From positions 344,100,001 through 344,164,000 of the forward strand of contig NW_027362768.1 of NCBI RefSeq assembly GCF_046119375.1: 64,000 nucleotides of DNA, in the 5' to 3' direction. A model generated the notes under the pieces. The model searched no databases, was not told the DNA's origin, and was given only the letters and a program-made list of their open reading frames with translations. This document shows, piece by piece, positions 1 to 64,000 of the stretch. The first letter of the stretch is position 1; each line of letters opens with the position of its first letter. The translations under genes were made by a program, and so were the position numbers. This DNA comes from Phyllobates terribilis (lineage: Eukaryota).

Positions 1-162
1 CGGCATGTATCTGGAGAACAGGGGTCCGGTCACGCGCCTCTTTCAGTAGGGAGGTGGTCAGGTTTCCTACACCAACACTCGGGTCACTTCTCCACTGTCA
101 GCGGCTCATGTCAGGGCCCAGCTCTCATCATAGATCCAACTGGTGGGACCACATCTACTATA

Positions 163-1710
163 CAGTTGAAACCACAAGTTTCCATACACTATATAAAAAG
201 ACACATCTGTATGTTTTTCTCAATATTTGACATGAAATCAGAATAAACCTTTCCCGTTTGAGGTCAATTAGGATTATAAAAAATTTTAATATTTGCCAAA
301 TGCCAGAATAATGAGAGAGAGAGAATGTTTTAAGGCATTTTTATTACTTACTGCAAAGTCAAAAGTTTACATACACCAAGATTACTATGCCTTTAAACAA
401 TTCTGGACTGCCCATATGATGAGGTCATGTGTTTGGAAGCTTCTGATAGTTTTTTTTGCAAACATCTGAATTAATTGGAGACACACCTGTGGATGTATTT
501 TAATGCACACCTGAAACACACTGCTTCTTTATGTAGTATCATGGGAAAGCAAGAAATCAGCCAAGATATCAGGGAGAGAATTGTGGACTAGCACAAGTCT
601 GGCTTATCCTTGGGTACAATTTCAAGATACCCGAAGGTGCCTCGTTCATCTGTACAAACAATTATACGCAAGTACAAACAAGATGGGAATGTCCATCCAT
701 CATACCGCTCAGGAAGGAGACGGGTTCCGTGTCCCAGAGATGAACGTGCTTTGGTCCGACATATCAACCCAAGGACAAAAGCAAAAGACCTCGTGAAGAT
801 GATGGCGGAAGCTGGTAAGATTGTGTCAATAACCTCAGTGAAACGAGAACTGTATCAACATGGTCTGAAAGGCCACTGTGCCAGGAAGAAGCCATTACTC
901 CAAAAGAAACATAAAAAGACAGATTAATGTTTGCAAATGCACACAGGAACAAAGACCTTAATTTTTGGAGACATGTCCTGTGGTCTGATGAAACTAAAAT
1001 TGAACTTTTTGGGCATAATGACCATCGTTACGTTTGGAGGAAAAAGGGAGAAGCTTGGAAGCCTAAGGACACCATCCCAACTGTGAAACACGGGGGTGGC
1101 AGCATAATGTTGTGGGGTTGTTTTGTTGCAGGAGGGACTGGTGCACTTCACAAAATTGATGGCATCATGAGAAAAGAAGATTATGTGGCAATACTGAAGA
1201 AACAACTCAAAAGCTTGGGCGGAAATGGGACTTCCCAATGGACAATGACCTGAAGCATACTGCCAAGATGGTAACAAAGTGGCTTAAGGATAACAAAGTC
1301 AATGTTCTGAAGCCCTGATCTCAATCCTATTAAAAATTTATGGGCAAAGCTTTAAAGGCAGGGGCGAGCAAGGAGACCAACAAACCTGGATCAGTTACAG
1401 CAGTTTTTTCAGGAGGAATGGGCCCAAATTCGGACCAACTATTGTGAGAAGCTTGTGGAAGGATATCCCAAACGTTTGACCCAAGTCATTAAGTTTAAGG
1501 GCAATGATAAAAAAATACTAATAAAAAAGTATGGAAACTTTTGACTTTGCAGTAAGTAATAAAAATGCCTTAAAACATTCTCTCTCTCTCATTATTCTGG
1601 CATAACTGACCTAAAACGGGAAAGGTTTATTTTGAGTTCATGTCAGAGATTGAGACAAACATGCAGATGTGTCTTTCTATATAGTGTATGTAAACTTCCG
1701 CTTTCAACTG
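163..1710 (+). mobile_element. Tc1/mariner DNA transposon, Sleeping Beauty-like IR/DR subfamily, decayed; in UBA3 intron 3, antisense to UBA3
   Basis: TA at 161-162 and 1711-1712. Termini CAGTTGAAACCACAAGTTTCCATACACT and (revcomp) CAGTTGAAAGCGGAAGTTTACATACACT. ~200-bp inverted repeats with an inner direct repeat (AAAAGTTTACATACAC ~361-376). The right TIR has a ~30-bp deletion relative to the left. Confidence 0.95.
541..1521 (+). pseudogene. Disrupted Tc1 transposase
   Basis: ATG at 541 (MGKQEISQDIRERIVD) is followed by an in-frame TAG. There is a frameshift near 925 and further lesions after 1220. Motifs RKKPLL, VLWSDETKIELFG, TVKHGGGSIMLWGCF and MDND are recognisable. Ends AAATACTAA (KY*). 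Confidence 0.92.
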
Positions 1711-2089
1711 TACATTCATGGAATACCCTTGAATATGCCAGAAATGTATGAGATGGGAATATCATCTATTGATTTCATTTTACGACCCCTGTGCCGTCCG
1801 ATCCTCCATCTATGACACAAAACTGTAAGCACAAAACATATTTTAAGATTATTCTTTTTTTTTTTTTTTGCAAAGTTTCATTCATTTTTAATGCATTGGA
1901 TAAATATATAAATTTGATCCCTAAAGTCTCTTTTTCCAAAAAATAACCTCAGTATAAGTAGCCAGTGACGTTACGCTCTTATACGCTATTATCCGAGCAG
2001 AACAGAACTCATCACAAGGCAATAATAAAGTCTTATTTTACATCGTTTGCAAGTTACAAATATATGAAGGTAAATGTGGGAATTCTCAC

Positions 2090-2210
2090 TTCGTTGCTTG
2101 GTTCGAACTCGGGGTGTGTGAAAGGTCCCGATCGCTCGAGGAACTTCTTAACATGGTTCCAGCGACCTTCCCAGTCTCCAGTGTCCCCACACACAACATC
2201 CACAGCCATT
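2090..2210 (-). CDS. UBA3: NEDD8-activating enzyme E1 catalytic subunit, exon 3 (121 nt)
   Basis: The minus strand reads AG|A ATG GCT GTG... = (K)[40 protein letters not shown], then donor GTGAGA at 2089. It matches the UBA3 N-terminus. The gene continues left of the window. Confidence 0.97.
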
Positions 2211-2689
2211 CTGCATAGAACACAGTGCGTTATTCCACCGACAGCGATGCTACACGGACAAGAACGTTACATTACAAGTTCTCAGGCTGCAACGACGACC
2301 ACCACATGCAGGAGTCCCGAGGTATGATGGCCGAGGAGCCCACCTACCCACCGCCGGGTAATAGAAAGCCTTAGGAGAGAAGTTTATGAATGTAGTGATT
2401 GGCATAATCGGCTTCTAGCAATATTCATCACCCATCTGCCACTGGGACCCCCCACCGATCCGGACTATGAGGCTCGGCAGATTAGAGGGGAGGTTAAGGA
2501 TCTGTACCACCGCTCCACTCATTATCGATGGCACCAATAAGACAGCCAAGCCCTGGCAGAGCCAAAGACAATGAAAGGAGAGGTGGCGCACGTTGCTCTA
2601 TTTTCGGGATCAGTCAGTGTTCCAGCTGTGGATAGATGCGACAACCCCTTTAATAGGGCAGGTCACAGTATAGGTATCGCAGGACGCTG

Positions 2690-2811
2690 CTCCTACCTGC
2701 CGGCTTCCCTGGCGCCTCTTCTGATTTGAGGTCTGTCGTGATATCATTAATGTATTGCAATGGCGGCGACATACTAATAGAAGAGGAGACAGGGATGCCA
2801 GCAGGTAGGAG
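2690..2811. mobile_element. Short palindromic non-autonomous element (MITE-like), copy 1
   Basis: Arms CTCCTACCTGC / GCAGGTAGGAG plus an inner CCTCTTCTGATT / AATAGAAGAGG near-palindrome. A related copy lies at 4251-4383. Confidence 0.55.
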
Positions 2812-4250
2812 GGTTTTAGGATGGCTATGGTACGGGGCCACGTTGGTCATCTAGAATCTTACAAATCATTTTTCCATGATCTTTGAACCATCACCAATCT
2901 CATGTCCCCCACCTGAGTGGTCTCAAATGATCATTACTGCTTCACTCATTGCCTATGGGACTGACAAATAGCCAAACCGTGTTCTGATGTCTCCATCAGA
3001 CACGCAGAGACACAGTACCCTCGGGATCATGGGAACGATGGGGGGTCCCAGCGAATATACATTTCGTTCCTCTCCTGTGGGCTTATAGAAATCCCATTCA
3101 GGTGAAAAGTTCAGATTTTAGTCGCCATTTGCAAAATTGTATATTACTAGGAGTTAGATGGCAATTTAAAGAGAAAACTACATACATTAGGTCTCTAAGA
3201 CCTGATGAGGCTAGTGTACTTACTTGAAAAAAATCCCATTTCAGAAGGGTTGTATAACTTTTTTTTTTTTTTTTCAAAGATTCCCTTCTTGGCTGGACTA
3301 ATCTAAATCGTGCCCCTTTATTCCCACAAATTATAACAAGATTTCCTATCCTACCGATATGCCATAATGTAGTAATCTGGCCGGTTACACAGTGGATTTG
3401 CAGGCACAAAAATCCACCCTGTTATACTGTGGATGAGATTTTATCAGCTGTTGAAATTGACCCGCTGTGCGGATTTTGCATCCCCCCGCGTGCCAAGTTC
3501 TGCTGTGGACTGTCACAGTGGACTTGACCCTTTGCAATGCAAAGTGACACATCCAGGTGGATTTTTTTGTGGGAAGGAGAGATCCACACAGCAAAATTGA
3601 TGTGTGTGATCGTGACCTAAATAAAGGAAAACCTTAACCCGATTGTTTGCTTTGGGCAACACCTGCACCTTTACTTTCCTAATGCAGAACTGTACAGTCT
3701 TACACATTTATATAAAGGTCTGTTCAGATATTGAGAAGAGGGAAGGTAAGCAATTCACATGCGGGTTCAGTCATATTCTGCACATCAGTGACTAATGATG
3801 AAAAAGAACCAAAATGGGAAATAAAAATACAAAATAGAAAATATACAGATATCTTCCCACCCATAAGTACACATGGATCTGTAATATATCAATATATAAA
3901 GGGTCATTCCCCTCGCAGTAAGTGATGGCAAACTGATAGGATAAGCCAGGACTAAAAGGACCAATAAGGTCTTAACTATGGGATCTAGTGTTCCCGAGAA
4001 TGAAGGGACCCCCTTAAGTTTCTTTCTCTGCAGTCCCATGCTCAGCACTTTTGCTGGGAAGACCACTGAGCAGAAATAAAAAAAAAAGCTGTGAAATAGA
4101 CCCCCTTTCTTTTAGGAATCAAAGGAAATCCCGTAAATAGGACCCCAAGCAATCATTAAGTACTGGCATATCCTAGCAATTTTCCATCACTTTATAGGGG
4201 TTATACATGAGCAGATACATTTGCAGGACCGCCGGATGGGACCCCTCAGT

Positions 4251-4383
4251 CTCTTCCTAGCTGCTGGAATCTCTAGCGTCTCTTCTGATTTATAGGCCAG
4301 GCGCGATATCGCAACAAACGCGTGACATGGTGTCAGGTCTACTAATCAGAGAGGGCGCTGGGGACTGCAGGAGGTAGGAAGAG
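4251..4383. mobile_element. Short palindromic non-autonomous element (MITE-like), copy 2
   Basis: Arms CTCTTCCTA / TAGGAAGAG, inner TCTCTTCTGATT / AATCAGAGAG; same layout as 2690-2811. Confidence 0.5.
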
Positions 4384-6867
4384 CTTTGCATGGCCACAGA
4401 ATACTCATCTTAACTGAATAAAATCAGCTTTAACTCCATCAGCTCGCTCTAATGAGAACATAAATCAGCACTGCCTCTCTGCTGCCGCTCCTGGTCTTTG
4501 TGGACAAGCTGCAGCTTTGGCGTTACTACAACAATGGGCTCAGCAGAGATGCTGATGTAGCTGATATGAGACTGCACAGCAGAGTCCAGTGATTGGCTGC
4601 AGCGGTGGTCACAGGAGCTGTAGTTATGACGTCAATGCTGCAGCTTGTCAACAAAGACCAGGATCGGTGGCAGAAAGGCGTCGCTGGTGGGTTTTGAAAA
4701 CCTGGAACTATAATATGTCGACCTTACTGTGCTACCATTACAATATGGGGAATCCACACAATGGAAATGTTTAAGGCTCCTAGTGAAGAATATAACAGCG
4801 GATGTAGGTCATATAGATCGGCCATATTATGCCTTTTGTAAAACTACAACTCCCAATGTGTTCTGGCAGCGCAGAATGGCAAAAAAAGAAAAAAAAAACG
4901 AATGCCTTGACACCCCAACATCATATTACTGGATATACCGGATCAAGTCAGAATTGCACTACTATTACTATTCCTGTGGCCGAGTGACCTGCATAGAGAT
5001 CATGGGCTACTAAGATGGTCATACAACACTAGTGTGCAACGCCTGCCCACGAGAAAAATAAACTCTGCGGGTTCTAGCAAAATAAAAATCCCTCTGGGAA
5101 ATGTTTTCTCCCCTCTACAGAAATCTACAACCATGAAGGGTTCACAGACTATAAAAGGGGCTGTGCAGGATGAGGCAAACAGGACTGCATCCTTAAAAAG
5201 AAAAAAACAAAAAACAGTACCTACAGGTTGTGTCTAAAATAAAAGATAGCAAATGAGCCTCATTCACTTTAATGAAGCTAAAGTGCAATACTGGACACAA
5301 CCTGTGGACAAAAGTGGTGCTTTTTAAGGAAGGAAGCAGCCCCTTTATCAGACTTTTACTAAAGCCAATAAAAATAGCGTCATTCGGAGTATCAGCTTAA
5401 AAAAAAAATGTGTCACCTTTATAGGATATGGACGCCTTTGTGGACATATAAATATTTTTTTTATTATTTTTTTTTTTTTACTTAGATGCATGTTTGCTGG
5501 TCTAAAAATTATTTCTGCATCATTTTTCATTACTAGACTGCTTGTTATCTGCACATTTATTGCTACAAAAAGAGAGATGACAAATTAAATTAACTTTTTT
5601 TCTGCGTTTTTTTTTTTTGGGTCAGAAAATCTGCTGGGTTTAAAACGTCAAGCAAAGGAGATTTGATTCCATTAGAACTTGTGCCCATTGTGCATTTTTT
5701 TAGGGGTTTTTTCTTTTAACTATAGACTTCTATGGAGAGATTAAAAAATGTAATTGCATTTTTTTGTGGTGCAGACACCTGCAGAAGAACCGTGGAGTAA
5801 ATAAGGCAGCATTTTTGAATATGGGAACACTGACTTAAATGAGAATTTGACAGTGAAATCATTCTGGCAAGGAATTTGTAAGTTTCTGACACGGTCAGTA
5901 TTTGGTCAGTCTTTTACATTAGTATTTGTAAGCCACAATCAGGAGCGGAAAAGTATAATAAAAACACGTCACCACTTCTGTATTTTTCTTGTCTTACAAA
6001 TACTGATGTAAAATACTGAGCGTGTGAACGTGGCCTTTTTCGGAGTTCCTCTGCACTAATTTAGGGCTGGGGCTATTCGGTGACTTTAGCCATGACGTAG
6101 CTGCCATCTTTGGTCATACGACCTGTGTCGAGGCCAAAGTCACCTTGTAGCCCCAACTATAGGACCACAAACCTGTCATTTTTGATATGAGCTGAGATGA
6201 GCTCAGAAAAAGATGATAAAACTCACCATCAGAGTGCGTTCACTGATAGGATTCTCAGGTTACTCATTCTGCAGTTAACAAAAGTGCAGGGAAACAAAGC
6301 TAAACCTTTAGGCTATGTTCCAACGATGCAGAAATGAAACGGAAAATTTCAGCTTCATTTCTACATGTCCTTGCCCGGAAAAACGCGTGCGGAATTTGAC
6401 GCGCGTTTTGCACATGCAGAATTGCCTTGAGTTTTCTAATGCATTGTAGATGGCAATTCCGCATGCGTAAACGCACAAATAATGGACATCCAGCGGATTT
6501 TTCCGCACATCAAAAATGCTGCGGAAAATTCCGCAGCATGGGCATTGAAATTGCGGATTTACATTGGGGACGGATTACCAAGCGCTTCCGCTGCAAAAAT
6601 TCCGCAGCAAAAACGCATCGTAGGCACGGACCCTTAATAACACCCAATTGCAAAAATGATTTTTAGCCTTAAGTCCATGCATTTAACCCTAACCTGACAT
6701 CAGTTTCATGCTGCCTGAACTATGGGGTGCAGGAAACTGAACCCGGCTCAGTAATTTTAGACAGGCATCTTTTTTTTTTCTGTAACACTGCAGCATTTCA
6801 GAGTAAAATATTCCTGACTGCCAAACTCAGTCCGGGCAGCGTCAATCTGATGACAGGTTGCCTTTAA

Positions 6868-7195
6868 AGAGGTTGTCTGGGCAAAGTTTTCTCAGGAAAG
6901 AGGATATGTAAAAAGATAAAGTCAGCCCTACTTACCAACCAGCACCAACCAGGATCCAGCGGAGGCCGAACAACGTCGCCGTTCCACCAGAATGATGCGA
7001 CCTGCGATTGGCTGCAGCAGTCATGGTCACTCGAGGAACACGTCATCGGATGTCAGAGTGGTCCTGTGACTGGTGGAACAATGACATCCCCATTTCCTGT
7101 CACACATAGACCGCGGAGCAGCCCGCACTGGATCCTGGTGGGCTAGTATGGCTGTGTTTATATTTTACACTTTTTTTTTTGCCAGAACAACCCCT
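6868..7195. mobile_element. TTAA-target MITE (T2/Kolobok- or piggyBac-type), UBA3 intron 2
   Basis: TTAA at 6864-6867 and 7196-7199. TIRs AGAGGTTGTCTGGGCAAA and TTTGCCAGAACAACCCCT. Subterminal inverted ACCAGGATCCAG / CTGGATCCTGGT. Confidence 0.8.
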
Positions 7196-7545
7196 TTAAG
7201 TAACAAAAAAAAAACCTCAAAAGGTGGATAACCCCTTTAAGAAAAAAAAAAGTCTCAAAAAGCAGACAACCCCTTTAACAAAAAAAAGCCTCAAAAGGTG
7301 GACAACCCCTTTAAGGAGGACCTTGCTCATGTAATTTCCTAGTATAAGTCTTAAAACTTAAATAAAACGTGAACAAAAAAAGCAATAGTAACAAATTAAC
7401 AGTAATTAATACGCATAACCCTCCTGATTGACAGGTGATAGCCCCGCCCCTTTGTACATTTGATGGCTGCTATGTAATAAGGTGTTTTGTGTTCCTGCTT
7501 TCAAACCTGTCCATGTCCTAACACCTCCCCTGTGCCAGCACTAAC

Positions 7546-7584
7546 TTGTCAGACAGCTCTTCTATCCGCCTTCTTTTCTTCTCC
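7546..7584 (-). CDS. UBA3: UBA3 exon 2 (39-nt micro-exon)
   Basis: A (CT)n pyrimidine tract and TTTTAG acceptor precede G GAG AAG AAA AGA AGG CGG ATA GAA GAG CTG TCT GAC AA (EKKRRRIEELSDK). Donor GTTAGT at 7545. Phase 2/2 fits exons 1 and 3. Confidence 0.93.
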
Positions 7585-7708
7585 CTAAAAAGAGAGAGAG
7601 AGAATAAAAGAAGGGTTCGAGGTGCGCCCTCCTGGCCTGTGACACAAAGGGGAGACGGTGGAGGAGAGGAGGGACACGGGGACCCTGACTGCTGACACAG
7701 ATACTCAC

Positions 7709-7728
7709 GGCTCTACAGCATCCGCCAT
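7709..7728 (-). CDS. UBA3: UBA3 exon 1 coding part (start codon)
   Basis: ATG GCG GAT GCT GTA GAG CC|GTGAGT = MADAVEP (human MADGEEP). Consensus donor, 124-nt intron 1. The ATG overlaps a YY1-like core (ATGGCGG). Confidence 0.92.
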
Positions 7729-8465
7729 ATTTGTCTCAGCCTCTCTCTTCCCACAATGCACCGGCGCCCTGGAGGCGTGGTCAGCGTGGACTGGCCATAA
7801 AGACCAAAGGTGTTTTTTTTTTTTTTTTTCTTTCAATAACTTTATTGCTACCGTGACAAAGAACATTAGTAGAGCCACAGCAGGTGGACGGATATGGAGG
7901 CTCCTGTCGCCTAGCAACCTGCTGGTTAGAAGCTTCAGCGCAGCCTGCGAGTTGCTAGGAGTCAGTCATGTAGTGTGTTCAGTGCAGAGCAGGCTGCAAT
8001 GGAGTTATTAGAAAGGGCTAAATATTAACCCCTTCCCACCAACATCACCGCCATTTTTCATTTTCATGCTTCCGGGGGTTGTTTCCTCCCACTTCTTCCA
8101 ATAGCCATAACTATTTTTTTTCAAAATGGCGTTAAAAAAATGGCTTGATTGATTTTTTTTTCTCCATTTAAGCCATAAAAAACATTAAAAATATAACGCT
8201 GGGGCCATGTTCACATGTAGCATAAATGCCGCATTTTTTCTGCAGGCGTCCGCCCCTCACTAGGCAATAATCTTTTTTCAGCATGAAAAACGCAGATGTT
8301 GGCAGGAAAAACACTTCGCACGTGCGTTTTCATACTTTTTTTACGCGTTTTTTGTTGAGTTTTTAGGCATTCATTTTAGATGGGGAAAAATGCTGCAAAA
8401 AATATTGAAAAATGCATCGATGGCTTAAAAACACAAGGAAAAAATTATACTGGGACTGTAAAACT

Positions 8466-11400
8466 CCCCTATATTAGTGCCGGTCACAGTGCCCCCTATA
8501 TTAGTGCCGGTCACAGTGCCCCCTATATTAGTGCCGGTCACAGCACCCCCTATATTAGTGCCGGTCACAGTGCCCCCTATATTAGTGCCAATCACAACAC
8601 CCCCTATATTAGTGCCGGTCACAATGCCCCCCCTATATTAGTGCCGGTCACAGTGCCCCCTATATTAGTGCCGGTCACAGTGCCCCCTATATTAGTGCCA
8701 ATCACAACACCCCCTATATTAGTGCCGGTCACAATGCCCCCCCTATATTAGTGCCGGTCACAGTGCCCCCTATATTAGTGCCAATCACAACGCCCCCTAT
8801 ATTAGTGCCGGTCACAATGCCCCCCCTATATTAGTGCCGGTCACAGTGCCCCCTATATTAGTGCCGGTCACAGTGCCCCCTATATTAGTGCCAATCACAA
8901 CACCCCCTATATTAGTGCCGGTCACAATGCCCCCCCTATATTAGTGCCAGTCACAGTGCCCCCTATATTAGTGCCAATCACAACGCCCCCTATATTAGTG
9001 CCGGTCACAATGCCCCCCCTATATTAGTGCCGGTCACAATGCCGCCCCTATATTAGTGCCGGTCACAGTGCCCCCTATATTAGTGCCGGTCACAGTGCCC
9101 CCTATATTAGTGCCAATCACAATGCCCCCATATATTAGTGCCAGTCACAGTGCCCCCCTATATTAGTGCCGGTCACAGTGCCCCCTATATTAGTGTCGGT
9201 CACAGTGCCCCCTATATTAGTGCCAGTCACAGTGCCCCCCTACATTAGTGCCGGTCACAGTGCCCCCTATATTAGTGTCGGTCACAGTGCCCCCTATATT
9301 AGTGCCGGTCACAGTGCCCCCTATATTAGTGCCGGTCACAGTGCCCCCTATATTAGTGTCGGTCACAGTGCCCCCTATATTAGTGCCAATCACAATGCCC
9401 CCCTATATTAGTGCCAGTCACAGTGCCCCCCTATATTAGTGCTGGTCACAGTGCCCCCTATATTAGTGTCGGTCACAGTGCCCCCTATATTAGTGCCGGT
9501 CACAGTGCCCCCCTACATTAGTGCCGGTCACAGTGCCCCCTATATTAGTGTCGGTCACAGTGCCCCCTATATTAGTGCCGGTCACAGTGCCCCCTATATT
9601 AGTGTCGGTCACAGTGCCCCCTATATTAGTGCCGGTCACAGTGCCCCCTATATTAGTGTCGGTCACAGTGCGCCCTATATTAGTGCCGGTCACAATGCCC
9701 CCCTATATTAGTGCCGGTCACAGTGCCCCCCTATATGAGTGCCGGTCACAATGCCCCCCTATATTAGTGCCGATCACAGTGCCCCCCTATATTAGTGCCG
9801 GTCACAGTGCCCCCTATATTAGTGCTGGTCACAGTGCCCCCTATATTAGTGCCGGTCACAGTGCCCCCTATAGTAGTGCCGGTCACAGCGCCCCCTATAG
9901 TAGTGCCGGTCACAATGCCCCCTATATTAGTGCCGGTCACAGCGCCCCCTATATTAGTGCCGGTCACAATGCCCCCCCTATATTAGTGCCGATCACAGTG
10001 CCCCCTATATTAGTGCCGGTCACAGTGCCCCCTATAGTAGTGCCGGTCACAGAGCCTCCTAGAGTAGTGCCGGTCACAACGCCCCCTATATTAGTGCCGG
10101 TCGCAGCGCCCCCTACATTAGTGCCGGTCACAACGCCCCTTATAGTAGTGCCGATCGCAGCGCCCCCTATATTAGTGCCGGTCACAACGCCCCCTATATT
10201 AGTGCCGGTCACAGCGCCCCCTATTTTAGTGCCGGTCACAATGCCCCCCTATATTAGTGCCGGTCACAGTGCCCCCCTATATGAGTGCCGGTCACAATGC
10301 CCCCCTATATTAGTGCCGATCACAGTGCCCCCCTATATTAGTGCCGGTCACAGTGCCCCCTATATTAGTGCTGGTCACAGTGCCCCCTATATTAGTGCCG
10401 GTCACAGTGCCCCCTATAGTAGTGCCGGTCACAGCGCCCCCTATAGTAGTGCCGGTCACAATGCCCCCTATATTAGTGCCGGTCACAGCGCCCCCTATAT
10501 TAGTGCCGGTCACAATGCCCCCCCTATATTAGTGCCGATCACAGTGCCCCCTATATTAGTGCCGGTCACAGTGCCCCCTATAGTAGTGCCGGTCACAGAG
10601 CCTCCTAGAGTAGTGCCGGTCACAACGCCCCCTATATTAGTGCCGGTCGCAGCGCCCCCTACATTAGTGCCGGTCACAACGCCCCTTATAGTAGTGCCGA
10701 TCGCAGCGCCCCCTATATTAGTGCCGGTCACAACGCCCCCTATATTAGTGCCGGTCACAGCGCCCCCTATTTTAGTGCCGGTCACAATGCCCCCCTATAT
10801 TAGTGCCGGTCACAGTGCCCTCTATATTAGTGCCGGTCACAGTGCCCCCTATATTAGTGCCGGTCACAGCGCCCCCTATATTAGTGCCGGTCACAGCGCC
10901 CTCTATATTAGTGCCGGTCACAGTGCCCCCTATTTTACTGCCGGTCACAGAGCCCCCTAGAGTAGTGCCGGTCACAACGCCCCCTATATTAGTGCCGGTC
11001 AAAGCGTCTCCAATATTAGTGCCGGTCAAAGCGTCTCCAATATTTGTGCCGGTCACAGTGCCTCCCTATAGTAGTGCCGGTCACAGTGCCCCCCCTATAG
11101 TAGTGCCGGTCACAGTGCCCCCCTATAGTAGTGCCGGTCACAGTGCCGGTCACAGTGCCCCCCTATAGTAGTGCCGGTCACAGTGCCCCCTATAGTAGTG
11201 CCGGTCACAGTGCCCCCTATAGTAGCGCCGGTCACAGTGCCCCCCTACATTAGTGCCGGTCACAGTGCCCCCCTATATTAGTGCCGGTCACAGTGCCCCC
11301 TATATTAGTGCCGGTCACAGTGCCCTCTATAGTAGTGCCGGTCACAGTGCCCCCCTATATTAGTGCCAGTCACAGTGCCCCCCTATATTAGTGCGGGTCA

Positions 11401-14400
11401 CAGTACTCCCTATATTAGTGCCGGTCACAGTGCATAGTAGTGCCGGTCACAGTACCCCCTATATTAGTGCGGGTCACAGTGCCCCCTATATTAGTGCCGG
11501 TCACAGTGCCCCCTATATTAGTGTCGGTCACAGTGCCCCCTATATTAGTGCCGGTCACAGTGCCCACTATATTAGTGTCGGTCACAGTGCGCCCTATATT
11601 AGTGGCGGTCACAATGCCCCCCTATATTAGTGCCGGTCACAGTGCCCCCCTATATTAGTGCCGGTCACAATGCCCCCCTATATTAGTGCCGATCACAGTG
11701 CCCCCCTATATTAGTGTCGGTCACAGTGCCCCCTATATTAGTGCTGGTCACAGTGCCCCCCTATATTAGTGCCGGTCACAGCGCCCCCTATATTAGTGCC
11801 GGTCACAGCGCCCCCTATATTTGTGCCGGTCACAGCGCCCCCTATAGTAGTGCCGATCACAGCGCCCCCTATATTAGTGCCGGTCACAGCGCCCCCTATA
11901 TTAGTGCCGGTCACAATGCCCCCTATATTAGTGCCGGTCACAGTGCCCCCCCTATATTAGTGCCGGTCACAGTGCCCCCTATATTAGTGCCGGTCACAGT
12001 GCCCCCTATAGTAGTGTCGGTCACAGTGCCCCCTATATTAGTGCCGGTCACAGTGCCCCCTATATTAGTGTCGGTCACAGTGCGCCCTATATTAGTGGCG
12101 GTCACAATGCCCCCCTATATTAGTGCCGGTCACAGTGCCCCCTATATTAGTGCCGGTCACAGTGCCCCCTATAGTAGTGCCGGTCACAGTGCCCCCTATA
12201 TTAGTGCCGGTCACAATGCCCCCTATATTAGTGCCGGTCACAGCGCCCCCTATATTAGTGCCGGTCACAGCGCCCCCCCTATATTAGTGCCGGTCACAAT
12301 GCCCCCCCTATATTAGTGCCGGTCACAGTGCCCCCTATATTAGTGCCGGTCACAGTGCCCCCTATATTAGTGCCGGTCACAGTGCCCCCTAGAGTAGTGC
12401 CGGTCACAATGCCCCATATATTAGTGCCGGTCACAGCGCCCCCTACATTAGTGCCGGTCACAACGCCCCCTATAGTAGTGCCGGTCGCAGCGCCCCCTAT
12501 ATTAGTGCCGGTCACAACGCCCCCTATATTAGTGCCGGTCACAGCGCCCCCTATATTAGTGCCGGTCACAATGCCCCCCTATATTAGTGCCGGTCACAGC
12601 GCCCTCTATATTAGTGCCGGTCACAGCGCCCCCTATATTAGTGCCGGTCACAGCGCCCCCTATATTAGTGCCGGTCACAGCGCCCTCTATATTAGTGCCG
12701 GTCACAGCGCCCTCTATATTAGTGCCGGTCACAGCGCCCCCTATATTACTGCCGGTCACAGCGCCCCCTATATTAGTGCCGGTCACAGCGTCCCCTATAT
12801 TAGTGCCGGTCACAGCGTCCCCTATATTAGTGCCGGTCACGGCGCCCCCTATATTAGTGCCGGTCACAGCGCCCCCCCTATATTAGTGCCGGTCACAATG
12901 CCCCCCCTATATTAGTGCCGGTCACAGTGCCCCCTATATTAGTGCCGGTCACAGTGCCACCTATATTAGTGCCGGTCACAGTGCCCCCTATAGTAGTGCC
13001 GGTCACAGTGCCCCCTAGAGTAGTGCCGGTCACAATGACCCCTATATTAGTGCCGGTCACAGCGCCCCCTACATTAGTGCCGGTCACAACGCCCCCTATA
13101 GTAGTGCCGGTCACAGTGCCCCCTAGAGTAGTGCCGGTCACAATGCCCCCTATATTAGTGCCGGTCACAGCGCCCCCTACATTAGTGCCGGTCACAGCGC
13201 CCCCTACATTAGTGCCGGTCACAACGCCCCCTATAGTAGTGCCGGTCGCAGCGCCCCCTATATTAGTGCCGGTCACAACGCCCCCTATATTAGTGCCGGT
13301 CACAGTGCCCCCTATATTAGTGCCGGTCACAATGCCCCCTATATTAGTGCCGGTCACAGCGCCCCCTATATTAGTGCCGGTCACAGCGCCCCCCCTATAT
13401 TAGTGCCGGTCACAATGCCCCCCCTATATTAGTGCCGGTCACAGTGCCCCCTATATTAGTGCCGGTCACAGTGCCCCCTATATTAGTGCCGGTCACAGTG
13501 CCCCCTAGAGTAGTGCCGGTCACAATGCCCCATATATTAGTGCCGGTCACAGCGCCCCCTACATTAGTGCCGGTCACAACGCCCCCTATAGTAGTGCCGG
13601 TCGCAGCGCCCCCTATATTAGTGCCGGTCACAACGCCCCCTATATTAGTGCCGGTCACAGCGCCCCCTATATTAGTGCCGGTCACAATGCCCCCCTATAT
13701 TAGTGCCGGTCACAGCGCCCTCTATATTAGTGCCGGTCACAGCGCCCCCTATATTAGTGCCGGTCACAGCGCCCCCTATATTAGTGCCGGTCACAGCGCC
13801 CTCTATATTAGTGCCGGTCACAGCGCCCCCTATATTAGTGCCGGTCACAGCGCCCCCTATATTACTGCCGGTCACAGCGCCCCCTATATTAGTGCCGGTC
13901 ACAGCGTCCCCTATATTAGTGCCGGTCACAGCGTCCCCTATATTAGTGCCGGTCACGGCGCCCCCTATATTAGTGCCGGTCACAGCGCCCCCCCTATATT
14001 AGTGCCGGTCACAATGCCCCCCCTATATTAGTGCCGGTCACAGTGCCCCCTATATTAGTGCCGGTCACAGTGCCACCTATATTAGTGCCGGTCACAGTGC
14101 CCCCTATAGTAGTGCCGGTCACAGTGCCCCCTAGAGTAGTGCCGGTCACAATGACCCCTATATTAGTGCCGGTCACAGCGCCCCCTACATTAGTGCCGGT
14201 CACAACGCCCCCTATAGTAGTGCCGGTCACAGTGCCCCCTAGAGTAGTGCCGGTCACAATGCCCCCTATATTAGTGCCGGTCACAGCGCCCCCTATATTA
14301 GTGCCGGTCACAGCGCCCCCTATATTTGTGCCGGTCACAGCGCCCCCTATAGTAGTGCCGATCACAGCGCCCCCTATATTAGTGCCGGTCACAGCGCCCC

Positions 14401-17400
14401 CTATATTAGTGCCGGTCACAATGCCCCCTATATTAGTGCCGGTCACAGTGCCCCCCCTATATTAGTGCCGGTCACAGTGCCCCCTATATTAGTGCCGGTC
14501 ACAGTGCCCCCTATAGTAGTGTCGGTCACAGTGCCCCCTATATTAGTGCCGGTCACAGTGCCCCCTATATTAGTGTCGGTCACAGTGCGCCCTATATTAG
14601 TGGCGGTCACAATGCCCCCCTATATTAGTGCCGGTCACAGTGCCCCCTATATTAGTGCCGGTCACAGTGCCCCCTATAGTAGTGCCGGTCACAGTGCCCC
14701 CTATATTAGTGCCGGTCACAATGCCCCCTATATTAGTGCCGGTCACAGCGCCCCCTATATTAGTGCCGGTCACAGCGCCCCCCCTATATTAGTGCCGGTC
14801 ACAATGCCCCCCCTATATTAGTGCCGGTCACAGTGCCCCCTATATTAGTGCCGGTCACAGTGCCCCCTATATTAGTGCCGGTCACAGTGCCCCCTAGAGT
14901 AGTGCCGGTCACAATGCCCCATATATTAGTGCCGGTCACAGCGCCCCCTACATTAGTGCCGGTCACAACGCCCCCTATAGTAGTGCCGGTCGCAGCGCCC
15001 CCTATATTAGTGCCGGTCACAACGCCCCCTATATTAGTGCCGGTCACAGCGCCCCCTATATTAGTGCCGGTCACAATGCCCCCCTATATTAGTGCCGGTC
15101 ACAGCGCCCTCTATATTAGTGCCGGTCACAGCGCCCCCTATATTAGTGCCGGTCACAGCGCCCCCTATATTAGTGCCGGTCACAGCGCCCTCTATATTAG
15201 TGCCGGTCACAGCGCCCCCTATATTAGTGCCGGTCACAGCGCCCCCTATATTACTGCCGGTCACAGCGCCCCCTATATTAGTGCCGGTCACAGCGTCCCC
15301 TATATTAGTGCCGGTCACAGCGTCCCCTATATTAGTGCCGGTCACGGCGCCCCCTATATTAGTGCCGGTCACAGCGCCCCCCCTATATTAGTGCCGGTCA
15401 CAATGCCCCCCCTATATTAGTGCCGGTCACAGTGCCCCCTATATTAGTGCCGGTCACAGTGCCACCTATATTAGTGCCGGTCACAGTGCCCCCTATAGTA
15501 GTGCCGGTCACAGTGCCCCCTAGAGTAGTGCCGGTCACAATGACCCCTATATTAGTGCCGGTCACAGCGCCCCCTACATTAGTGCCGGTCACAACGCCCC
15601 CTATAGTAGTGCCGGTCACAGTGCCCCCTAGAGTAGTGCCGGTCACAATGCCCCCTATATTAGTGCCGGTCACAGCGCCCCCTACATTAGTGCCGGTCAC
15701 AGCGCCCCCTACATTAGTGCCGGTCACAACGCCCCCTATAGTAGTGCCGGTCGCAGCGCCCCCTATATTAGTGCCGGTCACAACGCCCCCTATATTAGTG
15801 CCGGTCACAGTGCCCCCTATATTAGTGCCGGTCACAATGCCCCCTATATTAGTGCCGGTCACAGCGCCCCCTATATTAGTGCCGGTCACAGCGCCCCCCC
15901 TATATTAGTGCCGGTCACAATGCCCCCCCTATATTAGTGCCGGTCATAGTGCCCCCTATATTAGTGCCGGTCACAGTGCCCCCTATATTAGTGCCGGTCA
16001 CAGTGCCCCCTAGAGTAGTGCCGGTCACAATGCCCCATATATTAGTGCCGGTCACAGCGCCCCCTACATTAGTGCCGGTCACAACGCCCCCTATAGTAGT
16101 GCCGGTCGCAGCGCCCCCTATATTAGTGCCGGTCACAACGCCCCCTATATTAGTGCCGGTCACAGCGCCCCCTATATTAGTGCCGGTCACAATGCCCCCC
16201 TATATTAGTGCCGGTCACAGCGCCCTCTATATTAGTGCCGGTCACAGCGCCCCCTATATTAGTGCCGGTCACAGCGCCCCCTATATTAGTGCCGGTCACA
16301 GCGCCCTCTATATTAGTGCCGGTCACAGCGCCCCCTATATTAGTGCCGGTCACAGCGCCCCCTATATTACTGCCGGTCACAGCGCCCCCTATATTAGTGC
16401 CGGTCACAGCGTCCACTATATTAGTGCCGGTCACAGCGTCCCCTATATTAGTGCCGGTCACGGCGCCCCCTATATTAGTGCCGGTCACAGCGCCCCCCCT
16501 ATATTAGTGCCGGTCACAATGCCCCCCCTATATTAGTGCCGGTCACAGTGCCCCCTATATTAGTGCCGGTCACAGTGCCACCTATATTAGTGCCGGTCAC
16601 AGTGCCCCCTATAGTAGTGCCGGTCACAGTGCCCCCTAGAGTAGTGCCGGTCACAATGACCCCTATATTAGTGCCGGTCACAGCGCCCCCTACATTAGTG
16701 CCGGTCACAACGCCCCCTATAGTAGTGCCGGTCACAGTGCCCCCTAGAGTAGTGCCGGTCACAATGCCCCCTATATTAGTGCCGGTCACAGCGCCCCCTA
16801 CATTAGTGCCGGTCACAGCGCCCCCTACATTAGTGCCGGTCACAACGCCCCCTATAGTAGTGCCGGTCGCAGCGCCCCCTATATTAGTGCCGGTCACAAC
16901 GCCCCCTATATTAGTGCCGGTCACAGTGCCCCCTAGAGTAGTGCCGGTCACAATGCCCCCTATATTAGTGCCGGTCACAGCGCCCCCTACATTAGTGCCG
17001 GTCACAACGCCCCCTATAGTAGTGCCGGTCGCAGCGCCCCCTATATTAGTGCCGGTCACAGCGCCCCCTACATTAGTGCCGGTCACAACGCCCCCTATAG
17101 TAGTGCCGGTCACAGTGCCCCCTAGAGTAGTGCCGGTCACAACGCCCCCTATAGTAGTGCCGGTCGCAGCGCCCCCTATATTAGTGCCGGTCACAACGCC
17201 CCCTATATTAGTGCCGGTCACAATGCCCCCCTATATTAGTGCCGGTCACAGCGCCCTCTATATTAGTGCCGGTCACAGCGCCCCCTATATTAGTGCCGGT
17301 CACAGCGCCCCCTATATTAGTGCCGGTCACAGCGCCCTCTATATTAGTGCCGGTCACAGCGCCCCCTATATTAGTGCCGGTCACAGCGCCCCCTATATTA

Positions 17401-20400
17401 CTGCCGGTCACAGCGCCCCCTATATTAGTGCCGGTCACAGCGTCCCCTATATTAGTGCCGGTCACAGTGTCCCCTATATTAGTGCCGGTCAAAGCGTCCC
17501 CTATATTAGTGCCGGTCAAAGCGTCTCCAATATTAGTGCCAGTCAAAGCGTCTCCAATATTTGTGCCGGTCACAGTGCCCCCCTATATTAGCGCCGGTCA
17601 CAGCGCCCCCTATATTAGTGCCGGTCACAGTGCCCCCTATATTAGTGCCGGTCACAGTGCCCCCTATATTAGTGCCGGTCACAGTGCCCCCTATATTAGT
17701 GCCGGTCACAGCACCCCCTATATTAGTGCCGGTCACAGTGCCCCCTATATTAGTGCCAATCACAACACCCCCTATATTAGTGCCGGTCACAATGCCCCCC
17801 CTATATTAGTGCCGGTCACAGTGCCCCCTATATTAGTGCCGGTCACAGTGCCCCCTATATTAGTGCCAATCACAACACCCCCTATATTAGTGCCGGTCAC
17901 AATGCCCCCCCTATATTAGTGCCGGTCACAGTGCCCCCTATATTAGTGCCAATCACAACGCCCCCTATATTAGTGCCGGTCACAATGCCCCCCCTATATT
18001 AGTGCCGGTCACAGTGCCCCCTATATTAGTGCCGGTCACAGTGCCCCCTATATTAGTGCCAATCACAACACCCCCTATATTAGTGCCGGTCACAATGCCC
18101 CCCCTATATTAGTGCCAGTCACAGTGCCCCCTATATTAGTGCCAATCACAACGCCCCCTATATTAGTGCCGGTCACAATGCCCCCCCTATATTAGTGCCG
18201 GTCACAATGCCGCCCCTATATTAGTGCCGGTCACAGTGCCCCCTATATTAGTGCCGGTCACAGTGCCCCCTATATTAGTGCCAATCACAATGCCCCCATA
18301 TATTAGTGCCAGTCACAGTGCCCCCCTATATTAGTGCCGGTCACAGTGCCCCCTATATTAGTGTCGGTCACAGTGCCCCCTATATTAGTGCCAGTCACAG
18401 TGCCCCCCTACATTAGTGCCGGTCACAGTGCCCCCTATATTAGTGTCGGTCACAGTGCCCCCTATATTAGTGCCGGTCACAGTGCCCCCTATATTAGTGC
18501 CGGTCACAGTGCCCCCTATATTAGTGTCGGTCACAGTGCCCCCTATATTAGTGCCAATCACAATGCCCCCCTATATTAGTGCCAGTCACAGTGCCCCCCT
18601 ATATAAGTGCTGGTCACAGTGCCCCCTATATTAGTGTCGGTCACAGTGCCCCCTATATTAGTGCCGGTCACAGTGCCCCCCTACATTAGTGCCGGTCACA
18701 GTGCCCCCTATATTAGTGCCGGTCACAGTGCCCCCTATATTAGTGTCGGTCACAGTGCCCCCTATATTAGTGCCGGTCACAGTGCCCCCTATATTAGTGT
18801 CGGTCACAGTGCGCCCTATATTAGTGCCGGTCACAATGCCCCCCTATATTAGTGCCGGTCACAGTGCCCCCCTATATTAGTGCCGGTCACAATGCCCCCC
18901 TATATTAGTGCCGATCACAGTGCCCCCCTATATTAGTGCCGGTCACAGTGCCCCCTATATTAGTGCTGGTCACAGTGCCCCCTATATTAGTGCCGGTCAC
19001 AGTGCCCCCTATAGTAGTGCCGGTCACAGCGCCCCCTATAGTAGTGCCGGTCACAATGCCCCCTATATTAGTGCCGGTCACAGCGCCCCCTATATTAGTG
19101 CCGGTCACAATGCCCCCCCTATATTAGTGCCGATCACAGTGCCCCCTATATTAGTGCCGGTCACAGTGCCCCCTATAGTAGTGCCGGTCACAGAGCCTCC
19201 TAGAGTAGTGCCGGTCACAACGCCCCCTATATTAGTGCCGGTCGCAACGCCCCCTACATTAGTGCCGGTCACAACGCCCCTTATAGTAGTGCCGATCGCA
19301 GGGTCCCCTATATTAGTGCCGGTCACAACGCCCCCTATATTAGTGCCGGTCACAGCGCCCCCTATTTTAGTGCCGGTCACAATGCCCCCCTATATTAGTG
19401 CCGGTCACAGTGCCCTCTATATTAGTGCCGGTCACAGTGCCCCCTATATTAGTGCCGGTCACAGCGCCCCCTATATTAGTGCCGGTCACAGCGCCCTCTA
19501 TATTAGTGCCGGTCACAGTGCCCCCTATTTTACTGCCGGTCACAGAGCCCCCTAGAGTAGTGCCGGTCACAACGCCCCCTATATTAGTGCCGGTCAAAGC
19601 GTCTCCAATATTAGTGCCGGTCAAAGCGTCTCCAATATTTGTGCCGGTCACAGTGCCCCCCTATAGTAATGCCGGTCACAGTGCCCCCCCTATAGTAGTG
19701 CCGGTCACAGTGCCCCCCTATAGTAGTGCCGGTCACAGTGCCGGTCACAGTGCCCCCCTATAGTAGTGCCGGTCACAGTGCCCCCTATAGTAGTGCCGGT
19801 CACAGTGCCCCCTATAGTAGCGCCGGTCACAGTGCCCCCCTACATTAGTGCCGGTCACAGTGCCCCCCTATATTAGTGCCGGTCACAGTGCCCCCTATAT
19901 TAGTGCCGGTCACAGTGCCCTCTATATTAGTGCCGGTCACAGTGCCCCCCTATATTAGTGCCAGTCACAGTGCCCCCCTATATTAGTGCGGGTCACAGTA
20001 CTCCCTATATTAGTGCCGGTCACAGTGCATAGTAGTGCCGGTCACAGTACCCCCTATATTAGTGCGGGTCACAGTGCCCCCTATATTAGTGCCGGTCACA
20101 GTGCCCCCTATATTAGTGTCGGTCACAGTGCCCCCTATATTAGTACCGGTCACAGTGCCCACTATATTAGTGTCGGTCACAGTGCGCCCTATATTAGTGG
20201 CGGTCACAATGCCCCCCTATATTAGTGCCGGTCACAGTGCCCCCCTATATTAGTGCCGGTCACAATGCCCCCCTATATTAGTGCCGATCACAGTGCCCCC
20301 CTATATTAGTGCCGGTCACAGTGCCCCCTATATTAGTGCTGGTCACAGTGCCCCCCTATATTAGTGCCGGTCACAGCGCCCCCTATATTAGTGCCGGTCA

Positions 20401-23400
20401 CAGCGCCCCCTATATTTGTGCCGGTCACAGCGCCCCCTATAGTAGTGCCGATCACAGCGCCCCCTAAATTAGTGCCGGTCACAGCGCCCCCTATATTAGT
20501 GCCGGTCACAATGCCCCCTATATTAGTGCCGGTCACAGTGCCCCCCCTATATTAGTGCCGGTCACAGTGCCCCCTATATTAGTGCCGGTCACAGTGCCCC
20601 CTATAGTAGTGTCGGTCACAGTGCCCCCTATATTAGTGCCGGTCACAGTGCCCCCTATATTAGTGTCGGTCACAGTGCGCCCTATATTAGTGGCGGTCAC
20701 AATGCCCCCCTATATTAGTGCCGGTCACAGTGCCCCCTATATTAGTGCCGGTCACAGTGCCCCCTATAGTAGTGCCGGTCACAGTGCCCCCTATATTAGT
20801 GCCGGTCACAATGCCCCCTATATTAGTGCCGGTCACAGCGCCCCCTATATTAGTGCCGGTCACAGCGCCCCCCCTATATTAGTGCCGGTCACAATGCCCC
20901 CCTATATTAGTGCCGGTCACAGTGCCCCCTATATTAGTGCCGGTCACAGTGCCCCCTATATTAGTGCCGGTCACAGTGCCCCCTAGAGTAGTGCCGGTCA
21001 CAATGCCCCATATATTAGTGCCGGTCACAGCGCCCCCTACATTAGTGCCGGTCACAACGCCCCCTATAGTAGTGCCGGTCGCAGCGCCCCCTATATTAGT
21101 GACGGTCACAACGCCCCCTATATTAGTGCCGGTCACAGCGCCCCCTATATTAGTGCCGGTCACAATGCCCCCCTATATTAGTGCCGGTCACAGCGCCCTC
21201 TATATTAGTGCCGGTCACAGCGCCCCCTATATTAGTGCCGGTCACAGCGCCCCCTATATTAGTGCCGGTCACAGCGCCCTCTATATTAGTGCCGGTCACA
21301 GCGCCCCCTATATTAGTGCCGGTCACAGCGCCCCCTATATTACTGCCGGTCACAGCGCCCCCTATATTAGTGCCGGTCACAGCGTCCCCTATATTAGTGC
21401 CGGTCACAGCGTCCCCTATATTAGTGCCGGTCACGGCGCCCCCTATATTAGTGCCGGTCACAGCGCCCCCCCTATATTAGTGCCGGTCACAATGCCCCCC
21501 CTATATTAGTGCCGGTCACAGTGCCCCCTATATTAGTGCCGGTCACAGTGCCACCTATATTAGTGCCGGTCACAGTGCCCCCTATAGTAGTGCCGGTCAC
21601 AGTGCCCCCTAGAGTAGTGCCGGTCACAATGACCCCTATATTAGTGCCGGTCACAGCGCCCCCTACATTAGTGCCGGTCACAACGCCCCCTATAGTAGTG
21701 CCGGTCACAGTGCCCCCTAGAGTAGTGCCGGTCACAATGCCCCCTATATTAGTGCCGGTCACAGCGCCCCCTACATTAGTGCCGGTCACAGCGCCCCCTA
21801 CATTAGTGCCGGTCACAACGCCCCCTATAGTAGTGCCGGTCGCAGCGCCCCCTATATTAGTGCCGGTCACAACGCCCCCTATATTAGTGCCGGTCACAGT
21901 GCCCCCTAGAGTAGTGCCGGTCACAATGCCCCCTATATTAGTGCCGGTCACAGCGCCCCCTACATTAGTGCCGGTCACAACGCCCCCTATAGTAGTGCCG
22001 GTCGCAGCGCCCCCTATATTAGTGCCGGTCACAGCGCCCCCTACATTAGTGCTGGTCACAACGCCCCCTATAGTAGTGCCGGTCACAGTGCCCCCTAGAG
22101 TAGTGCCGGTCACAACGCCCCCTATAGTAGTGCCGGTCGCAGCGCCCCCTATATTAGTGCCGGTCACAACGCCCCCTATATTAGTGCCGGTCACAATGCC
22201 CCCCTATATTAGTGCCGGTCACAGCGCCCTCTATATTAGTGCCGGTCACAGCGCCCCCTATATTAGTGCCGGTCACAGCGCCCCCTATATTAGTGCCGGT
22301 CACAGCGCCCTCTATATTAGTGCCGGTCACAGCGCCCCCTATATTAGTGCCGGTCACAGCGCCCCCTATATTACTGCCGGTCACAGCGCCCCCTATATTA
22401 GTGCCGGTCACAGCGTCCCCTATATTAGTGCCGGTCACAGTGTCCCCTATATTAGTGCCGGTCAAAGCGTCCCCTATATTAGTGCCGGTCAAAGCGTCTC
22501 CAATATTAGTGCCAGTCAAAGCGTCTCCAATATTTGTGCCGGTCACAGTGGCCCCCTATAGTAGTGCCGGTCACATTGCCCCCCTATAGTAGTGCCGGTC
22601 ACAGTGCCCCCTATAGTAGTGCCGGTCACAGTGCCCCCTATAGTAACGCCGGTCACAGTGCCCCCATACATTAGTGCCGGTCACAGTGCCCCCCTATATT
22701 AGTGCCGGTCACAGTGCCCCCCTATAGTAGTGCCGGTCACAGTGCCAGTCACAGTGCCCCCCTATAGTAGTGCCGGTCACAGTGCCCCCTATAGTAGTGC
22801 CGGTCACAGTGCCCCCTATAGTAGCGCCGGTCACAGTGCCCCCCTACATTAGTGCCGGTCACAGTGCCCCCCTATATTAGTGCCGGTCACAGTGCCCCCT
22901 ATATTAGTGCCGGTCACAGTGCCCCCCTATAGTAGTGCCGGTCACAGTGCCCCCCTATAGTAGTGCCGGTCACAGTGCCCCCTATAGTAGTGCCGGTCAC
23001 AATGCCCCCTATAGTAGCGCCGGTCACAGTGCCCCCCTACATTAGTGCCGGTCACAGTACCCCCCTATATTAGTGCCGGTCACAGTGCCCCCTATATTAG
23101 TGCCGGTCACAGTGCCCCCTATATTAGTGCCGGTCACAGTGCCCCCCTATATTAGTGCCAGTCACAGTGCCCCCCTATATTAGTGCGGGTCACAGTACCC
23201 CCTATATTAGTGCCGGTCACAGTGCATAGTAGTGCCGGTCACAGTACCCCCTATATTAGTGCGGGTCACATTGCCCCCTATATTAGTGCCGGTCACAGTG
23301 CCCCCTATATTAGTGTCGGTCACAGTGCCCCCTATATTAGTGCCGGTCACAGTGCCCCCTATATTAGTGTCGGTCACAGAGCGCCCTATATTAGTGGCGG

Positions 23401-26127
23401 TCACAATGCCCCCCTATATTAGTGCCGGTCACAGTGCCCCCCTATATTAGTGCCGGTCACAATGCCCCCCTATATTAGTGCCGATCACAGTGCCCCCCTA
23501 TATTAGTGCCGGTCACAGTGCCCCCTATATTAGTGCTGGTCACAGTGCCCCCCTATATTAGTGCCGGTCACAGCGCCCCCTATATTAGTGCCGGTCACAG
23601 CGCCCCCTATATTTGTGCCGGTCACAGCGCCCCCTATAGTAGTGCCGGTCACAGCGCCCCCTATATTAGTGCCGGTCACAATGCCCCCTATATTAGTGCC
23701 GGTCACAGCGCCCCCTATATTAGTGCCGGTCACAATGCCCCCCCTATATTAGTGCCGGTCACAGTGCCCCCTATATTAGTGCCGGTCACAGTGCCCCCTA
23801 TAGTAGTGTCGGTCACAGTGCCCCCTATATTAGTGCCGGTCACAGTGCCCCCTATATTAGTGGCGGTCACAGTGCGCCCTATATTAGTGGCGGTCACAAT
23901 GCCCCCCTATATTAGTGCCGGTCACAGTGCCCCCCTATATTAGTGCCGGTCACAATGCCCCCCTATATTAGTGCCGATCACAGTGCCCCCCTATATTACT
24001 GCCGGTCACAGCGTCCCCTATATTACTGCCGGTCACAGCGCCCCCTATATTAGTGCCGGTCACAGCGTCCCCTATATTAGTGCCGGTCACAGCGTCCCCT
24101 ATATTAGTGCCGGTCAAAGCGTCTCCAATATTAGTGCCGGTCAAAGCGTCTCCAATATTTGTGCCGGTCACAGTGCCCCCCTATAGTAGTGCCGGTCACG
24201 GTGCCCCCCCTATATTAGTGCCGGTCACAGTGCCCCCCTATAGTAGTGCCGGTCACAGTGCCGGTCACAGTGCCCCCCTATAGTAGTGCCGGTCACAGTA
24301 CCCCCTATAGTAGCGCCGGTCACAGTGCCCCCCTATATTAGTGCCGGTCACAGTGCCCCCTATATTAGTGCCGGTCACAGTGACCCCTATATTAGTGCCA
24401 GTCACAGTGCCCCCCTATATTAGTGCGGGTCACAGTACCCCCTATATTAGTGCCGGTCACAGTGCATAGTAGTGCGGGTCACAGTACCCCCTATATTAGT
24501 GCGGGTCACAGTGCCCCCTATATTAGTGCCGGTCACAGTGCCCCCTATATTAGTGTCGGTCACAGTGCCCCCTATATTAGTGCCGGTCACAGTGCCCCCT
24601 ATATTAGTGTCGGTCACAGTGCGCCCTATATTAGTGGCGGTCACAATGCCCCCCTATATTAGTGCCGGTCACAGTGCCCCCCTATATTAGTGCCGGTCAC
24701 AATGCCCCCCTATATTAGTGCCGATCACAGTGCCCCCCTATATTAGTGCCGGTCACAGCGCCCCCTATATTAGTGCCGGAAACAGTGCCCCCCTATATTA
24801 GTGCCGGTCACAGCGCCCCCTATATTTGTGCCGGTCACAGCGCCCCCTATAGTTGTGCCGGTCACAGCGCCCCCTATATTAGTGCCGGTCACAGTGCCCC
24901 CTATATTAGTGCCGGTCACAGTGCCCCCTATATTAGTACCGGTCACAGTGCCTCCTATAGTAGCGCCGGTCACAGTGCCCCCTATATTAGTGCCGGTCAC
25001 AGTGCCTCCTATATTAGTGCCGGTCACAGTGCCTCCTATAGTAGCGCCGGTCACAGTGCCCCCTATATTAGCGCCGGTCACAGTGCCCCCTATATTAGTG
25101 CCGGTCACAGTGCCCCCTATATTAGTGCCGGTCACAGTGCCCCCTATATTAGTGCCGGTCACAGTGCCCCCTATATTAGTGCCGGTCACAGTGCCCCCTA
25201 TATTAGTGCCGGTCACAGTGCCTCCTATAGTAGCGCCGGTCACAGTGCCCCCTATATTAGTGCCGGTCACAGTGCCTCCTATATTAGTGCCGGTCACAGT
25301 GCCCCCTATATTAGTGCCGGTCACAATGCCCCCCCTATATTAGTGCCGGTCACAGTGCCCCCTATATTAGTGCCGGTCACAGTGCCTCCTATATTAGTGC
25401 CGGTCACAGTGCCCCCTATATTAGTGCCGGTCACAGTGCCCCCTATATTAGTGCCGGTCACAGTGCCTCCTATAGTAGCGCCGGTCACAGTGCCTCCTAT
25501 AGTAGCGCCAATCACAGTGCCTCCTATATTAGCGCCGGTCACAGTGCCCCCTATATTAGCGCCGGTCACAGTGCCCCCTATATTAGCGCCGGTCACAGTG
25601 CCCCCTATAGTAGCGCCAATCACAGTGCCTCCTATATTAGCGCCGGTCACAGTACCCTCTATATTAGCGCCGGTCACAGTGCCCCCTATATTAGCGCCGG
25701 TCACAGTGCCCCCTATATTAGCGCCGGTCACAGTGCCCCCTATATTAGCGCCGGTCACGGTGCCCCCTACATTAGTGCCGGTCACAGTGCCCCCTACATT
25801 AGTGCCGGTCACAGTGCCCCCTATATTAGCGCCGGTCACAGTGCCCCCTACATTAGTGCCGGTCACAGTGCCTCCTACATTAGTGCCGGTCACAGTGCCC
25901 CCTATATTAGCGCCGGTCACAGTACCCTCTATATTAGCGCCGGTCACAGTGCCCCCTATATTAGCGCCGGTCACAGTGCCCCCTATATTAGTGCCGGTCA
26001 CAGCGCCCCCTATATTAGCGCCGGTCACAGTGCCCCCTACATTAGTGCCGGTCACAGTGCCTCCTACATTAGTGCCGGTCACAGTACCCTCTATAGTAGT
26101 GCCAGTCACAGTGCCCCTATATAAGTG
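8466..26127. repeat. 27-bp tandem satellite, ~17.7 kb, ~650 units, with higher-order repeats
   Basis: Consensus TATATTAGTGCCGGTCACAGTGCCCCC. The C-run varies, giving 27-29-bp units. Continuous from 8466 to ~26127 with no unique spacers. Confidence 0.98.
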
Positions 26128-26137
26128 TCTTATGCTC

Positions 26138-27617
26138 TGTGATGAACCTGTAGCCGCCATCTTGGTAATGATAAATCATATCCAGGGATGGCCACACTTC
26201 AGCAGCCCCCACCCTTGGGACCTTCTGTTAAAACGTCAACTAGATAGTTTCCCCCCATCCAGGCTCCTGTAAGATAAGAAGCCTACTTAACACTTGAATG
26301 CTAGGAGCTTCAAAGACTTCGAGAGGAAACACAGCCAGCAGGGGGGGGTGCTTCGTCTATCTGTACCTGACCATTTGTCCCATAGGACTAGTTTCTTTGT
26401 CTGTCACAAGCATGGAGGCATAAGATATAGAAACATGAAAAGTACACGCATGTTGCATGGGATGGGCCAATAAAAAAATATCACGGCGTCCCGGAGCCAT
26501 TGCGCACACAAGCCTCCGCGGTAGACGTTTGTACGTGCTCTGGAAGCCAAGATATAGCGCGGAGCCATTCCTGAGGACCGTATGGTATCATAATTGATAT
26601 CAAAAGGTCGGTTACGGCGGCCCGAATCCATGGGAACCCCTGGGGGTATCATGAGACCATCCCAGAAGAAGTTATTGGGTTCCATAGAATTTGGGCTTCT
26701 GATCGAAGTTAGACCTGAGGGTGGAGACTGAGTCAGCTGACCTCACCAGCAGTGGGCGGGACAGGGCAGGTAAGATAGCAGGACAGACAAGAGACAAGTC
26801 AGTCTTGACCCAAGAGTGGTGTGCTGAACATCTGAGCACCAGCTGAGGCCACCAAGGGGAGGAGCAGTTTGACCATGCGGTGGTAGGCCTCAGCCTGTAA
26901 CAAAGAACCGTGCCTGCGATCGCAGAATCCTCTCCCTGCGTCACAAGAAAATCAAGAAACCGGTAACTGATATGCTGTGGTGATTCTGTGTGTTGTATTC
27001 CATTGTTGTATAGTTTAGCCTGACCTTATACCTGTGTATATTTAGTTGTATATCGTGTATCTAGTGTATTATTATAATCAATTACCTCAAGTAATTGTGG
27101 GCCTGCCTTTTATTCTGCATAACGAACGCACGTCCGTGTGAGCTCGGCTCAAGCCAAAACGCTACCCAGGGTTGGTTCCTGACCCGATATAGGCCCATTC
27201 ACGGACTGGGCGTATATCTAAAATAGGGACTGGTGGCAGCATACCAACTGGGGATTGGGGAAGGCTGGTAGTGACGGTCGGAGGTTCAGATATATATATT
27301 CCTGGCGCGGCCAAGGAAGATATATATACCGCCCTCACTACAGAGGGCCCCGATACCCAGTAGGTTACAGGACAGTCTCCCTGGCGACCGCTTATCCTAG
27401 GTGCAGTTCCTTGACTGACCTGAGGCTAAGAGGGCGCTAGCGAGTTGTGCTGTGTAGTGACGTTACGGTTTAGTGACGTTGAAGGGATAACACACTACCG
27501 TGTTCCCTGCGCTGGTTGCAGCTACCTGGCACTACTTTCTCTAGGTGCAGTACCTTGACTGACCTGAGAGGTAAGGGGGCGCCAGAGAGCTGCACCCACC
27601 GGCCGGCTTTCATCACA
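26138..27617. mobile_element. Solo LTR (or LTR-like insertion), 1480 bp
   Basis: Starts TGTGATGAA and ends TTCATCACA (9-bp inverted TG...CA termini). Perfect 5-bp TSD TGCTC at 26133-26137 and 27618-27622. AATAAA at 26469-26474. Internal 28-bp direct repeat at 27397 and 27541. No coding capacity. Confidence 0.85.
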
Positions 27618-27813
27618 TGCTCCAACATATAAAAGCCATCAGATCCACCAGTCTAGTCGCTTATTTTGAGGATTTGTGCCTCACAGGCTGCAGAACATGA
27701 TCCATAGATCGTTTATCACACTGCCATTCCTTTGCCAATCACAACATGGCGACTTTAATCATGTGTCACATCGCCCTCTAGTGTTTGCTCGACTTCGCAC
27801 CTGGAAAATGTTC

Positions 27814-27878
27814 TGCGCATGCTCTCCCGAGCTGCCGATTGACGTCTTCAGGGCTGCAGAAGATTGACGCGCATGCGC
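27814..27878 (+). promoter_or_regulatory. ARL6IP5 proximal promoter motifs (NRF1-type and CRE-like)
   Basis: Palindrome GCGCATGCGC at 27869-27878, a second partial TGCGCATGCT at 27814-27823, and TGACGTCT at 27840-27847. CpG-rich, 40-100 bp upstream of the ATG. Confidence 0.6.
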
Positions 27879-27917
27879 AGTCGCTGTGTGAGGTTTACAG
27901 GCTCAGCTGCAAGGAAG

Positions 27918-28093
27918 ATGGACGTGCAGGTGGCGCCGCTGCGGGCCTGGGACGATTTCTTCCCCGGCTCCGACCGCTTCAGCCGACCAGATTTCAAAGA
28001 CATCTCCAGATGGAACAACAGAGTCGTCAGCAATCTGCTGTACTACCAGACCAACTACCTGGCGCTGGCGGCGGCCGTCGTCTGCCTGGTGGG
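27918..28093 (+). CDS. ARL6IP5: PRA1 family protein 3 (JWA/GTRAP3-18), exon 1 (176 nt)
   Basis: AAG ATG G start; [59 protein letters not shown]; donor GG|GTAAGT at 28094. Confidence 0.98.
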
Positions 28094-28744
28094 GTAAGTG
28101 GGAATGATGCTGCGACTGAGGGGGGGGAGGGGAGTAACATTGCACCTGCACTATGGTACTCCACCTGATGAGGACAGCAGCGTGTACAGGGCATGCTGGG
28201 ACCTGTGGTTCTACACAGCTAGTGGGTGATGCTCCATATGGGACCTCAGACGTCATCCCTTGTAGGTTTTCTGCAGTTGGACGCATGGCAGCATATGTCA
28301 CAGACTGTAAGACTATGGAAATGTCTCATAATCCTGGAGAACAGGACAGACAGGTCTCAGGTGTGAGTGCCTAAGATCCCCATAGTGCCTCCTAGCTGCA
28401 GGCGCCACACTGTGCTGGGGACAAGTACTGTGGCTCTATGCGGCTAGTCACCTCGTCCCCTGGCTACGACATTATTATTATTTTTTTTTCTTCTGAAAAT
28501 GTGTAATGTCCCTTTAAGGCCAATTTCACTCGTCCATCATTGACAGTCTCTACTGACTTCCGTTCCTGGACTGGTCACAGGTCCTCGTATATGCCTATAA
28601 CACTGCTGACACCCACAACCGCCCCGGACAGCACAGATTTACCAAGTTTTAAAGTGGATCTGTCGGCAGATTTCATCATAAACTGCATACATTACTAAAT
28701 AGATTCTTTATGAAAGTTTGACCCAATCTCTATTTCTCTAGCCT

Positions 28745-29400
28745 GATTGCTCCTCAGTGTCCCTCCTCCCTGCTGCTACGGATTATCTGCCCACCTGTCC
28801 TCACTGACCTCCTCAGTGTCCCTCCTCCCTGCTGCTACTGACTCTCTGCTCACCTATCCTCAGTTCCCCTCCTCCCTGCTGCTACTGAATCTCTGCCCAC
28901 CTATTCTCACTGACCTCCTCAGTGCCCCTCCTCCCTGCTGCTGCTGACTCTGCTCACCTATCCTCACTGATCTCCTCAGTATCTTTCCTTCCTGCTGCTA
29001 CTGACTCTCTGCTCACCTATCCTCAGTTCCCCTCCTCCCTGCTGCTACTGAATCTCTGCCCACCTATCCTCACTGACCTCCTCAGTGCTCCTCCTCCCTG
29101 CTGCTACTGAATCTCTGCCCACCTATCCTCACTGACCTCCTCAGTGCTCCTCCTCCCTGCTGCTACTGAATCTCTGCCCACCTATCCTCACTGACCTCCT
29201 CAGTGCCCCTCCTCCCTGCTGCTACTGAATCTCTGCCCACCTATTCTCACTAACCTCCTCAGTGCTCCTCCTCCCTGCTGCTACTGAATCTCTGCCCACC
29301 TATCCTCACTGACCTCCTCAGTATCCCTCCTCCCTGCTGCTGCTGACTCTCTGACCTCCTATCCTCAGTGACGTTCTCAATGTCTCTCCTCCCCGCTGCT
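28745..29400. repeat. 59-bp pyrimidine-rich minisatellite, ~11 partly truncated units, ARL6IP5 intron 1
   Basis: Unit CTACTGAATCTCTGCCCACCTATCCTCACTGACCTCCTCAGTGCTCCTCCTCCCTGCTG recurs at 29045, 29104 and 29163. Confidence 0.9.
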
Positions 29401-32399
29401 ACTGAGATCTGGCACTGTTCAGTACAAGCTGCAGTCGGCCAGGCTGGATGGATGACAGATACTAAATACACTTGAACTCATGAGCTATTTCATTCTATAG
29501 TTGGACTCAGAACATGCTTAATGTCAGGATTAAATAGCCGTTCTGAGGTTATTACCGACCGTGTGAGAGGTGCTTGTGCAAAGTCCTTTAAAGAGAGACT
29601 TTTTGTGCAGACTTGCGAGATCAGACCTCAATGCACGGACTGACCGCGGGTTGGGAGTGTTGCAGCCTGATATTGGACCGATTTGTATAGCTGTCTGAAT
29701 ACTCTGGCCCAGCTATATTTATTTATTTTATACAAGTTTTGTTACATCTTGTAATATTTTCTTTGTTCTGTTGTATTTTAAAATCCTATATAAAAATCTT
29801 AAGAGAATAAAGACCCTGCATTTAGAAAAAAAATGCAAGTGGCAAAAACAAAATTGCCGTGTCCATACTGTCAATAAACTGCGGTAGATTTTGAAGGGTT
29901 TTTCACCCCTTTCTTTTATTTAACTTATGACCCGATATCACTATATAAAAATGATTTAGCACATGCACATCTGCCGCCCCCCCCCCCTTTGGTTTTCTCT
30001 TTCACCATTGACCGCTGCAGTCAATCACTTGCAGCGTTGATACGCCACCTTGCTATGGGTTATCTATTGGGAGCATTCCCAGTGCCATTTGAGCATTTGC
30101 ACGTTTTCCACTTTTAGGCGGCGGCGGCGGCGCTGCCGTCCGGGTTGGGGTGACGCAGTGATACTTGCTGGCAGATTGTTTAGTCCCTGCCTGCGGTATT
30201 TTAGGCTCGGTCCTTAGGACCGCACCTCGGCTGTAGGAAATGGATGAGTAATACATGGCTCACTGAGCAGATGGTTCCTTCTGCACGGCTCTGACCAACG
30301 GAGGCAGCGAGGGGAATCTGTGCCAGGAGACATTTTTCTCTCCAGCTTTCCATCACTAGGACATAGGTTATTACAGGCAGGCATAGATTGCTTCTGCCTG
30401 ATGGAAGGATTTCCACAGTTCTGGTGCAGGAAGTCATCACTGCATTTAAAGGGACGTTCCCAACTACACAGCCATAGCTGGGTATCCATATTCGGGACCC
30501 GATCCTGCTCTGCCCTTATTCACATTGACATCACTTTGACACCTGAGGTTTTAATACAAGAGACAGGACAATCCCGATTTGGGTACACCTTGTACTGGTG
30601 GGATGGCTTTTTTCCAAATATCTTGCAAAAATATGATTTATGCATGGAAACGCAACAAAGACTTGACATGACTCTCTCTACTACATTAACGCACTTTTTT
30701 TCCTGTGCAATTTTCTCATTCAAATGAATGGAAAGCTTGTTGGTTGCACAATTTGTAGCATTTTTTATGTGGTTCTTGGTGCAGAATCTTTGCTTTTAAA
30801 AAAGGAAAAAAAAACAAAAAAAATTTTGAGCCGAATCGGCTCTCAAATCCATGTTTAAAAAAAAAAATCATTTTGTGAACATGCTGTCGCTTTCGTGCCT
30901 TGGATTTGGGCAGTACAGGGCTGTATAGAAAAGTTCTGTATATTATTGGGGTACTGTGATTGGTACATTTTAAGTGATGCAACATTATCTATTAATGGGG
31001 TATAATAAATTTCCTACTAATGTCCTGTCTTATTGGATCGAGGGGAACTGATCCTAGAACCCCAATGATCAGTGAAAAAAAAAAAAAAAAAAAAAAGGGC
31101 TCCTTGTTTTATCAAGGCACTGCAATGCCTGTACATCAGTGCCGGGTACTACAGCCCATTCACTTGAGTACAGGGTATCAGAAAGTGCATTTTGGGGGTC
31201 TCTGATATGAGACTCCCTCTGATCCTAAGATGAAATAATCAGGACAGTGTCCTATAAAACCCATCTAAATCTATGTTGCCGTGACTCTACGGGCACTGCT
31301 GTAATGTCGCATAGTTCTATATACTGTTCAGTAGGCACTAGTTTACGTGGTGCTGCGGCATGGGTGCTCCAATGGGGACAGCCCGCACCATTGTCTGCTC
31401 TGGGCAGTGTTATGGGGGGGCTTTGATGACCATCAGCTTTCTGCATTCGGTACTGGTTAGATTTGGACCCTGGGTGGATGTTGATGAGCTGATATCGCGC
31501 TTCGTTGCCTCTGGCATATAACGAGGGGTTGTTTATAGCTAACTGCGCCGGATAATAAATCCCTGGATATTATACCATATTCAGGCCTCGCAGTGCCCCC
31601 TGCTGCCATTTATCACACTATTAGTGATCGCTCATCACACCTGAAATATCCCCTCCGCTGCCCTATCATTGCCATCAGTAGTGCCAGGGTCGGACACCCA
31701 CGGCCTTGTTTGATGTTAGTTTGTGTGTTGTCAGGGCGTCTCGCGTCACTTCGCTCCTTTTTTACTTTAAGTTTTCACTAGGGATCTTGGAAACGGATGC
31801 AATCAATAGCGATTGGCAAAGCCCGGGAATCCTTTCATGCCACCCGTGATCCCTGGCAACCTTCCTAATCCGTGCTGTAAAGCTTAGAGGGTCATCCCCG
31901 GAGAGGCAAATATAGCACCGTATTCCTGCCAGCCTCCCTAATATTAACAGGAAAGGCTAAAGGAAAAATCAAGTCCTTAAAGGGATTGGTTAGGACTGTC
32001 TTGATTGTGTTATTGTCGCCCTGTTCAACTTAAAGGAGTTGTGACAACACAGTATTTAATCTTAATTATACAGATGTCTATTTTCAGTAGGTCAAGACAC
32101 ATGAACTATTAGTCATGGGTCTCAATGTTGACTCTTCTTGTGGGTTGAACTTATATTTGTAAATTGTTGAATGGCTGCCGTTTAACTCTTATATCAGCTC
32201 CTACATTTTATTATACTGCTATCTTTGCAAGACAGAAATGCAAGTTCATTGAACAATGGATGTTTGCTAAATATGTTGATTGCCATTATATAAGTCCTTG
32301 CAGCTTGTTGACCTGCAGAGCAGTGAAGGGCAAACTATGCAAATTAATTAAATGCTCAAACAATGAGAGATGATCCCCTATCACCTTCCGCCCCTGACC

Positions 32400-33210
32400 T
32401 GTGGATGATGAGAGGGACTTAACAAAATCAGAGCCACGAGAGACTCTTCAGAACAGCAACCAGGACACATGGCTCCATCAAAAAAGACACAGATTTGACT
32501 CTACAGAATGTCAGCTTAGGGGACCCCGGCCCCAGCTGGAAGAACACACATCTGTTCAATTGAATATCACTGAACCGATGGACACGTTTGGGGAAGCCAG
32601 GATTGTGACCCTCCAGTCACCTGACCCCAGGGATTCGTTTGGATAAACCAGGTTGGGACCATCCAGTCGCCTGGCTCCATGTAGATGTTTGGGGAAGCCA
32701 GGATTGTGACCCTCTGGTCACCTGGTCCCATGGGTACATTCGGAGAAACCAGGTTAGGACCAACTGGTCGCCTGGCCCCATGGAGACCTTTGGAGGAGCC
32801 AGGTTGGGACCATCCAGTCGTCTGGCCCCATGGAGATGTTGGGACCATCCGGTCGCCTGGCCCCATGGAGACGTTTGGAGGTGCCAGGTTGGGACCATCC
32901 GATCACCTGGACACGTGCCTCAATGTTTTGTCAGCTTCCTAAACTTGTCATTAACTCCTCTCTGTGGGTTTCCGCCAAAAGTGGAGTGCCATTGGTAGGG
33001 GTGGTTGGCCCTGGAAGCCCCGGAGTCACTGTTGCTCTAATCCCGGCGAGTCAGCGGAAGGGTGAGACTCTAATTTTGCACCATCTTGGGTATTTTGCTG
33101 GGACTGTTCTATATGTTTGGTGGTCCAATAAAGTATTGCCACACTGTTTTACCCTCACCCTGTGTTGTCTGAGTAGTATTCTGCCCACGGGAGACCCCTG
33201 TGCCCCCACA
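32400..33210 (+). mobile_element. LTR-like fragment containing a degenerate ~50-bp tandem repeat (~32575-32910)
   Basis: TGTGG...CCACA termini. Repeats of CCCCATGGAGACGTTTGGAGGAGCCAGGTTGGGACCATCCGGTCGCCTGG. AATAAA near 33127 followed by a GT-rich tract. No clean TSD at these boundaries. Confidence 0.4.
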
Positions 33211-33376
33211 GGGGTTGTCCCCAATAAAAGCATATCATCAATCCACAGGATAGATAATGATAAATGTGTAATTAGTGGGAGTCAAAACACTGAGACCTCC
33301 ACTAATCCTGAGAATAGGGAGCTCAGTTTGAATAGGGTTGAAGTGAGCATGTGCGACCACTGCTCTATTTACTGTA

Positions 33377-34942
33377 CAGTCATGGTCAAAAGTTTCGAGA
33401 ATGACACCAAAATTATATTTTCACATGATCTGCTGGCCTCTGGTTTTTATTAGTGTTTGTCTGATGTTTATATCACATACAGAAATATAATTGCAATCAT
33501 ATTATGAGTACCAATAGGTTATATTGACTGTTAGAATGAGTTAATGCAGCAAGTCAATATTTGCAGTGTTGCCCCTTCTTCTTCAAGACCTCTGTAATTC
33601 TCCCTGGCATGCTCTCAATCAACTTTTGGACCAAATCCTGACTGATAGCAGTCCATTCTTGCATAATCAATGCTTGCATTTTGCCAGAATTTGTTGGTTT
33701 TTGTTTGTCCACCCGTCTCTTGATGATTGACCACAAGTTCTCAATGGGATTAAGATCTGGGGAGTTTCCAGGCCATGGACCCAAAATCTCTATGTTTTGT
33801 TCCATGAGCCATTTAGTTATCACCTTTGCTTTATGGCAAGGTGCTCCATCATGCTGGAAAAGGCATTGTTGGGCGCCAAACTGCTCTTGGACGGTTGGGA
33901 GAAGTTGCTCTTGGAGGACATTCTGGTACCATTCTTTATTCATGGCTGTGTTTTTAGGCAAGACTGTAAGTGAGACGATTCCCTTGGCTGAGAAGCAACC
34001 CCACACATGAATGGTTTCAGGATGCTTTACAGTTGGCATGAGACAAGACTGGTGGTAGCGCTCACCTCTTCTTCTCCGAATAAGCTGTTTTCCAGATGTC
34101 CCAAACAATCGAAAAGGGGATTCATCAGAGAAAATGACTTTGCCCCAGTCCTCAGCAGTCCACTCCCTGTACCTTTTGCAGAATATCAGCCGGTCCCTGA
34201 TGTTTTTTCTGGAGAGAAGTGGCTTCTTTGCTGCCCTCCTTGAAACCAGCCCTTGCTCAAAGAGTCTCCGCCTCACAGTGCGTGCGGAAGCACTCACACC
34301 AGCCTGCTGCCATTCCTGAGCAAGCTCAGCACTGTTGGTAGTCCGATCCCGCAGCTGAAACAGTTTTAAGATACGGTCCTGGCGCTTGCTGGTCTTTCTT
34401 GGGCGCCCTGGAGCCTTTTTGACAACAATGGAAGCTCTCTCCTTGAAGTTCTTGATGATGCGATAGATTGTTGACTGAGGTGCAATCTTTGTAGCTGCGA
34501 TACTCTTCCCTGTTAGGCCATTTTTGTGCAGTGCAATGATGGCTGCACGTGTTTCTTTAGAGATAACCATGGTTAACTGAAGAGAAACAATGATACCAAG
34601 AACCAGCCTCCTTTTAAAGTGTCCAGTGATGTCATTCTTACTTAATCATGACTGATCGCCAGCCCTGTCCTCATCAACACCCACACCTGTGTTAATGGAT
34701 CAATCACTAAAACGATGTTAGCTGCTCCTTTTAAGGCAGGACTGCAATGATGTTGAAATGTGTTTTGGGGGTTAAAGTTCATTTTCTGGGCAAATATTGA
34801 CTTTGCAAGTACAGTAATTGCTGTTAAGCTGATCACTCTTTGACATTCAGGAGTATATGCAAATTGCCATTACAAAAAATGAAGCAGTAAACTTTGGAAA
34901 AATTACTATTTGTCTCATTCTCAATACTTTTGGCCATGACTG
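33377..34942 (-). mobile_element. Full-length Tc1/mariner element, DD35E (Traveler-type), 1566 bp; ARL6IP5 intron 1, antisense
   Basis: TA at 33375-33376 and 34943-34944. Short TIRs CAGTCATGGTCAAAAGTTTCGAGAATGACAC versus CAGTCATGGCCAAAAGTATTGAGAATGAGAC (27/31). Single uninterrupted transposase ORF. Confidence 0.95.
33554..34570 (-). CDS. Transposase, 338 aa, uninterrupted, DD35E catalytic triad
   Basis: N-terminal HTH region with GRPR, AKKPLL, VIFSDES (D1), FQHDGAPCH (D2), SPDLNPIENLW (E). I count 35 residues between D2 and E. Confidence 0.95.
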   Translation of the reverse strand: MVISKETRAAIIALHKNGLTGKSIAATKIAPQSTIYRIIKNFKERASIVVKKAPGRPRKTSKRQDRILKLFQLRDRTTNSAELAQEWQQAGVSASARTVRRRLFEQGLVSRRAAKKPLLSRKNIRDRLIFCKRYREWTAEDWGKVIFSDESPFRLFGTSGKQLIRRRRGERYHQSCLMPTVKHPETIHVWGCFSAKGIVSLTVLPKNTAMNKEWYQNVLQEQLLPTVQEQFGAQQCLFQHDGAPCHKAKVITKWLMEQNIEILGPWPGNSPDLNPIENLWSIIKRRVDKQKPTNSGKMQALIMQEWTAISQDLVQKLIESMPGRITEVLKKKGQHCKY

Positions 34943-36099
34943 TATGTAGGCGGAATTGTCGCACATGCTCACTGCTGCTCCAGTCATACAGGGGAAGTTG
35001 GGATTGGTGGCAGGGGGGCATAGCTGCAGGTCATCATTGAAAACAGTCAGCAAGTTTGCAGTTACCCATGCCCTGATGGAATAGCTTAGTTTCTCCAACA
35101 GTGCCTAACATAAAGAGTTGAAAGATTCATAGGTGCTTGGTCCAACAGCCACATCAATTGTCCATGGCCTCATAACCTTATCCTACCTGCTGGAAGCGGA
35201 GAGATTTTAGCTCTGAAACCTCCTGAATTTGGAATTCAGCTGTGGACAAAGACACCGACTGTAAATCCACATGTTCTGAGTTATTTCTTGGTATGTGTAG
35301 CGTTGCAGTTGTGTTTGGAGATCACGGCCCTACAGCATTTGTGCTCGGCGCCGGCTCTTGCGCAGCTTTCCCCTGTTCACTTTTGGGTGTTGGCCGTGTG
35401 AGCGCACATCTGTTAACGTTCTGTTCCTGCGGCCTTGATGATATTCACTTTTTCCAGGCTGTTCTAAGAAGCTATTTGTCGGCTATATTTAGCTCGGTGC
35501 TTATTACGTCCAACCTCGGATCTGCTGTTCGCTGCCTGTGGAGGAAAGCGGCCAAGTAATGATGGAGTGAGCTGAGCAGGTGGAGGCTGGAGTAATGTAA
35601 AGAGTTCTGGAGGCTGCGGGGGGATCCAGGGAGCGGCTGCACCTCTGATATATGCTCTCGTTATTATATGTATATAATCCACTGATCAGGCATAACAATA
35701 AAACCACTCAGTGCTGGGACATAGAGGCGGCGAATGGACAGTCAGTCCTTGATGTTGATGGGATGGAAGCGGGAAAACGAGCAAAAGTAAAGAGATGAGT
35801 GACGCTGGCGAGGGCCGAAATGTGATGTCTGGATGACTGACGGAGGATCTATAAAACCGCAGGACATGTGAGAGGGTTATACCATTAGAAGACGAGGAAG
35901 GACAACCGGTGATCCGGCGACAGGGTAATGGGGCGCCTGTGGCGTATTGATACTCATGAGGAGTGAAGCTTTAGGCCGTCTGGTCCAAGACCACCGAAGA
36001 ATCTGTAGTGCAAACTGCTTAAAAAGTTCCTGCCGCCATGGCAGAGGGGAGTCGGGACGCAGAGGGTGGTGCTGCTCTGGCGTAGAAAAGTTGGTTTGC

Positions 36100-39000
36100 G
36101 CAGGGCGTCGCCTCTCTCTTTGGAGGGAATGACTGAGGTGCCGCCTTTCTCTGGTGGAGGGAATGACTGGGGCGCCGCCTCTCTCTGGCTGAGGGGGGGT
36201 TGGCTCACGCAGGGCGCCGCCTCTCTCTCCAGCTGAGGGGGGGAGTTTGGGGCGCTCAGGGTGCCGCCTCTCTAGCTGAGGGGGGGAGGTTGGGGCGCTC
36301 AGGGTGCCGCCTCTCTCTAGCTGAGGGGGGCCTGTGGTGCTCAGGGTGCCACCTCTCTCTAGCTGAGGGGGGGGGTTTGGGGCGCTCAGGGCGCCACCTC
36401 TCTCTAGCTGAGGGGGGGGTTGGGGTACTCAGGGTGCCGCCTCTCTCTCTAGCTGAGGGGGGGGTTGAGGTACTCAGGGTGCCGCCTCTCTCTCTAGCTG
36501 AGGAGGGGGGGGTTAGGGCGCTCAGGGTGCCGCCTCTCTCTCTAGCTGAGGAGGGGAGGGGTTGGGGCGCTCAGGGTGCCGCCTCTCTCTCTAGCTGAGG
36601 AGGGGGGGGGGTTGGGGCGCTCAGGGTGCCGCCTCTCTCTCTAGCTGAGGAGGGGGGGGTTGGGGCTCTCAGGGCGCCGCCTCTCTCTCTCTAGCTGAGG
36701 GGGGGGGGGTTGGGGCGCTCGGGGCGCCGCCTCTCTCTCTAGCTGAGGGGTGGGGCGCTCGGGGCGCCGCCTCTCTCTCTAGCTGAGGGGGGGGGGGGTT
36801 GGGGTGCTCGGGGCGCCGCCTCTCTCTCTAGCTGAGGGGTGGGGCGCCGCCTCTCTCTCTAGCTGAGGGGTGGGGCGCTCGGGGCGCCGCCTCTCTCTAG
36901 CTGAGGGGTGGGGCGCTCGGGGCGCCGCCTCTCTCTCTAGCTGGGGGGAGGGGCCCTCAGGGCGCCGCCTCTCTCTCTAGCTGGGGGGAGGGGTTGGGGC
37001 GCTCGGGGCGCTGTCACTCTCTCTAGTTGAGGGGGGGGTTGGGGCGCCGCCTCTCTCTAGTAAAGGGGGGGAGCGCTCGGGGCGCCGCCTCTCTCTAGCT
37101 GAGAGGGGGGGGTTTTGGGCGCTGCCTCTCTCTCTAGCTGAGGGGGGGGGGGTTGGGGCACTCGGGGCGCTGCCTCTCTCTCTAGCTGAGGGGGGGGGGG
37201 GTTGGGGCACTTGGAGCGCTGCCTCTCTCTCTAGCTGAGGGGGGGGTTGGGGCACTTGGGGCGCTGCCTCTCTCTCTAGCTGAGGGGGGGGGGGTTGGGG
37301 CACTCGGGGCGCTGCCTCTCTCTAGCTGAGGGGGGGGGTTGGGGCTCTCGGGGCACCGCCTCTCTCTCTAGCTGAGGGGGGGGGTTGGGGCACTCGGGGC
37401 GCCGCTTCTCTCTCTAGCTGAGGGGGGGGTAGGGGCACTCGGGGTGCCGCCTCTCTCGCTGAGGGTGGGGTTGAGGAGCTCGGGGCGCCGCCTCTCTCTA
37501 GCTGAGGGTGGGGTTGGGGAGCTCGGGGCGCCGCCTCTCTCTCTAGCTGAGGCGGGGGGGTTGGGGTGCTCAGGGCGCCGCCTCTCTCTCTAGCTGAGGG
37601 GGGGGGGGGGGGTTGGGGCGCTCAGGGCGCCGCCTCTCTCTCTAGCTGAGGGGGGTTGTGGCGCTCAGGGCGCCGCCTCTCTAGCTGAGGGGGGGGGGTT
37701 GGGGCGCTCAGGGCGCCGCCTCTCTCTCTAGCTGAGGGGGGGGGGGTTGGGGCGCTCAGGGCACCGCCTCTCTCTAGCTGAGGGGGGGGGTTGGGGTGCT
37801 CGGGGCGCCGCTTCTCTCTCTAGCTGAGGGGGGGGGGGGTTTGGGGTGCTCGGGGCGCCGCTTCTCTCTCTAGCTGAGGGGGGGGGTTTGGGGTGCTCGG
37901 GGCGCCGCTTCTCTCTCTAGCTGAGGGGGGGGGGTTTGGGGTGCTCGGGGCGCCGCTTCTCTTTCTAGCTGAGGGGGGGGGTTTGGGGTGCTCGGGGCGC
38001 CGCTTCTCTCTCTAGCTGAGGGGGGGGGGGTTTGGGGTGCTCGGGGCGCCGCTTCTCTCTCTAGCTGAGGGGGGGGGGGTTTGGGGTGCTCGGGGCGCCG
38101 CTTCTCTCTAGCTGAGGGGGGGGGGTTTGGGGTGCTCGGGGCGCCGCTTCTCTCTCTAGCTGAGGGGGGGGGTTGGGGCGCTCGGGGCGCCGCTTCTCTC
38201 TCTAGCTGAGGGGGGGGGTTGGGGCGCTCGGGGCGCCGCCTCTCTCTCTCTAGCTGAGGGGGGGGTTGGGGCGCTCGGGGCGCCGCCTCTCTCTCTCTAG
38301 CTGAGGGGGGGGATTGGGGCGCTCGGGGCGCCGCCTCTCTCTAGCTGAGGGGTGGGGCGCCGCCTCTCTCTCTAGCTGGGGGGAGGGGCCCTCAGGGCGC
38401 CGCCACTCTCTCTAGCTGGGGGGAGGGGTTGGGGCGCTCGGGGCGCTGCCACTCTCTCTAGTTGAGGGGGGGGGTTGGGGCGCCGCCTCTCTCTCTAGTA
38501 AAGGGGGGGAGCGCTCGGGGCGCCGCCTCTCTCTGGCTGAGAGGGGGGGGTTTTGGGCGCTGCCTCTCTCTAGCTGAGGGGGGCGGTTGGGGCACTCGGG
38601 CGCTGCCTCTCTCTCTAGCTGAGGGGGGGGGTTGGGGCACTCAGGCGCTGCCTCTCTCTCTAGCTGAGGGGGGGGTTGGGGCACTCGGGGCGCTGCCTCT
38701 CTCTCTAGCTGAGGGGGGGGTTGGGGCACTCGGGGTGCCGCCTCTCTCGCTGAGGGTGGGGTTGAGGAGCTCGGGGCGCCGCCTCTCTCTAGCTGAGGGT
38801 GGGGTTGGGGAGCTCGGGGCGCCGCCTCTCTCTCTAGCTGAGGGGGGGGGGTTGGGGTGCTCAGGGCGCCGCCTCTCTCTCTAGCTGAGGGGGGGGGGGT
38901 TGGGGCGCTCAGGGCGCCGCTTCTCTCTCTAGCTGAGGGGGGGGGGGGTTGGGGCGCTCAGGGCGCCGCCTCTCTCTCTAGCTGAGGGGGGGGGGGTTGG

Positions 39001-41275
39001 GGCGCTCAGGGCGCCGCCTCTCTCTCTAGCTGAGGGGGGTTGTGGCGCTCAGGGCGCCGCCTCTCTAGCTGAGGGGGGGGGGTTGGGGCGCTCAGGGCGC
39101 CGCCTCTCTCTCTAGCTGAGGGGGGGGGGTTGGGGCGCTCGGGGCACCGCTTCTCTCTCTAGCTGAGGGGGGGGGGGGGTTTGGGGTGCTCGGGGCGCCG
39201 CTTCTCTCTCTAGCTGAGGGGGGGGGTTTGGGGTGCTCGGGGCGCCGCTTCTCTCTCTAGCTGAGGGGGGGGGTTTGGGGTGCTCGGGGCGCCGCTTCTC
39301 TCTCTAGCTGAGGGGGGGGGGTTTGGGGTGCTCGGGGCGCCGCTTCTCTCTCTAGCTGAGGGGGGGGGGGGGTTTGGGGTGCTCGGGGCGCCGCTTCTCT
39401 CTCTAGCTGAAGGGGGGGTTGGGGCGCTCGGGGCGCCGCTTCTCTCTCTAGCTGAAGGGGGGGTTGGGGCGCTCGGGGCGCCGCCTCTCTCTCTCTAGCT
39501 GAGGGGGGGGGTTGGGGCGCTCGGGGCGCCGCCTCTCTCTCTCTAGCTGAGGGGGGGGGTTGGGGCGCTCGGGGCGCCGCCTCTCTCTCTCTAGCTGAGG
39601 GGGGGGATTGGGGCGCCGCCTCTCTCTCTAGCTGAGAGGTGGGGCGCCGCCTCTCTCTCTAGCTGGGGGGAGGGGCCCTCAGGGCGCCGCCTCTCTCTCT
39701 AGCTGGGGGGAGGGGCCCTCAGGGCGCCGCCACTCTCTCTAGCTGGGGGAAGGGGTTGGGGCGCTCGGGGCGCTGCCACTCTCTCTAGTTGAGGGGGGGG
39801 TTGGGGCGCCGCCTCTCTCTCTAGTAAAGGGGGGGAGCGCTCGGGGCGCCGCCTCTCTCTGGCTGAGAGGGGGGGGTTTTGGGCGCTGCCTCTCTCTCTA
39901 GCTGAGGGGGGCGGTTGGGGCACTCGGGCGCTGCCTCTCTCTCTAGCTGAGGGGGGGGGGTTGGGGCACTCGGGCGCTGCCTCTCTCTCTAGCTGAGGGG
40001 GGGGGGTTTGGGGTGCTCGGGGCGCCGCTTCTCTCTCTAGCTGAGGGGGGGGGGGTTTGGGGTGCTCGGGGCGCCGCTTCTCTCTCTAGCTGAAGGGGGG
40101 GTTGGGGCGCTCGGGGCGCCGCTTCTCTCTCTAGCTGAAGGGGGGGTTGGGGCGCTCGGGGCGCCGCCTCTCTCTCTAGCTGAGGGGGGGGGTTGGGGCG
40201 CTCGGGGCGCCGCCTCTCTCTCTCTAGCTGAGGGGGGGGGTTGGGGCGCTCGGGGCGCCGCCTCTCTCTCTCTAGCTGAGGGGGGGGTTGGGGCGCTCGG
40301 GGCGCCGCCTCTCTCTCTCTAGCTGAGGGGGGGGATTGGGGCGCCGCCTCTCTCTCTAGCTGAGAGGTGGGGCGCCGCCTCTCTCTCTAGCTGGGGGGAG
40401 GGGCCCTCAGGGCGCCGCCACTCTCTCTAGCTGGGGGGAGGGGTTGGGGCGCTGCCACTCTCTCTAGTTGAGGGGGGGGTTGGGGCGCCGCCTCTCTCTC
40501 TAGTAAAGGGGGGGAGCGCTCGGGGCGCCGCCTCTCTCTGGCTGAGAGGGGGGGGTTTTGGGCGCTGCCTCTCTCTCTAGCTGAGGGGGGCGGTTGGGGC
40601 ACTCGGGCGCTGCCTCTCTCTCTAGCTGAGGGGGGGGGGTTGGAGCACTCGGGCGCTGCCTCTCTCTCTAGCTGAGGGGGGGGTTGGGGCACTCGGGGCG
40701 CTGCCTCTCTCTCTAGCTGAGGGGGGGGGTTGGGGCACTCGGGGCGCTGCCTCTCTCTCTAGCTGAGGGGGGGGTTGGGGCACTCGGGGCGCCGCCTCTC
40801 TCTAGCTGAGGGGGGGGGTTGGGGCACTCGGGGCGCCGCTTCTCTCTCTAGCTGAGGGGGGGGGGGGTTGGGGCACTCGGGGCGCCGCTTCTCTCTCTAG
40901 CTGAGGGGGGGGGGTTGGGGCACTCGGGGTGCCGCCTCTCTCGCTGAGGGTGGGGTTGAGGAGCTCGGGGCGCCGCCTCTCTCTAGCTGAGGGTGGGGTT
41001 GGGGAGCTCGGGGCGCCGCCTCTCTCTCTAGCTGAGGGTGGTGTTGGGGCGCTAGGGGCGCCGCCTCTCTCTAGCTGAGGGGGGGGGTTGGGGTGCTCGG
41101 GGCGCTGCCTCTCTCTCTAGCTGAGGGGGGGGTTGGGGCACCGCCTCTCTCTAGCTGTGGTGGGGGGGGGGTTTAGGGCGCCGCCTCTCTCTCTCTCTCT
41201 CTAGCTGAGGGGGGGGGGATTGGAGCGCTCAGGGCGCCACCTCTCTCTCTAGCTGGGGGGGGGGGGGGGCACTCG
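36100..41275 (+). repeat. G-rich ~45-bp tandem array, ~5.2 kb, ~115 units, ARL6IP5 intron 1
   Basis: Unit CTAGCTGA-G(6-13)-TT-GGGG-CGCTC-GGGG-CGCCGCC-(TC)n with variable G and TC run lengths. Confidence 0.96.
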
Positions 41276-42075
41276 CTGTAGAAGCAGGCCGCCTATTTTG
41301 ACCTATAAACACTTTTCCCCCAGGTTGTTCTCTGTTGGAGCCTTGGGCTCAATATAGAGTCAGAACTTCAGCCCAACCAAGGATCGATCCTCTGACACAC
41401 TGATTTGCCCGTCTGACCTTAATGCCAGCCATATAAAAAAATATATATGTTGAAAAGGTTGACTACAATTAAAAAAAACTTGACTCCATTCTTCCTGAAA
41501 CAGCGCCACACCTGCCTTTGGGTTGAATCCGGTATTACAGCTCAGCCTTAGTGTAATGGATCTGAGCTGCAAAACCAGACACAACTCATGGACAGGTGTG
41601 ACTCTGTGTTGGAAAGGACGCAGCCTTGTTTTTCTGATGTGGTCCAACCTCTTAAAAAGAAAGTGGATTAACAGGATTTTTGAGCACATGTCATGGGTGA
41701 ACGTCCACTTTAAATTGCCTTCTGGTTTCACATTTTTATTTGTTTCTAATAAAAACATATAGAATTATCACCCAAAAAAGTGCTGTAAGAAGCAGGGTAT
41801 ATTAATAGGAAATTGCGCAGTCAGTTTAATAACTTGGTCTCATAAAGGTATAAATCCAGGAGTATTGTTTGTCTTCCTAATCAGGTTGCATATATGTATA
41901 TCTGAGGTTTTATATGCACAGTGCACTTTTTTGGGTGATAATTCTATGTTTTTATTAGAAACAAATAAAACATTGATATTTTAACCTCTTGCTACTATCT
42001 TCTGATTTATAATTGAGGTTATCTATATTAGCTGAATTGTTGGTTTCACATTTTCTCTTCTGTTTTCCGCCTTAG

Positions 42076-42293
42076 GTTTCTGAGTCCTCTCAACATGCTC
42101 CTGGGTGCCACCATCGTCGTCCTGGTCTTCCTGGGGTTCGTGTGGACGTCGCACAATAAGGATATTTTCCGTAAATTTAAGAAGCAGTACCCCACTCTGT
42201 TCATCATGTCCATCATGCTGTCCAGCTACTTCGTCATCTCCATGTTCGGAGGAGTGATGGTGTTTGTGTTCGGCATTACGTTCCCACTTTTAT
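42076..42293 (+). CDS. ARL6IP5: ARL6IP5 exon 2 (218 nt)
   Basis: Acceptor TTTTCCGCCTTAG. Reads (G)[72 protein letters not shown]. Donor T|GTAAGT at 42294. Confidence 0.97.
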
Positions 42294-42660
42294 GTAAGTT
42301 GTATGTTATATACTTTATTTTTTATAGTGTGTTGTATTTTTTTTCCGTAATGGCCGGTGGATTTATAAAAACGTAAAGGGAAGCTGACCCCTGATTCATG
42401 CTGCCTGCGGTTTGGGCAACAGTTTCCCTTTTAACTTTGCTATGGAAAGCATAATTTCAGTATTTTATACATACGAGCTACTAATTAAACTAGTTCTTAA
42501 AGGGGTTGTCCAGGACTGCTCAGAGCCTCTTATAATGGGGAGGGTATAGTGTGGTCTTCTTGAAACAATCCCTTAAAATATAAAGCGGACTTGCCAAGGT
42601 TGAAGACGTGATCTAATGTAGCTGTCGTTAACCTTGTCTTCCTATTTTCTTGCCCACTAG

Positions 42661-42833
42661 TGATGTTCGTCCACGCTTCTCTGAGGCTCCGCAACGTAAA
42701 GAACAAGGTGGAGAACAAAATCGAAAGCGTCGGCTTAAAGAAGACTCCGATGGGGATTGTACTGGAAGCCCTGGAACAACAGGAGGAAAACTTTGCAAAA
42801 ATTGCTGCCGTCATAAATAAAGTGAAGGAATGA
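42661..42833 (+). CDS. ARL6IP5: ARL6IP5 exon 3 coding part (173 nt, stop TGA)
   Basis: Acceptor TTTTCTTGCCCACTAG. Reads (L)[56 protein letters not shown]. Spliced total 567 nt = 188 aa. Confidence 0.97.
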
Positions 42834-43382
42834 GCACGAGCGTCCCCGACCTCTCCCCCTACAGAACCCTACGCTCCTCCGTCATGTACCATCTGAGGTT
42901 ATCTTTGTTTCAGTTGTGTGTATTGGGGGCAGCACCTCACTGCCATCTTTCCTCCCCCCTATCCTGTCGGTCCAACACAGAGACCTGATTTTTCTTTTGT
43001 ACGGTGTGTGATGTGGTTACCCCGCTACTATCTCTACAATGGGGTCAGCTGCTTTTTTTTTTTTTTTAAGTATCTTATAGTAAAACCTACCGACACACCC
43101 TCTTGTGTGGTCTTAGAGATATAGGGAGGACCACTCCACTCAGTCAGGTGTCACGAACCCCCCTCTTACCACCCTAAAAAAAAAAAAGTATTATCAGGTC
43201 ATGGAAATGTTAATTTTTGCCGGTACAGAGGAACGCCCATTTTTGTAGGGGGTCATATGTCTATTTTAAAATTCAGTTTTTGTGGGGTTTTCGTTTTACC
43301 TCTATGACAAAGCCCCCTATATGATATTCTTTCATTGCACTTTACTGCGTCTGTTACAAAAAAAAATAGTGACCACTGTGCA

Positions 43383-43388
43383 AATAAA
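43383..43388 (+). terminator. Candidate ARL6IP5 polyadenylation signal
   Basis: First AATAAA I found after the stop codon, ~550 nt downstream. Confidence 0.55.
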
Positions 43389-46300
43389 GTTTATTGAAGA
43401 GGAAAAAAATGAGTGTCCGAGTGCAAAGTAATTCGGACCTTGTCTTAAACCGGCCATAAACAATAGCAAAAGGGACATTTACACTGCAGTATTGTCATGT
43501 ATGAGTGTTTTTACAACTGCACGTTTCACAATTATCTTGCACTCTCCCGACGACGATTGAGCAAAATGTCTCTTGTTCGTCAGGTGAAATGATTAAGTGG
43601 GCTTAAAAATGTAACATTTTCGGCAGCACATCGTCCTGTGTAACCAGGATTCGTGCTGCCGACCACAATGGAGGATCTATTACAGACCGAGCGTCCGGTT
43701 TGTGTAAATGGGATATTTTACCGTGAGCCTGTTTGAGTAAGTGGACCCTAAGTGTTTACAGATTCGGCAGAGAGTGGTCTATTGGGACAGATGGGCTGGT
43801 GCCGGGCATCACCAGCGCCGGATAATCTCCTGCGGGTTCACTTTTATTAGCGAAGGCAAATTTGAGATCCGGAGTCGCCATGTAAAGCCCAGAGGCTGTC
43901 GGCGTTAATGAACACACACATTGCCCAACAATCATTGCCCACATCTGGTCCTCTTCAGTAAACTTTGTGTTGCCCTTGGGTCCCATTAACCCATTTTATC
44001 ACCCGCGCTCCTTCCGATCAGATCGGCGTTTTGCGCTCCAATTCATACTGACGCATAAATAGCAATTCCATAAAAGCCTGTAGGTATAGAGCTGACGACT
44101 AAACGTTCCCCATGGACAAAGCACTATAGCCTTTGATGTCGGAGTTGATAGGTTGCAAGATGACGCCTTAACAAACGCTCACCCTTTAAGGGAACTGATG
44201 GGGACGATGACCTGCGATGAGGGACCGACACCCGTATTAAAAAAAGAAAAAGCTGCCATTCCTTTTCCTTTCCAATCTTGGACGATTGTTCGTTGCTCTA
44301 CATATTTATCTTTCTCCCATTTTTGTTTCATATTTATTATTTCTAATTATATTTATCCTAATATATATTTTCCTGCGATTTTTGTACATGAATAAGGCAA
44401 AGTCTATGCAAATCCTTAGAAACCATCAATTTGAGCTTTAACCATTTTTTTTGTTTGCACTAAATATGGCAGGGTGGTCCTCTCTGAAAATATAAGTCCC
44501 AGCATGCTCTGACAAACTGGGGACTGGCCGGATCATGACTGGGGTCGGGGGGCCGCTCGTTCTCTGTAACTCTCTCCTTCCCTGACTGACACTGGTTCTG
44601 TAAAAGTGTATAGAAAATAAGATTGGGGTGTACGACTAATTTTCCTAATGTTGAAGGTCTCGTGCGTCCCCGCTAATGGTGGAGCAGTCGGCCATTCTGT
44701 AGCGCCCTGGAGTGATAACCTTCAAGGGGGTCACTTTGTCCAAAAGGAGTATTTAAAGGGGTTTAAAAACTTCACAAAAGGGAGGCATTTTTGGAAAAGT
44801 ATCCGCACTGCCAATCTCCAACGGATCGAATGAGATGATGATGCCACAATTACCACTCCTTGGCCTCGGCCTTCGAGCCACTGGCCTCATCTCTTCTTGT
44901 TTAGTGGAGTTGGGTGGATTCTGGGGTTCTTTAGTTTTTTCTTCCACTGTTTGAGTTAAACAACGTCCTTCTTAAATTCTATAGTTCCCTATGTAAAATA
45001 ATGGAAAAAAAAACAAAACCTTATACTCCGAACGCCACCCCCCCCCTCTCCCTCCCTACACCCCATCCTGCACTTGTGAGAGAATTGTGACCATTGACTG
45101 TTTTCTTTTACATGGGGGATTAAAGAATTTAAGTAATGGGTGACCCCCTTTTAAGATTTAGAGAGTGCTGGAAAAACTAGGAAACTGCCTTTCTGTGTTT
45201 GTCACTTGGTCACCATTGCTGCTCCCATAGGGGCTTGTCTCTGCTGGTGGAGAGGGGTGAGACTTTTATAGTTGAGGGAACCCTTTGGGTAGGACAGGGG
45301 ACCTGGGGATTTGTATCTATGTCTTTTATTTGACGCTTTATCTACTAGGAATGTAAAAAAAAAAAAAAAAAAAAATCTTCTCATAACCATGGCTTCTCCA
45401 TTATGCTACCTCTCTGCTTTTGCAGCATCATGTCTGCGGTAGGTCACATTAGTCTAATCTACGTCTTGTCGCTCAAAATCCAACAAGGACCACTAACCTG
45501 CTGAGTACAGCAAAGTCCAAAAAATGCTGATCCTCGGGGGCGGTCCTCAGCTGACCATCCCAGGAGGAACTCCTATGTCATGGGCAATGCTCTGCAGACA
45601 AGGAGATGTATTTTTTCACTGCTGTCATTCCTGCTTCACCACTGATAAGTTTTCCTCCTTGGAAACTCTTTTTTTTTTTTAAAAGACCACCCACTCTTTT
45701 TTTCCTTTTGCCCCCATAGAACTTCTCCTTGAGCAGCGGGGAGTGGGTGCCATTGCGTGTCGGACCTGTTAATAGGGCTTCTAAGTAACATCCTGGTTTT
45801 CCTTTTTTCCTCTGATCCCATATGTAAAATTCTGGAAACCTACTGTATACCCCCCATATAGTGTCTTTTTCATCCCAAACAGCAGACCTTTTCTAAAAAA
45901 ATACTAACTTTTTTATAAATGTGCATGGTTTTAAGAATACTGTTTCCCCCCCAGACCACCACCTTTTTTTTTTTTTTTCTTTTAATACAGCAGTGTTCAC
46001 ATTGAAGTTTTTAGCGTTTTTTTTTTTTTTTTTGCATATCCACTCCAAATTCCTCCAATTCTTCCTATACCTTTCTAAAAGAAATCCACTTTGCTGTTCA
46101 TATGACAAGTTTTAAGTTTTGGGGTTTTTTTTTGTCCTGAAGAGGTTTTGACAAATACCTGGTAAAAAAGAAAAGTGCACCCTCTGAAAGAAACATCACC
46201 AAAACTAGGCAGGCTGCAAAAAGAACTCTTCGCAGGAAAAAAAAAATCCCTCAAAAAGTAATTTCCTGAAGGGTTTCTGCTTGAAATACGCAAAAAAAAA

Positions 46301-47304
46301 ACCCTGCTGTGTGAACTTTGTCTTTATGATTCAGTGCTAGATTTCCTAGCGGCAATCCCCTCTACCCAGGGTGGGATTATTCTACACCCAAAAACTTTAG
46401 GCAAGAATGGAAAACTCAAGTGGGATTTAAGCGAGCTTTTTGGGACTTTAATTTTGATAGCCCACTTAAAGGGACAGGTCTTCAGTAGCGGATCCATGTG
46501 GACCAGACTCCTGACACCTATTGATCGAAGGAGCTCATGACATGGTTTAGTGGCCATGAAGGGTACTGCAAGCTCCCACCCTTTCATTGTATCAGAATGC
46601 TTGCAGTACCATTCACAACCACTATGCGATGTATGGCGCTGGGAAACACTAGGAAGCTGACCTTTTCTTTTCAGTCTCGGACTGCTCCTTTAAGACTTCT
46701 GCATTCCGAGCGGCTTGCTCTTATTGATTTGCATACAAGGGATTTTCTTCTTGTTCTACACCTTTTCTGTACATAATATGGTCTTGTAGTATTACCTAGG
46801 GCCGAGGCGTTACTGACTCAATGGTGACGAGAAAAACTAGCACTTCTAGCAGCTATGCATGAGTAAAGTCTAGTATCAGTGCAATATTTCACACGTGTAT
46901 GGAAGCTTGGAAATGAGAAGCAACTTACCAATAAACTGAAACCTGACAAAAACTGGAGTTTTGGGTGTTTTTATTTTCTTTTTATATTGTGGTAGTCAAT
47001 TGCTGCCGGATGTCTCTACAGTGGCGTACCTAGGAAGGTAGATGTCCGAGGCCCCTCCTGAGCTGGGGCTGATGCTCCTCACTACTCATAGAGGATTGAG
47101 AAGAGGCCCCGAGGTACAGCTGTCACTATGGTATTCAGGGTGGGGGAAGGCACTGGCTTATTTTAAGTGCCAAAAATAAATACTGAAACAAATTTGTCAG
47201 AAATGATTTTCTTTGTGTGTATGAGAAGCACTAAGGCTCCTGGTATTATACAGAAGAGTTTAACTTGACAGCCAAGTCTCTGATTTACCTTGAAGACGTA
47301 TACT

Positions 47305-50300
47305 TCAGAGCTGCACTCACTATTCTGCTTGTGCAGTCACTGTGTATATATATTACATTACTGATCCTGAGTTATATCCTGTATTATACCCCAGAGCTGC
47401 ACTCACTATCCTGCTGGTACAGTCACTGTGTACATACATTACATTACTGATCCTGTACTGATCCTGAGTTATATCCTGTATTATACTCCAGAGCTGCACT
47501 CACTATTCTGCTGGTGCAGTCACTGTGTACATACATTACACTACTGATCCTGAGTTACATCCTGTATTATACTCCAGAGCTGCACTCACTATTCTGCTGG
47601 TGGAATCACTGTGTACATACATTACATTACTGATCCTGCACTGATCCTGAGTTACATCCTGTATTATACTCCAGAGCTGCACTCACTATTCTGCTGGTGC
47701 AGTCACTGTGTACATACATTACATTACTGATCCTGAGTTACATCCTGTATTATACTCTAGAGCTGCACTCACTATTCTGCTTGTGCAGTCACTGTGTACA
47801 TACATTACATTACTTATCCTGAGTTACATCCTGTATTATACTCCAGAGCTGCACTCACTATTCTGCTGGTGAAGTCACTGTGTATATACATTACATTACT
47901 GATCCTGAGTTACATCCTGTATTATACTCCAGAGCTGCACTCATTATTCTGCTGGTGCAGTCACTGTGTACATACATTACATTACTGCTCCTGTACTGAT
48001 CCTGAGTTACATCCTGTATTATACCCCAGAGCTGCACTCACTATTCTGCTGGTGCAGTCACTGTGTATATACATTACATTACTGATCCTGAGTTACATCC
48101 TGTATTATACTCCAGAGCTGCACTCACTATTCTGCTGGTGCAGTCACTGTGTACATACATTACATTACTGATCCTGAGTTACATCCTGTATTATACTCCA
48201 GAGCTGCACTCACTATTGTGCTGGTGCAGTCACTGTGTACATACATTACATTACTGATCCTGAGTTACATCCTGTATTATACTCCAGAGCTGCACTCACT
48301 ATTCTGCTGGTGCAGTCACTGTGTAAATACATTACATTACTGATCCTGAGTTACATCCTGTATTATACTCTAGAGCTGCACTCACTATTCTGCTGGTGCA
48401 GTCACTGTGTACATACATTACATTACTGATCCTGAGTTACATCCTGTATTATACTCCAGAGCTGCACTCACTATTCTGCTGGTGCAGTCACTGTGTACAT
48501 ACATTACATTACTGATCCTGAGTTACATCTTGTATTATACTCCAGAGCTGCACTCACTATTCTGCTGGTGCAGTCACTGTGTACATACATTACATTACTG
48601 TTCCTGTACTGATCCTGAGTTACATCCTGTATTATACCCCAGAGCTGCACTCACTATTCTGCTGGTGCAGTCACTGTGTACATACATTACATTACTGCTC
48701 CTGTACTGATCCTGAGTTACATCCTGTATTATACTCCAGAGCTGCACTCACTATTCTGCTGGTGCAGTCACTGTGTACATACATTACATTACTGATCCTG
48801 TACTGATCCTGAGTTACATCCTGTATTATACTCCATAGCTGCACTCACTATTCTGCTGGTGCAGTCACTGTGTATATACATTACATTACTGATCCTGAGT
48901 TACATCCTGTATTATACTCCAGAGCTGCACTCACTATTCTGCTGGTGCAGTCACTGTGTACATACATTACATTACTGATCCTGTACTGATCCTGAGTTAC
49001 ATCCTGTATTATACCCCAGAGCTGCACTCACTATTCTGCTGGTGCAGTCACTGTGTACATACATTACATTACTGATCCTGTACTGATCCTGAGTTACATC
49101 CTGTATTATACTCCAGAGCTGCACTCACTATTCTGCTGGTGCAGTCACTGTGTACATACATTACATTACTGCTCCTGTACTGATCCTGAGTTACATCCTG
49201 TATTATACCCCAGAGCTGCACTCACTATTCTGCTGGTGCAGTCACTGTGTACATACATTACATTACTGATCCTGTACTGATCCTGAGTTACATCCTGTAT
49301 TATACTCCAGAGCTGCACTCACTATTCTGCTGGTGCAGTCACTGTGTACATACATTACATTACTGATCCTGAGTTACATCCTGTATTATACTCCAGAGCT
49401 GCACTCACTATTCTGCTGGTGCAGTCACTGTGTAAATACATTACATTACTGATCCTGAGTTACATCCTGTATTATACTCCAGAGCTGCACTCACTATTCT
49501 GCTGGTGCAGTCACTGTGTACATACATTACATTACTGATCCTGTACTGATCCTGAGTTACATCCTGTATTATACTCTAGAGCTACAGTCACTTCTGCTGG
49601 TGCAGTCACTGTGTACATACATTACATTACTGATCCGGAGTTACATCCTGTATTATACTCCAGAGCTGCACTCACTATTGTGCTGGTGCAGTCACTGTGT
49701 ACATACATTACATTACTGATCCTGAGTTACATCCTGTATTATACTCTAGAGCTGCACTCACTATTCTGCTGGTGCAGTCACTGTGTACATACATTACATT
49801 ACTGATCCTGAGTTACATCCTGTATTATACTCCAGAGCTGCACTCACTATTCTGCTGGTGCAGTCACTGTGTACATACATTACATTACTGATCCTGAGTT
49901 ACATCTTGTATTATACTCCAGAGCTGCACTCACTATTCTGCTGGTGCAGTCACGGTGTACATACATTACATTACTGCTCCTGTACTGATCCTGAGTTACA
50001 TCCTGTATTATACCCCAGAGCTGCACTCACTATTCTGCTGGTGCAGTTACTGTGTACATACATTACATTACTGATCCTGAGTTGCCTCCTGTATTATACT
50101 CCAGAGCTGCACTCACTATTCTGCTGGTGCAGTCACTGTGTACATTACATTACTGATCCTGAGTTACATCCTGTATTATACTCCAGAGCTGCACTCACTA
50201 TTCTGCTGGTGCAGTCACTGTGTACATACATTACATTACTGATCCTGAGTTACATCCTGTATTATACTCCAGAGCTGCACTCATTATTCTGCTGGTGCAT

Positions 50301-51885
50301 TCACTGTGTACATACATTACATTACTGATCCTGTACTGATCCTGAGTTACATCCTGTATTATACCCCAGAGCTGCACTCACTATTCTGCTGGTGCAGTTA
50401 CTGTGTACATACATTACATTACTGATCCTGAGTTGCCTCCTGTATTATACTCCAGAGCTGCACTCACTATTCTGCTGGTGCAGTCACTGTGTACATACAT
50501 TACTGATCCTGAGTTACATCCTGTATTATACTCCAGAGCTGCACTCACTATTCTGCTGGTGCAGTCACTGTGTACATACATTACATTACTGATCCTGAGT
50601 TACATCCTGTATTATACTCCAGAGCTGCACTCATTATTCTGCTGGTGCAGTCACTGTGTACATACATTACATTACTGATCCTGTACTGATCCTGAGTTAC
50701 ATCCTGTATTATACTCTAGAGCTACAGTCACTTCTGCTGGTGCAGTCACTGTGTACATACATTACATTACTGATCCGGAGTTACATCCTGTATTATACTC
50801 CAGAGCTGCACTCACTATTGTGCTGGTGCAGTCACTGTGTACATACATTACATTACTGATCCTGAGTTACATCCTGTATTATACTCTAGAGCTGCACTCA
50901 CTATTCTGCTGGTGCAGTCACTGTGTACATACATTACATTACTGATCCTGAGTTACATCCTGTATTATACTCCAGAGCTGCACTCACTATTCTGCTGGTG
51001 CAGTCACTGTGTACATACATTACATTACTGATCCTGAGTTACATCCTGTATTATACTCCAGAGCTGCACTCATTATTCTGCTGGTGCAGTCACTGTGTAC
51101 ATACATTACATTACTGATCCTGTACTGATCCTGAGTTACATCCTGTATTATACTCTAGAGCTACAGTCACTTCTGCTGGTGCAGTCACTGTGTACATACA
51201 TTACATTACTGATCCGGAGTTACATCCTGTATTATACTCCAGAGCTGCACTCACTATTCTGCTGGTGCAGTCACTGTGTACATTACATTACTGATCCTGA
51301 GTTACATCCTGTATTATACTCCAGAGCTGCACTCACTATTCTGCTGGTGCAGTCACTGTGTACATACATTACATTACTGATCCTGAGTTACATCCTGTAT
51401 TATACTCCAGAGCTGCACTCATTATTCTGCTGGTGCAGTCACTGTGTACATACATTACATTACTGCTCCTGTACTGATCCTGAGTTACATCCTGTATTAT
51501 ACCCCAGAGCTGCACTCACTATTCTGCTGGTGCAGTTACTGTGTACATACATTACATTACTGATCCTGAGTTGCCTCCTGTATTATACTCCAGAGCTGCA
51601 CTCACTATTCTGCTGGTGCAGTCACTGTGTACATACATTACTGATCCTGAGTTACATCCTGTATTATACTCCAGAGCTGCACTCACTATTCTGCTGGTGC
51701 AGTCACTGTGTACATACATTACATTACTGATCCTGAGTTGCCTCCTGTATTATACTCCAGAGCTGCACTCACTATTCTGCTGGTGCAGTCACTGTGTACA
51801 TACATTACATTACTGATCCTGAGTTACATCCTGTATTATACTCCAGAGCTGCACTCACTATTCTGCTGGTGCAGTCACTGTGTAC
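47305..51885. repeat. 86-bp tandem satellite, ~4.6 kb, ~52 units, between the convergent 3' ends of ARL6IP5 and LMOD3
   Basis: Unit CTGATCCTGAGTTACATCCTGTATTATACTCCAGAGCTGCACTCACTATTCTGCTGGTGCAGTCACTGTGTACATACATTACATTA. The ORF track shows 86-bp periodicity (48063, 48149, 48235). 98-bp variants carry an extra CTGATCCTGTAC-type 12-mer. Confidence 0.97.
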
Positions 51886-53150
51886 TTAGGACAAGAATTA
51901 CATCCATACAGACTTGTTCAGATAAGTTTATTATATTCCCTTTAACAAAATGAGATTTCTGTATAAACGGTAAATAATATTGAGATAATTCTGATCGTTT
52001 CGTTCACAATCACTCACAAAATAGTCTTCCGGATCCAGCACATCAGCCGCTCACCTCTGCCCTTATGTCTTGAGGACCATCTGCTTCTTGTCAGATTTCG
52101 CCTCCTCCTGTTTCCAGACGTGATGAGGCCGTTGGTGCTTGGTACCAAACACGTGGAGATATCTCTGAGGGTTTCCAATGTCTTCAAACATTCCTTATAG
52201 TGTTTACATCCTGGATCTATGGTGTCCTGTTCTTCTTGCTCATCCTGAGTTCTGTCCATGATGATGGTGAAGTCCACATTTGAACATTCTAGAATGGAGC
52301 ATGCACAGATCGCCAAATGTCCCTCTGTCCCTTTTCATATGGATCAGTTGTGGTGACAGTCCTTGACAACAGGTTTCGCATGATCCCTCAGTGGAGCTCT
52401 TGACTATAAAGAGGCCGACAGAATTAATTTGTACTTTTTTTGGCCTCTGTTCTGTCTTTTTATTCGGGCATAGAAGCAAAGTCAACCACTCTATTGTGTA
52501 TTGAGATCAACTGCAATTCCACAACCTACCTGAAGACTAGTGTGGTGCTGTTTACAAAGAAAGCAGCCATGTATTGCAGGGGAGTCGCCATGTTCCACCT
52601 AAAGCAGTAGGTTCAGCCACCTTTCATCCAGCGTATATGAGGTCCTTAACTTACCAATAATTTTCACGCCATTCATGATCAAGGTCAAAAGTGACCAGTG
52701 TTTGCACTTATGTTACTCCTGTTATTGCCCCGAGTAATCAGTTGGTTTTTTTTTTTTTTTTTTTTTTTTTTAAAGGTCATATGGTTCTAAAGATATGTTT
52801 GTTTATTTTTATTTAGAAGCTAATTTTTCCAAGCGGGCAGTGCTTGGGGATCCTCAGGGGCATGTCTTTAGGTGAGCCCTGCCCCCTTTTAAATTCCATA
52901 CAAGTTAGCACTAAATAAAAAGGCCCATATCTCTGGAACCGTATGGCAGATTTAAAAAAAAAAAAAAAAAAAACAGTATGCTCAGGGGATCAGCCGGAAT
53001 AAAATAATCAAAAGTTTAACATTTTTCACCTGGTGACAGGTCTTCTTTAAAATTTGGTTTTCCAGTTTAGAAAATAATTTTCAGTCACCCTGCTATATAT
53101 GTATAACTGGTGGAGAAAGGTTGAACTTGACGGACCTGCTGTTATGTCTT

Positions 53151-53349
53151 TTTTTCTTTTGTTCCTGCTCCTCTCCGTTCCTGAGATATGACCCCCATCT
53201 TCCCTGTATGTAATTATAGTTGTTTTTTTTATCCAACTGGGTGTGATCCTCTTATGGACCACACCCACTTGTCTAAAAAGAATAGCTTTATATCCATAAA
53301 AGAAGAGGCCATATCTCAGGAACGGAGAGGAGCAGGAACAAAAGAAAAA
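53151..53349. mobile_element. Palindromic MITE-like element with a 40-bp perfect inverted repeat
   Basis: 53151-53190 TTTTTCTTTTGTTCCTGCTCCTCTCCGTTCCTGAGATATG is the reverse complement of 53310-53349. Nearby GGTCTTCTTTAA ends suggest a TTAA-type element. Confidence 0.7.
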
Positions 53350-54002
53350 CATCTCCCAATTCAGCAGAACAGCGGCTTTTACACTGGGTAAGTTTATGGG
53401 AAGTGAAAGGTCTTCTTTAAGATCTTCTTACAAATTAGAACTGGTCAAGACCTGACAACACCTTTTTAAAAGTGATTTATATTGGTAAGTTGTGTTATAC
53501 CTAGCTAACAAGTTTTAGATAACTGGGATTCGGGACTAGATTTAGATGATTACAATTTTAGTACGTTGTGTTCCTCACTATCCTGGTTCACCAAGTGGCA
53601 TTCTCGTGGTCAGCAGCGCTTTCCTTCACATCTCCGATGTCCAAACAAGATAGGGATTGCAACATTTATGACGTCGCGTGCCAACACAAAGTATCGGTAG
53701 AGGGATCCGGCTTCCAAAAAACTTGCGGTGCAATTTATTTACATACAGAAAAAACATCGAAATGGCAAGATAATATCAGTCGTAGCTCAGAAGCGCGATC
53801 ATGGTGCATCTCGCATTCAAAATACATAAATACGTCCCAATGTGCCTGGTCTGAATCTGGGCTCACACATGCATTTGCTTTCCTTCCATCCCACTGTTAT
53901 ATTGTTCTGTGTTGATCCCATGAAACTCTCAGCTGTCTGCCCATTGTCTTTAGTAATTCACTGTCTATATGTAAGAGTTTTCATTACATTCACGCCCAGT
54001 CA

Positions 54003-54029
54003 TTACTCCAGCTCTTTGGGTAATGGTAC
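54003..54029 (-). CDS. LMOD3: Leiomodin-3 last coding exon (27 nt incl. stop)
   Basis: Acceptor TTTATTACAG, then GTA CCA TTA CCC AAA GAG CTG GAG TAA = VPLPKELE* (human VQLPKELA*). Confidence 0.93.
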   Translation of the reverse strand, partial: VPLPKELE

Positions 54030-55017
54030 CTGTAATAAACCAAATACAGTAATTAGTAATCAGCACTCATTTCAGTTTTAGGATTAGTATATAAATGGAG
54101 TCTAACTTCTTTTTCTTTCAAAAACAGCACCGCTCTTTTCTATTGGCTGTGTCTCGTATTGCAACTTTTTACTTAGATATTGCTATACCAGATTGGCAAA
54201 AGTATTCTTTTTTTTGTAAAGTTTTATAACCCCCTTTAGGACACATGTTGGGCAATAATATTTTTAGATGATGGTTATTATTAATACTGCAACTTTAACA
54301 CTTTTTAAAAAAAAAAAATGTATCTGCTGCCAACATTTCGCCACCGGAATTTTCAGAGTTTTATGTTCCTACAGAGTTTTTTTTTTCAGTCATTTTAGAG
54401 CAGTAAAATCCCTTTCAAAAACTCTTGGGAAAACTTTTCCAATTCTATTCCAATTTCTATGGGAAATGCATTTTGAGAGATGGGCCCATAATGTCTTTTT
54501 TTTTTTTTCCCTAGGAGAAGCTGCTTCAGCAAAACGCCGGTGGTCTTCTTCCTGAAGTAGCTTTGCTGGTGGCATTACCTCGGGTTTTTTTTTCCCGGGG
54601 ATCAACTACTATCAGGGTTGGACTGGCTCATCAGAGAACCGGTGGGCCCTGGCTTCTCCTTCAGGAGCGTTCATAGTGCAAACCTTGCAGCTGTTATGGG
54701 GCTCTTGAGTGGGGGAGAAAGGTGGGCCCTCAGAATCAAACCCTCTGCAGGGCCAATGTTCTTCAGTCTGACACTACTATAGTAACGCGCGTGTGTACAT
54801 ATCCTTACAAGCAGAGAACTGTGCTTATTACATGCCTGATACAGATTCACAGCAGGGGTTCCAGTGCTTGGGTCCCCATCAAAAATATTAATGACCTATC
54901 CTAAGGCTAGGCTATCAATGTTAAAAATGTAGCCCTTGGGGTGACTGGCTGATCTCCGAGAATCCCATTTCCCCTGCATCTGCCATCCATGTCATACAAG
55001 GATTACCTGAGCCTGGC

Positions 55018-55802
55018 AGCCAGGAACCAGTATCAGCCTGAAAGCAGTATCAGCATGGAACCAGTATCAGCCTGGAACCTGTATCAGCCTGGAACCTGTA
55101 TCAGCCTGAAAGCAGTATCAGCATGGAACCTGTATCAGCCTGGAACCTGTATCAGCCTGGAACCGGTATCAGCATGGAACCAGTATCAGCATGGAACCAG
55201 TATCAGCCTGGAACCTGTATCAGCCTGGAACCAGTATCAGCCTGGAACCTGTATCAGACTGGAACCTGTATCAGCCTGGAACCAGTATCAGCCTGGAACC
55301 AGTATCAGCCTGGAACCTGTATCAGCCTGGAACCAGTATCAGCCTGGAACCTGTATCAGCCTGGAACCTGTATCAGCCTGGAACCAGTATCAGCCTGGAA
55401 CCTGTATCAGCCTGGAACCAGTATCAGCCTGGAACCTGTATCAGCCTGGAACCTGTATCAGCCTGGAACCAGTATCAGCATGGAACCAGTATCAGCCTGG
55501 AACCTGTATCAGCCTGAAAGCAGTATCAGCATGGAACCTGTATCAGCCTGGAACCTGTATCAGCCTGGAACCGGTATCAGCCTGGAACCGGTATCAGCAT
55601 GGAACCAGTATCAGCATGGAACCAGTATCAGCCTGGAACCTGTATCAGCCTGGAACCAGTATCAGCCTGGAACCTGTATCAGACTGGAACCTGTATCAGC
55701 CTGGAACCAGTATCAGCCTGGAACCAGTATCAGCCTGGAACCTGTATCAGCCTGGAACCTGTATCAGCCTGGAACCAGTATCAGCCTGGAACCAGTATCA
55801 GC
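55018..55802. repeat. 17-bp minisatellite, ~46 units, LMOD3 intron 2
   Basis: Unit CAGCCTGGAACC(T/A)GTAT; three units make the 17-aa pseudo-repeat seen in the ORF track. Confidence 0.95.
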
Positions 55803-56486
55803 TCACTATTGGACAACCCTCTATTAATTGGCCCAGGCAGGTGAAAAAATATTAAAAAAAAATTATACTCACCTTCTGAAATAGCGTCACTCCATTGTAT
55901 TCTGCTCTGTGTCTCCTGCTGCTTCCCTGGCATCATCCTCAAGCTTGGGAGTCACATGAGCACTGCAGCTAATCCATGGCCACTGATCAACTGCAGCGTT
56001 CACATTTCATCTGAGAAACTACCGCAGCTGAATTGTGACCGTTGTAGCCCATGAGTAGCCATGATTGGCTGCAGCGTTCATATGAAGCACCTGACAAATG
56101 TTGCTCTCAGCCTCGCGAGGGAAACTTCAGCACCAGTCTGAAGGGTAGGTATCTTCTTTTTTTTTTTACCTCCCAGTCCTATTAATCAGGTGTTAACCAG
56201 TAATGGACAATCCCTTTAAGTTTCATCAAGGTGGTGTGTAAGCCTTGTTTAAAGACATAAAAATGTGAAAAATATGTGGGTTGATTTATCAAAAAGTGTG
56301 CAAATGCTCTGAGTTTTCCTTTGTACTGTTTTTGGTAAATCTCACCAACTATGGTAAAATCCTGCCAGGATCGGTTTGAAAAATTTCGATTTTTTTTCAA
56401 CTAAAATATTTATCAAAAACATAAATCTGAAAATAACCTACATAGGTGTGAAAATATGCCGTACATCCACCCAAATATTCTCTTAC

Positions 56487-58025
56487 CGCTTTCAGATAGG
56501 CCACATTACTCTGGCGAATATCTTGAAGAAGCTCATCTCTTGGCGTCAAGTTGACAAGAGGAGGTGGACGATTCCTTGGCACGGGCTTCAAGGTTTTTAT
56601 TACATCTTTAAGATTGGTTTTCTCTGACAGCTCTGAATTTTGAGATGCACTTGACTGGGGTTTTGCCCTTTTGAGCTGTATCATGTCTCGCAAACTAGTC
56701 TTATCTACTTCTTCTCTTAACTTTTGGGCAACGGATTTTGATTGAAATTTTTTAAGCTTCACTTCTTGGAAAGGTGGAGGCTCGGAATTACACTTATTTT
56801 CCAAATTAAGCTCTACTTTGTTCTGTTTACTTTTTCTAAGGGGCGGCACTGGAATTTTTGGTTCCTCGGGAATCGGTGGCATTCTTGAGTTGGAAGCTGG
56901 GGGTGGCATTCTGGAAGCTGGAGTTTGTTGTGGTTGGTTCAACATCGCCCAAAGTTCTGGAGGAATTCCCATACCTAGACCATTTTCCAACAAATTAAAG
57001 ATCTCTTCCTGTTCTTTAACTTGTTGCTGTTGTTGTTCCTCTTTTCTTTTTTGCCTTTGCTTGTCCAGATTTCTACTTAGCAGATTAGTGACCACCATTC
57101 TTGGACCTGGCAGTTCGAAATGATAACCCATTTTCAACAACGTGTTGTTGGCCTTCAGAAGTCTTGCAATTTCCATCTCAGAATGGTGACCCAACATATG
57201 TCTTTGATTGTGAAACCTCAGCTCGGTCAAGGATTCGTTGAACTGAAGACATCGCACAATGGCCACAATTCCTTTTCCGGTAATAAAATTGGATTCAATG
57301 TTTAAGGTGGTAATGCTTCTGTTTTCTCGTAACATATTGGCCAGGGTGAAGGCCGCATTCTCATCTGCTCCTACGTTTGTCATACTGAAAGTCTTTACGT
57401 GTTTGTTTTTCTTCAAAGCATTGATAAAGTCCAGTAGCATCTCCTTTGGAATATTCTCGATGTTGTTTAAGTTGACTTCTATCACATCTGGATTGCTCTC
57501 CCGGATGTTCTGCAATGTTCTATCCAAGTTGGTTTGATTTCCAGAAGGCCTCGCGCTCATCTTGATAAAACTGGAGTCCATTGCTAATTTCTTGGGTATA
57601 TTTAATTTTGAGATCTTTCCCGGTGGTTTATTATCCTCAGCTTTTTCAGACGGGTCTTGAGCTTCGTTGGCGGTGGGACTTGTTTCATCACTCTTCTCTT
57701 CTTCTGGTTCCTTCTCTTCTTCTGGTTCCTTCTCCACAACTTCTTCATTCTGTGGGGATTCCAGACGACTTTCCTCAACTTCTTCAGTGTCTGTTTTGTC
57801 TTCTTTTTCTGATTCTATTTCTGCCTCACTGTTTTGATAGGTTTCTGTCTCTTCTTCTACCTCATCTGTCATCACATTTTCTATGTCACAAACGTCTTCC
57901 AATGTTTCATTATGACTTTCTTCTGGTTCTGGTGGTTCTACTACATTTTCTTGGTTATCTTGGTCATTGGTTGTCTCCTCTTCTCGTTGCGTCTCCTTCT
58001 CCTCTTCCACTCTGGAAATTATTCT
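56487..58025 (-). CDS. LMOD3: Leiomodin-3 exon 2 (1539 nt): acidic linker, LRR/ABS2 domain, Pro-rich region, WH2
   Basis: Phase-0 acceptor TTTTTAATATTAG at 58026, exon starts [13 protein letters not shown] block [84 protein letters not shown] matches LMOD3. Ends AYLKA|GTAAGA. Confidence 0.96.
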
Positions 58026-58826
58026 CTAATATTAAAAACATAATAATATTTATGGTGAATTTTGAAGTGTCACAGATAAAAATAATATTGAAATTAATAC
58101 AAAACTAAAGAAAGTCTATACTCTGCACTCTACAGACAAACTAGAGACCTCTGTCGATGGAGGGTGCACAGTTTGTAAAAGGTTGGCAGTCGTCCCATGC
58201 AAAGAAGGTCCACCAGATCTTCTGCACTACTCTTCGTTCAATGTAACAGAGAGGGGAAGGGGCAATCGGAGAACGCCCTGTATGAAAACCAGTAGGGTAC
58301 ATAGACAGAATTAACCAGCCGAAACAGCTAACTTAAGGGTCAATGTGCCAAATTTTAGCGTTTGGTAAAGGAAAAGGAGAATACCAATCTGGTGACAATC
58401 CACACTACAACAGCTGTTGCACCTGAAACCACGCCCGAAGTGATGGTCAAAGGAGGCATTAATGGAGGCTAATCGTGCAGCCATTGGCCAATACAGGTGA
58501 GAGTTGTCAATGTGTGTGAGTCACCTGATCGTATTAAAATACTTAAAGGGAATGTGTCACCATAAAATTACTGATTGTTTTAAATAGTTTTTTTTATGTT
58601 AAATGTATATATATTTGTATTTTTTTAAACATTTTTTCTATTTTATTTCTATTTTTCTTATCACTACACTAAAAAAAAAAAAAAAAAACTTGTAATTTTC
58701 ATACTGACCACTAGGCCTAATATTAGACTCCTACTTCATGTTCTTCACATTTGCAGCAATTGACTGAACCAAACCCTATTTATTTGTATAGAAGAATTGT
58801 CTGCGGTAATCTGGTCATAATGAAGA

Positions 58827-59363
58827 GAGGAGGAGGAGGTGAGCTGTGCCATCACCTATTGTGAATGGTGGATCCAGTGTTATCTACGGTATATAGAGGT
58901 GTTATCAGTCATTATACAGGAGGGGGAGGAGGTGAGCTATGACATCACCTATTGTGAATGGTAGATCCTGTGTTATCTACTGTATATAGAGGTGTTATCA
59001 GTCATTGTACAGGAGGAGGAGGTGAGCTGTGACATCACCTATTGTGAATGGTGGATCCTGTGTTATCTACTGTATATAGAGGTGTTATCAGTCATTGTAT
59101 AGGAGGAGGAAGAGGTGAGCTGTGACATCACCTATTGTGAATGGTGGATCCTGTGTTATCTACTGTATATAGAGGTGTTATCAGTCATTGTACAGGAGGA
59201 GGAGGTGAGCTGTGACATCACTTATTGTGAATGGTGGATCCTGTATTATCTACTGTATATAGAGGTGTTATCAGTCATTGTACAGGAGGGGGAGGAGGTG
59301 AGCTGTGACATCACCTATTGTGAATGGTGGATCCTGTGTTAAGTTCTGTATATAGAGGTGTTA
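58827..59363. repeat. 90/93-bp minisatellite, 6 units, LMOD3 intron 1
   Basis: Unit GAGGAGGAGGTGAGCTGTGACATCACCTATTGTGAATGGTGGATCCTGTGTTATCTACTGTATATAGAGGTGTTATCAGTCATTGTACAG. The ATCAC marker occurs at 58851, 58944, 59034, 59127, 59217 and 59310. Confidence 0.93.
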
Positions 59364-59675
59364 CCATGAGATAGAAATAAACTAAAAATAAGTAAAAATA
59401 ATAAGAGATATTAGCGTCCTCATTTATTCTTCTGGGTGAATTGCGGTAATGTGAAAGCAGACAGCTGGACAGGTCACGTGAGCATCTGCTATTCTGATCG
59501 CTCTGACTATACTCTCTATACGTGCCATCTAACACGTCATGTATTCTTATAACAGAGACATCATGTGACACCGATGACTACAAGTCCCAGCATAAAACTT
59601 TCAGCAGTGAGTGCATTAAATAAAATATGCCATATCGGTTGCTGCACAGTAACTATATCCATAGTTTACCTATAA

Positions 59676-60318
59676 GGCTAAGTTCCCACAATGAGCTTTT
59701 CGTGAGTTTTTGATGTTTCAGATTTTTTTTGCACCATTTCTGCTCCCAATAAGTAAAATAGTTGACTTGTATTTTTTTTAAAAATACGCAGCATAAAAAA
59801 AACTCACCAAAAACTCATCGTGAGAACGTAGCCTACAGTTCTAGCAAAGTGGACAGGATTTAACGAAATCTCATGCCCACTGCGCTTCTTTTTAACGCTG
59901 CGTAAACTCAAATGCAGGGCGTTTTTCAAATCCGCAGCATGACAATTTCTCTTGCGGGTACTCTGACTTTTCTGTGCGGATTTCCCCCATAGCTAGCCTT
60001 ACATTAGATGAGGAAAATCCGCAGGTAAAAACCTCACATGCTTTTTTAGTGCGTTTTCCGCAACAGAATCACATAATAAACGCATGTAATCTGCACCTAA
60101 GTATAGCAATAAAGATTTGTCAAAGCAAAAAAGATAAGAAGCATAAAAAACACAGCAGCTTTATTTTAAGCATAACACACCAAAAAGAGACAAAAATCGC
60201 AGCGTCAAAAACGCCATAAAAGCGCAATGAAAAAACGCGAGTAAACTGATCTAAATAAGAGGTGCAGAAATTCTGCAACATCAAGAACGCACCAAAACCT
60301 CATTGTGGGAACATAGCC
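59676..60318. mobile_element. PIF/Harbinger-type MITE, 643 bp
   Basis: TAA TSD at 59673-59675 and 60319-60321. TIRs GGCTAAGTTCCCACAATGAG / CTCATTGTGGGAACATAGCC (19/20). An extra internal TIR-like end lies at ~59814-59833. Confidence 0.8.
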
Positions 60319-60447
60319 TAAAGGAGAATTATCACTTCATCCCAGAGCAGATTGCTGCTGAATAGCGCCCCCTACTGAAATATAACTTTTTCTTTTACAA
60401 AAGTACAGTGTTTCTCTTAGGAAATTCAGATTCTGATCCTTAAATCC

Positions 60448-60606
60448 NNNNNNNNNNNNNNNNNNNNNNNNNNNNNNNNNNNNNNNNNNNNNNNNNNNNN
60501 NNNNNNNNNNNNNNNNNNNNNNNNNNNNNNNNNNNNNNNNNNNNNNNNNNNNNNNNNNNNNNNNNNNNNNNNNNNNNNNNNNNNNNNNNNNNNNNNNNNN
60601 NNNNNN
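60448..60606. other. Assembly gap (159 N)
   Basis: Run of n characters. Confidence 1.
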
Positions 60607-62233
60607 GCACCCCTATTAATCTTAAGCTTAATGTTTTATAAAAATTGGTGTTTTTGCAACAGCTATTTCAGTTTGATATACGTAATAACTGTTGGATACA
60701 GTAATGTTTCTGCCTTGAAATGAGGTTAATTGTACTAACAGAAAATGTGCAATCTGCATTCAAACAAAATTTGACAGGTGCATAAGTATGGGCACCTCAC
60801 CAGAAAAGTGACATTAATATTTAGTAGATCCTCCTTTTGCAAAAATAACAGCCTCTAGTCGCTTCCTGTAGCTTTTAATGAGTTCCTGGATCCTGGATGA
60901 AGGTATTTTTGACCATTCCTCTTTACAAAACAATTCCAGTTCAGTTAAGTTTGATGGTTGCCGAGCATGGACAGCCCTCTTCAAATGATCCCACAGATGT
61001 TCAATGATATTCAGGTCTGGGGACTGGGATGGCCATTCCAGAACATTGTAATTGTTCCTCTGCATGAATGCCTGAGTAGATTTGGAGCGGTGTTTTGGAT
61101 CATTGTCTTGCTGAAAGATCCATCCACTGCGTAACTTCAACTTTATCACTGATTCTTGAACACTATTGCCAAGAATCTGCTGATATTGAGTGGAATCCAT
61201 GCGTCCCTCAACTTTAACAAGATTCCCAGTGCCGGCATTGGCCACACAGCCCCAAAGCATGATGGAACGTCCACCAAATTTTACTGTGGGTAGCAAGTGT
61301 TTTTCTTGGAATGCTGTGTTTTTTTGCCACCATGCATAACGCCTTTTTGTATGACCAAACAACTCAATCTTGGTTTCATCAGTCCACAGGACCTTCTTCC
61401 AAACAGAAATAGGCTTCTTCAAATGTGCTTTTGCATACCTCAGCCGACTCTGTTTGTGCGTACTTGCAGAAACGGCTTCTTTCTCATCACTCTCCCATAC
61501 AGCTTCTCCTTGTGCAAAGTGTGTTGTATAGTTGACCGATGCACAGTGACACCATCTGCAGCAAGTTGATGCTGCAGCTCTCTGGAGGTGGTCTGAGGAT
61601 TGTCCTTGACTGATCTCACCATTCTTCTTCTCTGCCTTTCTGATGTTTTTCTTGTCCTGACACTTCTGGCCTTAACAAGAACTGTCCCTATGTTCTTCCA
61701 TTTCCTTACTATGTTCCTCACAGTGGAAACTGACAGGTTAAATCTCTGAGACAGCTTTTTGTATCCTTCCCCTGAACAACTATGTTGAATAATCTTTGTT
61801 TTCAGATCATTTGACAGTTGTTTTGAGGAGCCCATGATGCCACTCTTCAGAGGAGATTCAAACAGGAGAACAACTTGCAAGTGGCCACTTTAAGTAGCTT
61901 TTCTCATGATTGCATACACCTGGCTATAAAGTTCAAAGCTCAATGAGGTTACAAAACCAAAAAAGTGCTTTAGTAAGTCAGTAAAAAGTAGGCAGGAGTA
62001 TTTAAAACAAGAAAATGATAAGGGTGCCCATACTTATGCACCGGTCAAATTTTGTTTGAATGCAGATTGCACATTTTCTGTTAGCACAATAAACCTCATT
62101 TCAAAGCAGAAACATTACTGTGTCCAACAGTTATTACATATATCAAACTGAAATAGCTGTTGCAAAAACACCAATTTTTATAAAACATTAAGCTTAAGAT
62201 TAATAGGGGTGCCCAAACTTTTTCATATGACTG
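60607..62233 (-). mobile_element. Tc1 element (DD34E, ~211-bp IR/DR TIRs); LMOD3 intron 1, same orientation as LMOD3; left tip lost in the gap
   Basis: Right terminus ...TTTTTCATATGACTG followed by TA at 62234-62235. TIR 62023-62233 matches 60607-60796 (I counted 6 mismatches in the inner ~125 bp); about 21 nt of the left TIR is missing at the gap. Confidence 0.93.
60814..61835 (-). pseudogene. Tc1 transposase with a single 1-nt frameshift near 61460
   Basis: MGSSKQLSNDLK...RKKPFLQVR; restoring one C gives HKQSRLRYAKAHLKKP...WTDETK...QQDNDPKH-(34 aa)-EHLW...GGSTKY*, 340 aa. The GRPR motif has decayed to VRTR. Confidence 0.9.
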
Positions 62234-63113
62234 TATATGTATTTTTTTTTTTCACTTATTCTGTTTTTTTTTCTTTTTCTGTGCAAAATGTATTTTATCG
62301 ATCATAGTAAAACTGGCTGATGATTAGAACTTATGTTCTCGGTGCCTAGAATACAAATAAATGTCCGTCCGACGCAATATACCATACCCAGTCATTGCTG
62401 CCACTGTCGTCATGTTTAACAACAAAGAGGAAAGAATTTAACATGGGGTCAGTGCAGTTGTATTGACTTTTGTGACAAGCTCTTATGGTGCCCAATAGCC
62501 AAAAATGCGCTCATTATTTTTCAAAATCCATGATTTTCTCTCACTTAATGCAACCTTAGGCAGCTGCCTACTCTGCCTACTCCTTTTCCCAGCCTGCTAG
62601 CAACAGAAACTCTGCCACTTTTATTAAAACTTTTAAAGGCTGCTGGCAATTGGGAAAAGAAATGAGGGGAAAAGACTCATGATGACCTTCTTCTGTCCAA
62701 AGGAAAATATTGAATTTAAACCCAATGAATTTCTCACCTTTACTATATGTGTATTGGAAAGTGACAGCCATCATGGCTCCTATAAATGCTACGACCCCGC
62801 TATCCCTGATTCCCAAACTCATATACATAGTGATTCTAGCAAAGGAAAGATGAACTTAGATCTGTGGTGATTTTACTTTTTTTATTTTTTGTCTTTGGTC
62901 TCTTTAGTTTTACTTGTTTCTTTAGCTCTATCTTGAATAGTTTTTTTTTAGCCCTTTGGTGATTTGTTTTTTATCTTTAGCCCCATTCTGATATTTTTTT
63001 CTCACCATATACTACTTTCTTTTTCTTTTACCCTATTTTTTTTTTTTTTACCCTATAGTGATTTTTTTTAAATCCTATCGTGACATTTTTTATTCCAGTC
63101 GGTGCCATCTTAC

Positions 63114-63404
63114 CTCAGATGGCAGAAGCGTAACGGGAACTCTTTCCTCCTCCAGCATGCGTTTAGATTCCTTCTCCCAGTGCAAATAATCGATGAGTGA
63201 TCTGTGGTCAAATTGCCCGGTCGGTGCTTTCTCGGTCTGGTCCCTTTGTATCATGCCCACTGGTACTTTCGGATCTGGTGCCAGTACCTCCATTTCGCTC
63301 TGGAGCTCCTTTAGTTCTTCTGGAGACAAATTGGCCAAAATCTCATCTTCATCAATATCTGCAAACAGTTCATCCAACTCGGAGTCTTGGCTGTGCTGAG
63401 ACAT
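63114..63404 (-). CDS. LMOD3: Leiomodin-3 first coding exon (291 nt; tropomyosin-binding helix and ABS1 region)
   Basis: [97 protein letters not shown], donor GAG|GTAAGA at 63113. Confidence 0.97.
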
Positions 63405-63510
63405 GGCTAATTTTTACGGTCCACACGGAGAGAGATCCAGGTGGTTATGGTGCAGCGTGTTGTGTTCTCCGAGAGGACGCCACCATGAGTGACTGAAGCG
63501 ACGGTCACTT

Positions 63511-63635
63511 CAGCTGAGGCCAGTGCTATATTAAGCCCTGGAAGACTTCCTAGAGAATTTATGTCCCTGCTGCCATGTTCTGTTTTCAGCAACTGGTGTC
63601 AGCTGTGCATACGCTTTGACATTTGAGTACAGCTG
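63511..63635 (-). promoter_or_regulatory. Candidate LMOD3 muscle promoter: AT-rich TATA/MEF2-like site and E-box cluster
   Basis: CTTAATATAG (minus strand) at 63526-63535, ~125 nt upstream of the ATG. E-boxes CAGCTG at 63511, 63600 and 63630, CAACTG at 63590, CATTTG at 63620. Confidence 0.5.
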
Positions 63636-64000
63636 GTTCTCCCCCTCGTCATTGTGTAATGTGTAGTGGTCATTTTCGAGAGGGTTCCAGGGATAGACCG
63701 GTTCATGGAGCTTTCGGCACGGTCACTGGAGTGTCACTACAAGTGAAGGGGCTTATGCAGGAGACGTATTAATGCCATGGACATAGATACAAGCAAAAAC
63801 ACAAGGATGCACATTCGCACATGCCCTTACCATCGCCAATCATTGGTTTACAGGTCAAACTCGTCCAATGGGTCTGTGAAAATAGTGGAGAGCACTAGGT
63901 AGCACTACGTGCGTCTTCCGTGAACCGTTCAGTTTTTGCTGTTTAATGGATAGGAGAAGCTTGGACAAACACTTGGCCAAACTATGGAAAAAAATCTGAT

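What the first reader, a model, noticed from the sequence alone, without database searches (positions are those of the whole stretch)
7728..27918. Head-to-head UBA3/ARL6IP5 promoter interval split by 19 kb of repeats
The two start codons are 20,190 bp apart. Removing the satellite (~17.66 kb) and the LTR plus one TSD (1,485 bp) leaves only ~1.05 kb: ~740 bp on the UBA3 side and ~300 bp on the ARL6IP5 side. That is the size of a shared bidirectional promoter, and these genes are also divergent neighbours in human. Two housekeeping genes appear to tolerate a huge CpG-containing satellite within a few hundred bp of both promoters. This is a natural experiment in promoter uncoupling and in boundaries against heterochromatin spread. 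It is the most striking structure in the window.
Basis: partly seen in the sequence, partly recalled or inferred. Interest (0 to 1): 0.75.

Follow-up and report, generated by a model that had tools for sequence, protein, structure and literature searches.

The report
Repeat-stuffed gap between paired frog promoters
In a 10.6-billion-base frog genome, 19 kb of repeated DNA lies between the starts of two back-to-back housekeeping genes, likely tolerated because each gene appears to keep its own small promoter, and arrays of this size are common on this chromosome.

Summary
The UBA3 and ARL6IP5 start codons are 20,190 bp apart, separated by a 17.7-kb array of a 27-bp unit and a 1,480-bp solo LTR; 1,042 bp is left. 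The unit variant is private to this locus. The array grew by nested block duplications, and its right junction is bridged in another sample. The LTR is a young Gmr1-type Gypsy insertion, absent in that sample. Chicken has an 882-bp gap, but human has 4,695 bp with co-expression r = 0.84, so no sub-kb shared promoter is needed. Each side carries its own promoter motifs, and spliced ARL6IP5 RNA is seen. Tandem arrays fill 40% of twenty 10-kb samples of this chromosome. Of three control head-to-head pairs, two stay under 0.8 kb and HNRNPA2B1-CBX3 appears spread to about 40 kb, so this is not unique. Half the units carry a one-mismatch estrogen response element, probably by chance (11 of 31 other arrays also carry some motif). 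The scan noted similar promoter-interval minisatellites before on other DNA (electric ray PPCS/ZMYND12; unchecked). Verdict: a real but ordinary expansion, useful as one case in a genome-wide test.

The parts
7710..7728 (-). UBA3 coding part of exon 1 (ATG at 7728); a YY1-type motif AATATGGCG overlaps the start codon (7723-7731)
   Evidence: sequence and translation; motif scan; downstream UBA3 exons
7729..8030 (-). Inferred UBA3 proximal promoter, single copy, with an exact RFX X-box at 7906-7918
   Evidence: motif scan; single-copy depth of about 6 in run X5; function not tested
8030..8310 (.). Decayed dispersed-repeat fragments between the UBA3 promoter and the array
   Evidence: 39 other hits on window 8123-8270 of 40 scored (369 candidates); multi-copy depth
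8466..26127 (+). Locus-private minisatellite-type array, 27-bp unit, about 647 copies, 56% GC, 51 CpG per kb; holds 328 one-mismatch-or-better ERE-like sites, 6 of them perfect
8466..17633 (+). Array block U1 (9,168 bp): a copy of U2 with 153 more monomers (internal blocks of 20 and 132)
   Evidence: monomer-level alignment
17634..22550 (+). Array block U2 (about 4.9 kb, end approximate): restarts with the array's left-edge monomers, about 0.3% diverged from U1; a 3.6-kb tail follows
   Evidence: 971-bp exact repeat 8466/17634; 15 of 182 aligned monomers differ, the last 2 lying past the breakpoint
26138..27617 (+). Solo LTR of a young Gmr1-type Gypsy retrotransposon, same sense as ARL6IP5, 5-bp target duplication TGCTC (26133-26137 and 27618-27622); polymorphic
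   Evidence: empty site in run X6
27623..27917 (+). Inferred ARL6IP5 proximal promoter and 5' UTR, single copy: CCAAT 27735, YY1-type 27743, CRE-like 27840, NRF1 palindrome 27868-27879
   Evidence: 1 match of 1 candidate in G000; motif scan; spliced RNA contig reaches 27880
27918..28093 (+). ARL6IP5 coding part of exon 1, spliced to exon 2 at about 42076

Best explanation
A 27-bp repeat array of 17.7 kb and a young solo LTR sit between the start codons of UBA3 and ARL6IP5, and they are likely tolerated spacer, because each gene likely runs from its own compact promoter that the repeats left intact. Shown: the anatomy, the locus-private unit, the nested block duplications, the recent and polymorphic LTR, separate motif sets on each side, and spliced ARL6IP5 RNA in one run. 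Inferred: a short seed of the 27-bp family landed in the seam between two adjacent promoters and grew by unequal exchange or slippage of multi-monomer blocks (546, 1,116, 1,389 bp and about 4.9 kb). A Gypsy element then inserted at the array's right edge and collapsed to a solo LTR. Constitutive factors (NRF1, NF-Y, YY1 and CREB types at ARL6IP5; YY1 and RFX types at UBA3) would keep each promoter open without any special boundary element.
For: Human CDS distance is 4,695 bp with co-expression r = 0.84, and the pair is not in the human 1-kb list. Motifs cluster within about 190 bp of each ATG. A contig of run X9 joins ARL6IP5 exon 1 to exon 2 and reaches 27880, directly behind the NRF1 site. 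The mean tandem fraction is 0.40 in 20 spaced 10-kb samples of C8, and 4 of 20 lie wholly in arrays; the 284-kb neighbourhood is 21% tandem without this array and has 17 other arrays of 1 kb or more. A sister array of 87.8 kb with a unit about 81% alike lies on C1 with no shared flanks. Controls: HSPD1/HSPE1 ATG-to-ATG is 744 bp although HSPE1 intron 1 is about 35.7 kb; CBX5/HNRNPA1 about 580 bp; HNRNPA2B1/CBX3 about 40 kb. One half of the human HNRPA2B1-CBX3 element keeps promoter and anti-silencing activity alone (PMC4330381 passages). Unequal crossing over is proposed for frog satellite growth (PMC10794172 section 16).
Against: The chicken gap of 882 bp allows a truly shared promoter in the ancestor. 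Head-to-head pairs resist separation across vertebrates (PMC1487180 passages). The same UCOE paper reports that HNRPA2B1-only fragments were unstable or not protective, so halves are not always autonomous. Motifs are consensus matches from recalled patterns, not binding data. The LTR and array alleles of the RNA sample are unknown. The array is the longest in its 284-kb neighbourhood (next 8.8 kb). The control set is three pairs, and their non-coding or 3-nt first exons were placed from sequence alone.
Confidence: 0.7

Rival explanations
1. The ancestor had one shared bidirectional promoter of about 1 kb; the array cut it in two and uncoupled or altered the expression of the two genes.
For: Chicken gap 882 bp; remainder 1,042 bp; ancient conserved pair with top-rank co-expression; the ARL6IP5 side holds motif types enriched in bidirectional promoters (NF-Y, NRF1, YY1; PMC10887517 passage).
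Against: Human genes are 4.7 kb apart and still co-expressed. Both halves keep their own motifs. About 280 bp of the remainder is repeat debris, so the interval took insertions apart from the array.
Confidence: 0.12
2. The array is a multimerised estrogen-receptor docking site: about half its units carry GGTCAnnnTGCCC, so it would act as a hormone-responsive enhancer for UBA3 or ARL6IP5.
For: 328 sites within one mismatch of GGTCAnnnTGACC, 6 perfect, against 3 in the other 46 kb of the window and 1 in the 88-kb sister array. Chance for this motif alone in shuffled units is 0.0011. Single-base deviations can bind the receptor in vitro (PMC2853111 passage). All 163 genome-wide copies of the ERE-type 19-mer are in this array.
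Against: 21% of shuffled units match one of 9 long motifs at one mismatch, and 11 of 31 other arrays carry some motif in 30% or more of their units. The unit also matches a CArG box at 9 of 10. 175 units carry a second mismatch and perfect sites are about 1%, so nothing shows selection for the site. Most consensus EREs are unbound in cells (51 of 2,310 in PMC2853111). The flanking bases are the non-consensus C/C.
Confidence: 0.06
3. The array is real but its assembled length is inflated, for example two alleles of about 9 kb placed end to end.
For: The left-edge monomers restart at 17634, giving halves of 9,168 and 8,494 bp. Their 0.3% divergence is within the range of differences between samples in the flanks (4 in 634 and 2 in 287).
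Against: There is no N or gap at the join. U1 lacks the 3.6-kb tail that a complete allele would need, and its end does not match the right edge. Even a 9-kb array leaves the interval expanded about tenfold. The depth simulation gave no verdict.
Confidence: 0.12

Closest known systems
Non-centromeric frog minisatellite and satellite expansions (Bredeson et al. 2024, PMC10794172; passages and section 16 read)
   Same: GC-rich short-period tandem array holding the ACAG and (reverse strand) AGGG/TGGG-type words, block-duplication structure, lineage-specific unit, distal part of the chromosome (55 Mb from the end of a 399-Mb contig).
   Different: Here the unit variant is confined to one locus, no parent transposon was found, and arrays were seen along the whole of C8, not only distally.
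Conserved ancestral microsyntenic pairs, UBA3-ARL6IP5 named as one (Irimia et al. 2012, PMC3514665; passages; supplements not available)
   Same: Same genes, same 5'-5' order.
   Different: Gap of 20.2 kb here against 4.7 kb in human (CDS) and 0.9 kb in chicken (gene ends). That paper gives a mean of 29 kb for human 5'-5' pairs with conserved orientation, so 20 kb is not extreme for the class.
A2UCOE, the human HNRPA2B1-CBX3 dual promoter (PMC4330381; passages)
   Same: Divergent housekeeping promoters; one half works alone and resists silencing.
   Different: No chromatin data here. The frog promoters are short and only modestly CpG-rich (o/e 0.57 at 7600-7820, 0.90 at 27780-28100).
Gmr1-type Ty3/Gypsy LTR retrotransposons (clade name and its integrase-before-RT hallmark recalled)
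   Same: Parent copies have paired 1,480-bp LTRs and one 1,682-codon frame with SCAN, zinc knuckle, integrase, then RT and RNase H.
   Different: Only a solo LTR is present at this site. No tree was built, and no envelope domain was among the Pfam hits.

Membership tests
Bidirectional promoter (divergent starts within 1 kb) | Divergent genes on opposite strands | tested here: met
Bidirectional promoter (divergent starts within 1 kb) | Starts no more than 1,000 bp apart in this genome | tested here: not met
   20,190 bp between ATGs; 18,705 bp even on the LTR-free allele if its array has the same length
Bidirectional promoter (divergent starts within 1 kb) | Short gap in the ancestor | tested here: inconclusive
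   chicken 882 bp, human 4,695 bp; no other frog genome available
Bidirectional promoter (divergent starts within 1 kb) | Shared elements drive both genes | not testable with these tools
   needs reporter or deletion assays
Locus-specific expanded minisatellite | Unit of 10-60 bp in a head-to-tail array | tested here: met
   27 bp, 646.5 copies
Locus-specific expanded minisatellite | Confined to one or few loci | tested here: met
   47 of 47 exact dimers, 532 of 536 one-mismatch units and 163 of 163 19-mers lie in this array; 413 of 419 family-pattern hits lie in this and one C1 array
Locus-specific expanded minisatellite | Copy number varies between individuals (VNTR) | tested here: inconclusive
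   short-read contigs cannot span it; depth simulation gave no verdict
Solo LTR of a Gypsy retrotransposon | TG...CA ends and target duplication | tested here: met
   an empty site skips exactly 1,485 bp
Solo LTR of a Gypsy retrotransposon | Same sequence flanks full-length elements with RT and integrase | tested here: met
   19 of 19 other loci fetched are 99.80-99.93% identical; the two full-length copies fetched each have a 1,682-codon frame, one scanned with Pfam
Gmr1 clade | Integrase upstream of reverse transcriptase | tested here: met
   integrase 806-1158, RT 1287-1446, RNase H 1511-1640; the hallmark itself is recalled
Gmr1 clade | Phylogenetic placement of RT | not tested
   no reference set fetched
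Functional estrogen-responsive enhancer | ERE consensus match | tested here: met
   328 sites at one mismatch or better
Functional estrogen-responsive enhancer | Receptor binding and hormone response | not testable with these tools
   needs ChIP or reporter data
Heterochromatin boundary | Methylated or H3K9me3 array next to unmethylated promoters | not testable with these tools
   no chromatin data; CpG-site variation not clearly raised

The most novel reading that the evidence does not exclude
One base change turned a drifting 27-bp repeat into a near-consensus estrogen response element, and array growth multiplied it more than 300-fold between two promoters, creating a new hormone-responsive super-enhancer whose strength scales with array length and which puts the NEDD8-activating enzyme UBA3 under estrogen control.
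Probability: 0.06. Interest if true: 0.75.

Novelty: new member of a known kind. Interest (0 to 1): 0.36.

Why it matters
By itself the locus is one more large array in a genome full of them. Its value is as one case of a wider test. In this genome 2 of 4 conserved head-to-head pairs examined appear pushed apart by 20-40 kb, while 2 stay under 0.8 kb, one of them beside an intron swollen to about 36 kb. If that pattern holds genome-wide, bloated genomes would show which divergent promoters are truly shared and which are two neighbours. The polymorphic solo LTR 300 bp from ARL6IP5 also allows an allele-specific test of how close a young LTR can sit to a housekeeping promoter.

Tried and rejected
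Relative genomes: none held, so no frog outgroup was seen. UBA3 expression: exons 1-2 had no contig cover in runs X6, X9 and X11; the DNA run X6 has the same hole and the tool filters conserved sequence, so this says nothing. Array transcription: no array cover in X9 or X11; no verdict. Array length from summed contig depth: expected values ranged from about 300 to 120,000 depending on the minimum laid length, so 17.7 kb and 8.5 kb could not be told apart; under the most generous setting the left-edge values imply about 4-5 kb or more in X5 and X6. Array carried by a transposon with shared flanks: no flank homology with the C1 sister array. Array seeded from the ARL6IP5 CCAAT box: a 14-bp word is shared (6 places in the array, 1 at 27733), but the edge monomers of both arrays point to a seed without CCAAT, so this was set aside. 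Methylation from CpG decay: not clear. A link from UBA3 to estrogen-receptor turnover is recalled; the review passages read (PMC10995212) link neddylation inhibition to receptor expression but do not name UBA3. The sigma-70 scan is irrelevant to a vertebrate. PMC9334527 (passage) confirmed gene order in cattle only; PMC8962612 (supplements) gave nothing usable; PMC10324214 (passages) says intergenic length rises with anuran genome size. Literature searches listed no paper on this interval in frogs or on ERE-bearing satellite arrays; only listings and abstract starts were seen for papers not named as read. The supplements of PMC3514665 could not be read and may hold distances for this pair in other species.
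Full report
Observation. ARL6IP5 exon 1 hits Pfam PRA1, and further exons of both genes were found. Between them lie a 17,662-bp array of a 27-bp unit at 8466-26127 (646.5 copies) and a 1,480-bp element at 26138-27617 with a 5-bp target duplication. The remainder is 737 + 10 + 295 = 1,042 bp. About 8030-8310 of it is dispersed-repeat debris. The window lies at C8:344.10-344.16 Mb of a 10.57-Gb genome; C8 is 399 Mb long.

The array. Its unit variant is private to this locus: 47 of 47 exact dimer matches in the genome, 532 of 536 one-mismatch unit matches and 163 of 163 matches to a 19-mer are in it. The other 4 led to a sister array of 87.8 kb on C1, whose consensus differs at 5 of 27 positions and which shares no flank. 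A looser family pattern gave 419 hits, 413 in these two arrays and 6 not located. Splitting gave 648 monomers of 110 types with higher-order blocks of 546, 1,116, 1,389 and 2,505 bp. The left 9,168 bp (U1) is a copy of the next 4.9 kb (U2) with 153 more monomers; 15 of 182 aligned monomers differ, the last 2 lying past the breakpoint. Growth by nested block duplication is thus read from the sequence; unequal exchange as its cause is inferred, in line with PMC10794172 (passages and section 16).

Is the array really here? In run X6, a sample other than those flagged as possible sources, one contig runs from 78 letters inside the array across the right edge into the ARL6IP5 promoter. At the left edge, contigs of X6 and X5 run from unique flank 29 and 30 letters into the array, just short of the tool's 31-letter rule for bridging; X5 may be the source of the assembly. 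Summed depth on array bins is hundreds of times the single-copy depth in X5, X6 and X7 and about 90-180 times in X1. A simulation could not separate 17.7 kb from 8.5 kb. A multi-kilobase array at this site is supported; its exact length is not.

The LTR. It matches 40 of 40 scored places at nearly full identity among 1,690 candidates; 19 of 19 other loci fetched are 99.80-99.93% identical. Many occur in pairs about 6.7 kb apart. Two such elements each hold a 1,682-codon frame; the one scanned has SCAN, zinc knuckle, integrase, RT and RNase H in that order, the order I recall for Gmr1-type Gypsy elements. Their paired LTRs differ at 1 and 0 of 1,480 positions, so the family is young. Run X6 has the empty site, a joint that skips exactly 1,485 bp, so the insertion is polymorphic and, as that allele carries the array without it, likely younger than the array.

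The promoters. The 313 bp before the ARL6IP5 ATG are single copy and hold a CCAAT box, a YY1-type site, a CRE-like site and a perfect NRF1 palindrome; the UBA3 side holds a YY1-type site over the ATG and an exact RFX X-box (patterns recalled). A contig of run X9 covers 27880-28095 without differences and continues into exon 2, so it comes from spliced RNA. It ends in adapter sequence at 27880, next to the NRF1 site; contigs cannot prove a start, so this is a hint. UBA3 RNA could not be judged.

How short was the ancestral gap? Chicken UBA3 ends at 15,721,052 and ARL6IP5 begins at 15,721,935, a gap of 882 bp (PMC12747192, table passage). In human the CDS distance is 4,695 bp and the pair is also consecutive in Fugu (PMC1487180 supplements 4 and 5; GeneID 10550 as ARL6IP5 is recalled, GeneID 9039 is tied to UBA3 through the chicken id). 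Neither the names nor GeneID 10550 occur in that paper's human 1-kb list, which does hold HSPE1/HSPD1 (122 bp) and CBX3/HNRPA2B1 (733 bp). Yet UBA3-ARL6IP5 is among the most co-expressed conserved pairs in human (r = 0.84, rank 100; PMC3514665 passage). Co-expression therefore does not need a sub-kilobase gap. No frog outgroup was available.

Is it unusual in this genome? Twenty 10-kb samples spaced along C8 average 40% tandem repeat, and 4 of 20 lie wholly in an array. The 284 kb around the locus is 21% tandem without this array and has 17 other arrays of 1 kb or more, the largest 8.8 kb. Three other head-to-head pairs served as controls, all three reported. HSPD1/HSPE1: 744 bp from ATG to ATG around a heat-shock element, while HSPE1 intron 1 is about 35.7 kb. 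CBX5/HNRNPA1: about 580 bp from the inferred CBX5 exon-1 donor to the HNRNPA1 ATG. HNRNPA2B1/CBX3: about 40 kb from the HNRNPA2B1 ATG to a CpG island with an inferred CBX3 exon 1; the interval has 4.9 kb of tandem repeat and 49% of it matches 0.66 Mb of other fetched loci. Paralogue names rest on recalled protein sequences and on the pairing, and the first exons are placed without RNA. With UBA3/ARL6IP5, 2 of 4 pairs appear spread and 2 of 4 stay tight.

Mechanism. The best reading (0.70) is tolerated spacer between two adjacent, self-sufficient promoters. A precedent for autonomy is the 0.7-kb CBX3 half of the human A2UCOE, which keeps promoter and anti-silencing activity alone, though HNRPA2B1-only fragments did not protect (PMC4330381 passages). 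Against it, head-to-head pairs resist separation in vertebrates (PMC1487180 passages), and nothing here measures expression levels or chromatin. Rivals are a truly shared promoter that was cut (0.12), an inflated assembly length (0.12) and an enhancer role for the array (0.06).

The ERE. About half the units read GGTCA-nnn-TGCCC, one mismatch from the estrogen response element first defined in Xenopus vitellogenin genes (PMC2853111 passages): 328 sites, 6 perfect, against 1 in the sister array. Chance for that motif alone is 0.0011, but 0.21 for any of 9 long motifs, and 11 of 31 other arrays examined carry one of 13 motifs in at least 30% of units. Nothing shows selection for the site. It is a cheap hypothesis to test, not a finding. 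Searches for such an array in papers and in this scan's notes listed none.

Earlier notes. None lay near this place. Word and genome look-ups gave unchecked notes on motif-bearing minisatellites at promoters in other animals and on block-duplicated arrays in this genome; they show the kind recurs and prompted the motif control.

Verdict. Real, correctly described, and ordinary for this genome; a new member of a known kind. Interest 0.36.

Noticed in passing
G000:C4:165,070,250-165,110,490 (L144-L148): HNRNPA2B1 and CBX3, 733 bp apart in human and the source of the A2UCOE element, appear separated by about 40 kb of transposon and tandem repeats; CBX3 exon 1 is inferred from a CpG island and splice donor.
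   Followed up: partly
G000:C9:310,153,200-310,189,630 (L125-L128): HSPE1 intron 1 is about 35.7 kb while the HSPD1/HSPE1 promoter stays at 744 bp from ATG to ATG.
   Followed up: partly
G000:C1:606,909,106-606,996,953 (L070-L079): An 87.8-kb sister array of the same 27-bp family without the ERE-like site, next to a 35-bp array of at least 13 kb.
   Followed up: partly
G000:C8:344,001,377-344,010,179 (L086-L087): An 8.8-kb array of a 28-bp unit whose consensus holds a GC-box-like word and an ETS-type word (153 ETS matches in about 308 units), about 100 kb left of the finding; neighbouring genes not checked.
   Followed up: no
window 36104-41267: A 5-kb, 72% GC array of a roughly 45-bp unit with long G runs inside ARL6IP5 intron 1; the spliced contig shows this intron is removed.
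   Followed up: no
window 47299-51885: A 4.6-kb array of the 86/97-bp satellite that recurs at least four more times within 60 kb to the right.
   Followed up: no
G000, 1,690 candidate places; L066, L067: A very young, high-copy Gmr1-type Gypsy family with long (1,480-bp) LTRs and a SCAN domain in gag; LTR-matching contigs were also seen in the RNA-type run X9.
   Followed up: partly
window 27733-27746 and array 8586, 8696, 8889, 17754, 17864, 18057: A 14-bp word around the ARL6IP5 CCAAT box also occurs in a minor array monomer; probably coincidence.
   Followed up: partly
G000:C1:311,986,400-311,986,555 (L133) and C6087:7855-8001 (L084): An intron-less HP1 chromo-shadow copy with stops just upstream, and a second Cpn10 match on a small contig; probably retrocopies or an unplaced duplicate.
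   Followed up: no

What the first reader, a model, noticed from the sequence alone, without database searches (positions are those of the whole stretch)
33377..34942. Full-length DD35E (Traveler-type) transposon with an uninterrupted transposase
The catalytic spacing is 35, not the canonical 34, because of an extra residue in ILGPWP versus VLEWP; the window's other Tc1 at 60814 counts 34. DD35E, ~30-bp TIRs, ~1.5-kb length and ~340 aa match the described Traveler family, reported as a recent, horizontally spread invader of fish, frogs and squamates. All three catalytic residues, GRPR, both TIRs and both TA sites are present, so this is a candidate active or easily revived element. Four mismatches between the TIRs suggest it is not brand new.
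Basis: partly seen in the sequence, partly recalled or inferred. Interest (0 to 1): 0.7.

Follow-up and report, generated by a model that had tools for sequence, protein, structure and literature searches.

The report
Ordinary young Traveler (DD35E) transposon copy
This is one structurally complete, young copy of the already described Traveler jumping gene, present in this frog-like genome in very many near-identical copies. It is ordinary, apart from a valine at a position where every compared relative has glycine.

Summary
Window 33377-34942 is a 1566-bp Tc1/mariner element with CAGTC...GACTG ends and 31-bp terminal inverted repeats (TIRs) with 4 mismatches. It is flanked by TA on both sides and carries one uninterrupted 338-aa ORF on the minus strand. 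The ORF has GRPR, D149, D241 and E277, so the spacing is 35.

The family call holds. The extra residue is not private. The protein sits in a fully supported all-DD35E clade with salmon, platyfish, carp and mudminnow proteins, and it matches sequences printed in the Traveler paper's supplement. A 96.8% identical copy lies in Ranitomeya imitator.

Reads from three samples of the host show the element at enormous depth. At only 4 of 1566 positions does at least 10% of the laid depth differ from this copy (there it is all of it), so the copy is young. By the same test the TIR mismatches are subfamily-wide, so they say nothing about age.

There is one caution on activity. Residue 199 is Val, where 113/113 DD34E and 32/32 DD35E intact relatives have Gly. 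The reads suggest the whole host subfamily shares this Val. Whether the transposase works is therefore open.

The scan had already noted several other intact DD35E copies in this same genome, and one follow-up called one of them ordinary. Novelty is low.

The parts
33375..33376 (.). Left TA target-site duplication
   Evidence: Read directly from the sequence.
33377..34942 (-). Whole Traveler (DD35E) element, 1566 bp, with the gene on the minus strand
   Evidence: Only one copy lies in the window. It is 96.8% identical over its full length to a Ranitomeya imitator copy, L003:22556-24129.
33377..33407 (+). Terminal inverted repeat at the 3' end of the gene, starting CAGTC
   Evidence: 27 of 31 bases match the other TIR.
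34912..34942 (-). Terminal inverted repeat at the 5' end of the gene; its reverse complement starts CAGTC
34943..34944 (.). Right TA target-site duplication
   Evidence: Read directly from the sequence.
33554..34570 (-). Transposase ORF, 338 aa plus TGA stop, uninterrupted
   Evidence: ORF listing. Pfam HTH_Tnp_Tc3_2 covers residues 66-135 and DDE_3 covers 145-291. The AlphaFold model has mean pLDDT 89, and its best structural matches are the SB catalytic domain and Mos1.
34397..34408 (-). GRPR motif, residues 55-58, between the two HTH units
   Evidence: Codons checked.
34124..34126 (-). Catalytic D149
   Evidence: Invariant column in alignment A1; codon checked.
33848..33850 (-). Catalytic D241
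   Evidence: Invariant column; codon checked.
33740..33742 (-). Catalytic E277, 35 residues after D241
   Evidence: Invariant column; codon checked.
33776..33781 (-). G264-P265, the site of the extra residue that makes the spacing 35. It lies in the loop between strand 261-263 and the helix that starts at 276.
   Evidence: SB100X alignment gap, column counts and secondary structure of the model.
33974..33976 (-). Codon 199, GTC = Val, where all compared relatives have Gly (equivalent to SB G204)
   Evidence: Gly in 113/113 DD34E and 32/32 DD35E intact relatives, and in every close relative including the Ranitomeya imitator copy. The position was not flagged as differing from the host reads.
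34334..34336 (-). Codon 79, AAC = Asn. This is the only non-synonymous difference between this copy and the host family's majority (AGC = Ser).
   Evidence: read laying place 34335; codon effect worked out.
33551..33564 (.). Inner 14-nt exact inverted repeat, arm 1, overlapping the last codons and the stop
34790..34803 (.). Inner 14-nt exact inverted repeat, arm 2, in the 5' UTR

Best explanation
This is a young, structurally complete copy of the Traveler (DD35E/TR) family of Tc1/mariner DNA transposons. It is one of a very large number (roughly 10^4 by read depth) of near-identical copies in an anuran genome whose closest named relatives are from the poison frog Ranitomeya imitator.

Mechanism, inferred from the family: the 338-aa transposase binds the CAGTC-ended TIRs through its paired HTH/GRPR N-terminal domain. 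It cuts the element out and pastes it into a TA dinucleotide with its RNase-H-like DDE domain (D149, D241, E277), and the TA is duplicated on insertion.

The 35-residue spacing comes from one extra residue in the loop after the fifth strand. That residue is inherited from the family's ancestor and is not a private change.

This copy inserted recently. Apart from 4 private point changes (one non-synonymous, N79) it matches the letter carried by at least 90% of the host read depth.

Whether its own protein is catalytically competent is unproven. It carries Val199 at a position that is otherwise invariably Gly. I put about 35% on this copy encoding a working transposase and about 85% on the family having transposed recently in this lineage.
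For: - Anatomy matches a complete element.
- Published Traveler features match: about 1.5 kb, about 338 aa, DD35E, short TIRs ending in CAGTC, TA duplication, hosts among fish, frogs and squamates (PMC7093834).
- The paper's supplement prints TR-Rhma (Rhinella marina, 1563 bp, 338 aa). Its first 146 nt differ from this element at 12 places by my count. It also prints TR-Pola, which differs at 8 of the 91 N-terminal residues shown.
- Protein search: 97-98% identity to partial Ranitomeya imitator gene models, 90-91% to Xiphophorus, 83% to Salmo salar 'transposase-like'.
- Tree of 72 rows: an all-DD35E clade of 19 with support 100/97 holds this protein.
- Sequence and fold match to the SB catalytic domain and to Mos1.
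- Host reads: summed word depth over the element is about 3-6e5 against about 8 on the unique flank. In run X1, 5251 contigs were laid and 3032 of them are at least 99% alike. Only 4 places are flagged as differing.
- dN/dS of 0.23-0.31 against copies from other samples shows past selection on the protein.
- Other intact copies in the same genome were noted by the scan.
Against: - Val199 replaces a Gly that is invariant in 145/145 compared relatives, so the protein may be impaired.
- There is no evidence of excision or of an empty allele. The joints seen near the site carry unrelated letters and match only 20-25 nt on a side, so they are short side-matches that show no empty allele.
- The depth figures come from contigs, and the tool warns that they are not copy numbers.
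- The link to the name Traveler rests on the paper's printed sequences compared by eye and on proxy proteins from species the paper lists (Salmo salar, Cyprinus carpio). It does not rest on a tree containing the paper's own reference set.
Confidence: 0.92

Rival explanations
1. This particular copy is an autonomous, currently active element whose own transposase is functional and mobilises it and its siblings.
For: - The ORF is open, the triad, GRPR and both CAGTC termini are intact, and TA flanks both ends.
- It is only 4 changes from the host majority.
- Val199 appears to be shared by at least 90% of the host copies, so the burst happened with Val199 in place. That is easiest to explain if Val199 is tolerated.
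- The Oophaga pumilio genome paper reports a salmon-like Tc1 family at 39,000-78,000 copies with transcripts in ova (PMC6278860).
Against: - Val199 sits at a position where 145/145 relatives have Gly.
- N79 is a private non-synonymous change in the second HTH.
- Full-length copies can be moved in trans by a minority of Gly199 copies.
- No empty site, excision footprint or clear RNA evidence was found. Run X15 is only guessed to be RNA.
Confidence: 0.3
2. The 35-residue spacing is a private or trivial 1-aa insertion in an ordinary DD34E Tc1 element, so the Traveler label is unwarranted.
For: - Spacing 35 arose more than once. P0264, P0276 and P0271 have it but fall inside DD34E clades.
- The authors of the family themselves say TR, IC and IT may be subfamilies derived from DD34E/Tc1 (PMC7731502).
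Against: - The insertion is shared by every member of a 100/97-supported clade of 19 non-redundant proteins, down to 47% identity. These include proteins from species listed as Traveler hosts.
- The element also matches Traveler in its CAGTC termini, its length and the printed sequences.
Confidence: 0.02
3. The ORF is a domesticated host gene, or part of a host transcript, rather than a transposon copy.
For: The ORF is open, and between-lineage dN/dS is below 1.
Against: - Both TIRs and the TA duplication are intact.
- The sequence is present at about 10^4-fold the flank depth.
- dN/dS between the two closest outside copies is about 1.
- A follow-up on another copy in this genome found only normal host splicing.
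Confidence: 0.02

Closest known systems
Traveler (DD35E/TR) family of Tc1/mariner transposons (Zong et al. 2020, PMC7093834), in particular TR-Rhma of Rhinella marina and the fish copies of Poecilia/Xiphophorus
   Same: - DD35E spacing, 338-aa transposase with two HTH units, GRPR and DDE.
- About 1.56 kb long, with short TIRs ending in CAGTC and a TA duplication.
- High copy number in an anuran.
- About 92% nucleotide identity over the 146 nt of TR-Rhma printed in the supplement, and 90-91% protein identity to Xiphophorus.
   Different: - The host appears to be a dendrobatid-like frog, which is not among the four anurans listed in 2020.
- The host subfamily carries Val at residue 199, where all others have Gly.
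- The TIRs have 4 mismatches in 31, against 39/39 at 97% in TR-Rhma.
Tc1-3_SSa-like family of Oophaga pumilio (Rogers et al. 2018, PMC6278860)
   Same: It is a salmon-like Tc1 element at tens of thousands of low-divergence copies in a poison frog, proposed to have been transferred horizontally between fish and frogs and transcribed in ova. Here the protein is 83% identical to a Salmo salar transposase, and the read depth indicates roughly 10^4 copies.
   Different: Identity with Tc1-3_SSa could not be tested because RepBase is not available. This is a lead, not a result.
Sleeping Beauty (DD34E/Tc1), SB100X catalytic domain, PDB 5CR4
   Same: Same fold and catalytic residues (E 3.3e-44, 37% identity, TM 0.82 on the target), the KKPLL linker motif, and TA target choice by family.
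   Different: SB has one residue fewer between the second D and the E. It has long IR/DR ends of about 230 bp with two binding sites per end, against short TIRs here. SB has Gly204 where this copy has Val199.

Membership tests
Traveler (DD35E/TR) | Catalytic triad with 35 residues between the second D and the E | tested here: met
   D241 and E277. The gap lies at G264 in the SB100X alignment.
Traveler (DD35E/TR) | Falls inside the monophyletic TR clade, separate from DD34E/Tc1 | tested here: met
   An all-DD35E clade of 19 rows with support 100/97 includes Salmo salar, Cyprinus, Xiphophorus and Umbra proteins; 50 DD34E rows lie outside it. The paper's own reference set could not be loaded, so the named link uses proxies plus the printed supplement sequences.
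Traveler (DD35E/TR) | Total length about 1.5 kb with a single ORF of about 340 aa | tested here: met
   1566 bp and 338 aa.
Traveler (DD35E/TR) | Short TIRs (13-68 bp) ending in CAGTC or CAGCC, flanked by a TA duplication | tested here: met
   31-bp TIRs, CAGTC at both ends, TA on both sides.
Traveler (DD35E/TR) | Two HTH motifs, GRPR and a nuclear localisation signal in the N-terminal half | tested here: met
   Pfam HTH_23/HTH_SB (residues 3-46) and HTH_Tnp_Tc3_2 (66-135). GRPR at 55-58. Six helices in the model. The NLS was not run through a predictor; basic stretches at 51-66 and 110-116 are visible.
Tc1/mariner superfamily | RNase-H-like DDE/D catalytic domain plus paired-like DNA-binding domain | tested here: met
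   Pfam DDE_3. Foldseek finds 5cr4 (E 2e-18) and full-length Mos1 3hos (TM 0.68).
DD34E/Tc1 sensu stricto | 34 residues between the second D and the E | tested here: not met
   The spacing is 35.
Autonomous, currently active element | Open ORF with catalytic triad and intact termini | tested here: met
Autonomous, currently active element | No substitution at positions invariant across the family | tested here: not met
   Val199 against Gly in 145/145 relatives.
Autonomous, currently active element | Insertion polymorphism, excision footprints or de novo insertions | tested here: inconclusive
   Only contigs were available. No clean empty-site joint was seen. Junction contigs in samples S1 and S2 reach only 23 nt into the element.
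Autonomous, currently active element | Transposition in an assay | not testable with these tools
   This needs a bench experiment.

The most novel reading that the evidence does not exclude
The host's dominant Traveler subfamily reached roughly 10^4 copies while encoding Val at a position (SB G204 equivalent, strand beta-3 of the RNase-H fold) that is Gly in every other Tc1-family transposase compared. There are two readings. Either this is a naturally active vertebrate DD35E transposase that tolerates the change and is still jumping, with this copy as a possible source. Or an entire full-length subfamily is being moved in trans by a small minority of Gly199 copies.
Probability: 0.3. Interest if true: 0.45.

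Novelty: new member of a known kind. Interest (0 to 1): 0.2.

Why it matters
It matters little as a single locus. It adds a dendrobatid-like frog to the hosts of a transposon family known for fish-frog-reptile horizontal transfer, and it agrees with published reports that Tc1 elements have swollen poison-frog genomes.

The only point with some reach is the Val199 subfamily. If it is active, it would be a natural, un-reconstructed vertebrate Tc1-type transposase of the DD35E family, for which I found no published activity test. If it is inactive, it is a clear case of full-length copies amplified in trans.

Tried and rejected
- I looked for the exact protein in public assemblies; none is on record.
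- I looked for other copies in the window; there are none, only two broken DD34E Tc1 elements at about 30% identity.
- I looked for an empty allele in three host samples. The joints at 33361/33369/33371 to 34958 carry 8-21 unrelated letters and match only 20-25 nt on a side. I read them as short side-matches, probably from other copies of the flanking inverted repeat, and not as empty sites.
- An Rfam scan of the region and flanks found nothing.
- The flanks are not repeated elsewhere in the window.
That step was left out.
- I could not tie the RepBase name Tc1-3_SSa to Traveler.
- I did not use the large representative-protein search, because the word searches settled the protein.
- The host species is coded by the tools. 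I did not try to uncover it beyond noting the closest named proteins.

Full report
**Observation**

The stretch 33377-34942 is a 1566-bp element that begins CAGTC and ends GACTG, with TA directly on each side at 33375-33376 and 34943-34944. Its two ends form a 31-bp inverted repeat with four mismatches, at positions 10, 18, 20 and 29. Weaker complementarity extends to 48 nt.

The minus strand carries one uninterrupted ORF, 34570..33554, of 338 aa. Pfam assigns HTH_Tnp_Tc3_2 (E 1.4e-17) and DDE_3 (E 6e-14), plus weaker N-terminal HTH families. GRPR is residues 55-58. The catalytic residues are D149, D241 and E277, so 35 residues separate the second D from the E.

HMMER aligns residues 111-338 to the Sleeping Beauty (SB) catalytic domain, SB100X chain 5cr4_A, at E 3.3e-44. 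The window's other Tc1 at 60814 has spacing 34 and is broken into two ORFs.

**What it is**

The Traveler paper (PMC7093834) defines the family by several features:
- DD35E spacing
- length of about 1.5 kb
- a transposase of about 340 aa with two HTH motifs, GRPR and an NLS
- short TIRs of 13-68 bp that end in CAGTC or CAGCC
- TA duplications

It reports hosts among ray-finned fish, four anurans and two squamates. Among them, Rhinella marina has more than 8000 copies.

The supplement prints TR-Rhma (1563 bp, 338 aa, CAGTC/CAGTC). By my count its first 146 nt differ from this element at 12 places. It also prints the N-terminal part of TR-Pola, which differs from this protein at 8 of 91 residues.

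The word search gave these hits:
- 97-98% identity to partial gene models of Ranitomeya imitator
- 95% and 93% to proteins from short Logan contigs
- 90-91% to Xiphophorus
- 83% to Cyprinus, Oncorhynchus, Umbra and a Salmo salar 'transposase-like' protein

Every full-length top hit with a readable motif has spacing 35, including those at 45-66% identity.

I gathered DD34E proteins with two more word searches. One started from the window's own DD34E Tc1, and the other from the most distant DD35E hit. I read the spacing from an alignment and built trees.

In the careful tree of 72 non-redundant rows, this protein lies in a clade of 19 rows, all DD35E, with support 100/97. Its nearest rows are a Logan protein and Xiphophorus, then Salmo salar and Umbra. 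The 50 DD34E rows lie on the other side. The extra residue is therefore inherited, not private.

One nuance emerged. Three further proteins with spacing 35 (P0264, P0276, P0271) fall inside DD34E clades. The spacing has therefore arisen, or been lost, at least three times in this sample. The clade identifies Traveler; the number 35 alone does not. The family's authors themselves say TR may be a subfamily derived from DD34E/Tc1 (PMC7731502).

**Structure**

An AlphaFold model built on 41 sequences has mean pLDDT 89. It shows six N-terminal helices followed by an RNase-H-like domain. Foldseek's best matches are the SB catalytic domain (E 2e-18, TM 0.82 on the target) and full-length Mos1 transpososome chains (TM about 0.68). 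The extra residue lies in the loop between strand 261-263 and the helix that begins at 276 and carries E277.

**Relatives at the DNA level**

A full-length copy in the Ranitomeya imitator assembly (L003:22556-24129) is 96.8% identical and carries a 1-nt frameshift. Two copies on Logan contigs are 94.5% and 94.9% identical.

Against these three copies, dN/dS is 0.23-0.31. Between the two Logan copies it is about 1. That is the usual pattern for a transposase: selected between lineages and neutral once inserted. The counts are small.

**Copy number and age in the host**

The run index found the stretch in six DNA runs of one coded organism (three samples, two studies) at 0.64-0.76 of its words. 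Runs of several other coded organisms hold only an element-sized share.

I laid contigs of three host samples and one possible RNA run on 32900-35400. The summed word depth over the element is about 3-6e5, against about 8 on the unique right flank. In run X1, 5251 contigs were laid, and 3032 of them are at least 99% alike. The tool warns that this is not a copy number. I take it only as roughly 10^4 copies, which is the scale reported for the salmon-like Tc1 family of Oophaga pumilio (PMC6278860).

In all three DNA runs, the contigs differ from the window at only four places. There, all of the depth carries the other letter:
- 33529, in the 3' UTR
- 34190, synonymous
- 34286, synonymous
- 34335, Asn79 here against Ser in the family

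This copy is therefore about 0.26% from its subfamily majority (Poisson 95% range 0.07-0.65%). With an assumed neutral rate of about 1e-9 per site per year, that means a few million years at most. This is an inference with a several-fold error.

None of the four TIR mismatches was flagged. Position 29 is shared with the Ranitomeya copy. The mismatches therefore appear to belong to the subfamily and say nothing about this copy's age.

**Is it active?**

The ORF, the triad, GRPR and the termini are intact. I then compared the protein column by column with its relatives. One position stands out. Residue 199 is Val (GTC, 33974-33976). Gly stands there in 113 of 113 DD34E and 32 of 32 DD35E intact relatives, and in every close relative, including the Ranitomeya copy.

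In the SB100X alignment this position is SB G204. [quoted passage not shown]

The reads did not flag 33975, although they did flag four other places where the Ranitomeya and Logan copies also differ from the window. At least 90% of the host depth therefore seems to carry Val. Two readings follow:
- Val199 is tolerated, and the burst was driven by a Val199 transposase.
- Full-length Val199 copies are moved in trans by a Gly199 minority.

I cannot decide between them.

No clean empty-site joint was seen. The joints near the site carry unrelated letters and match only 20-25 nt on a side, so I read them as short side-matches, probably from other copies of the flanking inverted repeat (33326-33357 / 34958-34989). 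Contigs of samples S1 and S2 run from 34920 into the unique flank without a mismatch, but only 23 nt of them lie in the element. That is below the tool's criterion for bridging. Run X15 is only guessed to be RNA, so I draw nothing about expression from it.

I found no published activity test of a Traveler element.

**Verdict**

The element is one young copy of a described family that is very abundant in this genome. The scan had already noted several other intact DD35E copies on other DNA of the same genome, and one follow-up called such a copy an ordinary Traveler insertion.

Novelty is low: a new host lineage at most, probably already seen under another name in Oophaga pumilio. The Val199 subfamily is a small open question that a copy census and a standard transposition assay would settle.

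**Limits**

That step was left out.
- The host species is coded by the tools.

Noticed in passing
window 8466-26127: A 17.7-kb tandem array of a 27-bp unit, about 646 copies at 89% matches. It gives rise to long spurious periodic ORFs.
   Followed up: no
window 36169-41139: A G-rich array of about 45-bp units, 1.2 kb downstream of the element. The scan already noted it as s1-215481.
   Followed up: no
window 33551-33564 and 34790-34803: An exact 14-nt inverted repeat inside the element. One arm lies over the last codons and the stop, the other in the 5' UTR. It is conserved in the Ranitomeya and both Logan copies, and only 1 of 500 shuffles gives any such repeat. It could be an inner transposase-binding site or a relic of a longer inverted repeat.
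   Followed up: partly
window 34652; L003 copy: In run X15 (the same coded organism, possibly RNA), the only contig over this place carries a 4-nt insert (TGAT). The three DNA runs lack it, but the Ranitomeya imitator copy has it. A second subfamily may dominate that run.
   Followed up: no
proteins P0264, P0276, P0271: These three Tc1 transposases have spacing 35 but fall inside DD34E clades. P0276 even has the same ILGPWPGNSPDLNP motif. The spacing has therefore changed at least three times in the sample.
   Followed up: partly
window 60814-61880 and 610-1514: Two broken DD34E Tc1 copies. One is split into 146-aa and 202-aa ORFs beside the N run at 60448-60606. The other is Sleeping-Beauty-like.
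   Followed up: partly
window 33068-33235 and 33326-33357 / 34958-34989: The sequence just left of the insertion is itself highly repeated in the host reads (depth about 8e4). The immediate flanks form a 32-nt imperfect inverted repeat, so the element may have landed inside another small repeat.
   Followed up: partly
protein P0089 and relatives (Fundulus, Cyprinodon): This DD35E lineage is 59% identical to Traveler over the catalytic 71% of its length but only about 46% identical overall. Its N-terminus is Pax/SB-like, which may mean it is a domain-swapped relative.
   Followed up: no
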